Assembly: GCA_045639585.1 (NCBI GenBank)
Contig: JAZUDJ010000109.1
Location: 8,378-72,377, forward strand
Direction: 5' to 3'
Length of the DNA: 64,000 nt
Source: Bacteroidales bacterium
GTDB lineage: Bacteria; Bacteroidota; Bacteroidia; Bacteroidales; UBA3663
Shown here one piece after another: positions 1 through 64,000 of the stretch; positions within the stretch are counted from its first letter, which is position 1; the number at the start of each line of letters is the position of its first letter. A model generated the notes under the pieces. The model had not been told where the DNA came from. It saw nothing but the letters and a program-made list of their open reading frames with translations, and ran no database searches. The position numbers were made by a program, and so were the translations under genes.

Positions 1-996
1 TTGACTACCAACTATTTCAAAATAGCTGGTAGTTTCTTCGAGAAGTGCTATTTGTGCGTGGTCATGAGGTCGGAACTCTATTCGAAGTTTTATCAGACCC
101 TTTTTCGGATGGATAGCAAAGAGCGTGGAGTCATCAACAGCATGAAAGTCCCGACATGAGCTATATGGTGCACTTTGAACATAAGAGATTTCCTGAGATT
201 CTTTGTCAATAATGTCAAATCCCCAGCCTCTGGAAAAAACAAATCTCCCAGAAGATCTCAGTTGTTCGTAACATTTACGAGTAGATGTCTTGTGATGTGA
301 TCCATCGGGATTCAATATATGAATATCTTTCTTATCATCTATGATCCAGCAATGTGTAGAATCGTTATTTGAAAATACAATTACATCTTTCAAGACTTTA
401 TCTTCCGTTTTTTCCCAATTAGATTCTATCGTCAGGTTTTTTCCTTTTTCGCATCTCCAGACTCCACCCACTGTAAGGGCATAGTAGATTCCTCCAGCAA
501 ATGAAAAAGCAAAGCTACATTCAGTTGAAGTAAAGTGATAATTAGTAATTAGATAAGATTCAAGATCAATCTCTACAAATCCGAAATCACAGGCCAGGAA
601 TAAAGACTTCCCACAGATGGTGGCATGATTGATCTTTTTGCTGCCAACGATCGTCTTGTTCTTCAATTCGAAAATGCTGTTGATCTTATTGTCAGATGAA
701 AGAATATCTATGGTTGCATCACTATGTACAAATACCAGAGATTTTTTTTCTTCGTACTTTATGATGAATTGAACAGAAGTTGATGACAGACCCTCTAATT
801 GTGTAAAAGATGCCGCCAAAGCCTCTTCTGGTTTTATGTAGAAGACGGCGTTGTCTGAACGAATGTATAGAAGTCCGTTATGCTCTTCGAGCTGAGAATA
901 AGTGCTATAGGTGCTAAATACTTCCCAAGAAGTATTGTATGCATAGCTTAAAGAGATAAGCAGAGAATATAATAGTAATATGAAGAGTTTTTTCAT
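1..996 (-). CDS. Hypothetical secreted protein, 3' end cut by the window edge
   Basis: Not in the supplied track because it runs off the window. My own minus-strand translation from the ATG at 996-994 stays open for all 332 codons to position 1 (MKKLFILLLYSLLISLSYAYNTSWEVFSTYSTYSQLEEHNGLLYIRSDNAVF...). It has a hydrophobic N-terminal signal peptide and a beta-rich composition. I see no catalytic motif. Confidence 0.6.
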   Translation of the reverse strand, partial: MKKLFILLLYSLLISLSYAYNTSWEVFSTYSTYSQLEEHNGLLYIRSDNAVFYIKPEEALAASFTQLEGLSSTSVQFIIKYEEKKSLVFVHSDATIDILSSDNKINSIFELKNKTIVGSKKINHATICGKSLFLACDFGFVEIDLESYLITNYHFTSTECSFAFSFAGGIYYALTVGGVWRCEKGKNLTIESNWEKTEDKVLKDVIVFSNNDSTHCWIIDDKKDIHILNPDGSHHKTSTRKCYEQLRSSGRFVFSRGWGFDIIDKESQEISYVQSAPYSSCRDFHAVDDSTLFAIHPKKGLIKLRIEFRPHDHAQIALLEETTSYFEIVGSQ

Positions 997-1115
997 TGCA
1001 ATACTTGTTTCTAAAATAACGCAAAAGAAAAATGATTATTGCCAATCTACTGCTTTTTTCAATGAAATCACAATAATTATATATCACGCGCGTTAATTAA
1101 ATAAATTTGATTAAT

Positions 1116-1928
1116 ATGAATCGTAAATATTCAACCTTAATATTATTTGTTTTTCTGGTTGTATTTTTGTCTTCCTGCCGTTCCATCAAGGATCAGACAG
1201 GCTTTACTTATGTGCAAAGTGAGCAATCAGATATCGTCAAGGCTTTGAACAAGCCTTACAGCTTAAAAATTAAGCCAGATGATGAATTGAAAATTAATAT
1301 TAGTTCTGTTGTCCCTGTTGCTACTTCACAATATAATCTTCCTGCCGTAAATTATATAGGAAGAAGCGATACTCAAATCTCAAATTCGGGTACAATCTCT
1401 ACTTATACAGTGTCTGAATCAGGACATATTGTGATTCCTTCCATCGGAAAAATCAAGGTTTCTGGATTGACTCCAGAAGAAGTTTCTGATCTTATCAAGG
1501 AGAAAATCAGTGAGACAGTAACTGATCCGATTGTAAAAGTAGATTTGAAGAATTTTCATGTCATCGTGTTAGGTTCAGTCAGTTCTCCAGGTACCAAATC
1601 TTTTTCTGGCCAACGATGCAGTATCTTCGATGCTATTGGTGCTGCAGGAGATATTACGTTGCATGGACGAAAGGACAATGTGGTCCTGATGAGAGAATGC
1701 AATGGCAATATTGAGAAGCACGTGCTTGATCTGACCGATGCTGCCATTCTGGAGTCACCTTACTATTATCTCCAGCAGAATGATATCCTGATGATCGATG
1801 CTACCGATGTGTCAAAAGAGAATTCAACATATAACACAATGAATAGTTTCAAGCTGCAGACTACTTCAACAATTGTAAGTGCAGCGTCTGTAATTGCCTC
1901 ATTGTTAATAGCTCTATTGATTAAGTAA
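1116..1928 (+). CDS. wza: Polysaccharide export outer-membrane lipoprotein (Wza/BexD family)
   Basis: Lipoprotein-type signal LVVFLSSC. Poly_export/SLBB-like stretch SGHIVIPSIGKIKVSGLTPEEVSDLIKEKI. First gene of a wza-wzz-wzy-wzx array. The track start 1107 is TTG; the ATG at 1116 is preferred. Confidence 0.8.
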   Translation: MNRKYSTLILFVFLVVFLSSCRSIKDQTGFTYVQSEQSDIVKALNKPYSLKIKPDDELKINISSVVPVATSQYNLPAVNYIGRSDTQISNSGTISTYTVSESGHIVIPSIGKIKVSGLTPEEVSDLIKEKISETVTDPIVKVDLKNFHVIVLGSVSSPGTKSFSGQRCSIFDAIGAAGDITLHGRKDNVVLMRECNGNIEKHVLDLTDAAILESPYYYLQQNDILMIDATDVSKENSTYNTMNSFKLQTTSTIVSAASVIASLLIALLIK

Positions 1929-1939
1929 TTTTGCCTTAT

Positions 1940-3511
1940 ATGATTAACGATAAAGATAAATTAGACCTTACCAAAGAAATCGCTGCATTGAAGAAAGGAA
2001 AGAAACTATATGTCTTTTCTTTGTCTTTTGCAGTCTTTCTTGCTATTTTCTATGCTGTGTTCAGTTCTCCTGTTTATCATAACGAAGCAGTCATCATGAT
2101 AGAGAAGGAGGGAGGCGCATCTCCTTTACAGGGTCTGATGGGGGCACAAGTATCTAATCTTTTTTCTCTGACAGGATTAGGTAGTTCAACGATGGATGAT
2201 GAACTGGTCATTCTTCGTTCGCATGATTGTTATAAGCAGGCTATTAGCAACTTGGGTACTAACCGTATATATACTGAGCGTCAAGGTCTGCATAAAACAT
2301 CTCTTTATGGTAAGTCGCCTGTTATAATTGAGGCTTCGAAGGCATTTTTTGATACCCTTTCTACATCTTTGAAGGTCACAATTGAATTGACTGGTAACGC
2401 TTCTGCCAAAGTTCTGGTGTCAAAGGGATTTATGGGATTGACTACGGTGTCTGAAACTGCAAGTCAGCCTCTGCCTTTCGTTGTACAGACTTCACACGGT
2501 ACTCTTCATTTTCTCAAGACTGATAAATACACAGATGGTAAGGATGAGATTGGTCGAAAGATTACTGTTCAACTTTCTCGCAACGATTATGCTGCAGAAT
2601 CATTGCAGAAGGTAATCACCATGAAAGAGGTTGATAAGAAAGCCAATGCTGTGGAGATTGATTTCGATATTCAGGATCCTGCTTATGGTCGTGATATGAT
2701 CGGTAGCATTATTGCCAGTTATCGAATGATGCGTCGTCAGCATAAGTCTGACCAATCAGCTTCTAAGATTTCCTTTTTAGATAAGAGAATTGAGCTCCTT
2801 GCCAATCAGCTCGACACAACTCAGCAGAATGTCATGGAGTATATGAAGGAGAATAACATCATGAATGTTGATTTCCAGACTTCCATGTTGATCCGAAAGG
2901 CAGAAGTATCAAAAGATACGATATTTGCTCTTAAGACTCAACAGATGATTCATGAGTCGATTCTCAAGATTCTGCAGGACCCAGATAATCAGTATCAATT
3001 ATTGGCTCAAGACACCAAAAGCCCATTGATCAAATCTTACAATGACCTTATTTTGCAGCGTACCGTAATGTTACAATCTGCAAAGCCTGGTAATGTCGCG
3101 CTTAATAATCTCGAGAAACGTATTTTTGAATTGCGAAATATCGTCATAGATCAAGCTCAACAAGAAATCCAGCAGAGTAAGATGCTGATCAACAGTATCA
3201 CCCAGCAAGCCGGTGCTGATGCTCAATCATTGAGCAACATGCCTTTGCATAAGTATGAAATGATCAATAACCAGCGCGACCTTAGCCTTCAGAACAATCT
3301 CCTCATCTATCTTCTTCAGGAGCGTGAGAACGCATTGCTGAGCTTAAATTCCGAAGAGGATGCTGGCTTTGTCATCGATCAGCCATATACAGCAAAGAAG
3401 ACTATCAAGAAAAAGATTTATATAATGTCGGCTTTATTGCTTGCACTTGCTTTGTTTTTGCCGACAGTTTGGTTATTATTCCGCATTCCTCGTAAAAAAG
3501 AAATAGCATAA
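1940..3511 (+). CDS. wzz: Polysaccharide chain-length determinant (Wzz/PCP family) without a tyrosine-kinase domain
   Basis: N-terminal TM (LYVFSLSFAVFLAIFYAVF), a long coiled-coil-like periplasmic region and a C-terminal TM (IYIMSALLLALALFLPTVWLLF). There is no Walker A motif anywhere. It sits directly after wza. The track start 1931 is TTG; ATG at 1940. Confidence 0.7.
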   Translation: MINDKDKLDLTKEIAALKKGKKLYVFSLSFAVFLAIFYAVFSSPVYHNEAVIMIEKEGGASPLQGLMGAQVSNLFSLTGLGSSTMDDELVILRSHDCYKQAISNLGTNRIYTERQGLHKTSLYGKSPVIIEASKAFFDTLSTSLKVTIELTGNASAKVLVSKGFMGLTTVSETASQPLPFVVQTSHGTLHFLKTDKYTDGKDEIGRKITVQLSRNDYAAESLQKVITMKEVDKKANAVEIDFDIQDPAYGRDMIGSIIASYRMMRRQHKSDQSASKISFLDKRIELLANQLDTTQQNVMEYMKENNIMNVDFQTSMLIRKAEVSKDTIFALKTQQMIHESILKILQDPDNQYQLLAQDTKSPLIKSYNDLILQRTVMLQSAKPGNVALNNLEKRIFELRNIVIDQAQQEIQQSKMLINSITQQAGADAQSLSNMPLHKYEMINNQRDLSLQNNLLIYLLQERENALLSLNSEEDAGFVIDQPYTAKKTIKKKIYIMSALLLALALFLPTVWLLFRIPRKKEIA

Positions 3512-3581
3512 AGTATCACTCTTTATTTTCGCAAAAATAATTATTAGTAAGGACAAATAGATATCATTAAGACATAACAAT

Positions 3582-4808
3582 ATGCTCAGTAAGAGTACGA
3601 TATATTCTTACCTTTTCTTATTCAGCTTATTTCCAGGCATGGTGATAGGCTTGCACTATTTTATGTTTACCGACGAATTTATCTGTATGTTATTCTTCGC
3701 CTTTGCTTTACTGGAATTTTTGAAAGAAGGGTTGGAGGCCATTCGTCGTCATACACCATTATTCATATTGTTAGGAATAATGGCATTTTATGTTTTATAC
3801 TCAATATTTTTTGTCCATTATAATTCTTCTCGATACATTATCAGCGATCTGATCAGTCAGTTCAAGCCATTTGTCCCTTTTCTGGTAATTCGATCCATGG
3901 GAGTGGATATCAGAGAGAAATACAAGCCAGTAGCCAAATTATTTTGCATCATCAATGCCGTATTGATGATTGTCTTTTTTGTGATAGGCCGAGGACAGCT
4001 GATGCTTCCTTTTGGCCATATTGCTCATCTTGGAGGTATCTGTCTCATTAGTTCGATGTGCTATTTATATTGCAGCATGGATGATCGTGGGGAAGTCTCT
4101 ATCCGAGATCTTTGCATTGGTATAGCTATCATTACCATCGGATTGTTATGTGGGCGTTCGAAGTTCTTTGGTCAATACATCTGTTTTATGATGCTGCTGA
4201 TCTTCTATCGTCCCGGAATGTTCCGACAGATTACTTTTGGCCGATTCCTTATCATCCTGTCAGTACTATTACTGATGGTGATCGTTGCATGGAGCAAGAT
4301 TCAGTACTATTTCGTGCAGGGCGTAGCTGATATGTTACAAAAGGAATCTTTGGAAGCTTATGGCGATAGTTTTGCGCGTCCTATTCTCTATGTCACTGGC
4401 GGTCAGATATTAGTTGATCATTTCCCATTTGGCTCAGGATTAGCATCTTTTGCATCTGGAGCTTCAGCTGACAATTATAGTTCCTTATACTATGAATATG
4501 GTTTGGACAAGGTTTGGGGACTTTCTCCAGAAGCTCCAAGCTTTGTGTGCGATGCTTATTATCCGACGCTCTGTCAGTTCGGTATAGTAGGTTTAGGTAT
4601 TTTTATTTGGTTCTGGCGCTGGGTGTTACAGATGCTGGCTGCAAAAGATTCTTTGTTCGAAGAAAAATTCAAGTTATCCTATATCATTGGGTTGACTCTC
4701 ATCGCTTTCGTCCTGATTGAATCTATCGGAGGTACCAATTTCTTATCTCCAACAGGTTTGTCGGCCATGTTGATCTTAGGAATGCTGACTCGTAAAGAAG
4801 TGAATTGA
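3582..4808 (+). CDS. wzy: O-antigen polymerase/ligase-like polytopic membrane protein (Wzy type)
   Basis: 408 aa, at least 10 hydrophobic segments and one larger loop (QKESLEAYGDSFARPILYVTGGQILVDHFPFGSGLASFASG). Its position between wzz and wzx fits Wzy. Confidence 0.6.
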   Translation: MLSKSTIYSYLFLFSLFPGMVIGLHYFMFTDEFICMLFFAFALLEFLKEGLEAIRRHTPLFILLGIMAFYVLYSIFFVHYNSSRYIISDLISQFKPFVPFLVIRSMGVDIREKYKPVAKLFCIINAVLMIVFFVIGRGQLMLPFGHIAHLGGICLISSMCYLYCSMDDRGEVSIRDLCIGIAIITIGLLCGRSKFFGQYICFMMLLIFYRPGMFRQITFGRFLIILSVLLLMVIVAWSKIQYYFVQGVADMLQKESLEAYGDSFARPILYVTGGQILVDHFPFGSGLASFASGASADNYSSLYYEYGLDKVWGLSPEAPSFVCDAYYPTLCQFGIVGLGIFIWFWRWVLQMLAAKDSLFEEKFKLSYIIGLTLIAFVLIESIGGTNFLSPTGLSAMLILGMLTRKEVN

Positions 4809-4809
4809 T

Positions 4810-6330
4810 ATGATTGCAGTACTGACTTTTCTCGTCCTTCTGATTTTTCCAATTTTCGTTGGAAACACATCGTTGTTGGCACAAGAAGAGGAACGTACTC
4901 ATGCAAGTTATACGATTGCCGCAGAATCAGCATTAGGAAGCGGTGATTTTACGGCTTATCAACTTGTTGCAAATCAGTTTGATGTCTTGTCCCATCAAGC
5001 CAATACAGGTTACTTAAGAGCAGCAGTTGACATTGACAAAAAGTTGGGCGAAAATTGGCAATTAAGTGGCGCTATTGATCTTGTCCTGTCAGCTCATGCC
5101 AAACGTACTGCTTATCTTCAGCAGTTATATGCGAATCTAAGTTACAAAGATTTCTATTTGGAATTAGGAAGTAGAGAACATGCTCCAGTGCTTCGTAATC
5201 AGCTCCTTTCATCTGGTTCTTTGATCAATTCAGGAAACTCTAAACCAATTCCAGAAGTCCGCATAGGTACGCTTGATTTCTATGTTGTACCTGGCACCAA
5301 GAACTGGCTGCAGGTATACTTCGATGCTTCTTATGGAGTGTTTATGGACGATGACTGGTTGATCAGTCAGTATGAAGCATTTCAGAGCCGACAAGGCAAT
5401 CGTCATTATCTGACGACCGATGTCTGGTATCACCAGAAGAAGCTTTACTTACGCACTGATAACACAAGACCTTTTGTTTTTACCGTTGGCATCGAACACG
5501 CTGTTCAGTTTGGAGGAAAGTGTCATGATTATTACAATGGAGAGAAGCGAATTACCGATCTATCTCCTTCCTTCAAGGATTTCATCACGGTTATTCTTCC
5601 GCGTGGAGATGGCAATGTCGGCTCTACTGTAAACAAAACAAAAGAATGGGTCAAAGGCAATCATCTTGGAGAGCTCTCCTTCCAGTTATCCTATAATATT
5701 CATTCGCAGAAAAACATAAATGCCTATTTGGAAGTTCCTTTCGAAGATGGCTCTGGCATTCGAAAAGGTAATGGAATGGATGGCTTATGGGGTATTGAAT
5801 ACAATGATCGTAACTCAGAGATCACACCTCTTCGTAGTATTGTATTTGAGTATCTTCAGACAACCGACCAGTCAGGTCCAATTCATTGGGCACCAGATGA
5901 TTTCTCCGCTTCAGGAGAGTGGCACCCTGAGCAAGCTACTGGTAATGATAACTATTATAACAATTATTTCTACAATGGTTATTGTCATTACGGACAGTCC
6001 TTAGGTTCTCCGCTGCTGATGTCTCCTGTCTATAACCGTGATGCTTATCTCGGATTTATTGATAATCGTGTAAAGGTATGGCATGTAGGTGTCATGGGAG
6101 ATATTTCTTCACGATTCAACTATATGTTCCGTTCATCTTATCGTGAAGGCTATGGAACCTATTTCGTTCCGCTTCAGAATAAGCACCATAGCTTCGACAT
6201 GATGTGTCAGCTTGGATATAGGCAAGGTCCTTGGATTTGTTCTGCTGCTATCGCATCGTCAAGCGGAAATATATACGGCGATTGCTATTCCGTTGATTTT
6301 AAAGTAATGTATCATGGCAAGATCTTCTAA
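4810..6330 (+). CDS. Secreted beta-rich outer-membrane protein, possibly a Wzi-like capsule-assembly barrel
   Basis: Signal peptide (LTFLVLLIFPIFVGNTSLLAQ). Aromatic- and Gly-rich alternating pattern typical of beta-barrels. The segment SGSLINSGNSKPIPEVRIGT resembles what I recall of Wzi-family proteins. It starts 2 nt after the wzy stop. Confidence 0.45.
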   Translation: MIAVLTFLVLLIFPIFVGNTSLLAQEEERTHASYTIAAESALGSGDFTAYQLVANQFDVLSHQANTGYLRAAVDIDKKLGENWQLSGAIDLVLSAHAKRTAYLQQLYANLSYKDFYLELGSREHAPVLRNQLLSSGSLINSGNSKPIPEVRIGTLDFYVVPGTKNWLQVYFDASYGVFMDDDWLISQYEAFQSRQGNRHYLTTDVWYHQKKLYLRTDNTRPFVFTVGIEHAVQFGGKCHDYYNGEKRITDLSPSFKDFITVILPRGDGNVGSTVNKTKEWVKGNHLGELSFQLSYNIHSQKNINAYLEVPFEDGSGIRKGNGMDGLWGIEYNDRNSEITPLRSIVFEYLQTTDQSGPIHWAPDDFSASGEWHPEQATGNDNYYNNYFYNGYCHYGQSLGSPLLMSPVYNRDAYLGFIDNRVKVWHVGVMGDISSRFNYMFRSSYREGYGTYFVPLQNKHHSFDMMCQLGYRQGPWICSAAIASSSGNIYGDCYSVDFKVMYHGKIF

Positions 6331-6751
6331 GCTTTTGTCTGCAATTATATGTGTCTTATTGTTTTGTATCTTCTCGTTCTCATGTCAGAATGGAGAAGAT
6401 ATTGGCGACCTCTACGGTCAATGGCGATTGGAAGAAGCTACCGATGATCACGGGACGTCATTTGTCAAAGACGGCATGTACCTTTCTTTCCAGGACAGGG
6501 TAGCCTGCGTCAAGCAAGTCAACTATACTTCGCATGGTTATCAGGATGTATATGCTGCATTTCATCAGGACGGTGACAGCTTGTTTTTTCATTTCAGCTC
6601 CAATAGTCATTCTGCTGATGATACGACGATGGTTTGCCGTACCTTCCGTTTTCAGCCATTTACAAATACTCGTTTGCACATTGTGACTGAGAGCAATACA
6701 CGTTTAGTTTTAGAAGATAAAGGAACTTGCTGGAGATTCATAAAATACTAA
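6314..6751 (+). CDS. Small lipoprotein, lipocalin-like
   Basis: Lipobox LFCIFSFSC followed by QNGEDIGDLYGQWRLEE (a GxW motif typical of lipocalin-like domains). Overlaps the upstream ORF by 17 nt. Confidence 0.55.
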   Translation: MARSSKLLSAIICVLLFCIFSFSCQNGEDIGDLYGQWRLEEATDDHGTSFVKDGMYLSFQDRVACVKQVNYTSHGYQDVYAAFHQDGDSLFFHFSSNSHSADDTTMVCRTFRFQPFTNTRLHIVTESNTRLVLEDKGTCWRFIKY

Positions 6752-6757
6752 ACTCCT

Positions 6758-8302
6758 ATGAGCGAAACAAAAAGTTTTGAGACGGATAATCGTCGAATAG
6801 CCAAGAATACGGTGTTACTATACTTCAGAATGATCTTCTGGGTAGCAGTATCATTATATACCAACCGTATTGTCCTCGATCAGTTAGGAGCCTCTGATTT
6901 TGGTATCTTCAATGTAGTGTTCGGCTTTGTGACCATTGTCTCGTTCCTGCCATCTTCCATGAGCGCTGCTGTCAGCAGGTTTCTCAATGTCGGCTTAGGA
7001 GATAAGAAGCAACAGATTCCGATTCAATCCATTTTCCAGGCAACCATAGGTGCTTGCGTCCTTCTTTCTATCTTTGTCTTTTTGATCTTTGAGACGGGCG
7101 GTTTATGGTTCGCTGATACACAACTCAATTACCCTCCAGAGCGCTCCACAGCCGTGATGATCATTTATCAACTGTGTGTAGGTAATATGGTCATTGGCTT
7201 AATATTCAGCCCTTTTCTATCGCTGATATTAGCTCATGAACACATGAGCGCTTATGCGATGTTCTCCATTCTCGATGCTTCAGTCAAGCTATTGTTTGTC
7301 CTTGCCTTACCGTATCTTGCCGTAGATAAACTGGTAGCTTACATGACATGTATCTTCGGTATCGGACTCATGCTCGATCTATGCTATGTCACCTATTGCC
7401 GACGACATTTCGCGGAGAGTCGCTTTTCTTCTTTCCATTTCGATTTCTCCATTATCCGTCAGGTCGTTGGCTATTGTTCGTGGAATACGCTTCAGGTTCT
7501 GACCTTCATGCTTCATACCCAGTGTGTGGCTGTGCTGGTCAATATCTTCTTTGGCACGGTCATGAATGCTGCTTATGGCATTGCCTTGCAGATCAGCAAT
7601 GTGCTGAAGAATTTTGCCAAGAGCTTTACCATGGCTGCAGTCCCTCAGATCATGAAGAATTATAGTGCTGGCCGGATGGATGAGATGTCTGTTCTCGTAG
7701 AACGTAGCTGTCGTATGGCGATCTCGTTGATGGGACTTCTCATCGTTCCTTTGCTTCTTCAGACACCTTTTATACTATCTTTGTGGCTCAAGGAGATTCC
7801 TCCTTTTACCATTATTCTTGTCCGAATCATCCTGTTGGTCACATTTGCAGATTCTTGCAGTGATCTTTTTACCGCTGCAGTAGGAGCTACAGGCAAGATT
7901 CGCAACTATAATCTTTATACCATCTGCTGCGGATTGATGCATGCCGTCATCGCGTGGCTATTTTTCCACTTTGGATGGTCTCCAGTTTCAGCTCTATGGC
8001 TTTATCTCGGATTCATTCTGATCGAAAATGTTGTACGACTTCTGTTTGTTATCCGTCTGGTTGGCATACATATTGAAGGCCTTTGGCAGATTGTTCTTCG
8101 TGTGATCCTCTTTATTGCATTGTCATTCTCAGTACCATATATTTTACAGCAAAGTCTCAGCGATTCAACTTGGCTCTCGCTGACTATCTGCGCCTTCTCC
8201 TTTGTCTTTACCTTCTGCATCGCCTCCTTAGTGATGTTGTCAGCTACTGAGCGTAAAGCTTTATGGACAACGGTACTCAGCAAAATTCACGCAAAGAAAT
8301 GA
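6758..8302 (+). CDS. wzx: Polysaccharide flippase (MOP/Wzx family)
   Basis: 514 aa, about 14 predicted TM segments. The N-terminus NRRIAKNTVLLYFRMIFWVAVSLYTNRIVLDQLGASDFGIFNVV is typical of Wzx-type polysaccharide biosynthesis proteins. Confidence 0.75.
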   Translation: MSETKSFETDNRRIAKNTVLLYFRMIFWVAVSLYTNRIVLDQLGASDFGIFNVVFGFVTIVSFLPSSMSAAVSRFLNVGLGDKKQQIPIQSIFQATIGACVLLSIFVFLIFETGGLWFADTQLNYPPERSTAVMIIYQLCVGNMVIGLIFSPFLSLILAHEHMSAYAMFSILDASVKLLFVLALPYLAVDKLVAYMTCIFGIGLMLDLCYVTYCRRHFAESRFSSFHFDFSIIRQVVGYCSWNTLQVLTFMLHTQCVAVLVNIFFGTVMNAAYGIALQISNVLKNFAKSFTMAAVPQIMKNYSAGRMDEMSVLVERSCRMAISLMGLLIVPLLLQTPFILSLWLKEIPPFTIILVRIILLVTFADSCSDLFTAAVGATGKIRNYNLYTICCGLMHAVIAWLFFHFGWSPVSALWLYLGFILIENVVRLLFVIRLVGIHIEGLWQIVLRVILFIALSFSVPYILQQSLSDSTWLSLTICAFSFVFTFCIASLVMLSATERKALWTTVLSKIHAKK

Positions 8303-9294
8303 AAAACTTCATAGATTATATCAAGCATATCCTCCGAAGCAACAGCTTTTATAAGCGTTACTTTCAAGGTAATATCAATGCACTGCGATATTTCATAAAA
8401 GACTTGAAGGTATATTTCCGTGATTATACCCTTCGTAAGGACTTTGAAGTGACTGGCAATACCGTCTATTTTGTCTTTGATCCTACGCAAAAGCATCCTG
8501 GAATGACCGATAGAATCAAAGTCATTGTCTGTTGTTATTGGATTGCCAAGCAGAATGGGTTCGACTTTAAGATCATCTATGATCAGCCTCATCTTCTGTC
8601 TGATTATTTGAGCGAGAATCTTGTGCAATGGAAGGCCGATCGTAGCGAATTGTCTTATTCTCTGCAGAATAGCCGGCTCCTCTCGTATAATGGTAGCTTA
8701 GAGGTACCTCGTTTATCCAAAAAGGTCAAGCAATACCACATCCTTCATTATATTGGCATAAATATCCTGCTGAATAACCAGATTCCCGATGCTGAGCGCT
8801 TGTGGACAGAGTGCTATAATGAGTTGTTCAAGCCATCACATCGTCTGGCCGATGCTTTTGCTGCTACGAAGCTGGTTCCTGGAAGCTATGCCTCTGTGCA
8901 TCTGAGGTTTGTTAATGCCTTGGAGCACTTTGAGGATGGTTTTTATAATTCGATTTCTCCAGAGGAACAGAAAATATTGATTGAGAAATGTCTCTCAGCG
9001 CTCAAAGACATCAAGCAGAAGTGTGAAGGACTTCCTCTTTATGTGTTCTCAGATAGTAATAGATTCCTGACTATTGCTCGTGAAGCTGGCTATCTCTCTC
9101 TCGATGGCCAGATAGGTCATATCTCTTTTGTCAATAATGAGGATGCATTGCTCAAGACCTTCCTTGATTTGTATGCGATCAGCCAGAGTGCGCAGGTCTT
9201 TCGCGTGTTAGGTTCTCCTTTATATAATAGTACATTTCCTTACTATGGAGCATTGATGGGAGGCAAGTTAGGTCAGAAGATCGAAATTTTATAG
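8299..9294 (+). CDS. Hypothetical soluble protein, possibly a glycosyltransferase (fucosyltransferase-like motif order)
   Basis: The ATG at 8299 overlaps the wzx stop (ATGA). Motif order SVHLRF ... LYVFSDSNRFL ... DLYAISQSAQVFRVLGSPLYNSTFPYYGALMGG parallels GT11-type HxRRxD / fSDD / NSTFSWW motifs, but only loosely. Confidence 0.5.
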   Translation: MKNFIDYIKHILRSNSFYKRYFQGNINALRYFIKDLKVYFRDYTLRKDFEVTGNTVYFVFDPTQKHPGMTDRIKVIVCCYWIAKQNGFDFKIIYDQPHLLSDYLSENLVQWKADRSELSYSLQNSRLLSYNGSLEVPRLSKKVKQYHILHYIGINILLNNQIPDAERLWTECYNELFKPSHRLADAFAATKLVPGSYASVHLRFVNALEHFEDGFYNSISPEEQKILIEKCLSALKDIKQKCEGLPLYVFSDSNRFLTIAREAGYLSLDGQIGHISFVNNEDALLKTFLDLYAISQSAQVFRVLGSPLYNSTFPYYGALMGGKLGQKIEIL

Positions 9295-10304
9295 CTTATA
9301 ATCTCATTGTCGCACATTGGCGTGTGATAATTTTGGTCTATCTGCTTGTTATTTATGGTATTGATGATTTTGACATCAATGCTATCTCCTGTGGCTGGAA
9401 TCTCCCACAACTGAATAAGTCCGTCTCCTCCATTTTCCAGATACTGGATGTTGAACAGCATCTGCGGGATTTCGCGTCCTTCGCAATTCTTTGAGGTTGT
9501 AAATAGTGAGAAACTATTGTGTCCACAGATCACTGCTCTGACATTATCATTCGGATAAACCAGATTCTCCCAGATTTCTTCTGGCGAGCTGTTGGGTCGA
9601 TCACCAAAATGCTTCCTCGCATAGGAGTTCTTGGTATTTTCGCGGAATCCTTCAGAGTTCAGATATTCATGTGTCAGGACGATAAATCGCTTTTCCTGAT
9701 TGTTTTCTACATAGTTACGTGCCCAATCCACGGCCTCTGGTCGTGGGGCAAACTCAAGAGTAATAATATAAAAGTCCTGACCTTTAATCTGATTACGGAC
9801 AATAATGTTGTCCATTCTGCCCGTCTCAAAATACGCTATGATGTTTTCCTGGGTTTTCGGGAAGTTAGTATATTGATTAAACAGGGACGAACTACGATCA
9901 TAGATCTGGTTCCCGTCTTTCCAGTCATAGTCATGATTACCTGTGACTGGCACAAATAATACATCCTCCGCCAAATATTTTGAGTAGTCATAGAAGACGC
10001 GGTATTGCCATTTCTCATTGCTGCTCGACTGATCTCCAACCTGCAGCACACAGTCAATCTTGTATCCTTTCTGGTGCATTCCCCTGATCCAATTGACTGA
10101 TTTCATGTAATATGGAGAATATTTATCGAAGTAAGTATACTCTTGCACATCACCCATGACAATCAAATATTCTGAAGTCGGATCGAGTGGATAGTCAAAG
10201 ATATTGCTATATGAATACGTCTCAAAGTCCGGACCACAAGATATCCATCCCAGCATGGCAAGGATACAGTAAGTTTTCTGAAGGAAGAACTTTGATAGAC
10301 GCAT
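9273..10304 (-). CDS. Calcineurin-like metallophosphoesterase, lipoprotein
   Basis: Lipobox MLGWISC. Metallophosphatase motifs GDVQ, QVGDQSS, VTGNHDY, LTHEY and ICGHNS appear in canonical order. Confidence 0.8.
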   Translation of the reverse strand: MRLSKFFLQKTYCILAMLGWISCGPDFETYSYSNIFDYPLDPTSEYLIVMGDVQEYTYFDKYSPYYMKSVNWIRGMHQKGYKIDCVLQVGDQSSSNEKWQYRVFYDYSKYLAEDVLFVPVTGNHDYDWKDGNQIYDRSSSLFNQYTNFPKTQENIIAYFETGRMDNIIVRNQIKGQDFYIITLEFAPRPEAVDWARNYVENNQEKRFIVLTHEYLNSEGFRENTKNSYARKHFGDRPNSSPEEIWENLVYPNDNVRAVICGHNSFSLFTTSKNCEGREIPQMLFNIQYLENGGDGLIQLWEIPATGDSIDVKIINTINNKQIDQNYHTPMCDNEIISYKISIF

Positions 10305-10308
10305 AGCT

Positions 10309-11118
10309 TTACTTATCGAGCCAGAAAATATTGTTTAATGTGTGTGGTGAGGTACGCTTTTCTTCCGGTGGCAACTGCATATAGTCACCATAGTAGTTAC
10401 GGAGGATTTTGTCATATCCAACTGGAGCCAGGAAACTTCGTCCCTCAAAAGGAAGACCGATATAAGAACTGAAAAGATCTTTCTCGTAAATGTTGTGGAT
10501 AGCGTGAGGGTCGGTTCCGGCTGGTGTCCCTACAAAAGCGCCATCTTTGTTAGGATTACTTGCGATTCTCTGATTGATATCCTCCGCAAGTTCTTTTGGC
10601 GAAGTGTTCAGTACCAATACTTTAGAGAGGTAGATGGCAATACGCTTCCACCACACATTCTTTGACGATGGCTTCAGGATCTTCATCCTGAATTTCGTTT
10701 TGATAGGAGTGAGGGACTTAAGAAAGTCGATAGCATCTTCTTTGGTTTCTGCCAGGCCATCCATGGGGAAAACATCTACGTTGATACCAATATTCTTGAT
10801 ATTTGCATTTTCCAGCAATAAGGTCCTTGTATCTGCGACCTTGGCATAAGGAATTACATAGTCCTCGTCCCTCCGATAATCATAGACCTTATAATAGGAG
10901 TGCTTGTATGATGCCACAAACTGCTCATAATCCACTCGTGGCAGCATAATGTCAATATCATCATCCCAAGGGATATAACCTTTATGTCTGACCGCACCAA
11001 GCAATGTACCAAAAGCAAGCGCATACTTGAGATTATGATCCTGGCAGAAGTCATGAATCGACTGCAGGATTTCAAGCTGTATGGCTTTCAGTTCTTCTAT
11101 ATTAATTGCTTTTGGCAT
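10309..11118 (-). CDS. licD: LicD-family phosphotransferase (phosphocholine/phospho-alditol transfer to glycans)
   Basis: Signature YALAFGTLLGAVRHKGYIPWDDDIDIMLPR. Length of 269 aa is typical. Confidence 0.85.
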   Translation of the reverse strand: MPKAINIEELKAIQLEILQSIHDFCQDHNLKYALAFGTLLGAVRHKGYIPWDDDIDIMLPRVDYEQFVASYKHSYYKVYDYRRDEDYVIPYAKVADTRTLLLENANIKNIGINVDVFPMDGLAETKEDAIDFLKSLTPIKTKFRMKILKPSSKNVWWKRIAIYLSKVLVLNTSPKELAEDINQRIASNPNKDGAFVGTPAGTDPHAIHNIYEKDLFSSYIGLPFEGRSFLAPVGYDKILRNYYGDYMQLPPEEKRTSPHTLNNIFWLDK

Positions 11119-12338
11119 TATTGGTAAAGATTAAGTAGTTGATGATAATAGTTGGTATCTCCATACTTTACGATGGCATCTGCTGAGATCTTCTCATAGT
11201 CAAAGGTCTTTGACCTCATTGCCATGATAGCATCCTGCAGCTGCACCTGATTGCCTGATTCAAAGACACTTCCATTACTTTCGTTCAGAAGTTCCGGTAT
11301 GCCTCCTATATTTGCTCCTAAGACCGGTGTGCCCAAAGAGAGACTCTCGATAATGGATATTGGGTTGTTCTCACTGCATTCCGATGGCAGGACCATCATC
11401 TTGGCACCAGCGACTAAAGGCTTGATTTCTGACCAGTTGAGCTGTCCTTTGAATTCAATGTTCTCTGCTTGAGCGTAAGCCGAACGTAGCTCTTTCTCAA
11501 TGAAGCCACCGCCTATCACGATGAGCTTATATGGAAGTGCTGCTGCCGCTTTGCAAAGCGTTCGTATGCCCTTGATCGGGTTCAGCTGGCCAAGATAGAC
11601 GTAGTAATCCTGCTTCGGAGCCAGAGAATCATTGACTTTATTGATGTCAATGAAATTGCTCATAACCATGAGCTTAGCGTTATCGAACCCACCGCGTTTC
11701 ATTGTATTTGCCATAAACTGGCTCGGACAGATAAATTGATCAACTAAGGATTGTAAGCGCTCAGCTGTCCACTTCTTAGCCTCTTGGTAGCCAATATATG
11801 AACCTAAAGCTCCACCATTCATACACTTGTGGCGGAGGACGGCTCGCGTATCTGCAAAGCATTCTTCGCACCATTTACCATCACGCATACAAGTGTAGCA
11901 TGGACAGACAAGTTTTGTGTCGTGGAGCGTCCAGATCACACGTATGCCACGCTCGTGAGCCAGCTCAGCGAGGATAGGAGAGAGCTGCGTGTGAATATTA
12001 TTAAGGTGGACGACGTCTGGCTGAAAATCGTCAAGGATGGCTTTGAATTTTTTCTGGACGGTGCCTAGGCCGAAAGGACGGAGCAGGGAGTCAAGTATGT
12101 GGAGGCTCGGCTTCATCTTGAATTCTGATGGCCAGTATTTGCTCCAGGGTGATGGCTCATTGAGAGGATACTGCTGTGAGAAGATAGCTACCTCATGACC
12201 GTGGCTCTTAAGCAGTTGCTCAAGATTCATGGTATAGATACAGTCACCTCCGCGACGGTAATAGAACTTATTGCAAAGGAGTATCTTCACGTCCCAATGC
12301 TGATATTTATTATTTGCTATTTGATAAGTCCTCGGCAT
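11118..12338 (-). CDS. Glycosyltransferase family 4 (GT-B)
   Basis: E-x7-E motif ENNPISIIE followed by LGTPVLGANIGGIPELL. The stop overlaps the licD start. Confidence 0.85.
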   Translation of the reverse strand: MPRTYQIANNKYQHWDVKILLCNKFYYRRGGDCIYTMNLEQLLKSHGHEVAIFSQQYPLNEPSPWSKYWPSEFKMKPSLHILDSLLRPFGLGTVQKKFKAILDDFQPDVVHLNNIHTQLSPILAELAHERGIRVIWTLHDTKLVCPCYTCMRDGKWCEECFADTRAVLRHKCMNGGALGSYIGYQEAKKWTAERLQSLVDQFICPSQFMANTMKRGGFDNAKLMVMSNFIDINKVNDSLAPKQDYYVYLGQLNPIKGIRTLCKAAAALPYKLIVIGGGFIEKELRSAYAQAENIEFKGQLNWSEIKPLVAGAKMMVLPSECSENNPISIIESLSLGTPVLGANIGGIPELLNESNGSVFESGNQVQLQDAIMAMRSKTFDYEKISADAIVKYGDTNYYHQLLNLYQ

Positions 12339-12346
12339 CCAAGGAT

Positions 12347-13255
12347 TTAACCTTCAACTACCGGATAGTTTTCCAACTCGTGACCGATAGGAGCACCGAG
12401 CCAGAGAGGGATGCCATAAGGCTCGACGATGGATTTTATATTGTCCCAGAGCTTGACGGGCATGGTCGGATCTTCGTCACAGCTGGTGAAGTGACCGCAG
12501 ACAAGACCCTTGATCTTCGAGAATACACTGCAGATCTTGAGCTGCTGCAACATGCGGTCAATCTTATATGGACTCTCGCTGATATCCTCAATAAAGAGGA
12601 GTTTGTCCTGATAGTCAAAGTCGTATGGAGATCCATGCAAACCACTGAGTACGGCCAGATTACCACCTACCATCGGCACAGGATGTGCCATTAGTTCGTC
12701 GAGGATTTCTTCTGTTTTTTCAGGATTCAGGTCTTCTGGAGACCATCCTTGATGTGGCGCGACAAAGAGCGATGCTTTCTTGAGGAACAGCAGATTATGT
12801 TTCTGAGGCCAGCTGCGATGAGCTGCATAATACTCAAGCAACTCCTTGATGGTCTGTGTGGTACGATGAGTAGGATTTTCTCCCAAGTGCTTCATCATCG
12901 GAGCATGCAGGCTCTTGATACCCGCTTTTTGCCAGAGGGCATGGAGAATCGTAATATCAGAATACCCGACGATAGGTTTGTTGGCACGACTGACCAGATC
13001 AAGAGGTAGCATCTCAATCAACTGCATACAGCCATAGCCCCCACGTGAGCACCAGATGACATCAATGCTCTTATCCTCAAGGGCTTCGATCAGATCTTGT
13101 ACTCGATCTTCTGGAGTACCGGCAAAGCGACCGTAGGATCCTTTGGCATGAGGAGCAAATGTGACGTTGTGTCCCCAGCTTCGGAGAGTTTCTGCTCCTT
13201 GGTCAATTACCTTGCCTTTGATGCTACCAGCAGGTGAGATGATTCTGATATTCAT
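12347..13255 (-). CDS. ldcA: LD-carboxypeptidase (peptidase S66, LdcA/MccF-like)
   Basis: Motifs IWCSRGGYG, VGYSDITILH (Ser nucleophile) and the C-terminal GAPIGHELENYP. Confidence 0.8.
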   Translation of the reverse strand: MNIRIISPAGSIKGKVIDQGAETLRSWGHNVTFAPHAKGSYGRFAGTPEDRVQDLIEALEDKSIDVIWCSRGGYGCMQLIEMLPLDLVSRANKPIVGYSDITILHALWQKAGIKSLHAPMMKHLGENPTHRTTQTIKELLEYYAAHRSWPQKHNLLFLKKASLFVAPHQGWSPEDLNPEKTEEILDELMAHPVPMVGGNLAVLSGLHGSPYDFDYQDKLLFIEDISESPYKIDRMLQQLKICSVFSKIKGLVCGHFTSCDEDPTMPVKLWDNIKSIVEPYGIPLWLGAPIGHELENYPVVEG

Positions 13256-13318
13256 AATTAAATAGAAGAGTATAAATGTTCAAAATCTTCAGAAATTTGT
13301 TGCAAGATCAAACACTAC

Positions 13319-13528
13319 GGTTTCGTTTGTGCGAATCTTACATGAAAGATCAGATGTCCCGACTTCGTTTGTGCGAATACTTCGTGCAGGATCGGACGTC
13401 CTGATTTCGGTTGAACCGATTTTGCATGTAGGAAGGTATCACAGAGATTCAGGCGAACCCTTCCTTGATGAAGGAAGATATCGCAGTGATTCCGTTGAGC
13501 CCTTCCATGATGCAGGATTTCAACGTTG
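13319..13528. repeat. About five tandem degenerate 42-bp hairpin units, related to the repeats at 51.0 kb
   Basis: Unit boundaries read by eye at 13319, 13361, 13403, 13445 and 13487. Units 1 and 2 share ttcgtttgtgcgaat. Later units carry ggaaggtatcacagagattc and cccttccttgatgaaggaagatatcgcagtgattc. Confidence 0.7.
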
Positions 13529-13545
13529 TGTACGTAACGTCAAAT

Positions 13546-14691
13546 TTACAGTCGTGTGGTGACCTCTTTTAATGTCTGATCCTTCCAAGGCTTAAAGTCT
13601 CCAGCAAGAATATGCTTGCGCGCCTCTCCGACGAGCCAGAGATAGAAGGCAAGATTGTGAATAGAGGCAATCTGGAGTGCGAGATATTCTTCGGCATGGA
13701 AGAGATGACGTACGTAGGCCTTGCTGTATACCTGATCGACGTAAGTAGGACCATCTTCCTGAAGTGGAGAGAAGTCATGAGCCCACTTGGCATTCTTGAT
13801 GTTAATGATACCGTGACGGGTGAAGAGCATACCGTTACGACCATTGCGAGTTGGCATGACGCAGTCGAACATATCTACTCCACGCTCAATGGCTTCAAGG
13901 ATATTGGCTGGAGTACCAACGCCCATGAGGTAGCGAGGACGATCCTGTGGCAGAATCTCGTTGACTACCTCGATCATCTCATACATCTTCTCTGCTGGTT
14001 CACCTACGGCGAGGCCACCGATGGCATTACCCTCTACGTCCATGGCTGCAATCTTCTCTGCTGCACGACGACGGAGGTCCGGATAGGTACAACCCTGCAC
14101 GATAGGGAAGAGGGCCTGATGATAACCATAAAGTCCGTTGCCCTGCTCATCCTCAGTCTCTTTGTAGCGCTTGTAGCAGCGGTCGAGCCAACGCTCGGTA
14201 AGTCCTAAAGACTTCTCTGCATACTTGTAATCTGAGTCGCCAGGAGGACATTCATCAAAGGCCATCATGATATCTGCACCGATGATTCGCTCAATCTCCA
14301 TGACACGCTCTGGAGTGAACAGGAGCTTCGAACCATCGATGTGGCTGCGGAACATGGCTCCCTCTTCGGTCAGCTTGCGATTTTCTGCCAATGAGAAAAC
14401 CTGGAAGCCACCTGAGTCGGTGAGGATAGGACGATCCCAACCGTTGAACTTATGCAAACCACCGGCTTCTTGGAGCACATCAAGTCCTGGACGCAGATAG
14501 AGATGATAGGTATTACCTAAGATGATCTGCGCCTTAACGTCTTCCTTGAGTTCCTTGAAATGCAGACATTTAACCGATCCTACGGTGCCAACTGGCATGA
14601 AGATAGGTGTCTGGATCTTGCCGTGATCGGTCGTGATCTCGCCGGCGCGAGCCCATGAGTTCTTATCGGTAGCTTGTAGTTCGAAAGTCAT
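13546..14691 (-). CDS. tgt: tRNA-guanine transglycosylase (queuine tRNA-ribosyltransferase)
   Basis: TDHGKIQTPIFMPVGT, LTDSGGFQVFS, GLAVGE; 381 aa. Confidence 0.95.
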   Translation of the reverse strand: MTFELQATDKNSWARAGEITTDHGKIQTPIFMPVGTVGSVKCLHFKELKEDVKAQIILGNTYHLYLRPGLDVLQEAGGLHKFNGWDRPILTDSGGFQVFSLAENRKLTEEGAMFRSHIDGSKLLFTPERVMEIERIIGADIMMAFDECPPGDSDYKYAEKSLGLTERWLDRCYKRYKETEDEQGNGLYGYHQALFPIVQGCTYPDLRRRAAEKIAAMDVEGNAIGGLAVGEPAEKMYEMIEVVNEILPQDRPRYLMGVGTPANILEAIERGVDMFDCVMPTRNGRNGMLFTRHGIINIKNAKWAHDFSPLQEDGPTYVDQVYSKAYVRHLFHAEEYLALQIASIHNLAFYLWLVGEARKHILAGDFKPWKDQTLKEVTTRL

Positions 14692-14700
14692 AAATGAGAA

Positions 14701-14733
14701 GTGAGGAGTTAGGAGTGAGGAGTTAGGAGTTGG
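14701..14733. repeat. 14-bp perfect tandem duplication (gtgaggagttagga x2 plus a partial third)
   Basis: Read directly at 14701-14714 and 14715-14728, then gttgg. It spans the DedA stop codon (14723-14725) and the 31-nt spacer before the tgt ATG. Confidence 0.6.
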
Positions 14734-15370
14734 CTCTCTTTGTCGCCTTATTTGCCTTGATCACCAACGAGACATAGTAGGCAAAGCCGACAGCGATGAT
14801 GACAGCGAGTGTGATCTTGACATAACCGCTGTAGTGCTGCACTTTCTCAATCAACACATCCTCAGGGATGGAGTGCCCGAAGAAAGCACCGAGTCCTGCC
14901 AGTACTGAGTTCCAGATGCCTGCACCTAAGAAAGTATAGAAGAGGAATGAACCGATATTCATCTTGGCCAGGCCTGCTGGAATGCTTATAAGCTGGCGGA
15001 TAGCAGGAATGAGACGACCGATGAAAGTGCCGATAGCGCCATGCTCAGCAAAGTAATTCTCAGCTTTCTCGACACCTGGACGATCGATGAGCAGCATGTG
15101 GCTGACCTTGGTGTCGGCAAAACGATGGATGATAGGACGACCGAGCCAGTAGGCGAGGCCATAGTTGACCAGTGCTCCAAGGATGGCTCCGATGGTGCCG
15201 AAAAGTACGATCATCGGAAGGCTGAGCGTACCCTGATTGATGGCAATATAGGCAGCTGGAATGATGATGATCTCAGAAGGGAAGGGGATAAATGAACTCT
15301 CAATGGCCATAAATAAGGTGATGACGCCATAGTTCATGTTCTGAGCAATCCAGTTATAGAGTTCCTCCAT
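14723..15370 (-). CDS. DedA-family inner-membrane protein
   Basis: FMAIESSFIPFPSEIIIIPAAY and GRLIPAIRQLISIPAG are typical of DedA/SNARE-associated domains. Confidence 0.85.
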   Translation of the reverse strand: MEELYNWIAQNMNYGVITLFMAIESSFIPFPSEIIIIPAAYIAINQGTLSLPMIVLFGTIGAILGALVNYGLAYWLGRPIIHRFADTKVSHMLLIDRPGVEKAENYFAEHGAIGTFIGRLIPAIRQLISIPAGLAKMNIGSFLFYTFLGAGIWNSVLAGLGAFFGHSIPEDVLIEKVQHYSGYVKITLAVIIAVGFAYYVSLVIKANKATKRANS

Positions 15371-15380
15371 ATTCTATTTG

Positions 15381-16730
15381 TTATTTGATTTCCTTGAGCG
15401 CGTCATTATCTCCGATGCTCTCAAAATAAGCTCGCATCAGTTCCTTGCTTGCGAAGTCACTTGGCTTCATTTTGAGCAATTTACGATAAGCTTTGTCTGC
15501 TTTCTCGTAGTGATGCAGATTGAGCGAGAGCTCTGCTTGTGCCAGCAGGAACGCCTTTGACTTTGGCTGGAGCTTGACAAGGTCATCGAGGCCTTTGAGT
15601 GCATCCTCGAAGCGACGGAGATCGGTCAACAAGGTGACGCGCAACGAGAGGTAAGTCGTATTCTTCGGATTGATAGCGATGGCATTCTCGATGTATTGCA
15701 AAGCACCGCGGATATCTCCGAGGTCGAGGGCAATTGTCGACAGGTGGAAATATCCTTCGTCGCAACTTGGCAAGCGATTGACCAGTGTCTGGTAGCACAC
15801 CATCGCGTCCTCCAGTCGGTTGAGCGAGACGTAGCACGCTCCTAAAAGATCGTAGGTGATAGCAGTTTGCTGCTCTGCTTCCTGGCGCTCCAAGTGCAAT
15901 TCCTCGTGCTCAATGTGACCTTCGGCAAACTGACGAGCGATTTCGAGATGCTCAGCAGCTTCTTCGTAATTCTCCTCCGTATAACGGATATATCCGAGTG
16001 CGAAGTTGAAGAGTGGGTTCTTCGGATCGATGGCCAATCCCATCTCGCAGCTGTTGGCACAGTCATCATAGAATTTGTTATCGAACTGACAACGAGCCAG
16101 ATCCTGCCAAGAATAGACATCGTAAGCATCCAGGTCAAGCGACTTCTCCAGCACAGGGATAGCATCCTTGCTACAACCGCAATCCATGAGCATGGCTCCG
16201 ATGCGACCGATGGCTTCTGGCATCTTGTCCTCTTTCTTAGCAGACGACTCCACCCAGGTCATTGCCTCCTTGAGGTACTTGGCAGTCAGGGTGTGAGGGA
16301 GACAGTCGAAGAGTTCGTCGATGATGTCGATGAACTCCATCAGCAATAGTTTACCATCCTTAAGCTGACGCATAAGGTAGCCGAAGGCCTCTTCCTGATC
16401 GTGCTGCATGGCATCGAGGCCGAAGCGGATGCTGATCTTGAAAGGATCTATCTCGCTGTCTTTCTGACTCTGCCAGATATTTTCAGCTTCATCGAAGCGA
16501 TGCATGTGCAAGAGCACCTTCGCTTCGATGAGCTGGATATAGTCGTCGTCAGGATGCTGCAGCAAGCCTAACTTACACGCATTAAGAGCCTCTGCAGCGT
16601 TTCCGTCATCGAGCAGGTCGTAAGCGATCTGGCCGACCTCATCTGCGCTGTAGTAGCTGGGTTTGCGATCAATCAAGTCTATCATATATTGATAATAGGC
16701 TCGCGATTTCATTGGGTGTTGCTGCTGCAT
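15381..16730 (-). CDS. Tetratricopeptide-repeat protein (cytoplasmic)
   Basis: Repeated 34-aa A/L/Y-pattern units, for example ALQYIENAIAINPKNTTYLSLRVTLL and ADKAYRKLLKMKPSD. No signal peptide. Confidence 0.8.
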   Translation of the reverse strand: MQQQHPMKSRAYYQYMIDLIDRKPSYYSADEVGQIAYDLLDDGNAAEALNACKLGLLQHPDDDYIQLIEAKVLLHMHRFDEAENIWQSQKDSEIDPFKISIRFGLDAMQHDQEEAFGYLMRQLKDGKLLLMEFIDIIDELFDCLPHTLTAKYLKEAMTWVESSAKKEDKMPEAIGRIGAMLMDCGCSKDAIPVLEKSLDLDAYDVYSWQDLARCQFDNKFYDDCANSCEMGLAIDPKNPLFNFALGYIRYTEENYEEAAEHLEIARQFAEGHIEHEELHLERQEAEQQTAITYDLLGACYVSLNRLEDAMVCYQTLVNRLPSCDEGYFHLSTIALDLGDIRGALQYIENAIAINPKNTTYLSLRVTLLTDLRRFEDALKGLDDLVKLQPKSKAFLLAQAELSLNLHHYEKADKAYRKLLKMKPSDFASKELMRAYFESIGDNDALKEIK

Positions 16731-16766
16731 CTTGGTGAAATTTAATGCTTTAACGTCTTCAAAGAA

Positions 16767-18581
16767 TTACTTAGATGCCTTCAGAGAGACTGTTCTGTTG
16801 AATACGATGTGATCATCGGTAGTGTCCTTATCGACACAGAAATAACCGATGCGCTGGAACTGGAACTTCAAGCCTTCGCGTGCTGTTCCGTCAGGAGCGT
16901 AGGTGAATGGCTGCTTCTTGACCATCTCTGCTGCGAATGGCTCAACGTATGCATCGACGACAACCTCGCTCTGAGGATTGCGCTCTGACTCGGTAGTAGC
17001 CTCCTCATCGAGGAAGAGATTGTTGTAGAGACGAGCCTCGACCTTGACTGCGTGCTGTGCTGATACCCAGTGGAGAGTACCCTTCACCTTACGGTCTGCA
17101 CCTGGCATACCGCTCTTTGACTCAGGATCGTAGGTACAGTTGATGTTGATGATCTTGCCGTTCTCGTCCTTGTCGCAAGAGATAGCCTTAATGATGAATG
17201 CACCCTTGAGACGTACCTCCTTGTCGATGGTCAGACGGAAGAACTTCTTCTCTGCAACCTCCTGGAAGTCCTCACGCTCGATGTAAAGCTCGCCAGAGAA
17301 TGGCATCTCGTGCTTGCCAGCGCCTTCCTGCTCAGGATTGTTATCCATCTCGCACATCTCAACCTTGCCTGCTGGCCAGTTGGTGATGGTGAGCTTGACA
17401 GGATCGACGACACCCATGACGCGGGTAGCCACCTTGTTGAGGTCATTACGGCCAGCATTCTCAAGTAGCACGATGTCGTTGAGCGCCATGAACTTGGTAT
17501 AGCCGATGGTGGTAATGAAGTCACGGATAGCAGGAGCGGTGTAACCACGACGGCGGAGGCCACAGAGGGTCGGCATACGAGGATCGTCCCAACCACGAAC
17601 GATGTGATTCTCAACCATGTCGCGCAGATAACGCTTAGACATCACGGTGTTGGTGAGGTTCAGACGATTGAACTCCATTTGACGTGGCTTGTAGGTGATA
17701 CCGAGAGAATCGGTGATCTCATGCTCGCCATTCTCTGGCTTCTCGTTGGCACCGAGCTTCTCGACGAGACCCTCTTCATAATGAATGTCCTTACCCTCCT
17801 TGATCAATGCCATGATTGTAGCAAAGTAGTTGTAGAGAGGACGGTGAATCTCGAACTCAAGCGTACAGATAGAGTGGGTGATACCCTCCAGGAAGTCCGA
17901 CTGGCCATGAGCGTAGTCGTACATCGGATAAGCATTCCATTTGTTGCCAGTACGGTGATGTGGATACTTGATGATGCGATACATGATTGGATCGCGGAAA
18001 TGCATGTTAGGGTTGGCCATGTCAATCTTGGCACGGAGAGTAAGCGTACCCTCCTCAAACTCACCCTGGTTCATGCGACGGAAGAGATCGAGCGACTCCT
18101 CCCAAGCACGATTGCGGAATGGAGACTCAACACCTGGCTGAGTTGGAGTACCCTTCTGTGCTGCGATCTGCTCGCTGGTCTGCTCCTCAACGTATGCAAG
18201 GCCACGCTTGATCATCTCCTCGGCCAGATCCCAGAGCTGCTGGAAATAGTCAGAGGCATAATACATGCGGTCACCCCAGTCGAAACCGAGCCAGTGGATA
18301 TCCTCCTTGATAGCATCTACATACTCGGTATCCTCGCGGCTTGGATTGGTATCGTCGAAACGAAGATTACACTGGCCGTCATACTTGGCAGCAGCACCGA
18401 AGTCCATGCAGATAGCCTTGGCATGACCGATGTGCAGATAACCGTTTGGCTCTGGTGGGAAACGGGTGTGCACCATCTTGGTAGGCGATGCAGCCACCTT
18501 CCCGGCTTTGATATCTTCTTCAATAAATTCTTCTACGAAGTTCGAACTTTTCTTTTCAATAGCAACCTCTGAAGCTTCCAT
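16767..18581 (-). CDS. glnS: Glutamine--tRNA ligase
   Basis: TRFPPEPNGYLHIGHAKA (HIGH motif), VMSKR (KMSKS motif) and the C-terminal anticodon-binding beta-barrel region. Confidence 0.95.
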   Translation of the reverse strand: MEASEVAIEKKSSNFVEEFIEEDIKAGKVAASPTKMVHTRFPPEPNGYLHIGHAKAICMDFGAAAKYDGQCNLRFDDTNPSREDTEYVDAIKEDIHWLGFDWGDRMYYASDYFQQLWDLAEEMIKRGLAYVEEQTSEQIAAQKGTPTQPGVESPFRNRAWEESLDLFRRMNQGEFEEGTLTLRAKIDMANPNMHFRDPIMYRIIKYPHHRTGNKWNAYPMYDYAHGQSDFLEGITHSICTLEFEIHRPLYNYFATIMALIKEGKDIHYEEGLVEKLGANEKPENGEHEITDSLGITYKPRQMEFNRLNLTNTVMSKRYLRDMVENHIVRGWDDPRMPTLCGLRRRGYTAPAIRDFITTIGYTKFMALNDIVLLENAGRNDLNKVATRVMGVVDPVKLTITNWPAGKVEMCEMDNNPEQEGAGKHEMPFSGELYIEREDFQEVAEKKFFRLTIDKEVRLKGAFIIKAISCDKDENGKIININCTYDPESKSGMPGADRKVKGTLHWVSAQHAVKVEARLYNNLFLDEEATTESERNPQSEVVVDAYVEPFAAEMVKKQPFTYAPDGTAREGLKFQFQRIGYFCVDKDTTDDHIVFNRTVSLKASK

Positions 18582-18624
18582 AACTTTACTATTTTATAAA
18601 TTTGTGTAATTTTATATTATGGTG

Positions 18625-18632
18625 CAAAGATA
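18625..18632 (-). promoter_or_regulatory. Bacteroidetes -7 box TATCTTTG upstream of glnS
   Basis: The plus strand reads caaagata, which is TATCTTTG (TAnnTTTG consensus) on the minus strand, 44 nt upstream of the glnS ATG. Confidence 0.5.
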
Positions 18633-18737
18633 CTCATTTTTGGCGATATTCCCAAATCATTCCTCAAAAAAGGATAGACAAATGTCTATATTGGTCATGA
18701 AATGTCAGTAAATAGGTACACGGAGGTGATAATATGT

Positions 18738-18780
18738 GCAAAAACAACACCACCCACACTGCTATTTGCAGCATGGGTGG
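18738..18780 (-). terminator. Hairpin plus U-tract terminator after rpoD
   Basis: Minus strand: ccacccatgctgcaaatagcagtgtgggtgg followed by tgttgtttttgc. The outer stem is 7 bp (ccaccca/tgggtgg), extended by an inner stem. Confidence 0.6.
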
Positions 18781-18836
18781 ATCATTGTATGTAATAAATT
18801 AGGTGCTTACAATTTACTTGTTTCCCTTTTTACCTA

Positions 18837-19697
18837 TTAAAGGTATGCCAAAAGCAGCTTGGCATTAGGGCTGCGACGGATGCGGAGCAATGCACGCTCA
18901 CGGATCTGACGGACACGCTCACGGGTAAGACCCAACTCCTGGCTGACCTCTTCCTGGCTCTTCTCCGGACAGTCGATACCGAAGGTCTCCTTGATGATAC
19001 GAGCCTCGCGCTCCTTGAGGATGCTGTGCAGCAGATTGTCGAGCTCGATGTGGAGGCTCTCGTTGTTGAGCTGAGAGTCGGTTGCGTCGAGCTTGGTGTC
19101 TGGAGTGATGTCGAGAAGGGTACCGTCCTCATCGTCCTGAAGAGGACTGTCGAGGCTGACACCACGGTTGTTGGCAGCCATGGTCTCACGTACCTTATCT
19201 GGAGCTACATCAAGTTCCTCTGCGATCTCCTCGATGGTAGCAGGACGATTCTGCTCCTGCTCAAAGCGGTTCTGGATAACGCGGATCTGACGGATCAGGT
19301 TGTTCTGGTTGCCTGGCAGACGTACCATACGAGCCTGCTCAGAGAGGGCCTGCATGACCGACTGACGGATCCACCAAACAGCGTATGAAATGAATTTCAA
19401 GCCACGGGTCTCATCGAACTTCTCAGCTGCCTTTACGAGGCCGACGTTACCCTCTGAGATGAGGTCGCTGAGTGAAAGACCCTGGTTCTGATAAAGCTTT
19501 GCAACTGACACCACGAAACGGAGGTTGGCACGAACGAGCTTGTCGAGCGCCTGCTGGTCTCCTTTGTGGATGCGCTGCGCCAGATCCACCTCCTCGTCTG
19601 GAGTAACCATGTGCTCTTTGCTGATGGCTGTGAGATAAGACTCGATCGACTCCTCCGTACGACGGGTGATGTTCTGTGTAATCTTAATTTGACGCAT
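18837..19697 (-). CDS. rpoD: Primary RNA polymerase sigma factor (sigma-70 family, short Bacteroidetes type)
   Basis: 286 aa. FISYAVWWIRQS (region 2) and LTRERVRQIRERAL (region 4.2). Confidence 0.95.
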   Translation of the reverse strand: MRQIKITQNITRRTEESIESYLTAISKEHMVTPDEEVDLAQRIHKGDQQALDKLVRANLRFVVSVAKLYQNQGLSLSDLISEGNVGLVKAAEKFDETRGLKFISYAVWWIRQSVMQALSEQARMVRLPGNQNNLIRQIRVIQNRFEQEQNRPATIEEIAEELDVAPDKVRETMAANNRGVSLDSPLQDDEDGTLLDITPDTKLDATDSQLNNESLHIELDNLLHSILKEREARIIKETFGIDCPEKSQEEVSQELGLTRERVRQIRERALLRIRRSPNAKLLLAYL

Positions 19698-19761
19698 AAA
19701 TGATAGTTTTCCTTTGTTAATTTTTCATTCGGACATAGTTGTCCCTTCGAAAAATAGTATG

Positions 19762-19769
19762 CAAAGATA
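19762..19769 (-). promoter_or_regulatory. -7 box TATCTTTG upstream of rpoD
   Basis: The plus strand reads caaagata, 65 nt upstream of the ATG at 19697. Confidence 0.45.
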
Positions 19770-19863
19770 GTAAATGTTCAATAATATAACAAAAAAATCT
19801 CCACAAAATTGTGCTTGTGGAGAAATATTTTGAAAATTGACAAATAGATATGCCAATTTAAGA

Positions 19864-20922
19864 TTATTGAGGATTGCCGTTCTTGAGTAACATGATCAGT
19901 TTCAAGCTCAGGTCGAAGAAGATGATCTTGGCCGAACCATTCTGTGCTATGTCTGCTTCTGCTTTGGCCAGTTCGTCCATGATTCCCTCTACGTTGCGAT
20001 GATTGACAAAGAGGTGAAAACGGCTGCTGAACTGCTCCTCCTCACGACTCATATAATTGAGCTCGGGAGTCGACAGATTCATGATGAAATTCTCTCGGAT
20101 CAATGCTTGGGCGTATTGCAGATAGTTCTGCTGGCGCTGGCGGCCAAGCGTGGCCATCTCCAAACTCCAGTCGCGCATATCGAAGATCTTGCGTGTGTAG
20201 CTCAGTCGCATCATGGCGCAGAAGCGCTCGAAGAAAAGCTCTTTGTCTTCATCGTCACACTTTGGCTGCATCCACGTAGGATCGAGTGGAGGGATGTTGA
20301 GTCGCTGACAACGGCTCTGGATAGTACCAAGGACACGCTCCGGATCGTTGCTGACCAGGAGGAAATAAGTCTTTGGATAAGGCTCTTCGATGATTTTGAG
20401 CAACTTATTCGAAGCTGTCTCATTGATCTTCTCTGGCAACCAGATGATCATCACACGGCTATCACTTGCAAAAGGCTTGGCGCTAAGCTTATGTACGATG
20501 CTGGTGGCTTCGTTCTTGTAGATCTGCGCGTTCTTGCCTTCTTCGCTGATATATTTTACCCAGTCGTTGAAAGAAAGCTCAGGATCACGGAGGAGCTTAT
20601 CGCGCCACTCTGGCAGGTAGTCGTCGCTGACGGCTGAGTTCTCGCCACTCTGACCGCTCTTGTTGACGACGGGGAAGACGAAATGGAGGTCGGGATGCTG
20701 CAGACGCTGCACCATCTTGCAATGATTGCACTGTCCACAAGGTTCACCATCCGCGCTATGATTCTCACAGAGGATATATTGAGCCGCAGCAAGGGCCAAA
20801 GACAACGCTCCTGAACTCTCACGTCCGGAGATCATCAGCGCATGAGGCATCCTGCCATCATCGATGGCCTGCCTGAGCTGCTGAGCCGCTGGTTGCTGCC
20901 CGATTATATCTCTGAAGAACAT
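19864..20922 (-). CDS. holB: DNA polymerase III subunit delta-prime
   Basis: RMPHALMISGRESSGALSLALAAAQYILC, a zinc module CGQCNHC, and SRCQRL (sensor motif). Confidence 0.85.
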   Translation of the reverse strand: MFFRDIIGQQPAAQQLRQAIDDGRMPHALMISGRESSGALSLALAAAQYILCENHSADGEPCGQCNHCKMVQRLQHPDLHFVFPVVNKSGQSGENSAVSDDYLPEWRDKLLRDPELSFNDWVKYISEEGKNAQIYKNEATSIVHKLSAKPFASDSRVMIIWLPEKINETASNKLLKIIEEPYPKTYFLLVSNDPERVLGTIQSRCQRLNIPPLDPTWMQPKCDDEDKELFFERFCAMMRLSYTRKIFDMRDWSLEMATLGRQRQQNYLQYAQALIRENFIMNLSTPELNYMSREEEQFSSRFHLFVNHRNVEGIMDELAKAEADIAQNGSAKIIFFDLSLKLIMLLKNGNPQ

Positions 20923-20923
20923 A

Positions 20924-22909
20924 TTATCTTTCCTTTATTATTCCGTGCTTATACGCCACGAGCAGTTTCTGCAGATTCTCGATCTGCAACTGCAGCTCAT
21001 GACCTTGGTCGGTGTCTCGGACGAGCATACGATGATATTTGAAGTCTTCGAGCTGCACACGTGAATGGATATCGGCACCAGACTTGATGGCTTTATCCTT
21101 TGACTCGAACATCTCATGCTCGACAAGCTGTAAACCGTGGCTATTATATATTAATGTGTAGCCAGAAATACCTGTCGTCTCGTGGTATGGCTTAGAGAAA
21201 CCACCATCGATGACCAGTCGGATGCCATCGGCGCGCATAGGAGACTCACCTTTGTTGGTGCGGACAGGTACGTGACCATTGACGATATGGCTCACTGCTG
21301 GATCCAAACCGAACTCACGGAGGATGTTCTCACAGGCCTGACGCTGGTTGGCCAGGACGAAGAAGGCACCTTTCTTCTCCTTATATAATTCTGGAGCGTC
21401 GACAAAGTAACGCTCGAAGGTCGTCATCTTGTCCTTGTTGAAAAGAGGCGACTTAGGACCCTGCCAGAGATACATCATGTAGTCGAGCGCGTCGTTACGC
21501 TCCTTCGATCCCTTAGGAGAGAAGTAAGCCTTGCGCACCATGCTGTCTACACGCTCCATCAGTTGACGACCCTTGACCAGCTGGCCATCGACCATGACTT
21601 CCTCGAAGGTGCCGTCCTCATTCATCGGGATGGCTGCGTGGAACATCAGGATGTTGTTGCTGACCGTGAAGAGCGAACCCTTCTGGAGCAAAAGACGCAG
21701 ATGAGCCTGCAGTCGCTCTGAGTGACGGAAGGAGTGGGCGAGCTGCTCCATGACTTCTTGCTCACGTTGGCAGAGTTCGTATGGATCTGCCTGTGTCTTA
21801 AGGCTTGGCAGATGCTTGTCGAGCAGCTCGTATTCCTTGCCATCGATCGTGATGGTTCCTTTCTCTAGATTGATCAGATGCAGCATCAGTCGGTCATCCA
21901 TGTTATATTCAGGGTGGCGCTTGATGATCTGTCCGCAGAGCTTGAACTCGATGATCGAGATGGCCTTGTGCATCTTGGCCATGAGCTGGGAAGAACGCTT
22001 CAGTCGAGGATTGTTCTCAAAGTCCTTGGTCTGCCACAAGGTACATGGATCATCGCCATAAACCTCGAAGGCTAAGTTGGCCAATGGCAGGAGGTTGATG
22101 CCATAGCCTTCCTCCAGCGTCTCTACATTGGCATAGCGGATAGAGATACGCAAGACGCTGGCGATCAGCGCTAAATTACCAGCTGCAGCACCCATCCACT
22201 CGATGTCGTGGTTACCCCACTGGATGTCGAAATTATGGTAGTTGGTGAGCTCAGTCATGATCTTGGCAGCTCCCGGACCTCGGTCGAAGATATCGCCGAC
22301 GATGTGTAGCTTGTCGATGATCAGGCGGTGGATGAGATTACAGATGGCAATGAGCAGAGCATCTGCACGGTCAATCTCCACGATGGCATTGATGATGGCG
22401 TTGTAGTAATCCTGACGATCGCTCTCTGACTTGCTCTCAAAGAGAAGCTCCTCGATGACGTAGGCAAAGTCGCTTGGCATCATCTTGCGTACCTTGCTGC
22501 GAGTATATTTGACGGTGACGAAACGAGCCACCTCGACGACCTGATGGAGACTCATGCGATACCAGTCGGCCAGGTCACGAACATCCTGTTCCTGCTCCTT
22601 GATCAAGGCAAGCTTCTCTTCCGGATAATAGATGAGCGAACAGAGCTCACGTTTGTCAGCCTCTCGCATCGACATGCCGAAGATATCATCCACCTTACGA
22701 CGAATCTGTCCGGAAGCATTCTTCAGGACGTGCGTAAAGGCAGTGGACTCGCCGTGGAGGTCACTGAGGAAGTGTTCTGTACCTTTAGGAAGGCTGAGGA
22801 TCGCCTCAAGGTTGATGATTTCTGTGGCTGCTTTGCTTACTGTCGGGAACTTGTCTGCCAGTAGTTCGAGGTATCTCTTGTCTTCTTTGACGTCGTCAGG
22901 TGTGCACAT
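20924..22909 (-). CDS. fbp: Fructose-1,6-bisphosphatase, class 3
   Basis: 661 aa. The N-terminus KRYLELLADKFPT and the metallophosphatase-like LHIVGDIFDRGP and WGNHD are typical of class-3 FBPase. Confidence 0.9.
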   Translation of the reverse strand: MCTPDDVKEDKRYLELLADKFPTVSKAATEIINLEAILSLPKGTEHFLSDLHGESTAFTHVLKNASGQIRRKVDDIFGMSMREADKRELCSLIYYPEEKLALIKEQEQDVRDLADWYRMSLHQVVEVARFVTVKYTRSKVRKMMPSDFAYVIEELLFESKSESDRQDYYNAIINAIVEIDRADALLIAICNLIHRLIIDKLHIVGDIFDRGPGAAKIMTELTNYHNFDIQWGNHDIEWMGAAAGNLALIASVLRISIRYANVETLEEGYGINLLPLANLAFEVYGDDPCTLWQTKDFENNPRLKRSSQLMAKMHKAISIIEFKLCGQIIKRHPEYNMDDRLMLHLINLEKGTITIDGKEYELLDKHLPSLKTQADPYELCQREQEVMEQLAHSFRHSERLQAHLRLLLQKGSLFTVSNNILMFHAAIPMNEDGTFEEVMVDGQLVKGRQLMERVDSMVRKAYFSPKGSKERNDALDYMMYLWQGPKSPLFNKDKMTTFERYFVDAPELYKEKKGAFFVLANQRQACENILREFGLDPAVSHIVNGHVPVRTNKGESPMRADGIRLVIDGGFSKPYHETTGISGYTLIYNSHGLQLVEHEMFESKDKAIKSGADIHSRVQLEDFKYHRMLVRDTDQGHELQLQIENLQKLLVAYKHGIIKER

Positions 22910-22998
22910 GATATATTAATAGTGTTGCGGTCAATAGATATTGATTGGCCAATTTTGACCGCAAAGTAAATGATTATTTTCGAATAAAACAAATTTTT

Positions 22999-24306
22999 TT
23001 AGAGATTTCTTTTCATTGCTTCGCATACAATGAAGTTTGAACCTCCGATGAATGCTATTTCCTGGCCATTCAGATGGCTTAAGGCTGCATCTATTGCCTC
23101 ATCAATACTCTCACAAACCAGTCCTGACAAAGCGTGCTTAGAGGCCATTTCTGCAAGCTTTTCAGCAGGCAGAGCACGTGGAGTAGGAGCGTTGCAGAAA
23201 TAGTAAGTTGCCTCGGTAGGAAGCTGCTTCAGCACGGCGTCGATATCCTTGTCGCTGACCATTCCGAAGACGATGTGCAGCGGATGACCCTCTGCGATGA
23301 GCTGCTTCAGCTGAGGACCGATGTAGCTGAAACATCCCTCGTTATGACCTGTGTCGCAGAGGACGCGTGTGCTACCGTCTTCGTAGGTCGATAAGGTCTC
23401 CCATCTTCCACGCAGATGAGTCAGCGTCAGCACCTCTTTGAAACCACGAGCCACGACTTCCTGCGAGAGCTCCATCCCTTCTTGTCTAAGGATCTGGATC
23501 GCATTCAGCACCGTGTTGGCATTCTTTGGCTGGCAGTCACCAGTGAGTGGACAGAAGATTTCTCCGTCATCAAGCGTTGTATAGAGATTGCCTCCAACCT
23601 CATGCTGCACCCATTTCACCTGTCTGCGGTCACATGCAAAATAGAGACGGCTCACCTCATGCAACTGCGCGTTCTGCTCGAAGGTAAAGCGGACGCGATC
23701 GTCCTCGCATTCTCCAATGACACAAGGTACGCCCGGCTTCATGATACCCGCTTTCTCTGCGGCAATCTGTGGCAAAGTATCACCCAGGAACTGCGTATGA
23801 TCCATCGAGATATTTGTGATGATCGATAGGATAGGCGTGATGATATTCGTTGAATCCAGTCGGCCACCAAGACCTACTTCAATAATTGCGATATCTGCCT
23901 GACGATCTGCAAAATAGCAGAACGCCATCATCGTAGCAAGTTCGAAGAAGGAAGGCTGGAATTCTTTCAGTTCGTCGATGTGTTTCTCCGTCCATTCCAC
24001 CACGTAGTCATGATCGATTTCCTCGCCATTGACACGGATTCTCTCGCTGAAATCCACGAGGTGAGGAGAGGTGAAGAGTCCCACCTTATAACCCGCACAC
24101 TGCAGGATGGCAGCTAACGTGTGGCTGGTGCTACCCTTGCCATTCGTACCGGCCACATGGATGGTCTTGAATTGTGTATGTGGATGTCCTAAAACCTGGT
24201 CCATGCCCTCGCATCGCTCCAATCCTGGCTTGTAGGCGTGAGCTCCCTGGCTCTCGAAGACGGGCAGTTGGGCAAAGAGATAATCCAAAGTTTCCTGATA
24301 GGTCAT
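22999..24306 (-). CDS. folC: Folylpolyglutamate synthase / dihydrofolate synthase
   Basis: HVAGTNGKGST P-loop and Mur-ligase-like architecture; 435 aa. Confidence 0.9.
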   Translation of the reverse strand: MTYQETLDYLFAQLPVFESQGAHAYKPGLERCEGMDQVLGHPHTQFKTIHVAGTNGKGSTSHTLAAILQCAGYKVGLFTSPHLVDFSERIRVNGEEIDHDYVVEWTEKHIDELKEFQPSFFELATMMAFCYFADRQADIAIIEVGLGGRLDSTNIITPILSIITNISMDHTQFLGDTLPQIAAEKAGIMKPGVPCVIGECEDDRVRFTFEQNAQLHEVSRLYFACDRRQVKWVQHEVGGNLYTTLDDGEIFCPLTGDCQPKNANTVLNAIQILRQEGMELSQEVVARGFKEVLTLTHLRGRWETLSTYEDGSTRVLCDTGHNEGCFSYIGPQLKQLIAEGHPLHIVFGMVSDKDIDAVLKQLPTEATYYFCNAPTPRALPAEKLAEMASKHALSGLVCESIDEAIDAALSHLNGQEIAFIGGSNFIVCEAMKRNL

Positions 24307-24344
24307 TTGTGCTAAAAATTATATGATTCTCTAATTAAGTGGCG

Positions 24345-24352
24345 CAAAGATA
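24345..24352 (-). promoter_or_regulatory. -7 box TATCTTTG upstream of folC
   Basis: The plus strand reads caaagata, 39 nt upstream of the ATG at 24306. Confidence 0.5.
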
Positions 24353-24437
24353 CTATATTTTTTGTATCTCGCCAAATTTCTTTTAAAATATCGTCAACAT
24401 AATCGTCTTTAAATTTGGAAGTCTCGATTAAAAGCAG

Positions 24438-24445
24438 TATCTTTG
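24438..24445 (+). promoter_or_regulatory. -7 box TATCTTTG upstream of ftsY
   Basis: tatctttg lies 20 nt upstream of the ATG at 24465. Confidence 0.5.
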
Positions 24446-24464
24446 CCGCCAAATTTGGTAAAAT

Positions 24465-25424
24465 ATGGGATTTTTCGATAAATTCTTTAAAAAAGAAAAG
24501 AAGGAGACACTCGACCAGGGTATGCAGAAGACCAAGGAGGGTCTCTTCGATAAGATTGCTCGCGCCGTAGCAGGTCGCAGTACGGTCGATGATGATGTCC
24601 TCGATAACCTTGAGGAAGTCCTTGTCACCAGCGATGTCGGTGTCGAGACAACGCTTCGTATCATCGAACGTATTCAGGCTCGTGTAGCTAAAGATAAATA
24701 TGTAGGAACGTCAGAGCTCAATGAGATCCTTCGTCAGGAGATCGCCGCGCTGCTTTCGCTCAATGAGCGTGAGGAGCTCGATGGCTTCACCGTGAAGGAG
24801 GGGGCCAAGCGTCCTTACGTAATGCTCGTCGTAGGTGTCAATGGTGTCGGCAAGACTACTACCATCGGCAAGTTGGCCTATCAGTTCAAGAAGGCTGGCA
24901 ATAAGGTCGTCCTTGGTGCTGCTGATACCTTCCGCGCTGCAGCTATCGATCAGTTGCAGATCTGGGGTGACCGCGTCGGTGTTCCTGTCGTGAAGCAGCA
25001 GATGGGTTCTGATCCTGCCAGCGTGGCATTCGATGCCGTGAGCCATGCTGTCAAGGAAGGCGCTGATGTGGTGATCATCGATACCGCTGGTCGTCTTCAT
25101 AATAAGGTTGGCTTGATGAATGAGCTTGGCAAGATCCGTAAGGTGATCCAGAAGGTCGTTCCAGACAATAATCCTGAGGTGTTGCTTGTGCTCGATGGCT
25201 CTACAGGACAGAACGCATACGAGCAGGCTAAGCAGTTTGCTGCTGTGACCGATGTTACTGCATTGGCCATCACTAAGCTCGACGGTACTGCTAAGGGTGG
25301 TGTTGTCATCGGCATCAGCGATCAGTTGCAGACCCCTGTCCGCTATATCGGCCTGGGTGAGGGTATGGAGGATCTCCAGATCTTCAACAACCGCGCCTTT
25401 GTTGATTCCTTATTCGGTAAATAA
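24465..25424 (+). CDS. ftsY: Signal-recognition-particle receptor FtsY
   Basis: GVNGVGKTTTIGKLA, DTAGR and TKLDGTAKGG. Confidence 0.95.
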   Translation: MGFFDKFFKKEKKETLDQGMQKTKEGLFDKIARAVAGRSTVDDDVLDNLEEVLVTSDVGVETTLRIIERIQARVAKDKYVGTSELNEILRQEIAALLSLNEREELDGFTVKEGAKRPYVMLVVGVNGVGKTTTIGKLAYQFKKAGNKVVLGAADTFRAAAIDQLQIWGDRVGVPVVKQQMGSDPASVAFDAVSHAVKEGADVVIIDTAGRLHNKVGLMNELGKIRKVIQKVVPDNNPEVLLVLDGSTGQNAYEQAKQFAAVTDVTALAITKLDGTAKGGVVIGISDQLQTPVRYIGLGEGMEDLQIFNNRAFVDSLFGK

Positions 25425-25443
25425 CTTCACACATTATACCTAT

Positions 25444-27690
25444 ATGAAAAAACTTACTATCGCTATGACTCTTTTGAGTGCTTCGCTTAGCGCAGGTGCT
25501 CAAGTGACGTTGAACAATGGCATACCTTATCTGATGAATCAGACGGTAGATATGAGCCAGCAGTTCTCTGACGCAACCAACACGTATTTCACCGCTGACT
25601 CCCTGGTCAGCTTCGATACTGCCACCGGTCGTGGCATCATTAAATGGGGACGCAATGAGATCCAGCCACGTCAGGCTTTCAATGCCAACGGCTACTGGAT
25701 CAAGTCATTGGACAATATGGACTTCCCTGGTCCTGCATACGATCAGAGCCCTAACCTTGAGTTCCGCGTGGAGCCAGTCAACGAGCGTACTCTCCGTGTC
25801 CGTGTCTTCACCAGTCCTATCATACCTCAGGACGATCCTGATGAGATCATGCTCGTGGAGCAGCCTAAGGTCGATCTCTCAAAGTGGCAGGTCAATAAGA
25901 CCGCTCAGGGTGTGACCTATACCAGCAGCGAGGGTAGCCTTGAGATCCATACTTATCCTTGGCGTCTCATCCTCCGTGACAAGAATGGTGTGGAGATGAC
26001 TCGTACCCGTGCATTGAGCGACAATGACTCTACACAGGTCAAGACTCAGCCATTCATGTTCGTGAAGCGTGGTTCGGACAACTCTCGCAGCATCGAACCT
26101 GTATTCAGCCTCAAGCCAGGCGAGCGTATCTATGGCTGTGGTGAGTCGGCAACCAGCTTGAACAAGGCTGGACAGAAGCTCAACCTCTTTGTCTGCGATC
26201 CTCAGGGTCCTGAGACTCCAGATATGTACAAGCCAAACCCATTCTACTTCTCTAACCGTGGCTACGGTGTGTTCATGCACACTTCGGCTCCTGTGACGGT
26301 AGATTTCGGTAACAGCTATATCGGCAGCACCCGTCTCTTCATGGCCGACGAGGTGGCTGACCTCTTCATTATGTTGGGTTCACCTAAGGAGATCCTTGGC
26401 GAGTATACCTCACTTGTAGGTCGTCCTGACTGTCCTCCTCTCTGGAGCTTCGGTCTCTGGCAGAGCCGTATCTCTTACTTCACTGAGGCAGAAGGCCGCT
26501 CTGTTGCTAAGCAGTTGCGCGACAATAAGATTCCTGCTGATGTCATTCACTTCGATACAGGTTGGTTCGAGGTTGACTGGCAGTGCGACTATGAGTTCAG
26601 CAAGCAGAACTTTGACAATCCTACCAAGTTGCTCGCTGACCTCAAGGAGCAGGGCTTCCGTACCTGTCTCTGGCAGTTGCCTTACTTCACTCCAAAGAAC
26701 CGTTACTTCAAGGAGCTCGTGGAGAATGGCATGGCTGTGATGAGTCCTCGTGGCGGTCTTCCATTGGAGGATGCTGTCCTTGACTTCTCTAATCCTAAGA
26801 CCGTGGCTTGGTATCAGAGCAAGCTCGAGGGTCTTCTTAAGCAGGGCGTGGCTGTGATCAAGGCTGACTTCGGTGAGGCTGCACCTTATTTAAATGGTAT
26901 GTATGCCAGCGGCAAGACCGGTCTCTATGAGCATAACCTCTATCCAGTTCGCTATAACAAGGCTGCATACGACATTATCAAGAAGACTAACAACGGTGAG
27001 GGTATCATCTGGGGCCGATCAGCATGGGCAGGTAGCCAGCGCTTCCCTCTTCACTGGGATGGCGATGCTGCTACTACCAACACGGGTCTCCTCGGTTCTA
27101 TCCGCGAGGGTCTTTCGTTCGGTCTCTCTGGCTTCTCATTCTGGAGCAACGATATCGGAGGCTTTGTCACTAAGAGTCCTGAAGAACTCTATCGTCGCTG
27201 GATGCCATACGGTATGCTGACCTCACACAGCCGTGTTCACGGTGTGGAGACAGAGCCTTGGCTCTATGATGAGAATTTCATCGCTTACTTCCGTGAGTGC
27301 TCAGAGCTCAAGTACAAGCTCATGCCATATATCTACGAGCAGGCTCAGCAGTCAGCTAAGGCTGGTCTTCCTATGCAGCGTGCATTGCTCCTCGAGTATC
27401 CAGACGATCCTGGTGCATGGTTTATCGAGGATCAGTATCTCTTCGGCGAGAGCATGATGGTTGCTCCAATGCTCGAAGCCGGCACTGGTCGTGACGTATA
27501 TCTTCCAGGCAAGGATCGTTGGGTAGATTATCAGACAGGCAAGACATACGGTCCTGGTTGGAACCACATTGAGTGTGGCAAACTCCCTATCGTCATCCTC
27601 GTGAAGAAAGGTGCTACCATCAAAACCGTCCCAGTTGCCCTTTCAACCGACTTCATCGATTGGAACAAGGTTTCTTCTAAGAAATATTAA
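25444..27690 (+). CDS. Glycoside hydrolase family 31 (alpha-xylosidase/alpha-glucosidase type), secreted
   Basis: The signal peptide MKKLTIAMTLLSASLSAGAQ begins at the in-frame ATG 25444; the track start 25252 lies inside ftsY. GH31 motifs VIKADFGE and HWDGD are present. Confidence 0.85.
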   Translation: MKKLTIAMTLLSASLSAGAQVTLNNGIPYLMNQTVDMSQQFSDATNTYFTADSLVSFDTATGRGIIKWGRNEIQPRQAFNANGYWIKSLDNMDFPGPAYDQSPNLEFRVEPVNERTLRVRVFTSPIIPQDDPDEIMLVEQPKVDLSKWQVNKTAQGVTYTSSEGSLEIHTYPWRLILRDKNGVEMTRTRALSDNDSTQVKTQPFMFVKRGSDNSRSIEPVFSLKPGERIYGCGESATSLNKAGQKLNLFVCDPQGPETPDMYKPNPFYFSNRGYGVFMHTSAPVTVDFGNSYIGSTRLFMADEVADLFIMLGSPKEILGEYTSLVGRPDCPPLWSFGLWQSRISYFTEAEGRSVAKQLRDNKIPADVIHFDTGWFEVDWQCDYEFSKQNFDNPTKLLADLKEQGFRTCLWQLPYFTPKNRYFKELVENGMAVMSPRGGLPLEDAVLDFSNPKTVAWYQSKLEGLLKQGVAVIKADFGEAAPYLNGMYASGKTGLYEHNLYPVRYNKAAYDIIKKTNNGEGIIWGRSAWAGSQRFPLHWDGDAATTNTGLLGSIREGLSFGLSGFSFWSNDIGGFVTKSPEELYRRWMPYGMLTSHSRVHGVETEPWLYDENFIAYFRECSELKYKLMPYIYEQAQQSAKAGLPMQRALLLEYPDDPGAWFIEDQYLFGESMMVAPMLEAGTGRDVYLPGKDRWVDYQTGKTYGPGWNHIECGKLPIVILVKKGATIKTVPVALSTDFIDWNKVSSKKY

Positions 27691-27704
27691 TTTGTCCTTT
27701 TGAA

Positions 27705-29048
27705 ATGATCAAGAATCGTATAGATCTCATTACCTTAGGTTGCTCCAAGAATCTTGTAGATAGTGAGCGCCTGATGGTTCAGTTGTCTGCATGTGGCTAT
27801 AAGCTGCATCATGATCCGGAGGATCCTAAGGGAGAGATTGTGATCGTCAATACCTGCGGATTCATCGGTGACGCTAAGGAGGAGAGTATCAATACGATTC
27901 TTGAACTGACTGAACTCAAGAAGCGTCGCAAGATCGGCAAGATCTTCGTGATGGGATGTCTGAGTGAGCGTTATCACAAGGAACTCACAGATGAGATCCC
28001 GGAGATAGACCGCCTTTATGGCAAGTTCGACTGGAAACAGATTCTTGCAGACCTTGGTCACCAGTGGGACGATAGTCTCCGTAGCAGCAGATTCCAGACG
28101 ACTCCGAAGCACTACGCATATATTAAAATAGGAGAGGGCTGCAACCGTATGTGCGCCTATTGTGCTATCCCGCTTATCACAGGTCGCTATCAGAGCCGTC
28201 CTGTCGATGAGATCCTTGCAGAGGTGGAGTCTCTGGTCAAGGATGGCGTTCATGAGTTCCAGCTCATCGCACAGGACCTTACGGGCTATGGCTATGACCT
28301 CTATGGCCGATATAACATCGCAGAACTGGTCGACAAGATGGCACAGATCGAGGGCGTCAAGTGGATCCGTCTGCACTATGCTTATCCGAATGACTTCCCG
28401 AAGGATCTCCTTCCTGTCATGGCCAAGCATGATAACGTCTGCAAGTACCTTGATATCGCTCTGCAGCACGCCAGCGACCACGTATTGAGCCGTATGCTGC
28501 GCCACGTCACAAAGGCTGAGACAGAAGAGCTGCTGGCAGAAATACGCAAGAAGGTGCCAGGTATCCATCTTCGCACTACGCTGATGGTTGGCTTCCCTGG
28601 TGAGACAGAAGAAGACTTTGAAGAACTACTTGACTTCACTCGTCGTATGCGCTTCGAACGTATGGGAGCCTTCTCCTACAGTGAGGAAGACGGCACCTAC
28701 GCTGCACGTCACTACGAGGACGATATACCAGCAGACGTCAAGCAGGAGCGTCTTGATCGCCTGATGACCTTGCAGGAACAGATCAGCCTCGAATGTCAGG
28801 AGCAGAAAGTCGGTCAGACCTTCAATGTAGTCATCGATCGTCTTGATGGAGAGTATTATGTCGGACGTACAGAGTTCGACAGCCCTGAGGTTGATCCTGA
28901 GATCCTCATTCCAGTTAATTCTCTACCTACAGAGCCTTCTGGCTACGATGATGGTGTCATGGTTCCTATCGCCCTTGAGCCAGGTTCTTTCCATCAGGTT
29001 AAGGTGGAGAGGGCAGAGGCATACGAGCTGATTGGCACGCTGTGCTGA
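27705..29048 (+). CDS. rimO: Ribosomal protein S12 methylthiotransferase
   Basis: N-terminal UPF0004 Cys triad context (ITLGCSKN, VNTCGF, GCLSER), radical-SAM CNRMCAYC and a C-terminal TRAM-like domain. Confidence 0.9.
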   Translation: MIKNRIDLITLGCSKNLVDSERLMVQLSACGYKLHHDPEDPKGEIVIVNTCGFIGDAKEESINTILELTELKKRRKIGKIFVMGCLSERYHKELTDEIPEIDRLYGKFDWKQILADLGHQWDDSLRSSRFQTTPKHYAYIKIGEGCNRMCAYCAIPLITGRYQSRPVDEILAEVESLVKDGVHEFQLIAQDLTGYGYDLYGRYNIAELVDKMAQIEGVKWIRLHYAYPNDFPKDLLPVMAKHDNVCKYLDIALQHASDHVLSRMLRHVTKAETEELLAEIRKKVPGIHLRTTLMVGFPGETEEDFEELLDFTRRMRFERMGAFSYSEEDGTYAARHYEDDIPADVKQERLDRLMTLQEQISLECQEQKVGQTFNVVIDRLDGEYYVGRTEFDSPEVDPEILIPVNSLPTEPSGYDDGVMVPIALEPGSFHQVKVERAEAYELIGTLC

Positions 29049-29158
29049 TTATGCTTTTTCCTTAAAGACCTTTAATATCCATTAAGGTCTCTTAATATCC
29101 TATTGAACAATTAAACTTACCTATAACATTAATATCTAAAACTAAAATAGACAGTCCT

Positions 29159-29404
29159 ATGGAATGTGCTATCAGTATTGAGAAAGACACCGTGCTAGTT
29201 TGTCCAAAGGAGAAATTCCCTCTTCGTCTGGATTTTTCTAAGCGCTATTGTCTGCTTTACGAGAACGCTCGCTCTCAGGCGCGTGATTATGTAGAAGAAG
29301 TTGTTGAATGGTGTGGTCAGCAGCCTGCCAATTTCGACAACCTTGTAAAGAATCTTCTGATCCATACTGCTGCACGCCGCAAAAAATTCGGCATGAATCA
29401 ATGA
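29159..29404 (+). CDS. Hypothetical small protein (81 aa)
   Basis: The only support is an open frame plus an ATGA stop/start overlap with the following TPR gene. I recognise no motif. Confidence 0.4.
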   Translation: MECAISIEKDTVLVCPKEKFPLRLDFSKRYCLLYENARSQARDYVEEVVEWCGQQPANFDNLVKNLLIHTAARRKKFGMNQ

Positions 29405-31578
29405 GAAAAGTCTTTGCACTCCTCACATCACTCATCCTTTCTTTGATCTCGCTTACTGCGCAGATCAATACTGATCGTGTATTGTCGATTGGTCGTAACG
29501 CTCTCTATTATGAGGATTATGTCCTTTCGATACAATACTTCAATGAGGTTATTGCGGTTAAGCCTTACTTGGCAGATCCATATCTTTATCGAAGCATTGC
29601 CAAGATTTACCTTGACGATTATCTGGGTGCAGCTCAGGATGCTAGTGAGTGTATAGAGCGCAATCCTTTCCTTATCACGGCATGGCAGGTAAGAGGTATT
29701 GCCAGACAGAATCTCAAAGAGTATGACGGAGCCATCTCCGACTTCCTTGAGGGTTTGAAGGCGCAACCTGAGAATAAAGTCTTTCTTCGTAGCCTTGCAG
29801 TGACCTATGCCATGAAGAAAGACTATCAGCGAGCCGACAGCTGTTTCAATCACTTTATTTCTCTCTTTCCATCGGAGTCGCAGGCGTATCTCAACCGAGC
29901 TCAGTTACGTATGGAGGAGGGTGATAGTATCTCTGCTCTCCAAGACCTTGATCAGGTTATCAAGCTGGATAAAGGCAATAGTTATGCATATGCCATCCGT
30001 AGTATTATTCTGATGCAGAATGAGCGATACAAGGAGTCTCTGGCCGATCTGGACTTTGCTATCAAGCTTGATCCAGAGAATGCTGCGTATTATAACAACC
30101 GAGCCATGGTCCGTTATAATATTAATGACCTTCGTGGTGCTATGTCTGACTATGACCAGGCACTTGAACTGACTCCAAATAGCGTCCTGTCGCTTTATAA
30201 CCGAGGTATTCTTCGTGCACAGATCGGTGATCGCAATCGTGCAATTTCTGACTTCTCGCGTGTCTTGGACCTTGAACCAGACAACACCTTTGCAAGTTAT
30301 AATCGAGCTATTCTGCGCGATGAGACAGGTGATTTAAGAGGTGCAATTGTCGATTATCAAGCAGTTTTTGATCAGCATCCGAATTTCTTCCCAGCACTTT
30401 ATGCTCGTGCAGAAGACTTGCGTAAGTTAGGACGTACTAAAGAGGCTGATGAGGTTTTCAAACAGGCCTTTACTGTCGAGCAACGTGTCAAGCGTCGTAC
30501 TGCAACTACTGTCGCTTCAGGAGATTTGGCAGATAATTCTTCTGCATCATCTGACAATACAGAGAGCGAAGATGATGAGCTTGATGATAATGACAAGATG
30601 CGTAAGGAGAGCGATAAGAACATTCGTAAGTTCAATCGTATTATGGCCTCTGGCATTGACGAAGATGTGGCTCGATATGATAATAAGTCTCGTGGCCGTA
30701 TTCAGGATCGACAATTCAATATCGAAATGCAGCCTCTCTTCGTACTCTCTTACTATGAGAAGAGTGATGAGATGCGTCAGAATATCTATTTTGAGAAGAC
30801 CCTTTCTGACTTCAATCGTTCAGGTCTGCTTGATCATCGACTTTTGGCCGTATGTCGTGAACCGATGTTGACAGAGACACAGGTACAGGCTCACTTTGCA
30901 TCGATCAACGATCTGTCGAACATCATTGGTATGAGTGGAGGTGCTACGATCAACTTCTTCTCGCGTAGCCTTGACTATATGCTTGTTCAGGATTTCCAGT
31001 CGGCTATCGCTGATCTCAATCAAGTTCTATATCGAAAGGATAATTTCATTCTGGCATATTTTAATCGTGCAGTCATGCGCTTCCGCCAGCTTGAGATTAA
31101 TGAACGTAGTGGTGACATTTCCGCTTCTGCCGCCTTTGCTTCTCAAGCCAATGAAGATGAGCTACGTACTACGGCCATTCGCCATTCTTCGCCACAGATC
31201 CGTCTGAATCCGAATACCGCACTCAGTAACCAGGAGCAGCTTCGTATTCAGACAGAAAACCTGCAGCGACAGCGTAAAGTTGAATGTGAGATGTGTATGC
31301 GCGATCTTGATAAGGTCGTTGAACTTTCTCCAACCTTCGTCTATGCTTATTATAATCGCGCCTTCATCTCGGCTCGACTTAATAACTTTGATGCAGCGCT
31401 TCAGGACCTCAACAAGGCTATCGAGCTGTACCCAAACTTCGCTGAAGCCTACTTCAACCGAGGCCTGGTTCTGCTCCGTGTAGGTAAGACTAAACAAGGC
31501 ATCCAGGACCTCTCGAAAGCAGGAGAGTTAGGCCTTGTACAGGCATATAGTGTTCTGAAGAGAGCAACGCAAGAATAA
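29401..31578 (+). CDS. Secreted tetratricopeptide-repeat protein with an acidic low-complexity linker
   Basis: The signal peptide MRKVFALLTSLILSLISLTAQ begins at the in-frame ATG 29401. There are many TPR units (for example AYLNRAQLRMEEGDSISALQDLDQVIKLD). The linker is SSASSDNTESEDDELDDND. Confidence 0.8.
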   Translation: MRKVFALLTSLILSLISLTAQINTDRVLSIGRNALYYEDYVLSIQYFNEVIAVKPYLADPYLYRSIAKIYLDDYLGAAQDASECIERNPFLITAWQVRGIARQNLKEYDGAISDFLEGLKAQPENKVFLRSLAVTYAMKKDYQRADSCFNHFISLFPSESQAYLNRAQLRMEEGDSISALQDLDQVIKLDKGNSYAYAIRSIILMQNERYKESLADLDFAIKLDPENAAYYNNRAMVRYNINDLRGAMSDYDQALELTPNSVLSLYNRGILRAQIGDRNRAISDFSRVLDLEPDNTFASYNRAILRDETGDLRGAIVDYQAVFDQHPNFFPALYARAEDLRKLGRTKEADEVFKQAFTVEQRVKRRTATTVASGDLADNSSASSDNTESEDDELDDNDKMRKESDKNIRKFNRIMASGIDEDVARYDNKSRGRIQDRQFNIEMQPLFVLSYYEKSDEMRQNIYFEKTLSDFNRSGLLDHRLLAVCREPMLTETQVQAHFASINDLSNIIGMSGGATINFFSRSLDYMLVQDFQSAIADLNQVLYRKDNFILAYFNRAVMRFRQLEINERSGDISASAAFASQANEDELRTTAIRHSSPQIRLNPNTALSNQEQLRIQTENLQRQRKVECEMCMRDLDKVVELSPTFVYAYYNRAFISARLNNFDAALQDLNKAIELYPNFAEAYFNRGLVLLRVGKTKQGIQDLSKAGELGLVQAYSVLKRATQE

Positions 31579-31596
31579 TCATAATATATAATTTTT

Positions 31597-33246
31597 ATGC
31601 AACAGAAAATTATCATTTTGGATTTCGGTTCGCAGACCACACAGCTCATTGCTCGTCGTCTGCGTGAGCTGGATACCTTCTGTGAGATTCTGCCATACAA
31701 CAAGTTCCCAGTAGGGGATAAGGACGTCATCGGCGTCATTCTGGCAGGTTCTCCTTACAGCGTTTATGATCCGGAAGCCTTCAAAGCTGATCTCAGCCAG
31801 TTCATTGGCCGACTTCCAGTCTTGGGTATCTGCTATGGTGCACAGTTCATCGCCTATAACAACGGCGGTAACGTAGAACCTGCAGGTAGTCGTGAGTATG
31901 GCCGACAGAACCTCACTACCATCGACAAGACTTGTCCTCTTTTCCATGGTTTCGATGACAATTCACAGGTGTGGATGTCGCATGGCGATACCATCACCGC
32001 CATTCCAACAGGCGCTCAGGTAGTAGCCAGCACTCCTACAGTAAAGAATGCAGCTTATTACATCCCTTCATTCAATGGTGGCTATCCTGTCTTCGGCGTA
32101 CAGTTCCATCCTGAGGTCTTCCACAGCGTGCAGGGTACACAGTTGCTCAAGAACTTCGTAGTCGATGTCTGTGGCGGTCGTCAGGACTGGTCTGCAGCCA
32201 ACTATATCGAGACTACTGTCAAGGAGCTCCGTGAGCAGATCGGTACTGATCGTGTCATCCTCGGCCTTTCAGGTGGTGTCGACAGCTCTGTTGCTGCCGT
32301 ACTCCTCAACCGTGCCATCGGCAAGCAGCTCGTCTGTATCTTCGTCGATCATGGCATGCTCCGCAAGAATGAGTTTGACGACGTTATGCGAGACTATGAG
32401 TGTCTTGGACTCAACGTGATCGGTGTCGATGCCAGCGATAAGTTCCTCGGTGACCTCGAAGGCGTTACCGAGCCAGAGAAGAAGCGTAAGATCATCGGCC
32501 GTGACTTCGTAGAGGTCTTCAACGAGCAGGCTAAGGCTATCATTAACTCAAGCAACGTAGGTGGCGAGGGCGCTGTCAAGTGGCTCGCTCAGGGTACCAT
32601 CTATCCTGACCGTATCGAGTCGCTCAATATCACTGGCAAGGTTATCAAGTCACACCACAACGTAGGCGGTCTCCCTGAGGAGATGCATCTCTCACTTTGT
32701 GAGCCTTTGAAGTGGCTCTTCAAGGATGAGGTTCGTCGTGTAGGTCGTGAGCTCGGCATGCCAGAGCACCTCATCACCCGTCATCCATTCCCTGGTCCTG
32801 GCTTGGCTGTCCGTATTCTCGGTGCTATCACCCGTGAGAAGGTACGTGTCCTCCAGGATGCTGATGATATCTATATCCGTGGTCTCCGCGAGTACAAGGT
32901 CAAGCTCTCTGGCGAAGAGGCTCGTCGTGTACTTGCTGCTGGCGTTCCTGCCAACATGGAGAACGGCGAGATCGAGGTTTCTCTCTACGATCAGATCTGG
33001 CAGGCCGGTGCTATCCTCCTCAGCGAGGTTCGCAGCGTAGGTGTCATGGGCGATGAACGTACCTATGAGAATCCTGTTGCTCTCCGTGCAGTTACTTCTA
33101 CCGATGCTATGACCGCCGACTGGGCTCACCTCCCATACGACTTCATGGCCAAGGTCAGCAACGACATCATCAACAAGGTCAAGGGTGTCAACCGCGTATG
33201 CTATGACATCTCTTCAAAACCACCTTCAACCATCGAGTGGGAGTAA
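31597..33246 (+). CDS. guaA: GMP synthase (glutamine-hydrolysing)
   Basis: GATase motif GICYGAQ, PP-loop [11 protein letters not shown] and the C-terminus PPSTIEWE. Confidence 0.95.
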
Positions 33247-33280
33247 TCGATTTGATTGAAAAAGCTAAATATTAAATCCT

Positions 33281-33338
33281 AAATAGCAGCAGCTACGTGA
33301 AGAATATCTTTATGTAACTGCTGTTATTTTAATTTTTG
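33281..33338 (+). terminator. Long hairpin plus T-tract after guaA
   Basis: aaatagcagcagctac ... gtaactgctgttattt forms an imperfect stem of about 16 bp, followed by ttaatttttg. Confidence 0.6.
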
Positions 33339-33403
33339 TCTTTAATTTGATATTAATTTCATTAAAAAAAACGAAATTATTTGGTTCTTTCATAGAAAAA
33401 CGC

Positions 33404-33411
33404 TATATTTG
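33404..33411 (+). promoter_or_regulatory. -7 box TATATTTG
   Basis: tatatttg lies 29 nt upstream of the ATG at 33440. Confidence 0.5.
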
Positions 33412-33439
33412 CACCTCGTAATATATCGATTTTTTGAAA

Positions 33440-34747
33440 ATGAATTTATTAAACAAAGCACTCGCCTTGATCTTCATGGTTATGATGACCATGACTGCAA
33501 GTGTTTCTGTAGCTCAGGATATCAACGAGAGCAATCTCACACGCTCTCCATATTCTCGTTATGGCTATGGTAAGCTTGGTTCATTGGGCAATGCTTCTAC
33601 CAAGGGTATGGGTGATTTGGGTATCGCACTCCGTACCAACAACTATACTACGATTGCCAATCCGGCTTCATTGACTGCGATTGATACGCTCACGATGATC
33701 TTCTCCGTCGGTCTCGATGCAGATTTCTCTAGCTTTAGTGAGAAGGGTATTACTGAGCGCAATTGGGATGCAGGTTTCAGTTACATGAGCTTCCACTTCC
33801 CTTTGTGGCGTAATTTTGCCATGTCGCTCTCTCTGACCCCCTACAGTATGGTCGGTTATTATTATGGCAATACTGAGAAGAAACCTCTTGAGAGCCCGAT
33901 CAATAAGCATGATTCACTCACCGTTCAGAGTGTTTATGATGGCGTAGGTGGTATCAATAACTTTATGATGGGCATCGGTTATCGTCCATGGGTCACTAAG
34001 ATGAACGAACTGAGTGTAGGTGTCAACGTCGGCTTCCTCTTCGGTAGTATTCAGCACACAGCCAGCGCTATTACTAGTTCGCAAGCCAATAGTACCCTGG
34101 TGACGCATGAGATGTCTGCTCGCGGTCTCTTCTTTAAGGCTGGTGTACAGTACACCCATCGTCTCAACGCCGTGCGTAGCTTCACGGTTGGTGCTACCTT
34201 CCAGCCAGAACTTAATCTGAGTGTTGATGCTGCGGAGCTTAAGATCAGTACAGATACCATTCAATTCAATGAGGAGTACCGTCACATGATCAAGTCTCCA
34301 ATGTCACTTGGTTTCGGTGCCTCTTATAATGTAGCTCGTCAGCTCACGGTGTCAGCAGAGTATGAGTACACCAAATGGTCTTCGGTTCGTTCATTGAATA
34401 CTGACCTGAATATATCTCATGATCTCTTCACTGATACACATCGCATTACTGCGGGTGCTGAGTATATTCCACGAGCGGGTACCAACCGTTTCTGGCAGAA
34501 TTGCCGTTATCGAGTAGGTGCGGTCACCAAGAACAGTTATATGCTCATTGATGATGCTAAGTTCCGTGAGTACGGCGTCAATGCAGGTCTTTCGATGCCA
34601 GTCAATCGTCGCTGTTTCCTCGATTTCTCGGTAGGTTACAGTCGTATGCAGCCATCCAAGGCTACCCTTCTTAAAGAAAACTATCTTACATTCACCATGG
34701 GTGTGACATTCAATGAGATGATGTTCTTTAGGAATAAACTTAGATAA
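33440..34747 (+). CDS. Outer-membrane beta-barrel protein of unknown function
   Basis: Signal peptide ending SVSVAQ. The N-terminal SPYSRYGYGKLG motif and alternating aromatic and small residues throughout fit a barrel. The track start 33434 is TTG; ATG at 33440. Confidence 0.6.
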   Translation: MNLLNKALALIFMVMMTMTASVSVAQDINESNLTRSPYSRYGYGKLGSLGNASTKGMGDLGIALRTNNYTTIANPASLTAIDTLTMIFSVGLDADFSSFSEKGITERNWDAGFSYMSFHFPLWRNFAMSLSLTPYSMVGYYYGNTEKKPLESPINKHDSLTVQSVYDGVGGINNFMMGIGYRPWVTKMNELSVGVNVGFLFGSIQHTASAITSSQANSTLVTHEMSARGLFFKAGVQYTHRLNAVRSFTVGATFQPELNLSVDAAELKISTDTIQFNEEYRHMIKSPMSLGFGASYNVARQLTVSAEYEYTKWSSVRSLNTDLNISHDLFTDTHRITAGAEYIPRAGTNRFWQNCRYRVGAVTKNSYMLIDDAKFREYGVNAGLSMPVNRRCFLDFSVGYSRMQPSKATLLKENYLTFTMGVTFNEMMFFRNKLR

Positions 34748-34837
34748 TCAATCCGTTTCTTTTAAACTTTATCTTGTGTCGTTCGTCATAAGGACAAAAA
34801 CTAAGACAATTAGTAACATTAAATATAATTAAGTACA

Positions 34838-36301
34838 ATGAAGACATCTGCAAAAGTAATGCTGAGCGCTCTCTTCGCAATGGGCACCACAGCAATGTAT
34901 GCACAGACTCCAGAGATGCTTGCTACCATGTGTGCAAATGATCTGGACGCTGGTACCAACAACTCTCTTTACAACGACTTCTTCCCTAAGGGAGGTGAGG
35001 CAAAGCCTCTCTCTGCTTATGAGAACTGGAAGGCTCTCTACGATGCAGTTCCAAACTTCAATCAGGCTCTCTATCTTAATGGTGAGAAGATTCTCGTTGC
35101 TAAGGTTGATAAGGCTGTAAAGGATAATAATGCTGCAGATAAGCAGAAGTACGCTAAGGAGCTTGAGAAGTTGATGGAGGATCGTGTAAAGTACGGTTTC
35201 GCTACTAAGACCGTTCCTGCAGAGGCTATTCAGTTGAAGAAGGTTGACTACTTCAAGAAGTATGATTCTGAGGCTACTGACAAGACTGTTTACGAGCAGT
35301 ATGGCGAAATCCTCAAGGGTTTCCGTGGTGGTGCACAGCCATATTACATCGGCCAGTGGTGTGATCTATCTTTGAAGATGGCTAAGGCTGGTGGTGATAA
35401 GAATGGTTACATTCAGGACTACATGACATCTACCGAGTATCTTGATGAGGCTCTTGACCGTTACGTACTCCGTTATGAGGAGGACACCACTGCAGTTGTT
35501 AAGGCTCAGGCAGCTGGAGGTGATGTAGCAAAGCTCGAGCGTGCAGCTAAGGCTACCAAGCAGCTTCTTGATCAGGCTAAGAGTTACAAGATGAACCTCA
35601 CTCAGAAGTTTGCTACCTCTGGTTATGCTGATGTCAACACTCTCGTTGAGATCTTTACCCCACAGGTTGAGGACAAGAAGAGCGACCTCGCATTCCTTAA
35701 CAATGTAGCTAAGCTTCTCGGTCGTACCGCTGAGGGTCGTGAGACTGATCTCTATACTCACGTAGCAGATTACTCTTATCAGATCGAGCCTTCAATGCAG
35801 GCTGCTAAGGGTCTTGCTAAGGCTGCTCTTAAGGCTAAGGATTACGATCGTGCTATCCAGTACTATGATGAGGCACTTGGTCGTGCTATCCAGCCTGATG
35901 ATAAGACTGAGATTCTTCTTTACGAGGCAGCTATCTATCAGGATCGTGGCAACAAGGCTAAGGCTCGTGAGCTTCTCCGCAAGTCTCTCAGCATCGATCC
36001 ATCACAGGATACTCCACACGTAATGATCGCTTCTATGTACGCTTCTTCAGCTAACCAGTCAGGTGCTGATAAGGCTGCTCTGCGCCAGCTCGTATACGTT
36101 GCTGCATACAATGAGATGCAGGCAGCTGTAGCTAATGCACCAACAGATGAGAAGAAGGCAGCATACCAGCGCACCATGGCAGCCTACAAGGGTGGTTTCC
36201 CAGCTAAGGGTGACCTCTTCATGCAGGCAGGCAAGCAGCCAGGTGAGTCTTACACCATCGGCGGTTGGATGGGCGTAACCGTAACAATCCAGTGCCAGTA
36301 A
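34838..36301 (+). CDS. Secreted Ala/Lys-rich protein with C-terminal TPR units
   Basis: Signal peptide LSALFAMGTTAMYAQ. TPR-like AIQYYDEALGRAIQPDD and AKARELLRKSLSIDPS. The codon choice is strongly biased (gct/aag/ctc/ggt), which suggests high expression. Confidence 0.7.
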   Translation: MKTSAKVMLSALFAMGTTAMYAQTPEMLATMCANDLDAGTNNSLYNDFFPKGGEAKPLSAYENWKALYDAVPNFNQALYLNGEKILVAKVDKAVKDNNAADKQKYAKELEKLMEDRVKYGFATKTVPAEAIQLKKVDYFKKYDSEATDKTVYEQYGEILKGFRGGAQPYYIGQWCDLSLKMAKAGGDKNGYIQDYMTSTEYLDEALDRYVLRYEEDTTAVVKAQAAGGDVAKLERAAKATKQLLDQAKSYKMNLTQKFATSGYADVNTLVEIFTPQVEDKKSDLAFLNNVAKLLGRTAEGRETDLYTHVADYSYQIEPSMQAAKGLAKAALKAKDYDRAIQYYDEALGRAIQPDDKTEILLYEAAIYQDRGNKAKARELLRKSLSIDPSQDTPHVMIASMYASSANQSGADKAALRQLVYVAAYNEMQAAVANAPTDEKKAAYQRTMAAYKGGFPAKGDLFMQAGKQPGESYTIGGWMGVTVTIQCQ

Positions 36302-36326
36302 TCTTTTGATTAAGACATATAAAATT

Positions 36327-36368
36327 AATAATGGACGTCATGATATATGGCGTCCATTATTATTTTAT
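36327..36368 (+). terminator. Hairpin plus T-tract terminator
   Basis: aataatggacg (36327-36337) pairs with cgtccattatt (36351-36361), followed by attttattg. Confidence 0.6.
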
Positions 36369-36411
36369 TGAAATATTCTATTATTTATTTGGTCATGTGC
36401 TCAAATGTGTG

Positions 36412-36419
36412 TATCTTTG
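36412..36419 (+). promoter_or_regulatory. -7 box TATCTTTG
   Basis: tatctttg lies 50 nt upstream of the ATG at 36469. This argues against the track start at 36331. Confidence 0.5.
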
Positions 36420-36468
36420 CCGTGTCATTATTAATGTTGATAAGATAAAGATTACACATATTATATAT

Positions 36469-38304
36469 ATGAAGAAGATTCTAGGTTTACGCTCATATAT
36501 CGATCTGGCTCTTGTGGTCATCTTAGTGGCAGGTCTTGTCTATAGCATCGGTTTCGGTGTGAGTCTCTACATTGCCCGTCAGGAGGTCACTGCAGAGGTT
36601 AATAGCAAGGTGCAGCGTGACATTGAGTTTGTCAATACCTATGTGGACGGACAGCTACAGCGCGTAGAAGATGTAGCGTTTACTCTGATTAGCTCGAAGT
36701 TCGGTGCAAGTAACCGTGATGCGAATGGTGAGGGTATGGTACTTATTGACCCTTCGACATTCCGACTTCCAACTGAAGAAGAGGTATTCCTCGATCTGGA
36801 ACGATTCCTTGACATTAATCCTCATATTTGTGGAGCTGCTATTGGTTTTGAGAATTTCGTTTATCCAAATACTGTGGGAGAATATGGCTTTGCTGCCTAT
36901 GTTACTAATGTATCTGGTGTGAATGAGCGCCTATATCTTGGCCAGATCCATGATTTCCATCTGAAGGAATGGTATAAAGAGGCTGCTACGCTTAATAAAC
37001 CTTACTGGAGTCGTCCGTTTGCAGAGACTCGCATGGGAAAGGTTGTCACTTGCTATAGTCTTCCTCTTCATGGAAGAGGTGGTCGACTGGTAGGTGTTCT
37101 TGCGGTGGACATTGATACTGATGCTTTCCGACAGAAGTGTAATGAAGTTTCTCCATTCCCAGGCTCTGAGGTTACTATTGTCGACCGAGAATTCCGATTT
37201 GTCAGTCATCCGGATTCTTCTATGATCATGAAATCGGTAGCTGAGTTGGAGAAATACACTGGATATAGTTCGGATGACAGTATTCAGGAAGCAATGGTGG
37301 CTCAGACAGGTGGCAGCTTTACTGTTACTACTGCAGATCACAGAGAGTCATTCTTCTTTATCTCTCCAATAAAGCGTAATGGTTGGACTATCTCTATTGA
37401 ATGTCCGAAAGAGAAAGTCTTTGGAGGTGTGTCTCGCATGAAGCGTGATACGACCATCATTGCAGTAATCAGCATTCTCTTTATGCTCATTGCTATGCTC
37501 TGGATCTTCCGTCGCTTACAGAAACTGACTATCAGTAAGACGGGTATTGAGAGTGAGCTGAAAGTGGCTTCGAGCATCCAGATGGGTATGATCCCTAAGA
37601 TTTATCCAGCGTTCCCAGATATAAAAGAGCTCGATGTATGTGGCTTCCTGAAACCTGCCAAGAGTGTCGGTGGAGATCTATATGATTACTGCATACGTGA
37701 TAATAAACTATTCTTCTGTATTGGAGATGTATCAGGCAAGGGGATACCGGCCTCTCTCTTTATGACGGTCATTGTAGCTCTTTTCCGCAATGTCTCTTTG
37801 CGTATCGATGATCCTGCAGAAATTCTCTCGTCGCTCAATGACACTATTAGTAAGGGTAATGAGTATTCGATGTTCTGTACAATGTTCCTGGGCGTGCTTG
37901 ATCTGAAAACTGGTAAGTTGAGTTACTGCAATGGTGGCCATAATGCTCCGATTATCAGACGACTGAAGGAGGATGGCTCTATGGACGTTAAGTACATGGA
38001 TGTCAAGCGAAATATTGCAGTAGGTTTGTTTGATGGTTTCATTTTCGAAAAAGAAGAAACGCGATTAGCTCAGGGAGAAGCCTTATTCCTCTATACTGAC
38101 GGTGTTACTGAAGCAGAGAATGCAAATCACGAGCTGTTTGGTGAGGAAGCAGCGCTTTCTTCTTTGATTGAGGCCCGAAGCCACGATGTGCGTACGTCTA
38201 AGGGATTTGTTGAGTATGTATATAATTGCATAGCAAAACATGCTCATGATGCCGAGCAAAGTGATGATATCACAATGCTTGTAGTCGATTTTAAGGGAGA
38301 ATAA
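36469..38304 (+). CDS. Membrane-bound sensor PP2C phosphatase (SpoIIE/RsbU family) with an extracytoplasmic Cache-like domain
   Basis: TM1 (LALVVILVAGLVYSIGFGVSLYI), a periplasmic domain of about 300 aa and TM2 (IIAVISILFMLIAMLWIF). PP2C motifs follow: GGDLYD, GDVSGKGIPASLFM, YTDGVTEA and DDITMLVV. Confidence 0.85.
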   Translation: MKKILGLRSYIDLALVVILVAGLVYSIGFGVSLYIARQEVTAEVNSKVQRDIEFVNTYVDGQLQRVEDVAFTLISSKFGASNRDANGEGMVLIDPSTFRLPTEEEVFLDLERFLDINPHICGAAIGFENFVYPNTVGEYGFAAYVTNVSGVNERLYLGQIHDFHLKEWYKEAATLNKPYWSRPFAETRMGKVVTCYSLPLHGRGGRLVGVLAVDIDTDAFRQKCNEVSPFPGSEVTIVDREFRFVSHPDSSMIMKSVAELEKYTGYSSDDSIQEAMVAQTGGSFTVTTADHRESFFFISPIKRNGWTISIECPKEKVFGGVSRMKRDTTIIAVISILFMLIAMLWIFRRLQKLTISKTGIESELKVASSIQMGMIPKIYPAFPDIKELDVCGFLKPAKSVGGDLYDYCIRDNKLFFCIGDVSGKGIPASLFMTVIVALFRNVSLRIDDPAEILSSLNDTISKGNEYSMFCTMFLGVLDLKTGKLSYCNGGHNAPIIRRLKEDGSMDVKYMDVKRNIAVGLFDGFIFEKEETRLAQGEALFLYTDGVTEAENANHELFGEEAALSSLIEARSHDVRTSKGFVEYVYNCIAKHAHDAEQSDDITMLVVDFKGE

Positions 38305-38336
38305 CCTCTACAGGGTGTCATTTATACGCCATAAAG

Positions 38337-38390
38337 ATATCACCAGCCTTGCTTAATAATAAGAATCAGAGCAAGGCTGGTGATATTTTG
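38337..38390. terminator. Perfect 17-bp hairpin between convergent genes (bidirectional terminator)
   Basis: atatcaccagccttgct (38337-38353) pairs with agcaaggctggtgatat (38370-38386). It is flanked by aaag upstream and tttg downstream. Confidence 0.7.
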
Positions 38391-38414
38391 TATCTGTATT
38401 ATATTGTCTGAAGA

Positions 38415-40223
38415 TTACTTCTTAGTCTTCTGATCAATTAAAGCATTTTTCTCGGCTGTCCAACCTGGGCGCTGAGACATGCCATAGGCTTCACCCTGGA
38501 AGAGTTTTGCTGCTTCCTTGTCTCCTTTGAGCTGCCAGTTGAGCCATCCGATGGCAGGTATGGTAAACTCTCCACCATGTGGCTGTGCGTATGTGCCACC
38601 ATGACCTACAGGGAGGTTAACAGCCATTGCAGGGACGTGATTGATGCGATGGAAGTCATCCATGCCATTCTCGTAGGCAATGTCTTCCTTGCCGCCAAGG
38701 ATGTAGATGATTGGAACCTTAATGTCGTTGAGACGCTCCTTCTGTGGCATTGGCATGCCAGGAACAGCACCACCAGGATTAGTAAACAGTCCACTGTTGC
38801 AAATCATGAGTGTCTTGATACGAGGATCTGCTGAGTTGTCAAGTGTCTGCAGACCTCCACAAGACATACCTGCTACACAGATGTTCTTGACATCAATCTT
38901 GTGGTAGTAAGGAGAGTTCTTGTCTTCATTGCGAGCCATGACCCAGTCGATAGCTTCCAACTGCTGCTGAGAGGTAGAGCGTGGAAGACCCCAGAAATTC
39001 ATACCAGGTATAGGGAAGTAACCCGTAGCAACGACAAGATAACCCTGCGAAGCAATCTCATTGAGGAAAAGCAGATGCTCGAAAGGAGAGTTGGAGCAAG
39101 CGCCATTGCCCCATACGAGAACAGGAAGGAGGTTCTTCTTGCCAAATTTTGAAAGGTCCTGTGGAACAAAGAACGTATGAGCAGGAAGTGTCTCTTCTTC
39201 CTTCATGATAGCAGGGTAGAGGCCTGTGCCACCATTCTCAAGAATAGAAGACTTTGGCTCAAGACGAGCTGCATCGAACCAGTTAACCATCTTCTGAAGG
39301 TTTTCTTCGGTATACATATTGAATCCATGTCCACCATCTGGCTGCTCTACGAGGAAAGTCTTGACTCCACCCGCCTTGAGCTGATCATAGAAACGTACAC
39401 CTTGACACTCTGGCACTACATTGTCTGCTAAGCCATGGAAAATTCCAACAGGAACATCCTGTGAGTCTATATAATAAGTAGCGTTGAGCAGGTTGTAAGC
39501 ATCGGTGTTGCCTTCTTTTGGCATACCCATGATGGCTACTTCTGGAGAGTTAGGATCTTTCTTCACCCCGTCACAATCCATGTTGAGCAGATCTACAGGA
39601 CCCGACCACTCGACACAAGCATTGACATAGCTCTTTTCGTTGTTAAAGATACCGAGGTTACCCTCAATGTCGTATTCGACATCTCCAGACTTTACTTTAG
39701 TCTCGCCATTGGTCGTAGCCATGACGGATGCGAGGTGTGCTCCTGATGAGAAACCAGAGACACCGATAAAAGAAGGGTCAAGATGGAACTTGTCTGCTTT
39801 TGCGCGGAGGAAACGTACGACAGCCTTGATATCGTTGATCTGAGCTGGCCATTTAGCATCCATGCTGCTACGATGGTTAGGGCAGACAACTGCGTATCCT
39901 GCTTTTAACAAGGCGGCGCAGATGGTGTTGATATCAGCCATACCTTTTGAGCTGTTGCTGAACCATGCGCTACCGTAGATGTGTACGACTACTGGATAGC
40001 GTTCTGCTTCGGTCTTAGGAAGGTAGATATCAAGATTATGATATTCCTCACCATCGCCGACGTAATTAATGTCAGTGTACTTCTTGCTCCATTCTGCTTC
40101 GGTTTCACTGGCCTGATTACCTCCAAAGCCGAAGGCTCCCATCTGAGGAACGCCCTCTGGTACCTGTGCCATTGCACTCATGCATGCTATGCAGAAGAGT
40201 GCTGAAAGAAAGTTTTTTTTCAT
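38415..40223 (-). CDS. Secreted two-domain alpha/beta-hydrolase (tandem esterase modules)
   Basis: Signal peptide ALFCIACMSAMAQ. Module 1 has PVVVHIYGSAWF and GFSSGAHLA (GxSxG). Module 2 has LPVLVWGNGACSN and AGMSCGGLQ (GxSxG), with a late VGHGG. Confidence 0.75.
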   Translation of the reverse strand: MKKNFLSALFCIACMSAMAQVPEGVPQMGAFGFGGNQASETEAEWSKKYTDINYVGDGEEYHNLDIYLPKTEAERYPVVVHIYGSAWFSNSSKGMADINTICAALLKAGYAVVCPNHRSSMDAKWPAQINDIKAVVRFLRAKADKFHLDPSFIGVSGFSSGAHLASVMATTNGETKVKSGDVEYDIEGNLGIFNNEKSYVNACVEWSGPVDLLNMDCDGVKKDPNSPEVAIMGMPKEGNTDAYNLLNATYYIDSQDVPVGIFHGLADNVVPECQGVRFYDQLKAGGVKTFLVEQPDGGHGFNMYTEENLQKMVNWFDAARLEPKSSILENGGTGLYPAIMKEEETLPAHTFFVPQDLSKFGKKNLLPVLVWGNGACSNSPFEHLLFLNEIASQGYLVVATGYFPIPGMNFWGLPRSTSQQQLEAIDWVMARNEDKNSPYYHKIDVKNICVAGMSCGGLQTLDNSADPRIKTLMICNSGLFTNPGGAVPGMPMPQKERLNDIKVPIIYILGGKEDIAYENGMDDFHRINHVPAMAVNLPVGHGGTYAQPHGGEFTIPAIGWLNWQLKGDKEAAKLFQGEAYGMSQRPGWTAEKNALIDQKTKK

Positions 40224-40225
40224 TG

Positions 40226-41818
40226 TTATTGATAAATGTTAAGATAATGTGTTTCTGAATTGAAATTATTGACAAGGATTCCGAAATTCTTCTTATAAAC
40301 TTGCTTTGTTGCATCAAGTAATAATATAGAATCATCCTTTCTTAGTGGTCTTGCTGACCTGGTTGATGGCTTATCCTGATACTGATAACCAGCTTGTGTA
40401 AGTGCTACTTTGAGCATACTTTCTTCTGGATCACCTAACTGACAACCATCGATCGGATTATCTTCGACTTCTATGTCAGGAATATAACCATCAGGCATAC
40501 AACCTGTTATGCCATCTTTGTCTGCATATCGTGAAACTATCACGTACATTCCTATGTCATAGACAGCTTTTCTTCCTGCTTCATATATTCCCATTTTAGT
40601 CAGAGGATCTTTATATTCATCGTAAAATTCCTGTGCTCCAAGCAGGAATCCTCCACAATATTTACCGTATGACTTTTGACCAATCAGCATGACTGGCATA
40701 TATGGCTTTAGTCCACAGATCAAGGCTTCCGAGGCAGAAGCTGAATATCCAGTAATGATTACGTATAACTTCTCAATACCAATGTTGGCATTTGCAGTAT
40801 TCCAGATCTTATCCTCATCTTCAAGTTTGTACTTGAATTCTGTTTTGAATTTCTTTTCATTACTATGATTAAGTATTTTGTAATACTCAGTCAAGTCTTT
40901 GTTATAAACTTCAGTCTGAAAAACAGACTCCGCCTTAACTTCCGCTTCAGGTACTAGCATAGATGCTAATGCTTCTGAAGTAATGCCATAGCCACCTCCA
41001 TTGTAACGAAGGTCAAGAATCAGCTCTTTAATGCCGGCTTCCTTGAACTTTTTGCATTCCTCAATCAGTCGGTGTATTGAATCGAAAGTGAAACTATTGT
41101 ATACCATGTATCCGACCGTCTTGTCCTGACAGTCGAACATCTTGGTCAGCAGGACTGCGTCCTCTTGCAGGGTAACAGAGTTAATGGTGTATTGTTTTCC
41201 GTCAACCATCTCAACCGAGAGGGTAGAACCTTCCATAAGTTCGTCTGTAACAATGGCATAGTATTGGTCGTTCTCTAAAGGCATGAATTTATTATTTACC
41301 TTTAAGATGACGTCTCCACGTTTCCAACCTGCATTTTCTGCTGGACTACCTTTTATGATATATGTTACTACTGCACATACATTGTTTTTATCATACCTGT
41401 ATAGGACAAAGTCAAAGCCATAGGTTGTCTCGATACCGTCAAAACTATTGACAGATTCTTCAAAATTGTCGAGCATTACTGTCCATCGATCAATGTCCTG
41501 GCCATTTGAATCCTTGTAGCGTAATTCCTTGACAGCAGTAAATGGATCATCGAAGATTTTCCATTCTTCCATCTTTTCAGCGACCTGAGGTTCATCTATC
41601 CATAGATAATACTCACTAAGACTAGTAGCAGCAAATGTATTGATATAGTAGTTCCTCTGCTCTTCATTTGTCAATGGGATATCTTCCGTATCATTTCCAG
41701 GCAACACAACTATTTCTCTGTCGTTATCATCACTGCAGGAAGTGATTCCAAAAGAAATCAGGATGATCAAGAAAAGATAGAAGAGTCTGAACTGTGAACT
41801 GTGAACTTTATTCATCAT
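40226..41818 (-). CDS. S41-family peptidase lipoprotein with a PDZ domain
   Basis: Lipobox SFGITSC. PDZ-like GSPAENAGWKRGDVILKVNN. S41 motifs LILDLRYNGGGY and GYSASASE. Confidence 0.85.
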   Translation of the reverse strand: MMNKVHSSQFRLFYLFLIILISFGITSCSDDNDREIVVLPGNDTEDIPLTNEEQRNYYINTFAATSLSEYYLWIDEPQVAEKMEEWKIFDDPFTAVKELRYKDSNGQDIDRWTVMLDNFEESVNSFDGIETTYGFDFVLYRYDKNNVCAVVTYIIKGSPAENAGWKRGDVILKVNNKFMPLENDQYYAIVTDELMEGSTLSVEMVDGKQYTINSVTLQEDAVLLTKMFDCQDKTVGYMVYNSFTFDSIHRLIEECKKFKEAGIKELILDLRYNGGGYGITSEALASMLVPEAEVKAESVFQTEVYNKDLTEYYKILNHSNEKKFKTEFKYKLEDEDKIWNTANANIGIEKLYVIITGYSASASEALICGLKPYMPVMLIGQKSYGKYCGGFLLGAQEFYDEYKDPLTKMGIYEAGRKAVYDIGMYVIVSRYADKDGITGCMPDGYIPDIEVEDNPIDGCQLGDPEESMLKVALTQAGYQYQDKPSTRSARPLRKDDSILLLDATKQVYKKNFGILVNNFNSETHYLNIYQ

Positions 41819-41891
41819 ATCACATTATATAATTAAATGAAAAATGTCAAAGACCTTGCGGACTCTGACACTTGTGTATAGATTCTGTTTG

Positions 41892-41965
41892 TGTCGACAC
41901 TTGGATTCGAACCAAGGACCCCCACCATGTCAAGGTGATACTCTAACCAGCTGAGCTATGCCGAC
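41892..41965 (-). tRNA. tRNA-Val (anticodon GAC)
   Basis: Hand-folded cloverleaf: GTCGGCA TA GCTC AGCTGGTTA GAGT A TCACC TTGACAT GGTGG GGGTC CTTGG TTCGAAT CCAAG TGTCGAC A. 74 nt; CCA is not encoded. Confidence 0.9.
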
Positions 41966-41982
41966 ATCTGGTTTTTCGTGTG

Positions 41983-41990
41983 CAAAGATA
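41983..41990 (-). promoter_or_regulatory. -7 box TATCTTTG upstream of tRNA-Val
   Basis: The plus strand reads caaagata, 18 nt upstream of the tRNA 5' end. Confidence 0.5.
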
Positions 41991-42052
41991 GGGAAAAAAT
42001 TAGAAAACGCCAAATTATTATGATAATTTTTGGCGTTTTCTACTATTTTTTA

Positions 42053-43141
42053 TTAAAACTTAACTTGTTTGAACGCATACTTGATGTCTGCATCGGTGAT
42101 TGTGCTCAAATCCTCGTCGGAAGTAGACGATTTTTTAGAGAGACGATTGGCCATGTTTGTGACTGCAGTCTCAAAGAGATTACGTACGTATCGACCGTTG
42201 CCGAAGTTGCGTGTCTTTGTCTTGAAGACTTGATCAAGAACAGACTTAAGCTCTTCTGATGCTTCTGGAGAGAGCTTCAGAGAATATGGTTTCATGCGAG
42301 CCAGAAAGATGTTGTAGAGCTCGTCTGGGGAATAATCCGGGAAGTTGATATAACGGGTGAAGCGTGACTGGAGGCCTGGATTGGTGTCAATGAACTTCTT
42401 CATTTCATTGGTATAGCCAGCTACAATGACTACAAGATCCTTACGATCATCCTCCATACGTTTAAGGAGCGTAGCGATGGCCTCGTCACCATAACCGCCA
42501 TTGTCCATGAGTCCGTAAGCCTCATCAATAAAAAGGACGCCTCCAAGAGCGGAGTCGATCAAAGCGTTAGTCTTAGGACCAGTCTGACCAACGTATGCAC
42601 CAATCAATCCATTACGGTCTGTCTCAACGAGATGTCCTTTCGAGACAACGCCGAGATCTCGATAGATACGTGCAAGAATGCGAGCTATAGTCGTCTTACC
42701 AGTACCAGGATTGCCGCTGAAGACACAATGATATGAGATATTCGGTGATTTCAATCCTTTTGCCTCACGCTCCTGCATTAGCTTGATATAGTTGGCAAGG
42801 CTCTTGACTTCCGCTTTGACTGAGTCAAGACCGATCATCCCTTCAAGTTCCTCAAAAGGATCTGGGCCCAAAATGTAATTGATAGCAACAGGTTTCTCCT
42901 CGGTTACTTTGCTTTCCTCGCTCTGAGAGAATGATGAATTGTCCTTGTTCAGCTCCTCTATGGCCTGACGAGCTTCTTCATCAAGGTTAATATTCTCTAC
43001 TTCTGTTGCTTCTGGATCACTGGTCGTTTCATCATCTGTCGGTACGAAGATGGTCAGGAGTGCAGCGGCAATAAAGAAGCCAATGACGAGAGCTCCTTTC
43101 GTAGATATCAACGGTTTGTTATTGCCTTTGTCGTAGCTCAT
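42053..43141 (-). CDS. Membrane-anchored AAA+ ATPase (CbbX/SpoVK/EccA-like)
   Basis: One N-terminal TM (GALVIGFFIAAALLTIFV), then an acidic linker (DDETTSDPEATEVENINLDEE). Walker A GNPGTGKTT, Walker B GVLFIDEAY, and FTRYINFPDYS typical of the CbbX/SpoVK clade. Confidence 0.85.
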   Translation of the reverse strand: MSYDKGNNKPLISTKGALVIGFFIAAALLTIFVPTDDETTSDPEATEVENINLDEEARQAIEELNKDNSSFSQSEESKVTEEKPVAINYILGPDPFEELEGMIGLDSVKAEVKSLANYIKLMQEREAKGLKSPNISYHCVFSGNPGTGKTTIARILARIYRDLGVVSKGHLVETDRNGLIGAYVGQTGPKTNALIDSALGGVLFIDEAYGLMDNGGYGDEAIATLLKRMEDDRKDLVVIVAGYTNEMKKFIDTNPGLQSRFTRYINFPDYSPDELYNIFLARMKPYSLKLSPEASEELKSVLDQVFKTKTRNFGNGRYVRNLFETAVTNMANRLSKKSSTSDEDLSTITDADIKYAFKQVKF

Positions 43142-43147
43142 AATGTT

Positions 43148-43564
43148 TTATTTTTGTTGGTTAATGATCAGAATATAAAGGAGGTAAGGAAGACCATAAG
43201 CGAGTAAATCGCAGATGTCGAAAGTCCCAGGAAGCCATCCTATCCATTGCATCAGTTCTGAGAGTATACCGATGGCAGGGATGACCGAAGTCCAAAGATA
43301 ATCACGCTTGACAAGCGCGTCGATGGTCAGGATGTATGACATTGACCAGAGTCCGTCAGGAAGCGCAAAGCGTACCCACTCGGGTAAATATATGTCTGCT
43401 GCCTGACTGCGAATGCCGTCAAGTATAGGGTGCAGATGGCAGGCGTGGAGGACGCGATGGATGAGCAGATGCTCGTCGCGCCACAGGATATAGATACTTA
43501 CACCCATCATGAAACAGAGTGTCGCAAGGAAGATCTCCAGACGTTTAGATGCCGATGACGCCAT
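43148..43564 (-). CDS. Hypothetical small membrane protein (about 4 TM)
   Basis: 138 aa with four hydrophobic segments. It ends 6 nt upstream of the AAA+ gene and overlaps the upstream chromate-transporter gene by 20 nt. Confidence 0.55.
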   Translation of the reverse strand: MASSASKRLEIFLATLCFMMGVSIYILWRDEHLLIHRVLHACHLHPILDGIRSQAADIYLPEWVRFALPDGLWSMSYILTIDALVKRDYLWTSVIPAIGILSELMQWIGWLPGTFDICDLLAYGLPYLLYILIINQQK

Positions 43565-44219
43565 AGGCTATGAATCCAATCAGACCACAGCAAAGAGTGG
43601 TGTAGATAAGGTTCCACTTGAATTTGCGTGTACCGATGAATACTGTAACGAAGATCAGTATGCTAAGTCCAAATTGAAGCATGGCATGTACACTTGGTAC
43701 GCTCCACAATGCACTACCATCGCTGCCGAACAACGGAAGATCAATATTGTGCACAGGACCGAAGTTGTCTTCATTCATCAAACTTAGAGCAGCAGCTGCC
43801 AAAAGACCGATGATTGCAGGACGCAAGATGCTGAAGATGCTCTTGGTGACAATGGAATCCTTGTATTTCAGGATTAGCTTAGAGACGAGGATCATCACAA
43901 CAAATGGCAGCCATACAACGGAAAAGGTAGCTAAGATCGATCCTAAAATACCCAGTAAATGAGGAAGATACTCGATATTGAGAGACTGTACCCATGGATC
44001 GTTTATTACTGAAGTATAACCGACATAGGTCGCACAGTTGATGCCGATAGGACCTGGTGTCATCTGGCTGATGGCCACGATATCCGTAAACTCTGATTGG
44101 CTCAGCCAACCTGCCTTGACGACCACTTCCTGCTGTATGAACGACAGCATAGCATAGCCGCCACCAAAGTTGAAGAGGCCAATGTAGGAAAATATGTAGA
44201 AGAGTTTTAGAAAAATCAT
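43545..44219 (-). CDS. Chromate-transporter (CHR) family, short-chain subunit
   Basis: GLFNFGGGYAMLSFIQQEVV and ISQMTPGPIGIN are CHR-family motifs. Confidence 0.85.
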   Translation of the reverse strand: MIFLKLFYIFSYIGLFNFGGGYAMLSFIQQEVVVKAGWLSQSEFTDIVAISQMTPGPIGINCATYVGYTSVINDPWVQSLNIEYLPHLLGILGSILATFSVVWLPFVVMILVSKLILKYKDSIVTKSIFSILRPAIIGLLAAAALSLMNEDNFGPVHNIDLPLFGSDGSALWSVPSVHAMLQFGLSILIFVTVFIGTRKFKWNLIYTTLCCGLIGFIAYGVIGI

Positions 44220-44234
44220 AACTTTAAGTTCTTA

Positions 44235-44789
44235 TTATTTTTCATTTTTCCCCTTTTCCTTTTTCCTTAAATACATTCCCCAGAAATAACCAGCTAGTCC
44301 TGCTACCAATACGATGATGGCAGGTGATATGCCACAGAGCCAAATTAAAATGGTACTGAGGATAGGTATCCAGCAGTTGCTCCAACTGACCTTAGCTGAT
44401 TTTGCCATTGAGAAAACAGGAACAGCAAGAAGAGCAACCACGGCAGGACGAATTCCCTTGAAAACACACTCCACGATGTAGTTGTCTCGGAATCGTGAGA
44501 ACACGATGGCGATGCAGAGGATGATGAATAGGGAAGGAGTGACTACACCAAGTGCTGCACAAATACCTGTTCGGATGCCACCGAGCTTATAGCCGATGTG
44601 CGAAGCCATATCGACAGCAAAGATGCCTGGTGTGGCCTGTGAGACGGCCAGAATGTCGAGGAACTCCTCTTTTGTCAGCCAATGATTTTTATTGACCACC
44701 TCCTGTTCCATCATGGGAACCATGGCAGGTCCACCACCGAGGGTGAACCCACCAATTTTCAGGAAGGTGAGAAATAATTCTTTATTCAT
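44235..44789 (-). CDS. Chromate-transporter (CHR) family, short-chain subunit
   Basis: FLKIGGFTLGGGPAMVPMMEQEVV and VSQATPGIFAVD. It is paired with the adjacent second half, as in short-chain CHR pairs. Confidence 0.85.
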   Translation of the reverse strand: MNKELFLTFLKIGGFTLGGGPAMVPMMEQEVVNKNHWLTKEEFLDILAVSQATPGIFAVDMASHIGYKLGGIRTGICAALGVVTPSLFIILCIAIVFSRFRDNYIVECVFKGIRPAVVALLAVPVFSMAKSAKVSWSNCWIPILSTILIWLCGISPAIIVLVAGLAGYFWGMYLRKKEKGKNEK

Positions 44790-46880
44790 TTAGCAAACCT
44801 TGCTGCCATTCTTTACCTTATCTTCATTGCATACTACATGCAGGCTTCCGTCGAAGTTGACTGCAGAGAGAATCATGCCACAAGATGGGATGTTGCGCAT
44901 TACCTTTGGAGCGAAGTTAGCTACAAAGAGTACCTGCTTGCCTACAAGTACCTGTGGATCTGGATAATGCTGTGCGATGCCAGAGAGGATGGTACGAGGC
45001 TGGTCGGTACCATCATCGAGGGTGAACTGCAGGAGCTTGTCGCTCTTCTTGACAGGCTTCACCTCAAGGACGGTAGCGGTGCGGATGTCGAGCTTGGCAA
45101 AGTCCTCAAATGGAACGGTCTCTGCGATTGGCTCAGGACGCCAGTTCTTCTCTGCTTCTGCGAGAGCGATCTTATCGTTCTCTTCCTTGATGTGAGCCAG
45201 ACGGTCGAGCTGTGGCTGGATGTCAGCATCCTCAAGCTTCTCGAAGAGGAGCACTGACTCGCCGAGCTGATGGCCTTCCTCGAGGAGGTCGATACGACCG
45301 AGCTTCTCCCACTCGCACTCACCCATGCCGAGCATGCCACGGAGCTTCTCAGCTGAGAATGGCAGGAATGGCTCGAAGGCAATAGCGAGGTTAGCAGCAA
45401 TCTGCAAGCAGAGGTTGAGGATGGTCTGTACACGTGCAGGATCGGTCTTGAATACTTTCCAAGGCTCGGTGTCAGCCAGGTACTTATTACCGATGCGAGC
45501 GAGCTCCATAGCCTCTTTCTGAGCGTCACGGAACTTGAAGGTCTCCAGGAGTTCCTCTACGTTCTTCTTGACGTTCTCAAACTCAGCCAGGGTTTCCTTA
45601 TCATAATCGTTGAGCTCGCCACAAGCAGGAACCTTACCGTCGAAATACTTCTCGGTGAGCTTCATCGCACGGTTGATGAAGTTGCCGAAGATAGCTACGA
45701 GCTCGTTGTTATTGCGAGCCTGGTAGTCCTTCCAGGTGAAGTCATTGTCCTTGGTCTCAGGAGCATTAGCGGTCAATACATAGCGTAATACATCCTGCTT
45801 GCCAGGCATGTCTACAAGGTACTCATTGAGCCAGATAGCCCAGTTGCGAGAGGTAGAGATCTTGTCACCTTCGAGGTTGAGGAACTCATTAGATGGTACG
45901 TTGTCTGGGAGAATGTAATCACCGTGAGCCTTGAGCATAGCAGGGAATACGATGCAGTGGAACACGATGTTGTCCTTGCCGATGAAGTGGATCATGCGGC
46001 TGCTCTGATCCTGCCACCACTGCTGCCAGGTACCCCACTTCTCAGGCTGAGCGTCGCAGAGTTCTTTGGTGTTAGAGATGTAACCGATAGGAGCATCAAA
46101 CCATACATAGAGCACCTTACCCTCAGCACCTTCTACTGGCACAGGGATACCCCAGTCGAGGTCACGGGTTACGGCACGAGGCTTGAGGCCACCATCGAGC
46201 CAAGACTTGCACTGGCCATAGACGTTAGGCCGCCACTCAGGATGATCCTGAAGGATCCACTTCTCAAGCCATTCCTGATGCTGGTCGAGTGGGAGGTACC
46301 AATGAGAGGTAGCCTTCTTGACCAGAGGATTGCCATTGACAGCATTGTATGGATTGATCAGCTCTTCTGGAGAGAGGGTAGCACCACACTTCTCACACTG
46401 GTCGCCGTATGCACCGAGAGCGTGACAGCGAGGACACTCACCACGGATGTTACGGTCGGTGAGGAACTCCTTGGTCTCTTCGTCATAGAACTGCTCAGTG
46501 GTCTGCTCGATGAACTTACCCTCATCGTAGAGCTTGCGGAAGAAGTCCGAAGCAAACTTGTGGTGGATGTCACTGGTGGTACGAGAGTAGATGTCGAACG
46601 AGATACCGAACTTCTCAAATGAATCCTTGATCAAGTAGTGATAACGATCGACCACATCCTGCACGGTGATACCCTCCTTACGAGCGCGGATGGTAACAGG
46701 AACACCATGCTCGTCCGAACCGCCGACGAAGAGTACAGGACGCTTCTTGAGACGGAGGTAACGAACATAGATGTCGGCTGGCACATAGACACCAGCGAGG
46801 TGGCCAATATGAACTGGACCGTTGGCATAAGGGAGCGCAGCGGTCACGAGCGTACGCTTGAAATCTTTCTGTTCTGCCAT
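44790..46880 (-). CDS. metG: Methionine--tRNA ligase with a C-terminal tRNA-binding domain
   Basis: [14 protein letters not shown] (HIGH motif), zinc knuckles [24 protein letters not shown] (KMSKS variant) and a C-terminal EMAP/Trbp111-like domain. Confidence 0.95.
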
Positions 46881-46944
46881 AGATATATTTTTATGGGTTT
46901 GACAATAGCCGCCTAATGAGGGCGGTTTAATACATTAAACGGGC

Positions 46945-46952
46945 GCAAATAT
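46945..46952 (-). promoter_or_regulatory. -7 box TATATTTG upstream of metG
   Basis: The plus strand reads caaatata, 65 nt upstream of the ATG at 46880. Confidence 0.45.
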
Positions 46953-47016
46953 AGTTATTTTTCTAATTATGTCCAAAAAATTGGCAGTTATTCTTGTTTT
47001 ATATAATAAAATAATG

Positions 47017-47024
47017 TATCTTTG
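47017..47024 (+). promoter_or_regulatory. -7 box TATCTTTG upstream of the GGDEF/HD-GYP gene
   Basis: tatctttg lies 88 nt upstream of the ATG at 47112. Confidence 0.45.
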
Positions 47025-47031
47025 CCGCGTG

Positions 47032-47054
47032 TTTGCGAATTGATGCTTCGCAAA
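47032..47054 (+). promoter_or_regulatory. Perfect 8-bp stem-loop in the predicted 5' leader
   Basis: tttgcgaa (47032-47039), loop ttgatgc, then ttcgcaaa (47047-47054). It sits immediately downstream of the -7 box. Confidence 0.4.
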
Positions 47055-47111
47055 TTACAGCTGTAACTGACAAACACATACTACACCTTTGGTGACTTAT
47101 CTATATTTATC

Positions 47112-50100
47112 ATGATCAACAAGAATTCCATAGAGTACGATTCGCTGACTGGTTTATACAGCCGGTGGAAGATTCGTATGGCCTTGCAGGAAATTATCGA
47201 TTCTGGAGAAAATCGTGTCCTTACTTACCTCGATGTCGATAATTTCAAAGAAATCAATGCAAAATTTGGAAATGAGAAAGGTGATGCTGCACTCATCGCT
47301 ATCGGCCAGGCATTGACCAGGACTTATCCGGAGATGATGATCGGTCACTTGTCTGCAGATGAGTTCGCGATCATCATCGATGCAAGCAGATATTCGCGTA
47401 ACGACATGAATAATTTGACGCGTAGTCTGTTTAAGAACCTCCATGAGATTCATGTAGAGGGAATGGATGGTTACCGTTTCACATTCTCCATATCAGCAGT
47501 ATTCATTGTTCCTGAGCATCATACACATCCTGATCTTGTAATCCGTGAAGCCCATGAGCTCCACAAGATTTCAAAGAAGCACGAAGGCAATTACCTTAGT
47601 ACACTTAATGGAATGATTCCTGATGTAGAAGGTGCCTTCCAGATTCTCCGTGAGGACCGTAAGATATATAATGAGATCAATAATCATCTTTTTGATACCA
47701 TTAACGAGCAGTCATGGCTTGCCAACCTTGAAGAAGGTGCTATCCTCAAGGAGAAGATGTATCATCGTAATCAGTCACAGTTGGAAGACATCTATGAGTT
47801 TTATCGTGGTACTAATCTTCCTGATTCTGAGTACGAAATGCTCTTTGTTGAGATAATGACCGATGCAGATTCGCTCGATGCTTTTTTGCGTTGTAATCTG
47901 ATTGAGAGTATACTCTTGCCTTATTATGAGAAGCAAGATCTTTCTGACCCTCGTATCTGCTCTTATCTTGGACATCTATATCTGCTTCTCGCTCATAGCC
48001 TCCTTTCTGTAGTTCGAATGGGCGATGATACTCAGAGCTCTCGTGTCTTTGACTGTATGAAGAGAGCTTATCAGCTTTGTAAGAATTTCCCTCATGACAG
48101 CATTCAGTTTGAACCTGCATACTATGCTCTTTGCGGAATGGTAGGACACTATGAGAGTGTCAGCTTGCAGCTTTTCCCTAAAGAAGAGTGCGATTTCTGT
48201 TATGAGCAACTGCGAGAACTTACTTTGGGAGCAGATCCTTTTATCGTCCCAGAGAAGAAGGTCTATCGTTTCTTTGAAACTGTCGTCAAGAACGCTTTAT
48301 TATATCCTATCTTCCGAGTCTGCTTCCTTAAAATGAAGGGAGAAGATATCTCTGCAGAGGAGAAGATCGAGATGTCGGAACGAATTGCCTATATCCGTCA
48401 GCACCAGAACGGTGGTTGTTTTGATATGGTGGTAAACGACCCAGAACTTTGTCGTTTCTCTATCTATCTGCAGCAAGTGATGCTGGAAGACCTTGATAAT
48501 AATGAGTTGCTTGAAGGTCTTTTGAAAGGACTTCAATCTATTCGTGCCATGGAATATGGCCGACTGAGTGAATCAAATCTCATCATTGTCTCGTATCTAT
48601 TCTTGGCAACGTCAAAAGTCGTTTTGAATGTCGATCTACCTCATGAAGAAAAGTTGGAGATCAGCTGTAGAGGTCTTAACTTCCTTCTCGACATCCTTCG
48701 CAGCCGAGAGTCCTTGGCTTCTGACCATCAGCTGCTTCTGCTCGTACGCATCATGATCAATTCCATGATGAGTTCACCTGTCTTGTCTCCGCTTGACAAG
48801 TTCTATTACCTTGAGCAGATCATGGCAGCCATCTCTCTTGACGCGTACAGTCACTCCATGGCTCTCAGCAACTACGCTCATGTGATCCTGGCCAACATCA
48901 TCGACCATTATCCTCAGTTACTTGTAGGAGAGGATCGTGTCTATTCTACCATTGAAGAGGCACAGGCCAACCGTGAGCCATTGTTGCAATTCATGGATTA
49001 TGTCTGCCGACTGCATGATATCGGTAAGCTTTCTCTTATTCCTGTTACGAGCAATGCTTTCCGACGTCTTTCTGACCAGGAGTTCACTCTGATCAAGAAA
49101 CATACAGAATTCGGCAAGCAGATCCTGAGTCTCGATTCCAGATATTCCTTGTTTATTCCGATTGTCTATCATCATCATCGCTGGTATAATGAGGAAAAGG
49201 GTTATCCGTATATTCCAGAAAACGAGCATAACTATAAGCTAAAGGTACTTACCGATATTCTTAGCATCTGCGACTCGATTGAAGCTGCTACCAGTCGCGT
49301 CGGTCGTAACTATCGTCGTGCTAAGTCGTTCCTTCAGATCTTGGATGAACTGCTTTCTGATGCCGGCAGCCGATATAGCCATGAGATCATCAATAGTATC
49401 ATCGGTAATACTGAGACCTATCTCCAGATTCGCGCTATTGTAGATATACGTTGGAAAAGTCTCTATAGATCTATCTTCAAGAGTGTCAGGCTCAATCAGA
49501 ACGTTGAATACATGCATACTCAGGGAGAATTGCCTGATATCTTTGCCTATTCTAAGAAGAAGCTCGATGCCGAGTCGCTTGCAATACAGCAGGAAGGGCT
49601 TGTGATGCCAGAGTTTGTCAAGCAGATGGACAAGGAAACACTCGACATTCTTTTGATGGGTATGATGCATCAGAACAGGCTTTCTGTCATGCGTCATAAT
49701 TCGCTGATGTTCTTTTATAATGTAGCTCAGGATAGCATGTATTACCTTATGTGCGATGCTGATGGCAATCTTAAGCATTCGGTAGCTGCAAATTATTCTA
49801 TATCACCTCAGTATGCATATATTTCACGCGAAGGATATGAGAAAGCCATGCGAATCATTAAGCTCGTCATCGAAGATCCTGATTATCCGAAGGAAGGTCA
49901 GGAAACGATCGAATATATTAATAAGTCAAAGTGCTTGCTAACTCATTATACATCTGTCTGTGACGTTAATGGTAAGGTGAAGAGTGTTGTTGGTCATCTG
50001 GAAGACATCAATACTTCAAAAGAAAAGATGCTTCGTACGATTGACCGACAAAACCGTTACAACCAGATTACCGAGTCTTTAAGCAGGATGTTCGAGATCG

Positions 50101-50963
50101 TAGTCTATACCGATGTAGAACTCAAGAATCTCGAACTTATCAAAGCGTCCTCTACGGTTATGAGTCAGGCGGGTAATCTGACTACTACGACTGATTTTAT
50201 CAATTACACGCTAGATAATCTTGTCGATCCGGAATATATGGATCAGTTCAAGTCATTTATCGATGTCCGTACGCTAGACGAGCGATTAGCTGGTCGTTCA
50301 TATATTTCTCTCGAATACAAGTCTCGCCTTTCTGGTTGGCTCTTTGCCCGTATTATTCCAGTTTCGTTTGATAAAAAGGGTATGGTCACTCACTTCCTCT
50401 TTGCAGCCGAAAGTGCAGACGTTGCTCATAAAGAAAAGGAAGAATTGACAGAACTTGCTAAGAATGATGGTCTGACAGGTCTGCTGAATCGTATTTATGG
50501 AGAGAAATTCATACGAGAAGAGATTGCCAAGGGTGGCGAACAGGTCTTTGCTGTGCTTGATTGCGATCACTTCAAGCATATTAATGACTATCTGAGTCAT
50601 CTTGTCGGAGATGAAGTGCTCCGTCAGCAAGCTACCATCATGCGTCAGGTCTTCGCAGGGTTCAATATCATGCGTCTAGGAGGAGATGAATTCGTCGTTC
50701 ATGCCAATGGTGAGGTTGCCCATCGGTTTATTTATTCGTTCGATGGAGTCAACAATCTTTTCCGTCAGTTTGCAACTAAGATTTCTGAAGTTAAGATCCA
50801 GGAGCTCGAGAACATTGCACCAACCATGAGCTGTGGCGTCGTCTTCTGCACAGGATCAGTTCATCAGGCGACTTTCGATGACTTTTATGCAAAAGCTGAT
50901 AGCGCTCTTAAAGAGAGCAAGAAGAAACGTGGCGGATGTATTACCATCAGAGAGATGAATTAA
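47112..50963 (+). CDS. Multidomain cyclic-di-GMP signalling protein: degenerate GGDEF, helical region, HD-GYP, PAS-like x2, GGDEF
   Basis: N-terminal DSLTGLYSRW, LDVDNFKEINAKFGNEKGD and GHLSADEF (SADEF at 47352-47366). HD-GYP motifs RLHDIGKLS (HD at 49014-49019), HTEFGKQIL and HHHRWYNEEKGYPY. PAC-like VVGHLEDINTSKE. C-terminal NDGLTGLLNR, LDCDHFKHIND and RLGGDEFVV (GGDEF at 50679-50693). No signal peptide or TM segment. Confidence 0.85.
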   Translation: MINKNSIEYDSLTGLYSRWKIRMALQEIIDSGENRVLTYLDVDNFKEINAKFGNEKGDAALIAIGQALTRTYPEMMIGHLSADEFAIIIDASRYSRNDMNNLTRSLFKNLHEIHVEGMDGYRFTFSISAVFIVPEHHTHPDLVIREAHELHKISKKHEGNYLSTLNGMIPDVEGAFQILREDRKIYNEINNHLFDTINEQSWLANLEEGAILKEKMYHRNQSQLEDIYEFYRGTNLPDSEYEMLFVEIMTDADSLDAFLRCNLIESILLPYYEKQDLSDPRICSYLGHLYLLLAHSLLSVVRMGDDTQSSRVFDCMKRAYQLCKNFPHDSIQFEPAYYALCGMVGHYESVSLQLFPKEECDFCYEQLRELTLGADPFIVPEKKVYRFFETVVKNALLYPIFRVCFLKMKGEDISAEEKIEMSERIAYIRQHQNGGCFDMVVNDPELCRFSIYLQQVMLEDLDNNELLEGLLKGLQSIRAMEYGRLSESNLIIVSYLFLATSKVVLNVDLPHEEKLEISCRGLNFLLDILRSRESLASDHQLLLLVRIMINSMMSSPVLSPLDKFYYLEQIMAAISLDAYSHSMALSNYAHVILANIIDHYPQLLVGEDRVYSTIEEAQANREPLLQFMDYVCRLHDIGKLSLIPVTSNAFRRLSDQEFTLIKKHTEFGKQILSLDSRYSLFIPIVYHHHRWYNEEKGYPYIPENEHNYKLKVLTDILSICDSIEAATSRVGRNYRRAKSFLQILDELLSDAGSRYSHEIINSIIGNTETYLQIRAIVDIRWKSLYRSIFKSVRLNQNVEYMHTQGELPDIFAYSKKKLDAESLAIQQEGLVMPEFVKQMDKETLDILLMGMMHQNRLSVMRHNSLMFFYNVAQDSMYYLMCDADGNLKHSVAANYSISPQYAYISREGYEKAMRIIKLVIEDPDYPKEGQETIEYINKSKCLLTHYTSVCDVNGKVKSVVGHLEDINTSKEKMLRTIDRQNRYNQITESLSRMFEIVVYTDVELKNLELIKASSTVMSQAGNLTTTTDFINYTLDNLVDPEYMDQFKSFIDVRTLDERLAGRSYISLEYKSRLSGWLFARIIPVSFDKKGMVTHFLFAAESADVAHKEKEELTELAKNDGLTGLLNRIYGEKFIREEIAKGGEQVFAVLDCDHFKHINDYLSHLVGDEVLRQQATIMRQVFAGFNIMRLGGDEFVVHANGEVAHRFIYSFDGVNNLFRQFATKISEVKIQELENIAPTMSCGVVFCTGSVHQATFDDFYAKADSALKESKKKRGGCITIREMN

Positions 50964-50980
50964 TTCTCTTTTAATAATAT

Positions 50981-51020
50981 ATAAGGTATCGGACGGTTTC
51001 GTTCGATACCTTATTTGTTT
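50981..51020 (+). terminator. Hairpin plus T-rich tail after the GGDEF/HD-GYP gene
   Basis: ataaggtatcg (50981-50991) pairs with cgataccttat (51004-51014), followed by ttgttt. Confidence 0.6.
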
Positions 51021-51186
51021 CATTAAGTTACTGTAGTGATTTCTGTAGTACCTTCCTACATCTCGGAAGGTATCGCACGAATCACTGTGATCCTTTCCTA
51101 CATCTCGGAAGGTACCGTAAGAATCACTGTGATCCCTTCCTATAAGTAAGAAGTTATCGCACGAAACATTGCGATAACTTCTTTTG
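51009..51186. repeat. Tandem 41-42-bp hairpin repeats of the same family as 13319-13528
   Basis: 51051-51091 ccttcctacatctcggaaggtatcgcacgaatcactgtgat. 51092-51133 cctttcctacatctcggaaggtaccgtaagaatcactgtgat. 51134-51175 cccttcctataagtaagaagttatcgcacgaaacattgcgat. A more degenerate unit lies at 51009-51050. Confidence 0.75.
51150..51186. terminator. Perfect 12-bp hairpin inside the last repeat unit
   Basis: gaagttatcgca (51150-51161), loop cgaaacat, then tgcgataacttc (51170-51181) and ttttg. It lies 8 nt from the stop of the convergent transporter gene. Confidence 0.6.
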
Positions 51187-51193
51187 TTCTATA

Positions 51194-52969
51194 TTACATA
51201 AATAAGATCAGTACAAGCTGTGCCATCAGAATGCGCAGGAACATTGAGAGCGGATAGACAGTTGAGTAACCTACTGCTGGAGCATTATTGCCTGCTGAAG
51301 CGTTGGCAAAGGCGAGGGCAGGAGGGTCGGTCGTTGATCCAGCAATGAGTCCCATCAGTGTAAAGTAGTTGACCTTCATCTTGAGCCTTGCATAGATACC
51401 GACAATCAGGATTGGCAACACGGTAATGAGGAAGCCCATCCAGATGTAGTGGATGCCATCGCCTTCGGTGACTGTATCAACGAACTTCGCACCTGCCTGG
51501 ATTCCTACAGAACTTAGGAAAAGAATCAGACCTACCTCACGAAGCAGCAAGTTGGCTGAGGTCGAGGTGTATGAGTTGATCTTATATCGATAACCGAAAG
51601 CTCCGATGAGAATGGCTACGACGAGCGGACCACCAGCGAGACCTAATTTTACTGGGATAGCAACGCCTGGAATAGGGATAGGCAACTGACCAAGTAATAC
51701 ACCGAGTAGGATGCCGAAGAAGATTGCACCTACGTTAGGATGATCAAGATGCTTGATGTCGGCACCAAATAAGTTACGAAGCTGCTCAATGTTCTCCTTA
51801 CGACCAGTTACCAAAAGACGGTCACCGACCATCAGCCGAAGGTCGCGAGCTGCAAAGAGATCTACACCGTTGCGGGTGATGCGTGTAACGTTGACACCGT
51901 AGATAGTAGAGATATGCAGGTCGCCGAGAGTTTTGCCATTGATCTTTGGCTTGGATATAATGATGCGCTCACTGACATAATCTGCGATGCGATCATCTTG
52001 CTGCCACTGGCCACGAGGAATTTCTTCTCCGAGGAGTAAAGCAATAGCTTCTGACTCTGATTCTGCACAGGTCACATGAAGTTCCATACCCATCTGCAAC
52101 TGTGTCTCTCCATTTGGGATGATGACTTCTCCATTCTCGAGGAAACAACGACTGATAACGAACTGACGCTTCAGAAAGTCATGCAATTCCATGAGGTTGC
52201 GGCCTATTACAGCGCTGTTCTTTACCTTGACTGCCATGTGGAAAGCTGCACGGTCGGCATTGTTGCTCTCAGAATCTGCGAGCTCCTTGCGTGTAGCTTC
52301 GATACTTGTCTTGGTGAGGATGCGAATAGCTAAAGTTGCCAGGATGATACCTACTACACCGAGAGGATAAGCACATGCATAGCCATTAGCAATAGCTGGA
52401 GCTGCATCTCCAAGGACTTCAGAAAGTACGCTATTCGCTGCACCGAGACCTGGTGTATTGGTCACTGCTCCGTACATGACACCTACCATCATTGGCAGAT
52501 TGCCATCATGACCATCGATAGGTGAGGCTGTGAGAAGTCCAATGTTTGAACCGAGTACCCAAAGACCCAGCATGACTGCCACGTTGAGTACTACGATAGC
52601 TACGGCCAGCATATTCATCTTGACACCACCGCCACCGCCTTTGAACACTTCGAAAAAACTTGGACCTACCTGAAGTCCTATACAATAGACAAACAGGATC
52701 AATCCTAATTCCTTAACAACATCAATGATTGGCTTCTGATAGGCAACTGCATTAGCAGGGTCAGCATAGAGACCATGAGTGCAGATGTGGCCGACAACAA
52801 TGCCAACGAAGAGAACCCAGGTCACGCCAAATGCAATTCCATTCTTCTGACCACCGATCTTCCACTGACCCAAGCGAATGCCAAGGCTGATGACCAGCGC
52901 GTAGAGAATCATGATATGGGCAATACCCTCTGGATTCTGAAAAAGTTTGATTAACCACTCCATAAACAC
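51194..52969 (-). CDS. YidE/YbjL-family (AAE-type) transporter with two central RCK_C (TrkA-C) domains
   Basis: Two 5-6 TM halves flank two soluble modules (VIGRNLMELHDFLKRQFVISRCFLENGEVIIP and INGKTLGDLHISTIYGVNVTRITRNGVDLF). Confidence 0.85.
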   Translation of the reverse strand: MFMEWLIKLFQNPEGIAHIMILYALVISLGIRLGQWKIGGQKNGIAFGVTWVLFVGIVVGHICTHGLYADPANAVAYQKPIIDVVKELGLILFVYCIGLQVGPSFFEVFKGGGGGVKMNMLAVAIVVLNVAVMLGLWVLGSNIGLLTASPIDGHDGNLPMMVGVMYGAVTNTPGLGAANSVLSEVLGDAAPAIANGYACAYPLGVVGIILATLAIRILTKTSIEATRKELADSESNNADRAAFHMAVKVKNSAVIGRNLMELHDFLKRQFVISRCFLENGEVIIPNGETQLQMGMELHVTCAESESEAIALLLGEEIPRGQWQQDDRIADYVSERIIISKPKINGKTLGDLHISTIYGVNVTRITRNGVDLFAARDLRLMVGDRLLVTGRKENIEQLRNLFGADIKHLDHPNVGAIFFGILLGVLLGQLPIPIPGVAIPVKLGLAGGPLVVAILIGAFGYRYKINSYTSTSANLLLREVGLILFLSSVGIQAGAKFVDTVTEGDGIHYIWMGFLITVLPILIVGIYARLKMKVNYFTLMGLIAGSTTDPPALAFANASAGNNAPAVGYSTVYPLSMFLRILMAQLVLILFM

Positions 52970-52993
52970 TTAGAATAAACTAGAAATCGTTTG

Positions 52994-53001
52994 CAAAATT
53001 A
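52994..53001 (-). promoter_or_regulatory. -7 box TAATTTTG upstream of the transporter
   Basis: The plus strand reads caaaatta, 25 nt upstream of the ATG at 52969. Confidence 0.4.
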
Positions 53002-53076
53002 CAATTCTTTTGCCAAAATGCAAAGATTCCTAATTGATTTACTCCTTATTTATATTATTATAATTGGGGTTTCTAG

Positions 53077-54867
53077 CTATTTGGTTATTGTATTTGCCAA
53101 TTTGTCAATATTCAAGCTACGTGCTGATGCATCGACGATGTCCTTATAGATACCTCCCTTATGATAGAGTCCATCCGGATCACCACTTTCCTCCACTCGA
53201 CCATCCTTGAGTGCATAAACCAGGTCGGAGTCGATGATCTGCGAAATGGAGTGAGAGATAATGATGACAGTACGATTCTGCTTGATGGCATCGATAGAGT
53301 TCTTGATCTGCTCTGTAGCAATAGCGTCAAGCGAAGCTGTTGGTTCATCAAGGAATATAATCGGAGGATTCTTGAGGAACATACGAGCTATGGCTATACG
53401 CTGCTGCTGACCACCAGAGAGCTGAGTCGCCATGGATTTGAATCCATTCGGAAGCTTCTCCACCTGCTCGAGGATGAACGCCTTACGAGCTGCTTCACGC
53501 ACCTCTTCGTCAGTAGCATCAGTACGTCCGTAGCGGATGTTGTCTTCAATAGTTCCGTCGAAGATATGATTCTTCTGCAAGACAAGACCGATGTTGTCGC
53601 GCAAGTATTGAGTATCGTACTCCTGAATGTCTACGCCATCAAGCAGGATGCGTCCTGTCTGTGGCGTGTAGAACTTATCCAAGAGATTGACAATCGTCGA
53701 CTTACCTGCACCTGAGAGTCCTACAAAGGCGGTCACCTGATTAGGTTCTATCTGCATATTGATGTCATGCAGCGCCTTGTTCCCGTTTGGATAAGAGAAG
53801 TCTACGTGCTCAATCTGGAAGCGTCCCTCGATTTTCTCAGGACGATACTTGCCACTTGCCTCAACCTCCTCATCTGCCTCAATGACACTGAAATAGCCTT
53901 CTGCATAGATCAGCGCATCATTGAGCGTGTCGAAGATACGCTGCAGCTGGGTGATAGGTGCGGTGACGTTGGCAAAGAGCATGACGTGATACATGATCTT
54001 ACCGATGGTCATTCCCGGATAGTCGATAAGTACGAGATATGCGGTAAGAATGATGATCAGTACCGTGCCGATTTGCTGGATAAAACGTTTCCAACCATCG
54101 TAATAAAGCATCAGCTTGCGTGTATTGAGCAGATTGTCAGTGAGGCTCGACTGGATGCTCCACTGCTTGTCCGACTCAATCTTCTCTCGGTTGAAAGACT
54201 TGATGACATTGATTGACTCAATGATACCTACGATGCCATGCGACTTCTGTTCGCGATACTGACGCATCTGCTGACGCCAGCCATGCAGGCGTTTGCCCTG
54301 TCGCACTGTGATCCATATATATATAGGTACGATGAAGAGAGCGGTAAGTCCGACAAAGACGTTGGCCGCGAACATCAGGATCAGCGCCAGGATAGCAGAG
54401 GTGAAAAGTGGCAACAGATCGATGAACGTATTCTGCACAGTGGTAGACAGCGAGCTTACACCCTGATCGATACGCGTCTGCAGTCGTCCAGCCTCATTGC
54501 CGCTACGAGAGAAGAAGGCCATGCGGTAGGAGAGGATTCGCTCCACTGCAATCTGTGCGAGGTCCTTGCTTACCTGCACTCGCATACGTTCGCCGTAATA
54601 GTTCTGCGCATAGTTGATGACTACCGACAGCGCCTCTTTAGACAAGAGAATGATGCTAATGACTGTCAGAATATGAGCTGCGTGCGACCATTCAAATCCT
54701 GGTTTTCCGATGAGTTCATTGATGGCATCAACGGTACGGTCGAGCACCAGCGCGTTGACCTGCGCGATACTCGAACCGATGAGTGTTAGTACAAGTGTGG
54801 CCAGTACCAGCCATTTATAAGGCTTGACGAAAGGCCAGAGCTTGCGGAAAAGTTGAATAAGGTTCAT
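53077..54867 (-). CDS. ABC exporter, fused permease and ATPase (MsbA-like)
   Basis: Six N-terminal TM segments. Walker A GLSGAGKST, signature LSGGQQQRIAIARM and Walker B IIFLDEPT. Confidence 0.9.
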   Translation of the reverse strand: MNLIQLFRKLWPFVKPYKWLVLATLVLTLIGSSIAQVNALVLDRTVDAINELIGKPGFEWSHAAHILTVISIILLSKEALSVVINYAQNYYGERMRVQVSKDLAQIAVERILSYRMAFFSRSGNEAGRLQTRIDQGVSSLSTTVQNTFIDLLPLFTSAILALILMFAANVFVGLTALFIVPIYIWITVRQGKRLHGWRQQMRQYREQKSHGIVGIIESINVIKSFNREKIESDKQWSIQSSLTDNLLNTRKLMLYYDGWKRFIQQIGTVLIIILTAYLVLIDYPGMTIGKIMYHVMLFANVTAPITQLQRIFDTLNDALIYAEGYFSVIEADEEVEASGKYRPEKIEGRFQIEHVDFSYPNGNKALHDINMQIEPNQVTAFVGLSGAGKSTIVNLLDKFYTPQTGRILLDGVDIQEYDTQYLRDNIGLVLQKNHIFDGTIEDNIRYGRTDATDEEVREAARKAFILEQVEKLPNGFKSMATQLSGGQQQRIAIARMFLKNPPIIFLDEPTASLDAIATEQIKNSIDAIKQNRTVIIISHSISQIIDSDLVYALKDGRVEESGDPDGLYHKGGIYKDIVDASARSLNIDKLANTITK

Positions 54868-54894
54868 GTGAGAATGATCCTTGTTTGTGAAATA

Positions 54895-56475
54895 TTAAAG
54901 TCCGAAGTGATTTTCATTCCAGAACTGCTGATACATCTCATCCCATCGGAGGAAGGTTGCGCCAGCAAAGTCTGCTGCATAATTGGTAAGCATCTCAGCA
55001 GCAGCAGCTTCTCCCTCAGTCTTGACGAGGGTCTGGTAGTTGTTTTCGATCATAGGAAGCTCGCTGAATGCTTTTGCCTCAAAGTGGTTGCGATACTTCT
55101 CAAGGGTCTTTCGGTTCTCACCCCAGCGGAGAGCTGCAAGCTTGTTGGTGCGACGATAGCGCCAGCAGGCAGCATCCTCACGATAACGGTGATTGCCACA
55201 GATCTTGAAGCTCTCAGGTACGTCGGTAGCACCGCAATAGATTGGGATACGAGGGCTTTGACCAGGATTGTCAATCAAGAACCAGCAGAGGCCACCGATA
55301 GCATCTGGCAACCAGTCACGACACTGGATGACGGTAGAATATGCACATTGAGGTACAGCGATGTTTCGCACGCTCTTTACAAGTGGTTCACGGCCGATAG
55401 GGTTGAGCATGGCAATTTCTTCTGGACGCATCCATGGATTGGCCTTAGGACTGAGGATGGTATCGGTGACTACACCCGTGCGACGATCTTTGACTTCAAC
55501 ATAAAGATTGCGAGTGACGTCGAGCTCAGTACCTTCATAATATGAACGGAGGAGTTCCATCACCTTGGCAGCAGAAACTTTCTGCTCTGGCTTGACTGTG
55601 ACAGGAAGTTCCTCAAGCTCGTCGGTTAATCCGAGGGAAGGAGCGAGGGTCTGGAGGATGAAGAGTTCACGAACAGCGTAAGCCTTCTTGCCGCCACCGT
55701 ATGCTTTCCAGAACTTGAATGTCTCCTTGCCGTCCCAGTATCCGAGTTTCTTCGCTACGTCAAAGACATTGTCTGAAGCCATGTAGTGATCCTTATCCTT
55801 GAGGTTCAATGTACTGATACGTGGGATGTTAGCCGATACACCGATCTGATCATCAGGAATACGAACTGCAGCCCATACGCCACCGATATTATCTGGACCT
55901 TCTCCAAAGATCTCGAAGTGCCAGACCTCCTTAGGATCAGCGATGGTGAGACATTCACCGCTATCGCCGTAACCGTATTTCTTTACGAGATCACCCATCA
56001 ATCGGATTGCCTCACGAGCAGTAGTACAACGCTGCATAGCAACTCGTTGCAACTCTTCAATCATGAACATACCTTTCTTATTGACGAGATCACGACGGCC
56101 AGAGATTGTTGTCTCTCCCATAGCCAACTGCTTTTCGTTCATGCAAGGATATGCTGTATCAAGATATTTATAGGTATGCTTTACCTGAGGAATCTGTCCT
56201 TTGATGGTCATTCCTGTCTGGTCATTAGCAAACTCGGTGTGCATACGTCCGTCGTAAATATTCATGACGGTATCACGCTCATAATCCTCTGCAGGAGCCA
56301 TGGTGACCCAGGTACGATACCAACTGTCGCAAGTATGGCTGGTGATGACCGACCCATCAGTACTTGCCAGTTTTCCTACCATGATACTGGTGCAAGACTC
56401 AGGATCTTTCTCTCTGTTTTGTGCCATGACACTCAGAGAGAGAAACGAAAAAAGTAAAAGAAATGTCTTTTTCAT
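54895..56475 (-). CDS. Peptidase C69-family dipeptidase, secreted
   Basis: The signal peptide MKKTFLLLFSFLSLSVMAQ starts at the in-frame ATG 56475. The nucleophile context CTSIMVGKLASTDGSVITSHTCD is typical of C69. Confidence 0.85.
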   Translation of the reverse strand: MKKTFLLLFSFLSLSVMAQNREKDPESCTSIMVGKLASTDGSVITSHTCDSWYRTWVTMAPAEDYERDTVMNIYDGRMHTEFANDQTGMTIKGQIPQVKHTYKYLDTAYPCMNEKQLAMGETTISGRRDLVNKKGMFMIEELQRVAMQRCTTAREAIRLMGDLVKKYGYGDSGECLTIADPKEVWHFEIFGEGPDNIGGVWAAVRIPDDQIGVSANIPRISTLNLKDKDHYMASDNVFDVAKKLGYWDGKETFKFWKAYGGGKKAYAVRELFILQTLAPSLGLTDELEELPVTVKPEQKVSAAKVMELLRSYYEGTELDVTRNLYVEVKDRRTGVVTDTILSPKANPWMRPEEIAMLNPIGREPLVKSVRNIAVPQCAYSTVIQCRDWLPDAIGGLCWFLIDNPGQSPRIPIYCGATDVPESFKICGNHRYREDAACWRYRRTNKLAALRWGENRKTLEKYRNHFEAKAFSELPMIENNYQTLVKTEGEAAAAEMLTNYAADFAGATFLRWDEMYQQFWNENHFGL

Positions 56476-56607
56476 TTTATGATTGTTAAAGATTATTGGC
56501 AAAAAACAAAAACCACCAAAAACCATAAGGTTTATGATGGTTATATTCATTTATAAAAGTGATTCGACGGAATGAATCCGGCGAATGGCCAACAGGCGTT
56601 GGCCCTG

Positions 56608-56681
56608 TGATTCGACGGGGATTCGAACCCCGGACCGACTGCTTAGAAGGCAGTTGCTCTATCCAGCTGAGCTATCGAACC
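56608..56681 (-). tRNA. tRNA-Arg (anticodon TCT)
   Basis: Hand-folded cloverleaf: GGTTCGA TA GCTC AGCTGGATA GAGC A ACTGC CTTCTAA GCAGT CGGTC CGGGG TTCGAAT CCCCG TCGAATC A. 74 nt. Confidence 0.9.
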
Positions 56682-56697
56682 ATCATATTTCTATTAG

Positions 56698-56754
56698 AAA
56701 TCGGGCGCAAAGTTAGGAATTTATTTCGATAATTCCAAATTTTACGCCCGATTT
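56698..56754. terminator. 10-bp outer stem (with a nested 6-bp inner stem) between the htpG stop and tRNA-Arg
   Basis: aaatcgggcg (56698-56707) pairs with cgcccgattt (56745-56754), with an inner ggaatt/aattcc stem. The T-run is on the plus strand only, so its role as the htpG terminator is uncertain. Confidence 0.35.
56708..56715 (-). promoter_or_regulatory. -7 box TAACTTTG upstream of tRNA-Arg
   Basis: The plus strand reads caaagtta, 27 nt upstream of the tRNA 5' end. Confidence 0.4.
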
Positions 56755-56761
56755 TTTTATT

Positions 56762-58849
56762 TTATCCCAACATTTCCTGCGAACGCTTGATGAATGCAGC
56801 GAGAGCCTCACCCTTGAGCATACCACCTTCGAGCAATGCGAGGTCGATGAGCTGGCGGAGAGTCTTGTCGGTCTTAGCGTAGGTAGTGACGTTATCGGTC
56901 TCCTGCTTCTTGAGGTTCTCCACGTCCTTGCGTAGGCTGTCGAGCAGCTCGTCCTTGTCGTGTGGGAACTCACCAGCCTTAGCCTTGTACTTCTCGTCCT
57001 CCAATGGCTTGACCTGAGCCTGCTTGTCATCGATGTCCTTTATAATCTCAGCGTTGACGATAGCGAGCTGGTCGTTAGCAGCCGAAAGAATGTTCTTGAT
57101 GACTGGGTGCTCAGTGTTGACGATGAGGTTGTACTGCTCAGGCATCTGGCCGTAGAAGTTCATGCCACCGCCCTGCATCTTGCTCATCTCCTTCATACGA
57201 CGCATCCACTCGTTCTGAGCAATCATCACTGGCTTGTCGGTCTCGTCCATGGCCTGGAAGTCCACGCTCCACTCTACCTTCTTACCGTCAGCAGCGTATG
57301 CGTCAGGGATCTGTGAAGAGAAGAGGGTATTGTCCTCGCGACGCTGTGCATCAGTAAGCTCAACTTTCTTGGCATCAGCCTTGCGGATGAGGTTATTCAA
57401 TGTATCGGCGTCGATGCGGTTGTAGTGTACGCCCTTGCTGCCCTCTACGTTGCTCTGCTTCTGCTCCTGCTGGTTCATGAATGGGGTATCGAGCTGACCA
57501 TCAGCTACGAGCACGTCATAACCCTTGGCCTTAGCAGCCTCGATGTATGAGTACTGAGCTACCTTATCATTAGAATAGAGGTAGATGAGCTGGCCGTCCT
57601 TGTCAGTCTGGTTGCCCTCTACGAGTTTCTTGTACTCTTCAAGTGTATAGTAGTGATCGTCAGTGTTCTTGACGAGTGCGATAGACGCTACCTTGTCGTA
57701 GAACTTCTCATCAGAAAGCATACCATACTGGATGAAGATCTTGAGATCATCCCACTTCTCCTCGAACTGCTTACGATCTGAGTTGAAGATCTCCTGCAGA
57801 CGGTCACCAACCTTACGCGTGATGTAACCCGAGATCTTCTTTACGTTAGCATCTGACTGGAGGTAAGAACGAGACACGTTCAATGGGATATCCGGAGAGT
57901 CGATGACTCCGTGGAGCAACATCATGAACTCTGGCACCACGCCCTCTACCTGATCGGTTACGAATACCTGGTTGCAGAAGAGCTGAATGCGGTCACGATG
58001 GAACTCATTGTTCTCAATTTTAGGGAAATAGAGTACACCGGTGAGGTGGAATGGGAAGTCTACGTTGAGGTGAATCCAGAACAATGGATCTGGAGCCATA
58101 GGGTAGAGGTCGTGATAGAACTTGAGGTAATCCTCGTCCTTCAGATCAGCTGGAGCCTTGACCCAAAGTGGAGTGGTCTCATTGATCTGATTGTCCTCTT
58201 CGGTATCCTGCTCCTTGCCATCCTTCCACTCGGTCTTCTTACCGAAGACTACTGGCACTGGCAGATACTTGCAGAACTTCTTCAAGAGACCCTCGATCTT
58301 CGACTTGTTGGTCATATCAGCCTTGTTCTCGTCGTCGAGATAGAGGATGATGTCGGTACCACGCTCAGCCTTCTCGCACTGCTCCATAGTGAAGTTAGGA
58401 TCACCTTCGCAGCTCCAACGAGTAGCAGGTGCGTCCTTATATGACTTAGAGATGATCTCGACCTTCTTCGAAACCATGAATGCTGAGTAGAAGCCGAGGC
58501 CGAAGTGACCGATGATCGATGCACCGTCCTTCTTATACTTATCAAGGAACTCAGTAGCGCCTGAGAATGCTATCTGGTTGATATACTTATCGATCTCCTC
58601 TTCGGTCATACCAATACCGAAGTCGCTCACGGTGAGTGTACCAGCCTCTGCATCGATCATGACGTTGACCTTAAGGTCCTCAACACTGCCATTGAATTCG
58701 CCAGCACGAGCCAGAGTCTTGAGCTTCTGTGTAGCATCGACAGCGTTACTTACCAACTCACGGAGGAAAATCTCGTGATCACTGTAAAGGAACTTCTTGA
58801 TGACTGGAAAAATGTTTTCCGAAGTCACGTTAATTTTACCTGTAGCCAT
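56762..58849 (-). CDS. htpG: Molecular chaperone HtpG (Hsp90)
   Basis: FLRELVSNAVDA and GHFGLGFYSAFMV (GHKL ATPase motifs); 695 aa. Confidence 0.95.
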   Translation of the reverse strand: MATGKINVTSENIFPVIKKFLYSDHEIFLRELVSNAVDATQKLKTLARAGEFNGSVEDLKVNVMIDAEAGTLTVSDFGIGMTEEEIDKYINQIAFSGATEFLDKYKKDGASIIGHFGLGFYSAFMVSKKVEIISKSYKDAPATRWSCEGDPNFTMEQCEKAERGTDIILYLDDENKADMTNKSKIEGLLKKFCKYLPVPVVFGKKTEWKDGKEQDTEEDNQINETTPLWVKAPADLKDEDYLKFYHDLYPMAPDPLFWIHLNVDFPFHLTGVLYFPKIENNEFHRDRIQLFCNQVFVTDQVEGVVPEFMMLLHGVIDSPDIPLNVSRSYLQSDANVKKISGYITRKVGDRLQEIFNSDRKQFEEKWDDLKIFIQYGMLSDEKFYDKVASIALVKNTDDHYYTLEEYKKLVEGNQTDKDGQLIYLYSNDKVAQYSYIEAAKAKGYDVLVADGQLDTPFMNQQEQKQSNVEGSKGVHYNRIDADTLNNLIRKADAKKVELTDAQRREDNTLFSSQIPDAYAADGKKVEWSVDFQAMDETDKPVMIAQNEWMRRMKEMSKMQGGGMNFYGQMPEQYNLIVNTEHPVIKNILSAANDQLAIVNAEIIKDIDDKQAQVKPLEDEKYKAKAGEFPHDKDELLDSLRKDVENLKKQETDNVTTYAKTDKTLRQLIDLALLEGGMLKGEALAAFIKRSQEMLG

Positions 58850-59070
58850 AGTATAATTTTAGTTTTGTAATTAACAATAAATATATGGTTGCAACTAAGT
58901 TTTGGGAAGCAATCGAAAATTATTATGCAAATTTTGTGCCAAAACAATTCTTGGTCAATTTGGCAAAGAAGATAGACATTATTTATGAGCAATTGTAAAT
59001 CTATCGGACAAAATAAACATAGCAAATATAAAATAATGTGTATTGATTTGGAATTTTCACCTATTTATAT

Positions 59071-59078
59071 TATCTTTG
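59071..59078 (+). promoter_or_regulatory. -7 box TATCTTTG
   Basis: tatctttg lies 22 nt upstream of the ATG at 59100. It sits inside the track's TTG-extended ORF, which argues for the 59100 start. Confidence 0.5.
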
Positions 59079-59099
59079 CACCGTAATAAGACGCCTCAG

Positions 59100-60800
59100 A
59101 TGTTAGAAAAGACGAAATATTTCAATCTGCTTCTTATCGCAGGAATACTAATATACGCATGGATCACTCTTGTCTTTGGCCAGGGTGAATTGCTGTATGC
59201 GGCACAGGACTTCAATCCTTTCCTGGGTACTGAGACGTTCTTCAAGGATTGTATCTCGCATCCTGGAGGCCTGCGTGAATGGGTGGGTGGCTGGCTGACT
59301 CAGCTTTTCTACTATCCTTGGCTTGGTGCGACTGTGCAGGTACTTATGTGGACGATCAGCGTCATCGTGCTGGTGCAGGCCTTCCATCTGAAGCGCTCCA
59401 TGCAGTGTCTGACGCTCATTCCTGTCCTGGCATTGCTCACCTCCATGACGCAGCTCGGCTACTGGATTTTCTGTCTCAAGACACCGAGCTACTGGATGGG
59501 ACCTACCGTGGGCTTCACCTGCGTCTCGTTGGCTTTGTGGCTATATACTGCGCTCAATGGCGTGGGTCGAATCATCATGCTGCCTCTGTGGATCATCCTC
59601 GGTTTCATGGCTTTAGGATGGTATGCGACCATCGGATTAGTGGCCATGCTGCTGATGGGTCCGATGGTCAGTCAGGGATTCTTTCACCATTGGCCTAAGT
59701 GGTTACTTTCGGCTACGGGAGTGAGCTGCTTTGCCTTGGCCGTCGTCGCGCTCTATTATCAGAACTCGCCTGACCTGCATTGGCGCGAGCCTCTCTTGCT
59801 CTATGGTTTTCATCGTGTGGCCATCCCTGAGGCGCAGAGTACGCTGATGGAAGTCTGCTTCCATGTTATGGCTGTGACAATCATGGCTTTGCCGATTATT
59901 GCTCACCTGCGTCGATTCAGGATCGTTGCTAATTATGGCTGGATCTTCTCCTTGCCATTGATCGCCGCTGCACTCTACGGTGGCGCGATGCTCAATTATC
60001 GCAATGCCAACTTCCATACCGAGCTGACTTTGCTCCGACAGATGGAGCATGCAGAGTGGGATAACATGCTCAAAATCATCCGTGAGAATCCTACTAAGCC
60101 GACGCGAGAGATGGTAATTATGAAGGATGTGGCGCTGGCACATAAGGGTACGTTGGGTGACGAGGCTTTTGCCTACGAAGTGCGAGCTGTCCGTCCGAAG
60201 ATGGCTACAGGATTGCCTATCCACATGGCTCACTCGGCAGGTATGTATTTCTATTACTGGCTCGGAATGCCGAACTATGCTTATATGTGGTGCATGGAGA
60301 ATAGCATCGAGTATGGCATGTCTCCGTTCCTGCTACGACTGATGTATCGCTATGCAGTGGTCAGCGACGAACAGGAATTGGCCATCAAGTACAAGAAACT
60401 GCTGCAAACGACGCTCTTCCACGGTGACCTGGAGGTGAGCAAGGAGGAGATTGCCGCCATTCGCGAGTTCCGTATTAATTATAATACATTGTCAAACGAT
60501 GATGGTTACCCCGAAGGATTTATCATCAATCGTCTGGCAAATGCTGAATATCAGACGCCTAATGCTCAGCAGCTAGCTCTTCATTATGCGATGCTACTGA
60601 AGGATCCAGAACTGTTTAACTCGGCTTTGAAGCATTATCGTGAATTGGTAGGGGAAGACGCTACCTTGCCAAAGTATGTTCAGGAAGCTACAGAGATATT
60701 TGATGAGGAGAATGATCAGTCGCATCATGGATTCGGTGAGTCATACGCTCCGACATATCGCTGGTATTTCGACAATTACACGGATTTTAAGACCTATTGA
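59100..60800 (+). CDS. Polytopic membrane protein with a C-terminal soluble helical domain (resembles the Bacteroidetes DUF6057-type family, from memory)
   Basis: About 9-10 hydrophobic segments in the first 300 aa or so. A soluble C-terminal half follows (EHAEWDNMLKIIRENPTKPTREMVIMKDVALAHKG ... ALKHYRELVGEDATLPKYVQ). Confidence 0.7.
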   Translation: MLEKTKYFNLLLIAGILIYAWITLVFGQGELLYAAQDFNPFLGTETFFKDCISHPGGLREWVGGWLTQLFYYPWLGATVQVLMWTISVIVLVQAFHLKRSMQCLTLIPVLALLTSMTQLGYWIFCLKTPSYWMGPTVGFTCVSLALWLYTALNGVGRIIMLPLWIILGFMALGWYATIGLVAMLLMGPMVSQGFFHHWPKWLLSATGVSCFALAVVALYYQNSPDLHWREPLLLYGFHRVAIPEAQSTLMEVCFHVMAVTIMALPIIAHLRRFRIVANYGWIFSLPLIAAALYGGAMLNYRNANFHTELTLLRQMEHAEWDNMLKIIRENPTKPTREMVIMKDVALAHKGTLGDEAFAYEVRAVRPKMATGLPIHMAHSAGMYFYYWLGMPNYAYMWCMENSIEYGMSPFLLRLMYRYAVVSDEQELAIKYKKLLQTTLFHGDLEVSKEEIAAIREFRINYNTLSNDDGYPEGFIINRLANAEYQTPNAQQLALHYAMLLKDPELFNSALKHYRELVGEDATLPKYVQEATEIFDEENDQSHHGFGESYAPTYRWYFDNYTDFKTY

Positions 60801-60802
60801 TC

Positions 60803-62341
60803 ATGCTTGTGACGATACTCATACTTTGTTGTGTATGCTTGCTGAGCGCTTGTGCGACTTCGCATCCTGAATTGCCGACTGGCTATTCGGAGTGCGATAC
60901 GATTCCTGCGCTTTTGCCTGATTATACAGACGTGGTGATACCGGTCAATATCGCTCCGCTGAACTTCCGTATTGCTGACGAGAGCGTGGAGGCTTGTGTG
61001 GCAGAGGTTACCTTTGCCGGCGGCAAACAGACGTATGGCTATGGTAATAAGGTCTTGTTTGAGGTGCAAGAGTGGCGTGAGATGCTGCAGAAGAGTGTCG
61101 GTCAGAAATTGAGCGTGCAGCTCTATACTTGCAAGAGAAATCAGTGGTCACGTCATCCGGCTTTTGCTATTGAGGTAGTTGGCGATAGTATTGATCCATA
61201 CGTTGTGTATCGAAGCATCCCTCCATCTTACTCTACATATGAGCATCTGACACTCAATCAGCGCTGTATCGAGAATTTCGAGGATCGTGTGATCTATGAT
61301 AACAAGACGCTCGATGTTCCGACACAGGGTCATTGCGTCAACTGTCATGCTTTCCAGAATTATCGAACGGAGCGAATGCAGTTCCATGTGCGAGCAGAGT
61401 TTGCTGGTACGGTGATCTATGATCAAGGTAAGCTTGAGAAGGTAGAGACAAAGTCGGATAGGACAATCAGCGCAGGCGTCTATCCTGCCTGGCATCCGAC
61501 GCTCGACCTAGTGGCTTATTCAACGAATATGACTTTCCAGAACTTCCACACGCAGTATATTGGTAAGGTGGAAGTGCAGGACAGCCAGGGCGATATTGTG
61601 GTGTATGATGTCAAGCAGCATAAGATTATCCCGGTCAGTATGGAGCCAGACAAGCGAGCAGCCTTCCCGACCTGGAGCCCGGATGGCAAGTGGCTGTATT
61701 ATAACGCTGCATCTTTTGTCTATGAGGATTCTGTAGCTATTGCTGAGTCAAATAATCCACGTGTGATTCGTCAGCATGAGGCCAATGCACGCTATCAGGA
61801 GGTTCATTATAATGTCTTGCGCCGCTCTTTTGATGCAGAGACAATGACCTTCGGACCTGCCGAGATCGTACTCGACGTTGCTCAGAAGGAGAGGAGCGCC
61901 ACCGTGCCTCGTATCAGTCCTGATGGTAAGTATCTGCTGACTTCGATCGGCAATTATGGTTGCTTCCATATCTGGCATCCGGAGTCGGATCTGTATGCTA
62001 CTCAGTTGGATAGCATCATTGCGCATACTGATACCGGTGGCGTGAAATATACTTATCCGCTCACGGCTGCCAATAGCGATAAGTCAGAAGGTTACCATAA
62101 CTGGTCAAGCAATGGTCGATGGATTCTGGTGGCAAGTCGACGTTATGACAACAATTACTCGCGAGTCTACTTCGCGTATTTTGATAGGGAAGGAGTGGCT
62201 CATAAGGCCTTCGAACTTCCTCAGCAAGATCCTGATTTCGAGGCTATCAATTTGAGATCTTATAATGTGCCAGAGTTTACGGTCGAGCCGGTACGTGTCT
62301 CGGCAAGTGATTTGGCAAAGGTAATCGGTACGGTTAAATAA
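60803..62341 (+). CDS. Lipoprotein with PD40/TolB-like beta-propeller repeats and one CxxCH motif
   Basis: Lipobox CVCLLSAC. CVNCH at 61334-61348 (GHCVNCHAF). PD40-like repeats FPTWSPDGKWLYYNA, PRISPDGKYLLTS and HNWSSNGRWILVAS. The track start 60797 is TTG and overlaps the upstream stop; ATG at 60803. Confidence 0.7.
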   Translation: MLVTILILCCVCLLSACATSHPELPTGYSECDTIPALLPDYTDVVIPVNIAPLNFRIADESVEACVAEVTFAGGKQTYGYGNKVLFEVQEWREMLQKSVGQKLSVQLYTCKRNQWSRHPAFAIEVVGDSIDPYVVYRSIPPSYSTYEHLTLNQRCIENFEDRVIYDNKTLDVPTQGHCVNCHAFQNYRTERMQFHVRAEFAGTVIYDQGKLEKVETKSDRTISAGVYPAWHPTLDLVAYSTNMTFQNFHTQYIGKVEVQDSQGDIVVYDVKQHKIIPVSMEPDKRAAFPTWSPDGKWLYYNAASFVYEDSVAIAESNNPRVIRQHEANARYQEVHYNVLRRSFDAETMTFGPAEIVLDVAQKERSATVPRISPDGKYLLTSIGNYGCFHIWHPESDLYATQLDSIIAHTDTGGVKYTYPLTAANSDKSEGYHNWSSNGRWILVASRRYDNNYSRVYFAYFDREGVAHKAFELPQQDPDFEAINLRSYNVPEFTVEPVRVSASDLAKVIGTVK

Positions 62342-62372
62342 ATGATTATTAACTAATATAATACATAAACAA

Positions 62373-62981
62373 ATGAACAAGATCAGTTATGCGCTTGGCC
62401 TTACCATTGGCCAGCAGATGGAATCAATGGGTATCAAAGATACTCTCGTAATGGAAGACTTCGCAGCAGGTATTCAGGACATGCTGCAGAAGAATCAGTT
62501 CAAGGTTGCGCCTCAGGAGGCTCAGCAGATCTTGAACGATTTCTTCACCGAGCTTCAGGCAAAGGAGCAGGCCGCTCAGGCAGAGGCTGGCAAGGTAGCA
62601 CGTGAGGCAGGAGAGAAGTTCCTTGCAGAGAATGCCAAGAAGGAAGATGTGGTTGTTACTGCCAGTGGCCTTCAATACCAGGTTCTCCAGGAGGGTACAG
62701 GCAATCAGCCAAAGGCTTCAGACACTGTACGTTGCCACTATGAGGGTACTCTTATCGACGGTACTGTATTCGATTCTTCTTACCAGCGTGGTGAACCAGC
62801 TGACTTCGGTTTGAATCAGGTCATCAAGGGTTGGACAGAGGGTGTGGCTCTCATGAAGGAAGGCGCTAAGTATCGCTTCTTCATTCCTTACAATCTCGCT
62901 TACGGTGAGCGTGGTGCAGGTGGTATGATTCCTCCATTCGCTGCATTGATTTTCGATGTTGAGCTCATTGAGGTACTTTAA
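62373..62981 (+). CDS. FKBP-type peptidyl-prolyl cis-trans isomerase
   Basis: [26 protein letters not shown] and [16 protein letters not shown], with an N-terminal helical dimerisation-like region. Confidence 0.9.
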
Positions 62982-62991
62982 AAATTAGGAT

Positions 62992-63789
62992 ATGAAACGT
63001 ATTACCTTAATTCTCACTTTGCTGTGCAGCATGGCTTCGGCCATTGCGCAGTATGTTACCAAGAGCGATATTCCTTACACAACCTCTAAGGATACTTATG
63101 CTGTTGAGCGTTGTAAGCTCGATGTCTATTATCCAACCGACAAGAAGGATGTTCCAGTAGTTGTATGGTTCCATGGTGGAGGTTTGGAAGGTGGCAACAA
63201 GTATATCCCACAGGAACTCCTTAATAGTGGTATGACGGTTGTAACTGTCAACTATCGTCTGTTGCCAAAGGCTACTATCGATGAATGTATTGACGATGCA
63301 GCTGCTGCCGTGGCTTGGACATTCAAGCATGCAGAAGAATATAATGGCAGTGCCAAGAAAATCTTCATCTCTGGTCATTCTGCTGGTGGCTACCTCGTGG
63401 ATATGATTGGTTTGGAGAAGAAATGGCTTGCTAAGTATGATGTCAATGCCGATGACGTAGCTGCTATTCTGCCATTCAGTGGTCAGTGTGTGACACATTA
63501 TAATGTACGTAAGCTTCAGGGCATTGGCCCTTTGCAGGCAACTATCGATCAGTATGCACCATTGACTCATATCCGTCCTGATGCTGCTCCAATCGTTGTA
63601 ATTTCAGGTGATCGTGAGCTTGAACTTTATGGCCGTTATGAGGAGCAGGCATATTTCTGGCGTATGCTCAAACTTGTTGGTCATAAGGATGTTACGCTTT
63701 ATGAGATGCAGGGATTCAATCATGGGGATATGCCTTCACCAGCATTCCATGTGCTCAAGGATCACGTTAAGCGACTGACTGCAGAATGA
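62992..63789 (+). CDS. Secreted alpha/beta-hydrolase (esterase/lipase, HGGG type)
   Basis: Signal peptide LLCSMASAIAQ. Oxyanion VVWFHGGGLEGG, nucleophile SGHSAGG and a late GFNHGD. Confidence 0.8.
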   Translation: MKRITLILTLLCSMASAIAQYVTKSDIPYTTSKDTYAVERCKLDVYYPTDKKDVPVVVWFHGGGLEGGNKYIPQELLNSGMTVVTVNYRLLPKATIDECIDDAAAAVAWTFKHAEEYNGSAKKIFISGHSAGGYLVDMIGLEKKWLAKYDVNADDVAAILPFSGQCVTHYNVRKLQGIGPLQATIDQYAPLTHIRPDAAPIVVISGDRELELYGRYEEQAYFWRMLKLVGHKDVTLYEMQGFNHGDMPSPAFHVLKDHVKRLTAE

Positions 63790-64000
63790 AATACGCAGAA
63801 AACTGGCAGGAAGAGACAGAACTACGAGTTCAGAATGGAGTCGCATATTTTAAGCAGGGGTATAATTGTAGCCAATCCGTGGCAATGACGTTCGCGGATT
63901 GGTACGATATCCCTGAAGGCCTGATGGCGCGTATTTCTGCTTCGTTTGGAGGTGGCATTGGCCGTATGCGTGAGACTTGTGGTTCTGCGCTTGGAATGTT
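63786..64000 (+). CDS. C_GCAxxG_C_C-family protein, 3' end cut by the window edge
   Basis: Own translation: MKYAENWQEETELRVQNGVAYFKQGYNCSQSVAMTFADWYDIPEGLMARISASFGGGIGRMRETCGSALGM. The YNCSQSV and CGSALG motifs fit the family. ATGA overlap with the upstream stop. Confidence 0.7.
   Translation, partial: MKYAENWQEETELRVQNGVAYFKQGYNCSQSVAMTFADWYDIPEGLMARISASFGGGIGRMRETCGSALGM

Follow-up and report, generated by a model that had tools for sequence, protein, structure and literature searches.

The 64-kb window, that is, the whole stretch of DNA that was analysed, contains two intergenic arrays of a 42-nt hairpin repeat (Table 1). Array A is located inside an operon, between tgt and an ldcA-like gene. 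Array B fills the 230-nt spacer between convergent GGDEF and transporter genes. A third site may represent a solo copy of the hairpin.

Table 1. Positions of the arrays, their neighbouring genes and related features in the window
Feature	Position	Strand	Remarks
ldcA-like gene	12347..13255	-	S66 LD-carboxypeptidase-like; downstream of array A; NF008424 match below cutoff, orthologues with Peptidase_S66 domains
Non-repeat leader	13256..13296	-	from array A to the ldcA-like ATG
Array A	13297..13548	-	six head-to-tail 42-nt units
Three decayed units of array A	13297..13422	-	second unit type (...GGACGTCCGATCC..., ATTCGCACAAACGAAGTC...)
Two best-kept units of array A	13423..13506	-	'GGAAGG...CCTTCC' type, as in array B
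77-aa ORF	13329..13562	+	antisense to the tgt-ldcA operon
tgt	13546..14691	-	TIGR00430, 473 bits; upstream gene of the operon
Possible solo hairpin	36326..36362	+	terminator-like; after a TPR gene (34838-36301); found by covariance model and terminator scan
GGDEF diguanylate-cyclase gene	47112..50963	+	upstream of array B, same sense
Array B	50981..51190	+	five units, starting at 50981, 51023, 51065, 51107 and 51149
Array B unit 1	50981..51024	+	terminator-like hairpin followed by TTGTTTCATT; 18 nt past the GGDEF stop codon
Array B unit 5	51148..51193	+	perfect 13-14-bp hairpin followed by TTGTTCTATA; terminator-like, abuts the minus-strand transporter stop codon
YidE/YbjL-type transporter gene	51194..52963	-	convergent on array B; 589-aa product 100% identical to P0121

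The two arrays of the window

An earlier note on this DNA proposed a 42-nt tandem repeat in the tgt/ldcA-like spacer, the length of which it gave correctly as 290 nt (13256-13545). Tandem Repeats Finder reports a period of 42 both at 13426-13517 (2.2 copies, 80% matches) and at 51051-51165 (2.7 copies). The self-identity across 13300-13545 reaches 0.61 at lag 42 and 0.47 at lag 84, the maximum over all lags in 500 shuffles being 0.40. In a sliding scan of the whole window, the lag-42 signal appears only at 13267-13557 and 50981-51215, and the other lags from 36 to 48 give no signal. The repeat is real. With at most one mismatch allowed, the core CCTTCC-N8-GGAAG has 7 matches in the window, all of them at arrays A and B, vs. 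0.94 expected; seven or more matches were reached in none of 100 shuffles. The recurrence of the core at 51051-51175, also pointed out earlier, corresponds to array B, which has the same period.

Some of the details had to be revised. A tandem array does occupy the spacer, but it consists of six units rather than five (13297-13548), and the register assigned to them earlier was off by 22 nt, about half a unit. The first two of the units so defined, described as near-identical, turned out to be so only over their first 18 nt (16/18) and match at 31/42 positions overall; the remaining pairs are identical at 17-28 of 42 positions. Array A had also been read on the wrong strand: with the unit HMM, the minus strand reaches 44.5 and 37.5 bits and the plus strand 9.4 bits, and the best 42-mer match of array A to array B is 33/42 as the reverse complement vs. 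28/42 in the forward direction.

The units of array A start, on the minus strand, at 13548, 13506, 13464, 13422, 13380 and 13338, and form 10, 8, 10, 7, 5 and 7 of the 13 stem pairs, respectively. The tgt stop codon, TAA, is the start of unit 1. The sense strand folds with -77.9 kcal/mol (z = -4.84). The best-kept units, GGAAGGGCTCAAC ggaatcac TGCGATATCTTCC ttcatcaa and GGAAGGGTTCGCC tgaatctc TGTGATACCTTCC tacatgca, are those with nhmmer scores of 37.5 and 44.5 bits; the covariance model gives 34.8 and 40.0 bits. Among the decayed units, the one at 13422 is close to one unit of an array elsewhere (L002), with the common motif ttcgtttgtgcgaat identical in both, and those at 13380 and 13338 are about 62% identical to a unit of locus L067, by a hand count with the register moved by 21 nt. 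There is no terminator-like site on the sense (minus) strand of array A; hence, the array does not act as a terminator at tgt/ldcA, which is consistent with read-through to ldcA. Being degenerate (5-10 of 13 pairs), it may do nothing at all.

Array B is better preserved. Its five units form 13, 10, 12, 11 and 13 of the 13 stem pairs, and folding gives z = -9.22 for the plus and -8.54 for the minus strand. Only units 1 and 5 are terminator-like on the plus strand. The hairpin at 36326-36362 has a stem, AATGGACGTC / GGCGTCCATT, that resembles the second unit type, and scores 20.6 bits with the covariance model (E about 0.045, a rough value). It is possibly a solo member of the family, as its stem sequence would suggest, and such a 10-mer match could also be due to chance.

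Hairpin anatomy and covariation

Each unit is composed of a 13-nt arm, an 8-nt loop, a 13-nt complementary arm and an 8-nt linker, 42 nt in total. The hairpin therefore comprises 34 nt, 8 of them in the loop and the rest in the 13-bp stem, and the units follow one another head-to-tail exactly 42 nt apart. The suggestion that the units form hairpins is thus borne out. The ccttcc/ggaagg pairing, originally taken for the main hairpin, is a weaker 6-bp one that spans the linker between the 13-bp hairpins.

A gapless alignment was built of 58 units from 10 arrays over 42 columns; no indel is found in it despite more than 40% sequence divergence. Pairing is observed in 75.7% of the stem cells, vs. 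56.8 +/- 1.3% in shuffles (0 of 500 as high), and with the partner displaced by 1-3 columns it falls to 39-44%. Covariation scores 0.506 vs. 0.204, and both-side changes are present at all 13 stem pairs. Even units with unique stems still form 11 of the 13 pairs (e.g., L003 6134 and 6176, L072 10097). Since the arm sequences differ between units and both arms change together, it is the hairpin and its geometry that are kept. The linker has the consensus TnCATnnn with no column above about 65%, and neither GTAG/CGTC nor any other conserved tetranucleotide occurs in the linker or loop columns of the alignment. The lengths of loop and linker are invariant, which a plain RNA-hairpin role does not explain.

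In the assigned sense strand, G-U-type mismatches outnumber A-C-type ones, with totals of 68 vs. 42; array B contributes 7 vs. 1, and the orthologous array 5 vs. 1. This bias is a modest hint at the sense strand, and the units are not independent (p about 0.02-0.05). Folding energy shows no useful asymmetry, with little difference between the strands of any array.

The orthologue of array B lies at locus L069 of a sister species, where the transporter protein is 96% identical. The spacer measures 230 nt in both species, without a single indel and with 43 differences (18.7%), vs. 32-37% at the four-fold degenerate sites of both flanking genes. Five stem pairs show compensatory changes on both sides; in unit 4, as many as 9 of the 26 stem positions have changed, and all 13 pairs still form. 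Each of the five other intergenic regions compared has at least one indel. The divergence of array B is not below that of other intergenic regions (4.7-18%), so that an excess of sequence conservation is not supported, and the constraint on the array is indicated by the four-fold-site comparison, the lack of indels and the compensatory changes only.

The same comparison bears on the 77-aa ORF. It exists, and the earlier note was right to regard it as an artefact, which arises because the 42-nt repeat is poor in stop codons: the open frame is not conserved between the orthologous arrays, and the product has no Pfam match. It is nevertheless worth considering that the arrays are a source of small RNAs or code for a repeat peptide with a 14-aa period, as the period equals 14 codons with one frame open and the arrays fold strongly. 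We find this highly improbable. The open frame varies from array to array and meets 2 stops in the L069 orthologue, up to four frames are open simultaneously in other arrays, and a peptide profile of the array translations retrieves just 2 proteins in 5.8 billion, both called on arrays. Furthermore, no promoter-like site is seen at either locus in a scan for the sigma-70 type, which omits Bacteroidetes-type promoters, and no Rfam family is matched.

The regular phasing invites a different interpretation, namely that the arrays are binding sites on double-stranded DNA for a nucleoid-associated or regulatory protein, placed on one face of the helix. B-DNA has about 10.5 bp per turn, and 42 bp make four helical turns; gyrase and IHF are known to bind BIMEs. 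The invariant 42-nt spacing and the constant loop and linker lengths would fit such a reading, as would the location of some arrays in divergent promoter regions and the existence of other metagenomic arrays with 13-bp self-palindromes every 21 bp. It is, however, quite improbable, since the arms are not conserved but co-vary, as required for folding of a single strand and not for a duplex site recognised by its sequence. The excess of G-U over A-C mismatches and the terminator tails on the end units of array B also argue against it.

Alternatively, the fixed 13-8-13-8 geometry, and not any sequence, might be under selection, the arrays being a branch of a wider, so far unrecognised class of phased 42-nt (or 21-nt) hairpins read by a dedicated structure-specific protein, such as an RNA-binding factor, an HUH nuclease or a recombinase. 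The lack of indels in the 58 units and between the orthologues speaks for this view, as do stems that are replaced wholesale while pairing is kept. Arrays of the same dimensions occur on unrelated metagenome contigs of 40-67% G+C (L014/L049/L050, L063, L064, L020/L031, L042 and L046); these were sought with a preset period and six preset outer stem pairs, so only the seven inner pairs count as independent evidence. We regard this possibility as unlikely.

Distribution, spread and possible role of the family

Copies of the repeat were expected beyond the two loci of the window, and further arrays were indeed found in five other assemblies, two sister species included. The family has at least 11 arrays, L070 and ten others whose units were analysed individually, in at least five assemblies, and all of the arrays are intergenic. 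They occupy unrelated loci in GCA_045600445.1 (L001, L069) and GCA_045628985.1 (L002, L003, L004, L070, L072), and at L067 and L071. Only 4 family loci were recovered among 185,579 species genomes. A metagenome scan with a type-specific pattern gave no matches, one with a purely periodic pattern gave 55 loci, none of the same sequence family, and scans of viral contigs with both unit types gave no matches. Literature searches for these repeat sequences, or for hairpin repeats in Bacteroidales/Muribaculaceae, revealed nothing relevant. This is a previously undescribed, narrowly distributed family of dispersed intergenic repeats, found in a small clade of uncultured gut Muribaculaceae-like Bacteroidales.

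The closest relatives have no array A: their tgt-ldcA spacer measures 20 nt in L005-L008 and 27 nt in the syntenic locus L067, vs. 290 nt here, which identifies the array as an insertion of about 270 nt inside the operon, a point that the earlier note had missed. The stretch 'aacatttatac' of the leader is probably what is left of the ancestral 20-27-nt spacer, as a short match to 'tacatttatat' of L067 suggests. Locus L067 has the same gene cluster, with an array in a different spacer. Two of about ten arrays (L001 and L072) are situated between divergent genes, and the arrays do not clearly depart from a random distribution among co-directional, convergent and divergent spacers. When the flanks of all arrays were aligned locally, neither terminal inverted repeats nor target duplications nor conserved end modules appeared at the borders; the sole stretch in common, 15 nt long, belongs to the last unit of L003 and of L004. 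A search of the 64-kb window for a mobilising enzyme turned up only housekeeping genes, and neither there nor beside the other arrays examined was a gene for a transposase, RAYT or recombinase detected. Unit types are mixed between loci in a mosaic fashion, and flipped-loop hairpins occasionally occur inside arrays (cgaatcac vs. gtgattcg, cacaaa vs. tttgtg).

With moderate confidence, we assume that these dispersed hairpin repeats most likely function at the RNA level as barriers or terminators, much like REP/BIME elements of E. coli. The arrays would be transcribed together with the neighbouring genes and would act as RNA hairpins. Where a U-tract follows the hairpin, as in units 1 and 5 of array B, transcription would end between the convergent genes. 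Without a U-tract, as in array A within the tgt-ldcA operon, the hairpins would be read through; there they could serve as barriers to 3'-to-5' exonucleases in the manner of intercistronic REP sequences of E. coli, a putative effect on tgt and ldcA, or could merely be tolerated. Array A would have arisen by insertion or expansion in this lineage and would now be decaying. The family might spread by tandem duplication and recombination between arrays, or with the help of some enzyme. A 3'-end role makes no sense for L001 and L072, which lie between divergent genes. For the same reason, the notion that arrays always lie just after stop codons was dropped as evidence for such a role; moreover, these genomes are compact, and whatever is inserted into a spacer of 20-30 nt will necessarily touch the genes on either side, which deprives the adjacency to stop codons of weight.

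A possible, although less probable, explanation is that the repeats are selfish or neutral minisatellite-like hairpin DNA that is lengthened through slippage or unequal recombination and spreads from spacer to spacer, array A being a functionless remnant tolerated because it does not terminate transcription. The absence of array A from the closest relatives, its degenerate stems, the presence of arrays in every kind of spacer including divergent ones, the different spacer occupied in the L067 gene cluster and the narrowness of the family, with its 4 loci in 185,579 species genomes and none in the metagenome and viral scans, are all in line with this. Neutral DNA would, however, hardly be kept in two species at equal length, with compensatory changes and about half the four-fold-site divergence, as array B is, and the 58 units free of indels in spite of their divergence point in the same direction. 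Nor did the arrays show target duplications, terminal inverted repeats or any conserved module at their ends, and the window has no transposase. For array A alone, the selfish-DNA reading is compatible with the RNA-level role.

The hairpins could also be substrates, as single-stranded DNA, for a structure-specific enzyme whose gene lies elsewhere in the genome, either a RAYT/IS200-type HUH transposase, as in the case of REP/REPIN, or a tyrosine recombinase. The core sites loxP and FRT share the 13-8-13 dimensions. A conserved structure with variable sequence, the flipped-loop hairpins, the mosaic of unit types and the insertion of an array at a new site would all be expected of such substrates. 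This reading is distinctly unlikely, given that no gene for a transposase, RAYT or recombinase was seen in the window or beside the other arrays examined, that the GTAG/CGTC tag is absent, that the arms are too variable for a sequence-specific recombinase and that the units run head-to-tail, not in the inverted pairs typical of REPINs. A loxP/FRT-type core site as such was rejected, as the dimensions match but the arms vary widely and no recombinase gene is nearby.

Comparison with known systems

In Proteobacteria and Firmicutes, REP, BIME, BOX and ERIC elements influence genome plasticity as well as termination and the stability of mRNA. For gut Bacteroidales, the sole comparable element that literature searches revealed is the unrelated BrickBuilt of Porphyromonas gingivalis. 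The new family is a clean example of such repeats, with an unusually rigid geometry and clear arm-to-arm covariation, and it spans both an operon-splitting insertion (array A) and a terminator-like block kept between species (array B). Arrays of this kind create spurious ORFs, as the 77-aa ORF and the two database 'proteins' illustrate, and may be an obstacle when genomes are assembled from metagenomes. Should a dedicated reader protein lie behind the rigid phasing, a new mechanism would be at work.

Several candidate identities were discarded. The arrays are not CRISPR arrays: the units abut, the pieces outside the stems are only 8 nt long, and the 64-kb window has no cas genes. Membership of an Rfam RNA family was rejected since no match comes near the gathering score; the only gathering-level matches in the window are two tRNAs, and E-value scans of the array A locus, L003 and L004 yield only far-sub-threshold eukaryotic miRNA/snoRNA noise. 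The array borders lack the IS-type terminal inverted repeats and target-site duplication of a MITE. A protein-coding tandem repeat was dismissed as well, the frame not being conserved between the window and L069 and no Pfam match being found.

Units 1 and 5 of array B and the hairpin at 36326-36362 resemble intrinsic terminators in that a hairpin is followed by a T-run. The remaining units of array B and, in the sense direction, all of array A have no T-run, however, and chaining at a fixed period is not normal for terminators. BrickBuilt is likewise a spacerless intergenic tandem minisatellite of a member of the Bacteroidales, present in several copies per genome, but its unit is 23 nt long (AGAYCATARTATCCTCTCRTRTG), it was not reported as a hairpin array, and its leader and tail modules bear IS-like terminal inverted repeats (PMC4596501). 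Identity with BrickBuilt is ruled out by the 23-nt repeat with IS-like ends and by the lack of sequence similarity. The pneumococcal SPRITE is a dispersed repeat with a hairpin and a U-rich tail that look like an intrinsic (Rho-independent) terminator, as do the two end units of array B and the possible solo hairpin; it is a single element with an 18-bp duplex, whereas the new family is tandem and most of its units have no U-tract (PMC3049150). The pneumococcal BOX shares with the new family a module of about 42-45 nt in variable tandem number, its intergenic location, predicted stem-loops if transcribed and dispersal, but it belongs to another phylum and has boxA/boxC end modules, terminal inverted repeats and target duplications (PMC3049150), none of which was found here.

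There is also a resemblance to REP/BIME. Of the four suggestions made for the array in the earlier note, a REP/BIME-like stabiliser or terminator fits best, with the reservations that array A is no terminator and that the REP tag and the inverted-dimer arrangement are absent. REPs, of which Enterobacteria and Pseudomonas have GTAG- and CGTC-tagged superfamilies, are short imperfect palindromes with stems of up to 13 bp, extragenic, multi-copy and often clustered, mostly as inverted (head-head or tail-tail) dimers, head-tail pairs being rare (PMC3733652). The new family differs in having no conserved unpaired GTAG or CGTC tag at the stem end, a head-to-tail arrangement at a fixed 42 nt and constant 8-nt loops. 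No RAYT gene was seen in the window or beside the other arrays. BIMEs are mosaic clusters of REPs in alternating orientation, with conserved motifs in the linkers; the new arrays are mosaic too, but alternation is not the rule in them. On the other hand, a 34-nt hairpin with a 13-bp stem falls within the size of 20-40 bp by which REPs are recognised as extragenic multi-copy palindromes. In both cases, the sequence varies between sub-families while the stem is kept, the presence of the elements varies between close relatives, and the repeats are thought to be RNA hairpins downstream of or between genes.

Two arrays of a hairpin-forming 42-nt unit

The repeat feature found in the spacer between tgt and ldcA (array A) and between a GGDEF gene and the gene of a YidE/YbjL-type transporter (array B) is real. 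The earlier note had reported about five tandem 42-bp units in the first spacer, and this period was borne out by Tandem Repeats Finder (13426-13517, and 51051-51165 in array B) and by self-identity over 13300-13545, which reaches 0.61 at lag 42 and 0.47 at lag 84 vs. a shuffle maximum of 0.40 at any lag (n=500). When the entire window was scanned in sliding fashion, lag-42 periodicity was confined to 13267-13557 and 50981-51215, and no signal was seen at the other lags from 36 to 48. CCTTCC-N8-GGAAG has seven matches in the window vs. 0.94 expected, at the two array loci only. The spacer length of 290 nt, the neighbouring tgt and S66 (ldcA-like) genes, and the presence of a 77-aa ORF were likewise as previously described. 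The two units that had been numbered first and called near-identical agree at 16 of their initial 18 nt, but over their full length only 31 of 42 positions are identical.

As is clear from related arrays, the unit consists of a 13-nt arm, an 8-nt loop, a complementary 13-nt arm and an 8-nt linker, e.g., GGAAGGTATCGCA cgaatcac TGTGATCCTTTCC tacatctc. Stem types (GGAAGGTATCGCA, GGAACGGACGTCC, GGATGTCTTATTC and one-off stems) are mixed within a single strict 42-nt register. A unit HMM and direct comparison assigned array A to the strand that is sense for tgt and ldcA, and array B to that of the upstream GGDEF gene. Pairing is poor in array A (10, 8, 10, 7, 5, and 7 of 13 pairs, unit by unit) and far better kept in array B (13, 10, 12, 11, and 13 of 13). 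In array A, units 13422-13338 are similar to units of L002 (a locus of GCA_045628985.1) and L067 (a relative). The earlier note took ccttcc-N8-ggaagg for the hairpin of the unit; it turned out to be an alternative pairing across the linker, possible because adjoining units have similar arms. Mean pairing is 9.7 within the unit vs. 9.1 across the linker, and units with unique stems identify the within-unit hairpin as the real one.

Judging from its stem, another hairpin of the window (36326-36362) may be a solo family member. Since position 36331, listed as an ORF start, falls inside it, the SpoIIE-domain gene probably begins further downstream.

Positions of the arrays, hairpins and other repeats in the window and in comparison loci (L numbers)
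Feature	Position	Strand	Description
Array A	window 13548 to 13297	minus	six units; unit 1 begins on the tgt stop codon
Array B	window 50981-51190	plus	five units
Candidate solo hairpin	window 36326-36362	plus	terminator-like, after TPR gene; stem AATGGACGTC / GGCGTCCATT matches the family's second unit type
C/T-rich repeat	window 14692-14731	minus	7-nt (or 14-nt) repeat CTCCTAA/CTCCTCA, ~4.6 copies
L067 array	L067 5514-5723		five units, GGATGTCTTATTC gcgtacac GAATATGACAAAA cgaagtct; between phosphoesterase and GDSL-lipase genes, conserved tgt cluster
L072 array	L072 10013-10264		six units, three stem types including new GGGATCCTTCAAC gggtactc GGTGAAGGATGCC; between divergent ferritin and cellulase genes
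42-nt tandem arrays	L014 1755-2083, L049 1593-1962, L050 3346-3748, L063 2148-2496, L064 1048-1325		metagenome contigs, 53-63% G+C
21-nt-spaced palindrome arrays	L020 1675-1868, L031 2506-2699, L042 1713-2076, L046 952-1264, L030 8597-8769, L055 338-465		13-nt self-palindrome (e.g., GGAAAGGCTTTCC) every 21 nt, 8-nt spacers
Composite element (example)	L015 388-449		two CCTTCCCCT(A/T)AAGGGGAAGG hairpins 42 nt apart, GC-rich hairpins on flanks
44-nt direct repeat	L068 1876-1966		2.1 copies, 95% identical
18-nt tandem repeat	L005 15722-15980		TTTCTTCTGCAACAGAGT, 14.4 copies, 91% matches

Insertion and distribution

The gap between tgt and ldcA is 20 nt in L005-L008 and 27 nt in L067 vs. 290 nt in the window, which indicates that ~270 nt were added between the two genes, very probably inside an operon. 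L067 has the gene order of the window (tgt-S66-GT4-LicD-phosphoesterase), and the last ~30 nt before the ldcA ATG in the window resemble its spacer. In the same cluster, four genes beyond tgt-ldcA, L067 bears a different 42-nt array at a junction that has no spacer in the window; hence arrays come and go in the tgt gene cluster. Array A is a decayed, inserted copy, and array B is a better-kept one that is probably functional. The array borders and flanks yielded no target duplication, no terminal inverted repeat and no end module common to the arrays, and the window contains no transposase, RAYT, recombinase or cas gene (the gene table of L069, the orthologous locus in GCA_045600445.1, was also checked). 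That the arrays are selfish or neutral DNA is possible though rather doubtful, and for array A this would not exclude a role as RNA hairpins.

Other repeats were also observed. The tgt-ldcA spacer of L068, a relative with 90% identical Tgt, is 118 nt long and holds a 44-nt direct repeat; the same spacer was thus invaded independently by another element. A close relative, L005, carries an 18-nt tandem repeat, and a C/T-rich repeat of the window fills the short gap between a DedA-like gene and the tgt start codon.

The source is an uncultured Bacteroidales bacterium near Muribaculaceae; its Tgt is 92% identical to the best match and 77-78% identical to those of Muribaculum and Duncaniella. When 185,579 species genomes were scanned with a pattern, the repeat was detected in just two metagenome-assembled genomes (L001-L004); transporter identities of 96% (L069) and 94% (L070) mark them as sister species of the source. 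The transporter itself, encoded at 51194-52963 (minus strand), is 100% identical to database protein P0121. Further arrays occur in L067 (Tgt 92% identical), L070, L071, and L072, and none in the ~70 kb examined in other close relatives. Neither the first metagenome scan nor the two viral scans gave a match, the 55 loci yielded by the second metagenome scan all lie outside the family, no Rfam family matches the repeat, and literature text searches found no description of it.

A peptide profile from array translations had two matches among 5.8 billion proteins, both being ORFs called on arrays, and the L072 array is annotated in the public record as a 100-aa protein. The 77-aa frame runs antisense to the operon, and Pfam gave no match for it. 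The open frame varies from array to array, with up to four open simultaneously in other arrays; of the two orthologous arrays, the one in the window has it open and the one in L069 has two stops in it. As the earlier note supposed, the ORF is an artefact. It stems from a repeat that is poor in stops and has a period that is by chance a multiple of three, and it is highly improbable that the arrays serve as a source of sRNA or peptide.

Maintenance of pairing and possible roles

Selection on the hairpin is indicated by covariation in the family and by the orthologue of array B. The family's 58 units align without any gap. Under a 13-bp stem 75.7% of the stem cells pair, vs. 56.8 ± 1.3% in shuffles (none of 500 as high as observed) and 39-44% in slid registers. 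The covariation score is 0.506 vs. 0.204, with both-side changes in 13 of 13 pairs, these counts not being independent events since the units of one array are related, a kinship that the slid-register control retains. The L069 orthologue of the array B spacer has the same 230-nt length, 0 indels and 43 differences (18.7%), while four-fold degenerate sites of both flanking genes differ by 32-37%. Five both-side compensatory changes separate the two arrays, and one unit of array B keeps 13 of 13 pairs with nine of its 26 stem positions changed. Other intergenic regions of this genome pair diverge by 4.7-18%, and by this comparison the sequence of array B is not unusually conserved; but they have at least one indel each, vs. 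none in array B.

An RNA-hairpin (REP-like) model is the likeliest reading, and we give it an even chance. Terminator-like sites in the array B region are its first and last units only, both on the plus strand, and there are seven G-U-type mismatches for one of A-C type (five for one in the L069 orthologue). Together these features point to hairpins in RNA of the GGDEF sense. Over the whole family the G-U excess is 68 to 42 (48 to 30 in co-directional contexts), a strand bias that is suggestive only. Array B lies between convergent genes, and its hairpin block would end both transcripts and prevent read-through. The sense strand of array A holds no hairpin followed by a T-run, so read-through to ldcA is expected. 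Its fold is still strong (z = -4.8), and its first hairpin begins one or two bases 3' of the tgt stop codon. Hairpins of intercistronic REP elements of E. coli can shield the upstream message from 3'-to-5' exonucleases (see also PMC3733652), and those of array A might, by analogy, protect the tgt message in this way; given its decay, the array could just as well be a remnant that is tolerated. A pure 3'-end role is disfavoured by the nearly equal folding of the two strands and by two arrays that sit between divergent genes. A simple hairpin role also leaves the invariant loop and linker lengths unexplained. Hairpins that act as the substrate of an ssDNA enzyme appear quite improbable.

Arrays of similar dimensions and known elements

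Arrays of the same dimensions are present in unrelated metagenome contigs (L014, L049, L050, L063, and L064), with 5-8 units, 93-98% lag-42 identity and the 13-8-13-8 hairpin layout, part of the likeness (the period and the outer six pairs) having been imposed by the search pattern. They share loop/linker motifs (CAAAA.., ..ACGTT.) among themselves, not with the window family. It seems unlikely that rigid 42-nt phasing marks a wider array class read by a dedicated protein. With a gap at the centre that is too small for an RNA hairpin, the palindrome arrays are closer in appearance to phased duplex binding sites; the same reading of the window family is very doubtful. A composite element is common to L012, L013, L015, L018, L019, L040, L043, L045, L052, L053, and L066, contigs of high G+C of which several bear the label of a human-gut metagenome assembly. 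This element belongs to another family of repeats and is not arranged in tandem.

The 13-8-13 dimensions of the unit are those of the loxP and FRT core sites; a site of that type is disfavoured by the variable arms and by the lack of a recombinase gene in the window. BrickBuilt of Porphyromonas gingivalis, a 23-nt repeat with IS-like ends, is unrelated. The family is not a member of REP/BIME, BOX or SPRITE: it has neither the GTAG or CGTC tag nor the inverted-dimer arrangement of REP (PMC3733652), it lacks the boxA and boxC modules of BOX, and terminal inverted repeats or target duplications were not found in it. The likeness to REP/BIME would lie in the way of working, the tandem boxB part of pneumococcal BOX resembles the family layout, and the terminator-like members recall SPRITE (PMC3049150). 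In general, this is a newly described, narrowly distributed family that belongs to a known kind, the dispersed intergenic hairpin repeat.

Follow-up and report, generated by a model that had tools for sequence, protein, structure and literature searches.

In Caulobacter crescentus PdeA/CC3396, a degenerate GGDEF domain binds GTP and activates the EAL domain. Other c-di-GMP proteins combine catalytic domains differently; it has been proposed that hybrids which join HD-GYP, PAS and GGDEF domains with intact motifs keep both activities (Seshasayee et al. 2010, PMC2952852), and such hybrids almost never carry a degenerate GGDEF domain, their authors having argued that none is needed (PMC2952852). 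Opposing synthase and hydrolase activities balanced by a sensor are described for bifunctional GGDEF-EAL enzymes (Tarutina et al. 2006, as relayed in PMC6205966), while many hybrid c-di-GMP proteins keep only one live activity (PMC6205966). No diguanylate cyclases were found in the four Bacteroidetes genomes sequenced by then (Galperin 2005, PMC1183210); evidence for c-di-GMP use in some Bacteroidales comes from PG_0686 of Porphyromonas gingivalis, a hemerythrin/PAS protein that has been described as a new diguanylate cyclase (PMC10101095).

The protein described here is encoded within a 64,000-nucleotide stretch of a Bacteroidales genome (hereafter the window) and is a 1283-aa polypeptide composed of a degenerate GGDEF domain, a helical module, an HD-GYP domain, two PAS modules and an intact GGDEF domain (Table 1). 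Like the Seshasayee hybrids (PMC2952852; for example P0036, P0051 and P0093), it holds HD-GYP, PAS and intact GGDEF in one polypeptide, but a second, degenerate GGDEF domain and a 410-aa solenoid precede its HD-GYP domain; identity to these three proteins is 28%, 37% and 27%, respectively (range 27-40%), over the 7-10% of the query that is GGDEF domain. As in PdeA/CC3396, a GG-less pseudo-cyclase with nucleotide-binding residues lies upstream of a putative c-di-GMP hydrolase, and the same logic is proposed for both, GTP binding tuning the phosphodiesterase (a prediction for the window protein); here, however, the hydrolase is HD-GYP, not EAL, and a large solenoid separates the two domains. It resembles the bifunctional GGDEF-EAL enzymes in its predicted sensor-balanced pairing of synthase and hydrolase, and differs from them in having another hydrolase fold, two GGDEF domains and a family known from sequence alone. 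PG_0686 has neither HD-GYP domain nor helical module and is absent among the relatives found for the window protein.

Table 1. Positions of the gene, its encoded domains and motifs, and neighbouring features in the window.
Feature	Residues	Positions	Strand	Basis or detail
Complete CDS	1283 aa, ATG start	47112-50963	+	ORF call; omega 0.07 vs L001
TTG, 20 nt upstream of -7 box		46994-46996		
-7 promoter box, Bacteroidetes-type, TATCTTTG		47017-47024	+	Read from sequence
N-terminal degenerate GGDEF	~6-161	47127-47594	+	Second Pfam / NCBIfam stretch
HLSADEF motif	S81-A-D-E-F85 within it	47346-47366 (SADEF 47352-47366)	+	
Helical alpha-solenoid (TPR-like) module, no known family	165-575	47604-48836	+	AlphaFold
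HD-GYP domain	576-775	48837-49436	+	HD_5 sub-threshold, PmGH 4mcw alignment, family invariance
HD-GYP key residues	D577, H581, H635-D636, H664, H688-H689, G697-Y-P699, D721	H635-D636: 49014-49019		
HH...GYP stretch		49173-49208	+	
PAS-like module 1	~841-966	49632-50009	+	AlphaFold beta2-alpha-beta3, Foldseek tandem PAS
PAS-like module 2	~996-1101	50097-50414	+	AlphaFold, Foldseek
C-terminal intact GGDEF	1117-1273	50460-50930	+	Pfam positions 2-158 of 161
GGDEF motif	G1190-GDEF-1194	50679-50693	+	
Intrinsic-terminator-like hairpin, 15-bp stem, with T-rich tail		50981-51024 (hairpin 50981-51014)	+	
glnS		16767-18581		

Domain architecture

Twenty-eight relatives are collinear end to end with the 1283-aa protein in a family alignment of 29 sequences, and the start codon is right because the N-terminus aligns with theirs. 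The sequence-only reading of this locus had described a giant cytoplasmic protein with a probably non-catalytic N-terminal GGDEF fold, a helical stretch without recognised motif, an HD-GYP module, and two PAS-like modules ahead of an intact GGDEF. This four-part architecture is real (Pfam, PDB alignment, AlphaFold/Foldseek and the family alignment), and the positions given for SADEF, HD and GGDEF are correct. A cytoplasmic location is supported, as no signal peptide was found in the protein and its maximal 19-residue hydropathy, 1.64, falls within a modelled solenoid helix. The domains were expected to be recovered by Pfam models, which holds for the two GGDEF domains; HD_5 (PF13487) falls below its cutoff (20.2 against 27.2 bits, on residues 596-756) and PAS was not found.

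The Pfam GGDEF model (PF00990) aligns to both ends of the protein with 143.9 bits. The C-terminal domain is intact, as had been read: it lies well above the Pfam cutoff of 23.8 bits and scores 124.9 against 37.4 bits with TIGR00254, its RLGGDEF (residues 1188-1194) does not vary among the 28 sequences that extend to the C-terminus, and at least 90% of family members share D1150, K1155, N1158, D1167, K1270 and R1273. The presence of Asp and not Ser at position 1167 argues for a canonical c-di-GMP cyclase and not a Hypr GGDEF. The N-terminal domain, matched over residues 8-157 by the GGDEF domain of TpbB (7a7e, E=2.5e-9), is degenerate and probably non-catalytic, with a motif that reads [S/A][G/A/S]DEF in 29 of 29 members and GGDEF in none; its guanine-binding N49 and D58 are invariant in the same 29. 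Neither GGDEF domain carries an RxxD I-site in any family member, the window protein having YPEM and FAGF at the N-terminal and C-terminal positions; binding of c-di-GMP at an I-site of the N-terminal domain is thus unlikely.

The AlphaFold model of residues 165-575 is all-alpha, with 21 helices (pLDDT 84.3, pTM 0.84), and turns the formerly featureless stretch into a confident alpha-solenoid. Pfam, TPR families included, gives no match in this module, and Foldseek returned no significant PDB match (best E=0.015, to generic solenoids). A TPR or RRNPP peptide-sensing solenoid was considered and rejected: LGN TPR, RapF and PrgX reach only E=0.05-0.09, with TM 0.27-0.41 (Foldseek). Among 1.84 billion representative proteins, only 58 clusters contain the module. 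Of the 20 tested, 17 have HD_5 downstream of it, and two of the remaining three are short fragments; on a count of 19 tested, every one of sufficient length has an HD-GYP domain downstream. An HD-GYP domain is also present in all ten relatives with E < 1e-30 (including P0029 and P0131). Directly upstream, the Pfam-scanned relatives within this limit carry a GGDEF domain, with an SGDEF motif in P0131. On these sequence comparisons, solenoid and HD-GYP core are best read as a single conserved unit.

The best solved relative of the HD-GYP domain is PmGH, a c-di-GMP phosphodiesterase of Persephonella marina (4mcw), which matches residues 623-738 (phmmer, E=2.5e-7) in an alignment that pairs the HD, H, HH, GYP and D of the two proteins. 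The first ligand pair, [D/E]xxxH, is also present in both proteins, and in the window protein it was assigned to D577/H581 by motif alone and not from the PmGH alignment. The sequence-only reading had staked its HD-GYP assignment on the metal ligands; these are all present, and the eight ligand positions and the GYP are invariant in the 29 family members. Compared with PmGH, the window protein has Asp instead of Glu at one metal ligand, which we take to help hold the third metal, and a 22-residue insertion between its first His (H581) and the HD (H635). The N-terminal domain of PmGH is unrelated, 4mcw lying outside the top 50 Foldseek matches for the window solenoid. The signature of the window domain, HHRWYNEEKGYP, departs from the canonical HHExxDGxxGYP (as in PMC2952852): the DG is replaced by NE, and the protein reads HHRW where PmGH has HHERW. 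Across the clade sharing the helical-HD-GYP core, the Glu of HHE is replaced by Arg or Lys, except in P0020, P0026, P0028 and P0133, which have Leu, Cys or Leu-Ser. Distant module-bearing relatives, P0132-P0140 among them, pass the HD_5 cutoff (30.2-49.9 bits); P0022, the sole re-scanned member of the 29-sequence alignment, scores 27.1 bits, and the 44-49%-identical members have HD_5 or HD in precomputed matches only, weak or faint where shown.

The two PAS modules find their support at the level of the fold. The model of residues 760-1118 (pLDDT 78) contains two beta2-alpha-beta3 modules and matches FixL PAS-A/B and LOV-PAS tandem structures (Foldseek probability 1.00, E ~1e-8), which supports a predicted tandem PAS; no sequence profile identifies PAS, neither Pfam on the protein (E<=1) nor the family profile against PDB. 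F1049, S1071, G1075, W1076 and P1083 are invariant in the second module, and family variants of 1135 aa lack exactly the first (deletion ~817-964). Inspection of the conserved columns of the family alignment revealed no conserved LOV-like motif, and the only nearly invariant His residues of the region are H1094 and H1106, at the end of the second module and in the linker.

Predicted activities

Our preferred reading, to which we give an even chance, is that the protein is native to a narrow lineage of uncultured Bacteroidales, works in the cytoplasm and forms a self-contained unit for c-di-GMP turnover. The C-terminal PAS-PAS-GGDEF half would make c-di-GMP from GTP when the PAS modules let the GGDEF domains of a dimer pair, and, as there is no I-site, synthesis is proposed to escape inhibition by its product. 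The helical-solenoid and HD-GYP core would hydrolyse c-di-GMP at a metal centre whose ligands are all in place. At the N-terminus, the pseudo-cyclase, which has lost the GG turn and kept guanine- and metal-binding residues, is likely to bind a guanine nucleotide, with GTP as the first candidate, a prediction drawn from just two conserved residues; it would set HD-GYP activity through the solenoid, much as degenerate GGDEF domains control EAL phosphodiesterases. The net output, and hence the c-di-GMP level, would be set by PAS input and by whatever the solenoid binds. Counting against this reading are the sub-threshold HD_5 score, the 22-residue insertion and the replaced HHE Glu, and the 64-kb window revealed neither a receptor nor a riboswitch for c-di-GMP.

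The same three features of the HD-GYP domain favour a protein in which one activity is live, a net phosphodiesterase or a net cyclase whose other domain would act as a regulator or a c-di-GMP-sensing "trigger" module, as do the hybrid proteins that often contain one inactive domain (PMC6205966). This alternative, the best of those weighed, is unlikely: the case made by Seshasayee et al. is that hybrids of this kind keep both activities (PMC2952852), and both catalytic centres of the family are invariant over 44-99% sequence divergence, which is hard to explain were one of them merely structural.

The N-terminal GGDEF domain could itself be an active cyclase, or form a catalytic heterodimer with its C-terminal counterpart, instead of serving as a sensor. 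In the clade of the window protein it keeps D41, K46, N49, D58, D83 and E84, and in the more distant relatives P0138 and P0139 the helical module is preceded by an intact RLGGDEF. Activity has been reported for natural cyclases with SGDEF and AGDEF, and family relatives with SGDEF in this domain might be catalytic. We nevertheless consider such activity distinctly unlikely in the window protein, whose SADEF has both glycines replaced and is preceded by His in place of Arg; in several family clades, moreover, the Mg-binding Asp has become Asn and the catalytic Lys has become Ser, Arg or His, which points to relaxed constraint on catalysis.

It is improbable that the HD-GYP core acts on another nucleotide, such as 3'3'-cGAMP, pGpG or another cyclic oligonucleotide. 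The second-best sequence relative in the PDB is the cGAMP-specific V-cGAP3 of V. cholerae (5z7c), and HH[R/K]W is an unusual motif; signal-peptide-like N-termini in 24 of 31 standalone relatives of the core suggest a non-cytoplasmic substrate for the subfamily, and since most of these relatives look exported, one may doubt whether its ancestral substrate was cytoplasmic c-di-GMP. Against this, in every multi-domain relative the module has GGDEF domains, and in one case EAL, as fusion partners, which ties it to c-di-GMP; the best PDB match is the c-di-GMP phosphodiesterase PmGH, and the C-terminal GGDEF has the canonical Asp and not the Hypr Ser.

Genomic context and origin

The sequence-only reading saw the gene as an autonomous unit and its GC as consistent with foreign origin, and these two views fare differently. 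Bacteroidetes promoters have the -7 consensus TAnnTTTG; the gene is preceded by a promoter-like -7 box of its own, in a block conserved in two relatives (L001 and the metG side of L009), and followed by a terminator hairpin with a T tail. The structured leader, the third element of the proposed unit, is not borne out, its fold being no better than that of shuffled sequence (z = -0.10). The lower GC of the gene compared with glnS stands (42.9% against 51.6%), but the value lies within the range of the genes of the window (37.8-55.9%), and a foreign origin is not supported. Against those genes, GC (z = -0.93) and GC3 (z = -0.71) are within 1 SD, and in codon usage the gene ranks 2 of 43 by distance to the window pool, among the closest.

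Four related genomes, those of the window, L001, L009 and L011, have the gene next to metG, with composite proteins 48-93% identical to that of the window. The gene is precisely absent from the MBOAT/metG junction of L013, whose metG is 93% identical, and is also absent beside metG in L014 and L015. The sequence-only reading would have yielded to orthologues that were ubiquitous, syntenic and of typical composition; synteny and typical composition are found, but not ubiquity. Between the window and its closest relative, L001, dS of the gene is 0.50, compared with 0.48-0.49 for metG, ChrA and HtpG, and its omega is 0.07; the gene diverges ~4x faster than its neighbours. No transposase, integrase or other mobility gene flanks it, and no copy of the helical module was found on plasmids or phages. 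The expected rarity in Bacteroidales is supported, with ~29 full-length clusters of the composite protein among 5.8 billion proteins, which fits the early genome census (PMC1183210); a peptide-pattern scan gave one match in 185,579 species genomes, with patterns taken from this single protein that find close relatives only.

A recent horizontal transfer into the strain, to which the GC below the window mean of 46.0%, the patchy presence and the Lachnospiraceae proteins found as nearest non-family GGDEF matches (27-31% identity) could point, is very improbable and largely refuted by the typical composition, the dS equal to that of neighbouring housekeeping genes, the shared position beside metG with a conserved promoter, and the lack of mobility genes and of plasmid or phage copies. 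A horizontally acquired island was rejected on the same grounds, patchiness alone fitting it. The gene looks native, fast-evolving and confined to its lineage rather than recently imported from a foreign source. The ancestor of the clade may have acquired it long ago, which fits the preferred reading of a native turnover protein, in which the gene would have entered, or been retained, between metG and the MBOAT cluster in one sub-clade, and would since have descended vertically, with purifying selection acting on it and a rate of evolution several times that of its neighbours.

What is new in this family is the coupling of a rare helical module to HD-GYP, together with an N-terminal motif that is never GGDEF, an invariant C-terminal RLGGDEF and GGDEF domains free of I-sites.

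Architecture of the composite protein

The composite gene is a real feature of the window and encodes an HD-GYP/PAS/GGDEF hybrid with two distinguishing parts, a rare uncharacterised solenoid and an upstream pseudo-cyclase, which set it apart from hybrids of the known kind. On re-reading, the limits of the open reading frame and the coordinates of its SADEF, HD and GGDEF motifs all proved correct (see table), and the four-part architecture proposed by the sequence-only reading was borne out and extended to a GGDEF pair, an HD-GYP domain, tandem PAS modules (at the level of the fold) and a solenoid. In Pfam searches, GGDEF was recovered at 143.9 bits in two stretches (best at residues 1117-1273, with residues 5-161 also matched by NCBIfam models), HD_5 reached 20.2 bits on residues 596-756, under its 27.2 cutoff, and no PAS family was reported by Pfam or by the family profile against PDB sequences.

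Positions of the features discussed (nucleotides of the window; residues of the composite protein)
Feature	Residues	Nucleotides	Strand
Composite ORF (ATG start, 1283 aa)		47112-50963	+
SADEF motif	81-85	47352-47366	+
HD motif	635-636	49014-49019	+
C-terminal GGDEF motif	1190-1194	50679-50693	+
Terminator (15-bp stem)		50981-51014	
Three tandem copies of 42-nt unit		51025-51175	
Terminator-like hairpin		51148-51183	
metG		44790-46880	
S41/PDZ tail-specific protease gene		40226-41818	-
dCache_1/PDC-SpoIIE gene (657 aa)		36331-38304	+
glnS (51.6% GC)		16767-18581	
Capsule/exopolysaccharide locus		1116-12338	

Judged from sequence and models, the protein is most economically read as a bifunctional enzyme of c-di-GMP turnover, whose PAS-PAS-GGDEF half would make c-di-GMP without product inhibition, whose solenoid-HD-GYP part would degrade it, and whose N-terminal pseudo-cyclase may serve as a guanine-nucleotide sensor tuning the hydrolase via the solenoid. 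That only one of the two enzymatic activities is live is unlikely, if a serious alternative, and both catalytic sites are conserved. On the cyclase side, the C-terminal RLGGDEF does not vary in any of the 28 sequences extending to the C-terminus, and D1150, K1155, N1158, D1167, K1270 and R1273 are also kept across the family; because D1167 is an Asp, a Hypr-type (cGAMP-making) identity of this domain is ruled out. The RxxD motif is absent at the I-site position of both GGDEF domains, an absence first noted for the composite protein and shared by every family member.

The N-terminal copy can be aligned to the cyclase domain of TpbB/YfiN (E=2.5e-9) and has HLSADEF at the motif, which family-wide reads [S/A][G/A/S]DEF and in no member GGDEF. 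In several clades the Mg-binding Asp is replaced by Asn and the catalytic Lys by Ser, Arg or His, and the guanine-contacting N49 and D58 are invariant in the family. This pattern is compatible with nucleotide binding kept and catalysis lost, and an N-terminal domain that is itself active is improbable. The role proposed for the pseudo-cyclase is modelled on degenerate GGDEF domains whose binding of GTP activates an EAL domain, as is reported for PdeA of C. crescentus. One clade (P0022-P0025 and P0027, 1523-1524 aa) carries a 237-residue N-terminal extension without Pfam match, together with the most eroded N-terminal GGDEF (VNLHDFK, with Asn as the Mg-binding residue). Among the hybrids surveyed by Seshasayee et al. 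(PMC2952852), 74 combine HD-GYP with GGDEF, 32 of them with PAS, and nearly all have intact GGDEF motifs, from which the authors of this 2010 census suggested that HD-GYP control needs no degenerate GGDEF. By comparison, the composite family is an exception, with a degenerate GGDEF upstream of HD-GYP that points to a mode of control so far not demonstrated for this class of enzyme.

For the HD-GYP domain, a phmmer search of PDB sequences matched the phosphodiesterase PmGH (4mcw) at E=2.5e-7, with counterparts aligned for LHDIGK, KKHT, HH...GYP and the Asp of CD...A. Residues D577, H581, H635, D636, H664, H688, H689 and D721 and the G697-Y-P699 motif are invariant among 29 full-length relatives (44-99% identity), so that the metal ligands, whose loss would have spoken against this assignment, are all present. 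The domain deviates from the canonical form in a 22-residue insertion between H581 and H635, which probably lowers the HD_5 score, in an Asp as first ligand where Glu is usual, and in the replacement of the canonical HHE Glu by Arg or Lys in nearly the whole clade. A substrate other than c-di-GMP for this domain has only a slim chance of being right.

The region between HD-GYP and the C-terminal cyclase (residues 760-1118) was modelled with AlphaFold on the family alignment (pLDDT 78) as two beta2-alpha-beta3 modules with long helices between them. Foldseek returned 108 PDB matches at E<=0.001, headed by tandem PAS structures (FixL PAS-A/B, Brucella LOV-PAS and HIF-2a:ARNT; E about 1e-8, probability 1.00); the two-PAS reading thus holds at fold level, though sequence profiles miss it. 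Family variants of 1135 aa lack precisely the first PAS.

The helical solenoid and its partners

The structure of the helical region, for which no motif had been recognised, is predicted by AlphaFold as a confident all-helical solenoid of 21 helices (residues 160-600; pLDDT 84.3, pTM 0.84). Its best Foldseek match in the PDB reaches only E=0.015, the matches being generic TPR/ARM-like repeats (LGN, RapF, PrgX and designed toroids) at TM 0.3-0.4, and the family profile found nothing among PDB sequences for residues 165-575; the predicted fold class is clear, but without a specific relative among solved structures.

An exhaustive search of 1.84 billion representative proteins with the helical-module profile gave 58 clusters at E<=0.001, ten of them at E<=1e-30. 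HD_5 or HD matches lie C-terminal to the module in 17 of 20 relatives tested; two of the remaining three are short fragments and the third shows HD and GYP motifs. The module occurs as a standalone helical-HD-GYP protein (about 620-685 aa), as GGDEF-helical-HD-GYP (about 800 aa), as GAF-GGDEF-helical-HD-GYP-GGDEF (1356 aa) and as EAL-GGDEF-helical-HD-GYP (1164 aa), the upstream GGDEF motif ranging from intact RLGGDEF (P0138, P0139) through NGDEF, GADEF and AADEF to SGDEF. From these architectures and the co-occurrence with HD-GYP, the solenoid plus HD-GYP emerges as the conserved core, with the directly upstream GGDEF as a recurrent partner. Since every long-enough relative examined carries HD-GYP, this rare domain, confidently folded by prediction and without known relative, is a candidate new sensor or regulator of the HD-GYP class.

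A signal-peptide-like N-terminus was noted, by a hydropathy heuristic only, in 24 of 31 standalone helical-HD-GYP proteins (about 600-700 aa); of the seven without it, several appear to be truncated gene calls. In standalone relatives within P0140-P0187 (e.g., P0149, P0150, P0153 and P0161), the first conserved motif of the module (PDF...YN) directly follows the signal-peptide-like stretch. Export would be an unusual trait in an HD-GYP phosphodiesterase, and odd for a cyclic-dinucleotide hydrolase. It is conceivable, if rather doubtful, that the 410-residue solenoid plus HD-GYP constitutes an undescribed HD-GYP subfamily with a mostly exported standalone form and a cytoplasmic form gated by a degenerate GGDEF, the composite protein being possibly its lineage's sole source and sink of c-di-GMP. 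If true, the former would mean that an HD-GYP works on extracytoplasmic nucleotides, and the latter, with a degenerate GGDEF in the place of the signal peptide allosterically gating HD-GYP, would be the first counterpart of the switch by which degenerate GGDEF domains control EAL; a sole source and sink in this Bacteroidales lineage would amount to a one-protein second-messenger circuit.

Inheritance, neighbourhood and regulatory elements

Foreign origin, suggested earlier from low GC, is not borne out, since composition lies within range, codon usage is typical and dS against the closest relative equals that of the neighbours. Its GC content of 42.9% compares with 47.0% on average (SD 4.4) in the 42 remaining ORFs of the window (z = -0.93; GC3 z = -0.71); a GC3 below that of metG, HtpG and glnS is common to many non-housekeeping genes of the window. 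By synonymous-codon distance, the gene ranks second of 43 in closeness to the pooled window, and it is one of the closest among long genes. A scan of GTDB species representatives, using patterns that find close relatives only, gave the Bacteroidales MAG L001 (JAZRXZ01) as sole match. Its orthologue is 93% identical, all 12 genes compared are collinear from S9/BD-FAE through HtpG, and the composite gene has a dS of 0.50, against 0.48-0.49 for metG, ChrA1 and HtpG, with an omega of 0.07; judging from these alignments, the pair reflects vertical co-inheritance under purifying selection. The helical module was found in no plasmid or phage record. The gene looks native, though lineage-restricted and fast-evolving, rather than foreign.

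Relatives sharing metG, the immediate upstream neighbour on the opposite strand, are all uncultured Bacteroidales. In L009 (GCA_045598885.1; metG 98% identical), the gene is flanked by metG on one side and by a convergent MBOAT-GDSL-GDSL-dnaG-ksgA block on the other, and in L011 (98 metG residues on the contig, 98% identical) its placement is the same. In L013 (GCA_045617885.1; metG 93%), MBOAT abuts metG across a 62-bp spacer and the gene is absent; in L014 and L015 (metG 88-89%), a GH3 gene adjoins metG. The gene is therefore syntenic with metG in the window, L001, L009 and L011, but not ubiquitous. In the window and L001 the downstream side is rearranged, with Asp-Al_Ex, ABC, C69 and HtpG after the gene. 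A functional link to the MBOAT/GDSL acetylation cluster was rejected as unsupported, the genes being convergent and the cluster being present in L013, which lacks the gene, and absent from the window. Elsewhere, in L010 (1286-11352), a 47%-identical family member sits in a context unlike that of metG, its start overlapping the stop codon of the gene for a 1251-aa Omp28/Big_5 protein that itself follows an 814-aa ORF without family, in what looks like an operon.

Against L009 the composite protein is 72% identical (dN 0.185), compared with 91-93% for ChrA1 and S9 (dN 0.04-0.05); between L009 and L011 its identity is 48% and one PAS has gone, compared with 84-93% identity for KsgA, MBOAT and DnaG. 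Divergence is highest in the second PAS and the solenoid and lowest in the GGDEF and HD-GYP domains. Xenologous replacement, which identities of 48-72% beside a 98%-identical metG might evoke, was judged unnecessary because the roughly fourfold dN of the gene relative to its neighbours against L009 also roughly accounts for the L011 divergence. As a separate observation, metG is an outlier against L009 (dS 0.56, with ChrA1 and S9 at about 1.5 and the composite gene saturated), whereas against L001 metG, ChrA1, S9 and the composite gene all lie at about 0.48-0.50; this contrast points to either a recombination mosaic or strongly constrained codons at metG. The S41/PDZ protease gene, with the lowest GC of the neighbourhood (38.2%), is a second hypervariable gene of the region (identity of 81% with the L001 version and of 38% with that of L009, the flanking genes being at 85-98%).

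The view of the gene as an autonomous unit with its own signals holds for the -7 box and the terminator; the promoter block with its TATCTTTG -7 box is kept in L001 and L009. The structured leader did not hold up, being an 8-bp hairpin with a fold energy no better than that of shuffles (z = -0.10) and poor conservation among the relatives compared. In L009, positions 9282-9950, which separate metG from the orthologue, hold an additional ORF of 222 aa, with a signal peptide (MKKFILSLCLVLMTVSAFAQ...) but no Pfam family; it encodes a predicted secreted protein that comes first behind this conserved promoter, and the window, L001 and L011 lack it. Downstream, the 42-nt repeats (72-76% identity to the reference) occupy a convergent intergenic region between the terminator of the gene and the terminator-like hairpin adjoining the 3' end of the Asp-Al_Ex transporter gene, and their unit resembles one arm of the terminator hairpin. 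Another signalling gene 9 kb upstream, conserved at the L009 edge, fuses a dCache_1/PDC sensor to a SpoIIE-type PP2C phosphatase. The window also holds a low-GC (36-45%) capsule/exopolysaccharide locus with Poly_export (Wza-like), Wzz, Wzi, LicD and group-1 glycosyltransferase genes, two ORFs without family and a weak match to the MatE family that may be a flippase; such loci elsewhere are often under c-di-GMP control.

c-di-GMP signalling in Bacteroidales

The 64-kb window contains no PilZ, MshEN, EAL or additional GGDEF gene and no c-di-GMP riboswitch, an Rfam scan at gathering thresholds giving two tRNAs only. In the Galperin 2005 census, the four Bacteroidetes genomes available at the time had no reported diguanylate cyclases (PMC1183210), and a novel cyclase was later reported in P. 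gingivalis (PMC10101095); a literature search turned up no publication describing a GGDEF/HD-GYP hybrid from Bacteroidales. In an order first described as lacking diguanylate cyclases, and with c-di-GMP signalling there still hardly studied, a conserved protein that combines a predicted synthase with a predicted hydrolase indicates that at least one uncultured Bacteroidales lineage probably uses c-di-GMP. That the gene diverges fast and is present in only some close relatives suggests a place for it in niche-specific signalling, and the composite protein offers a compact system for asking what c-di-GMP controls in this lineage.
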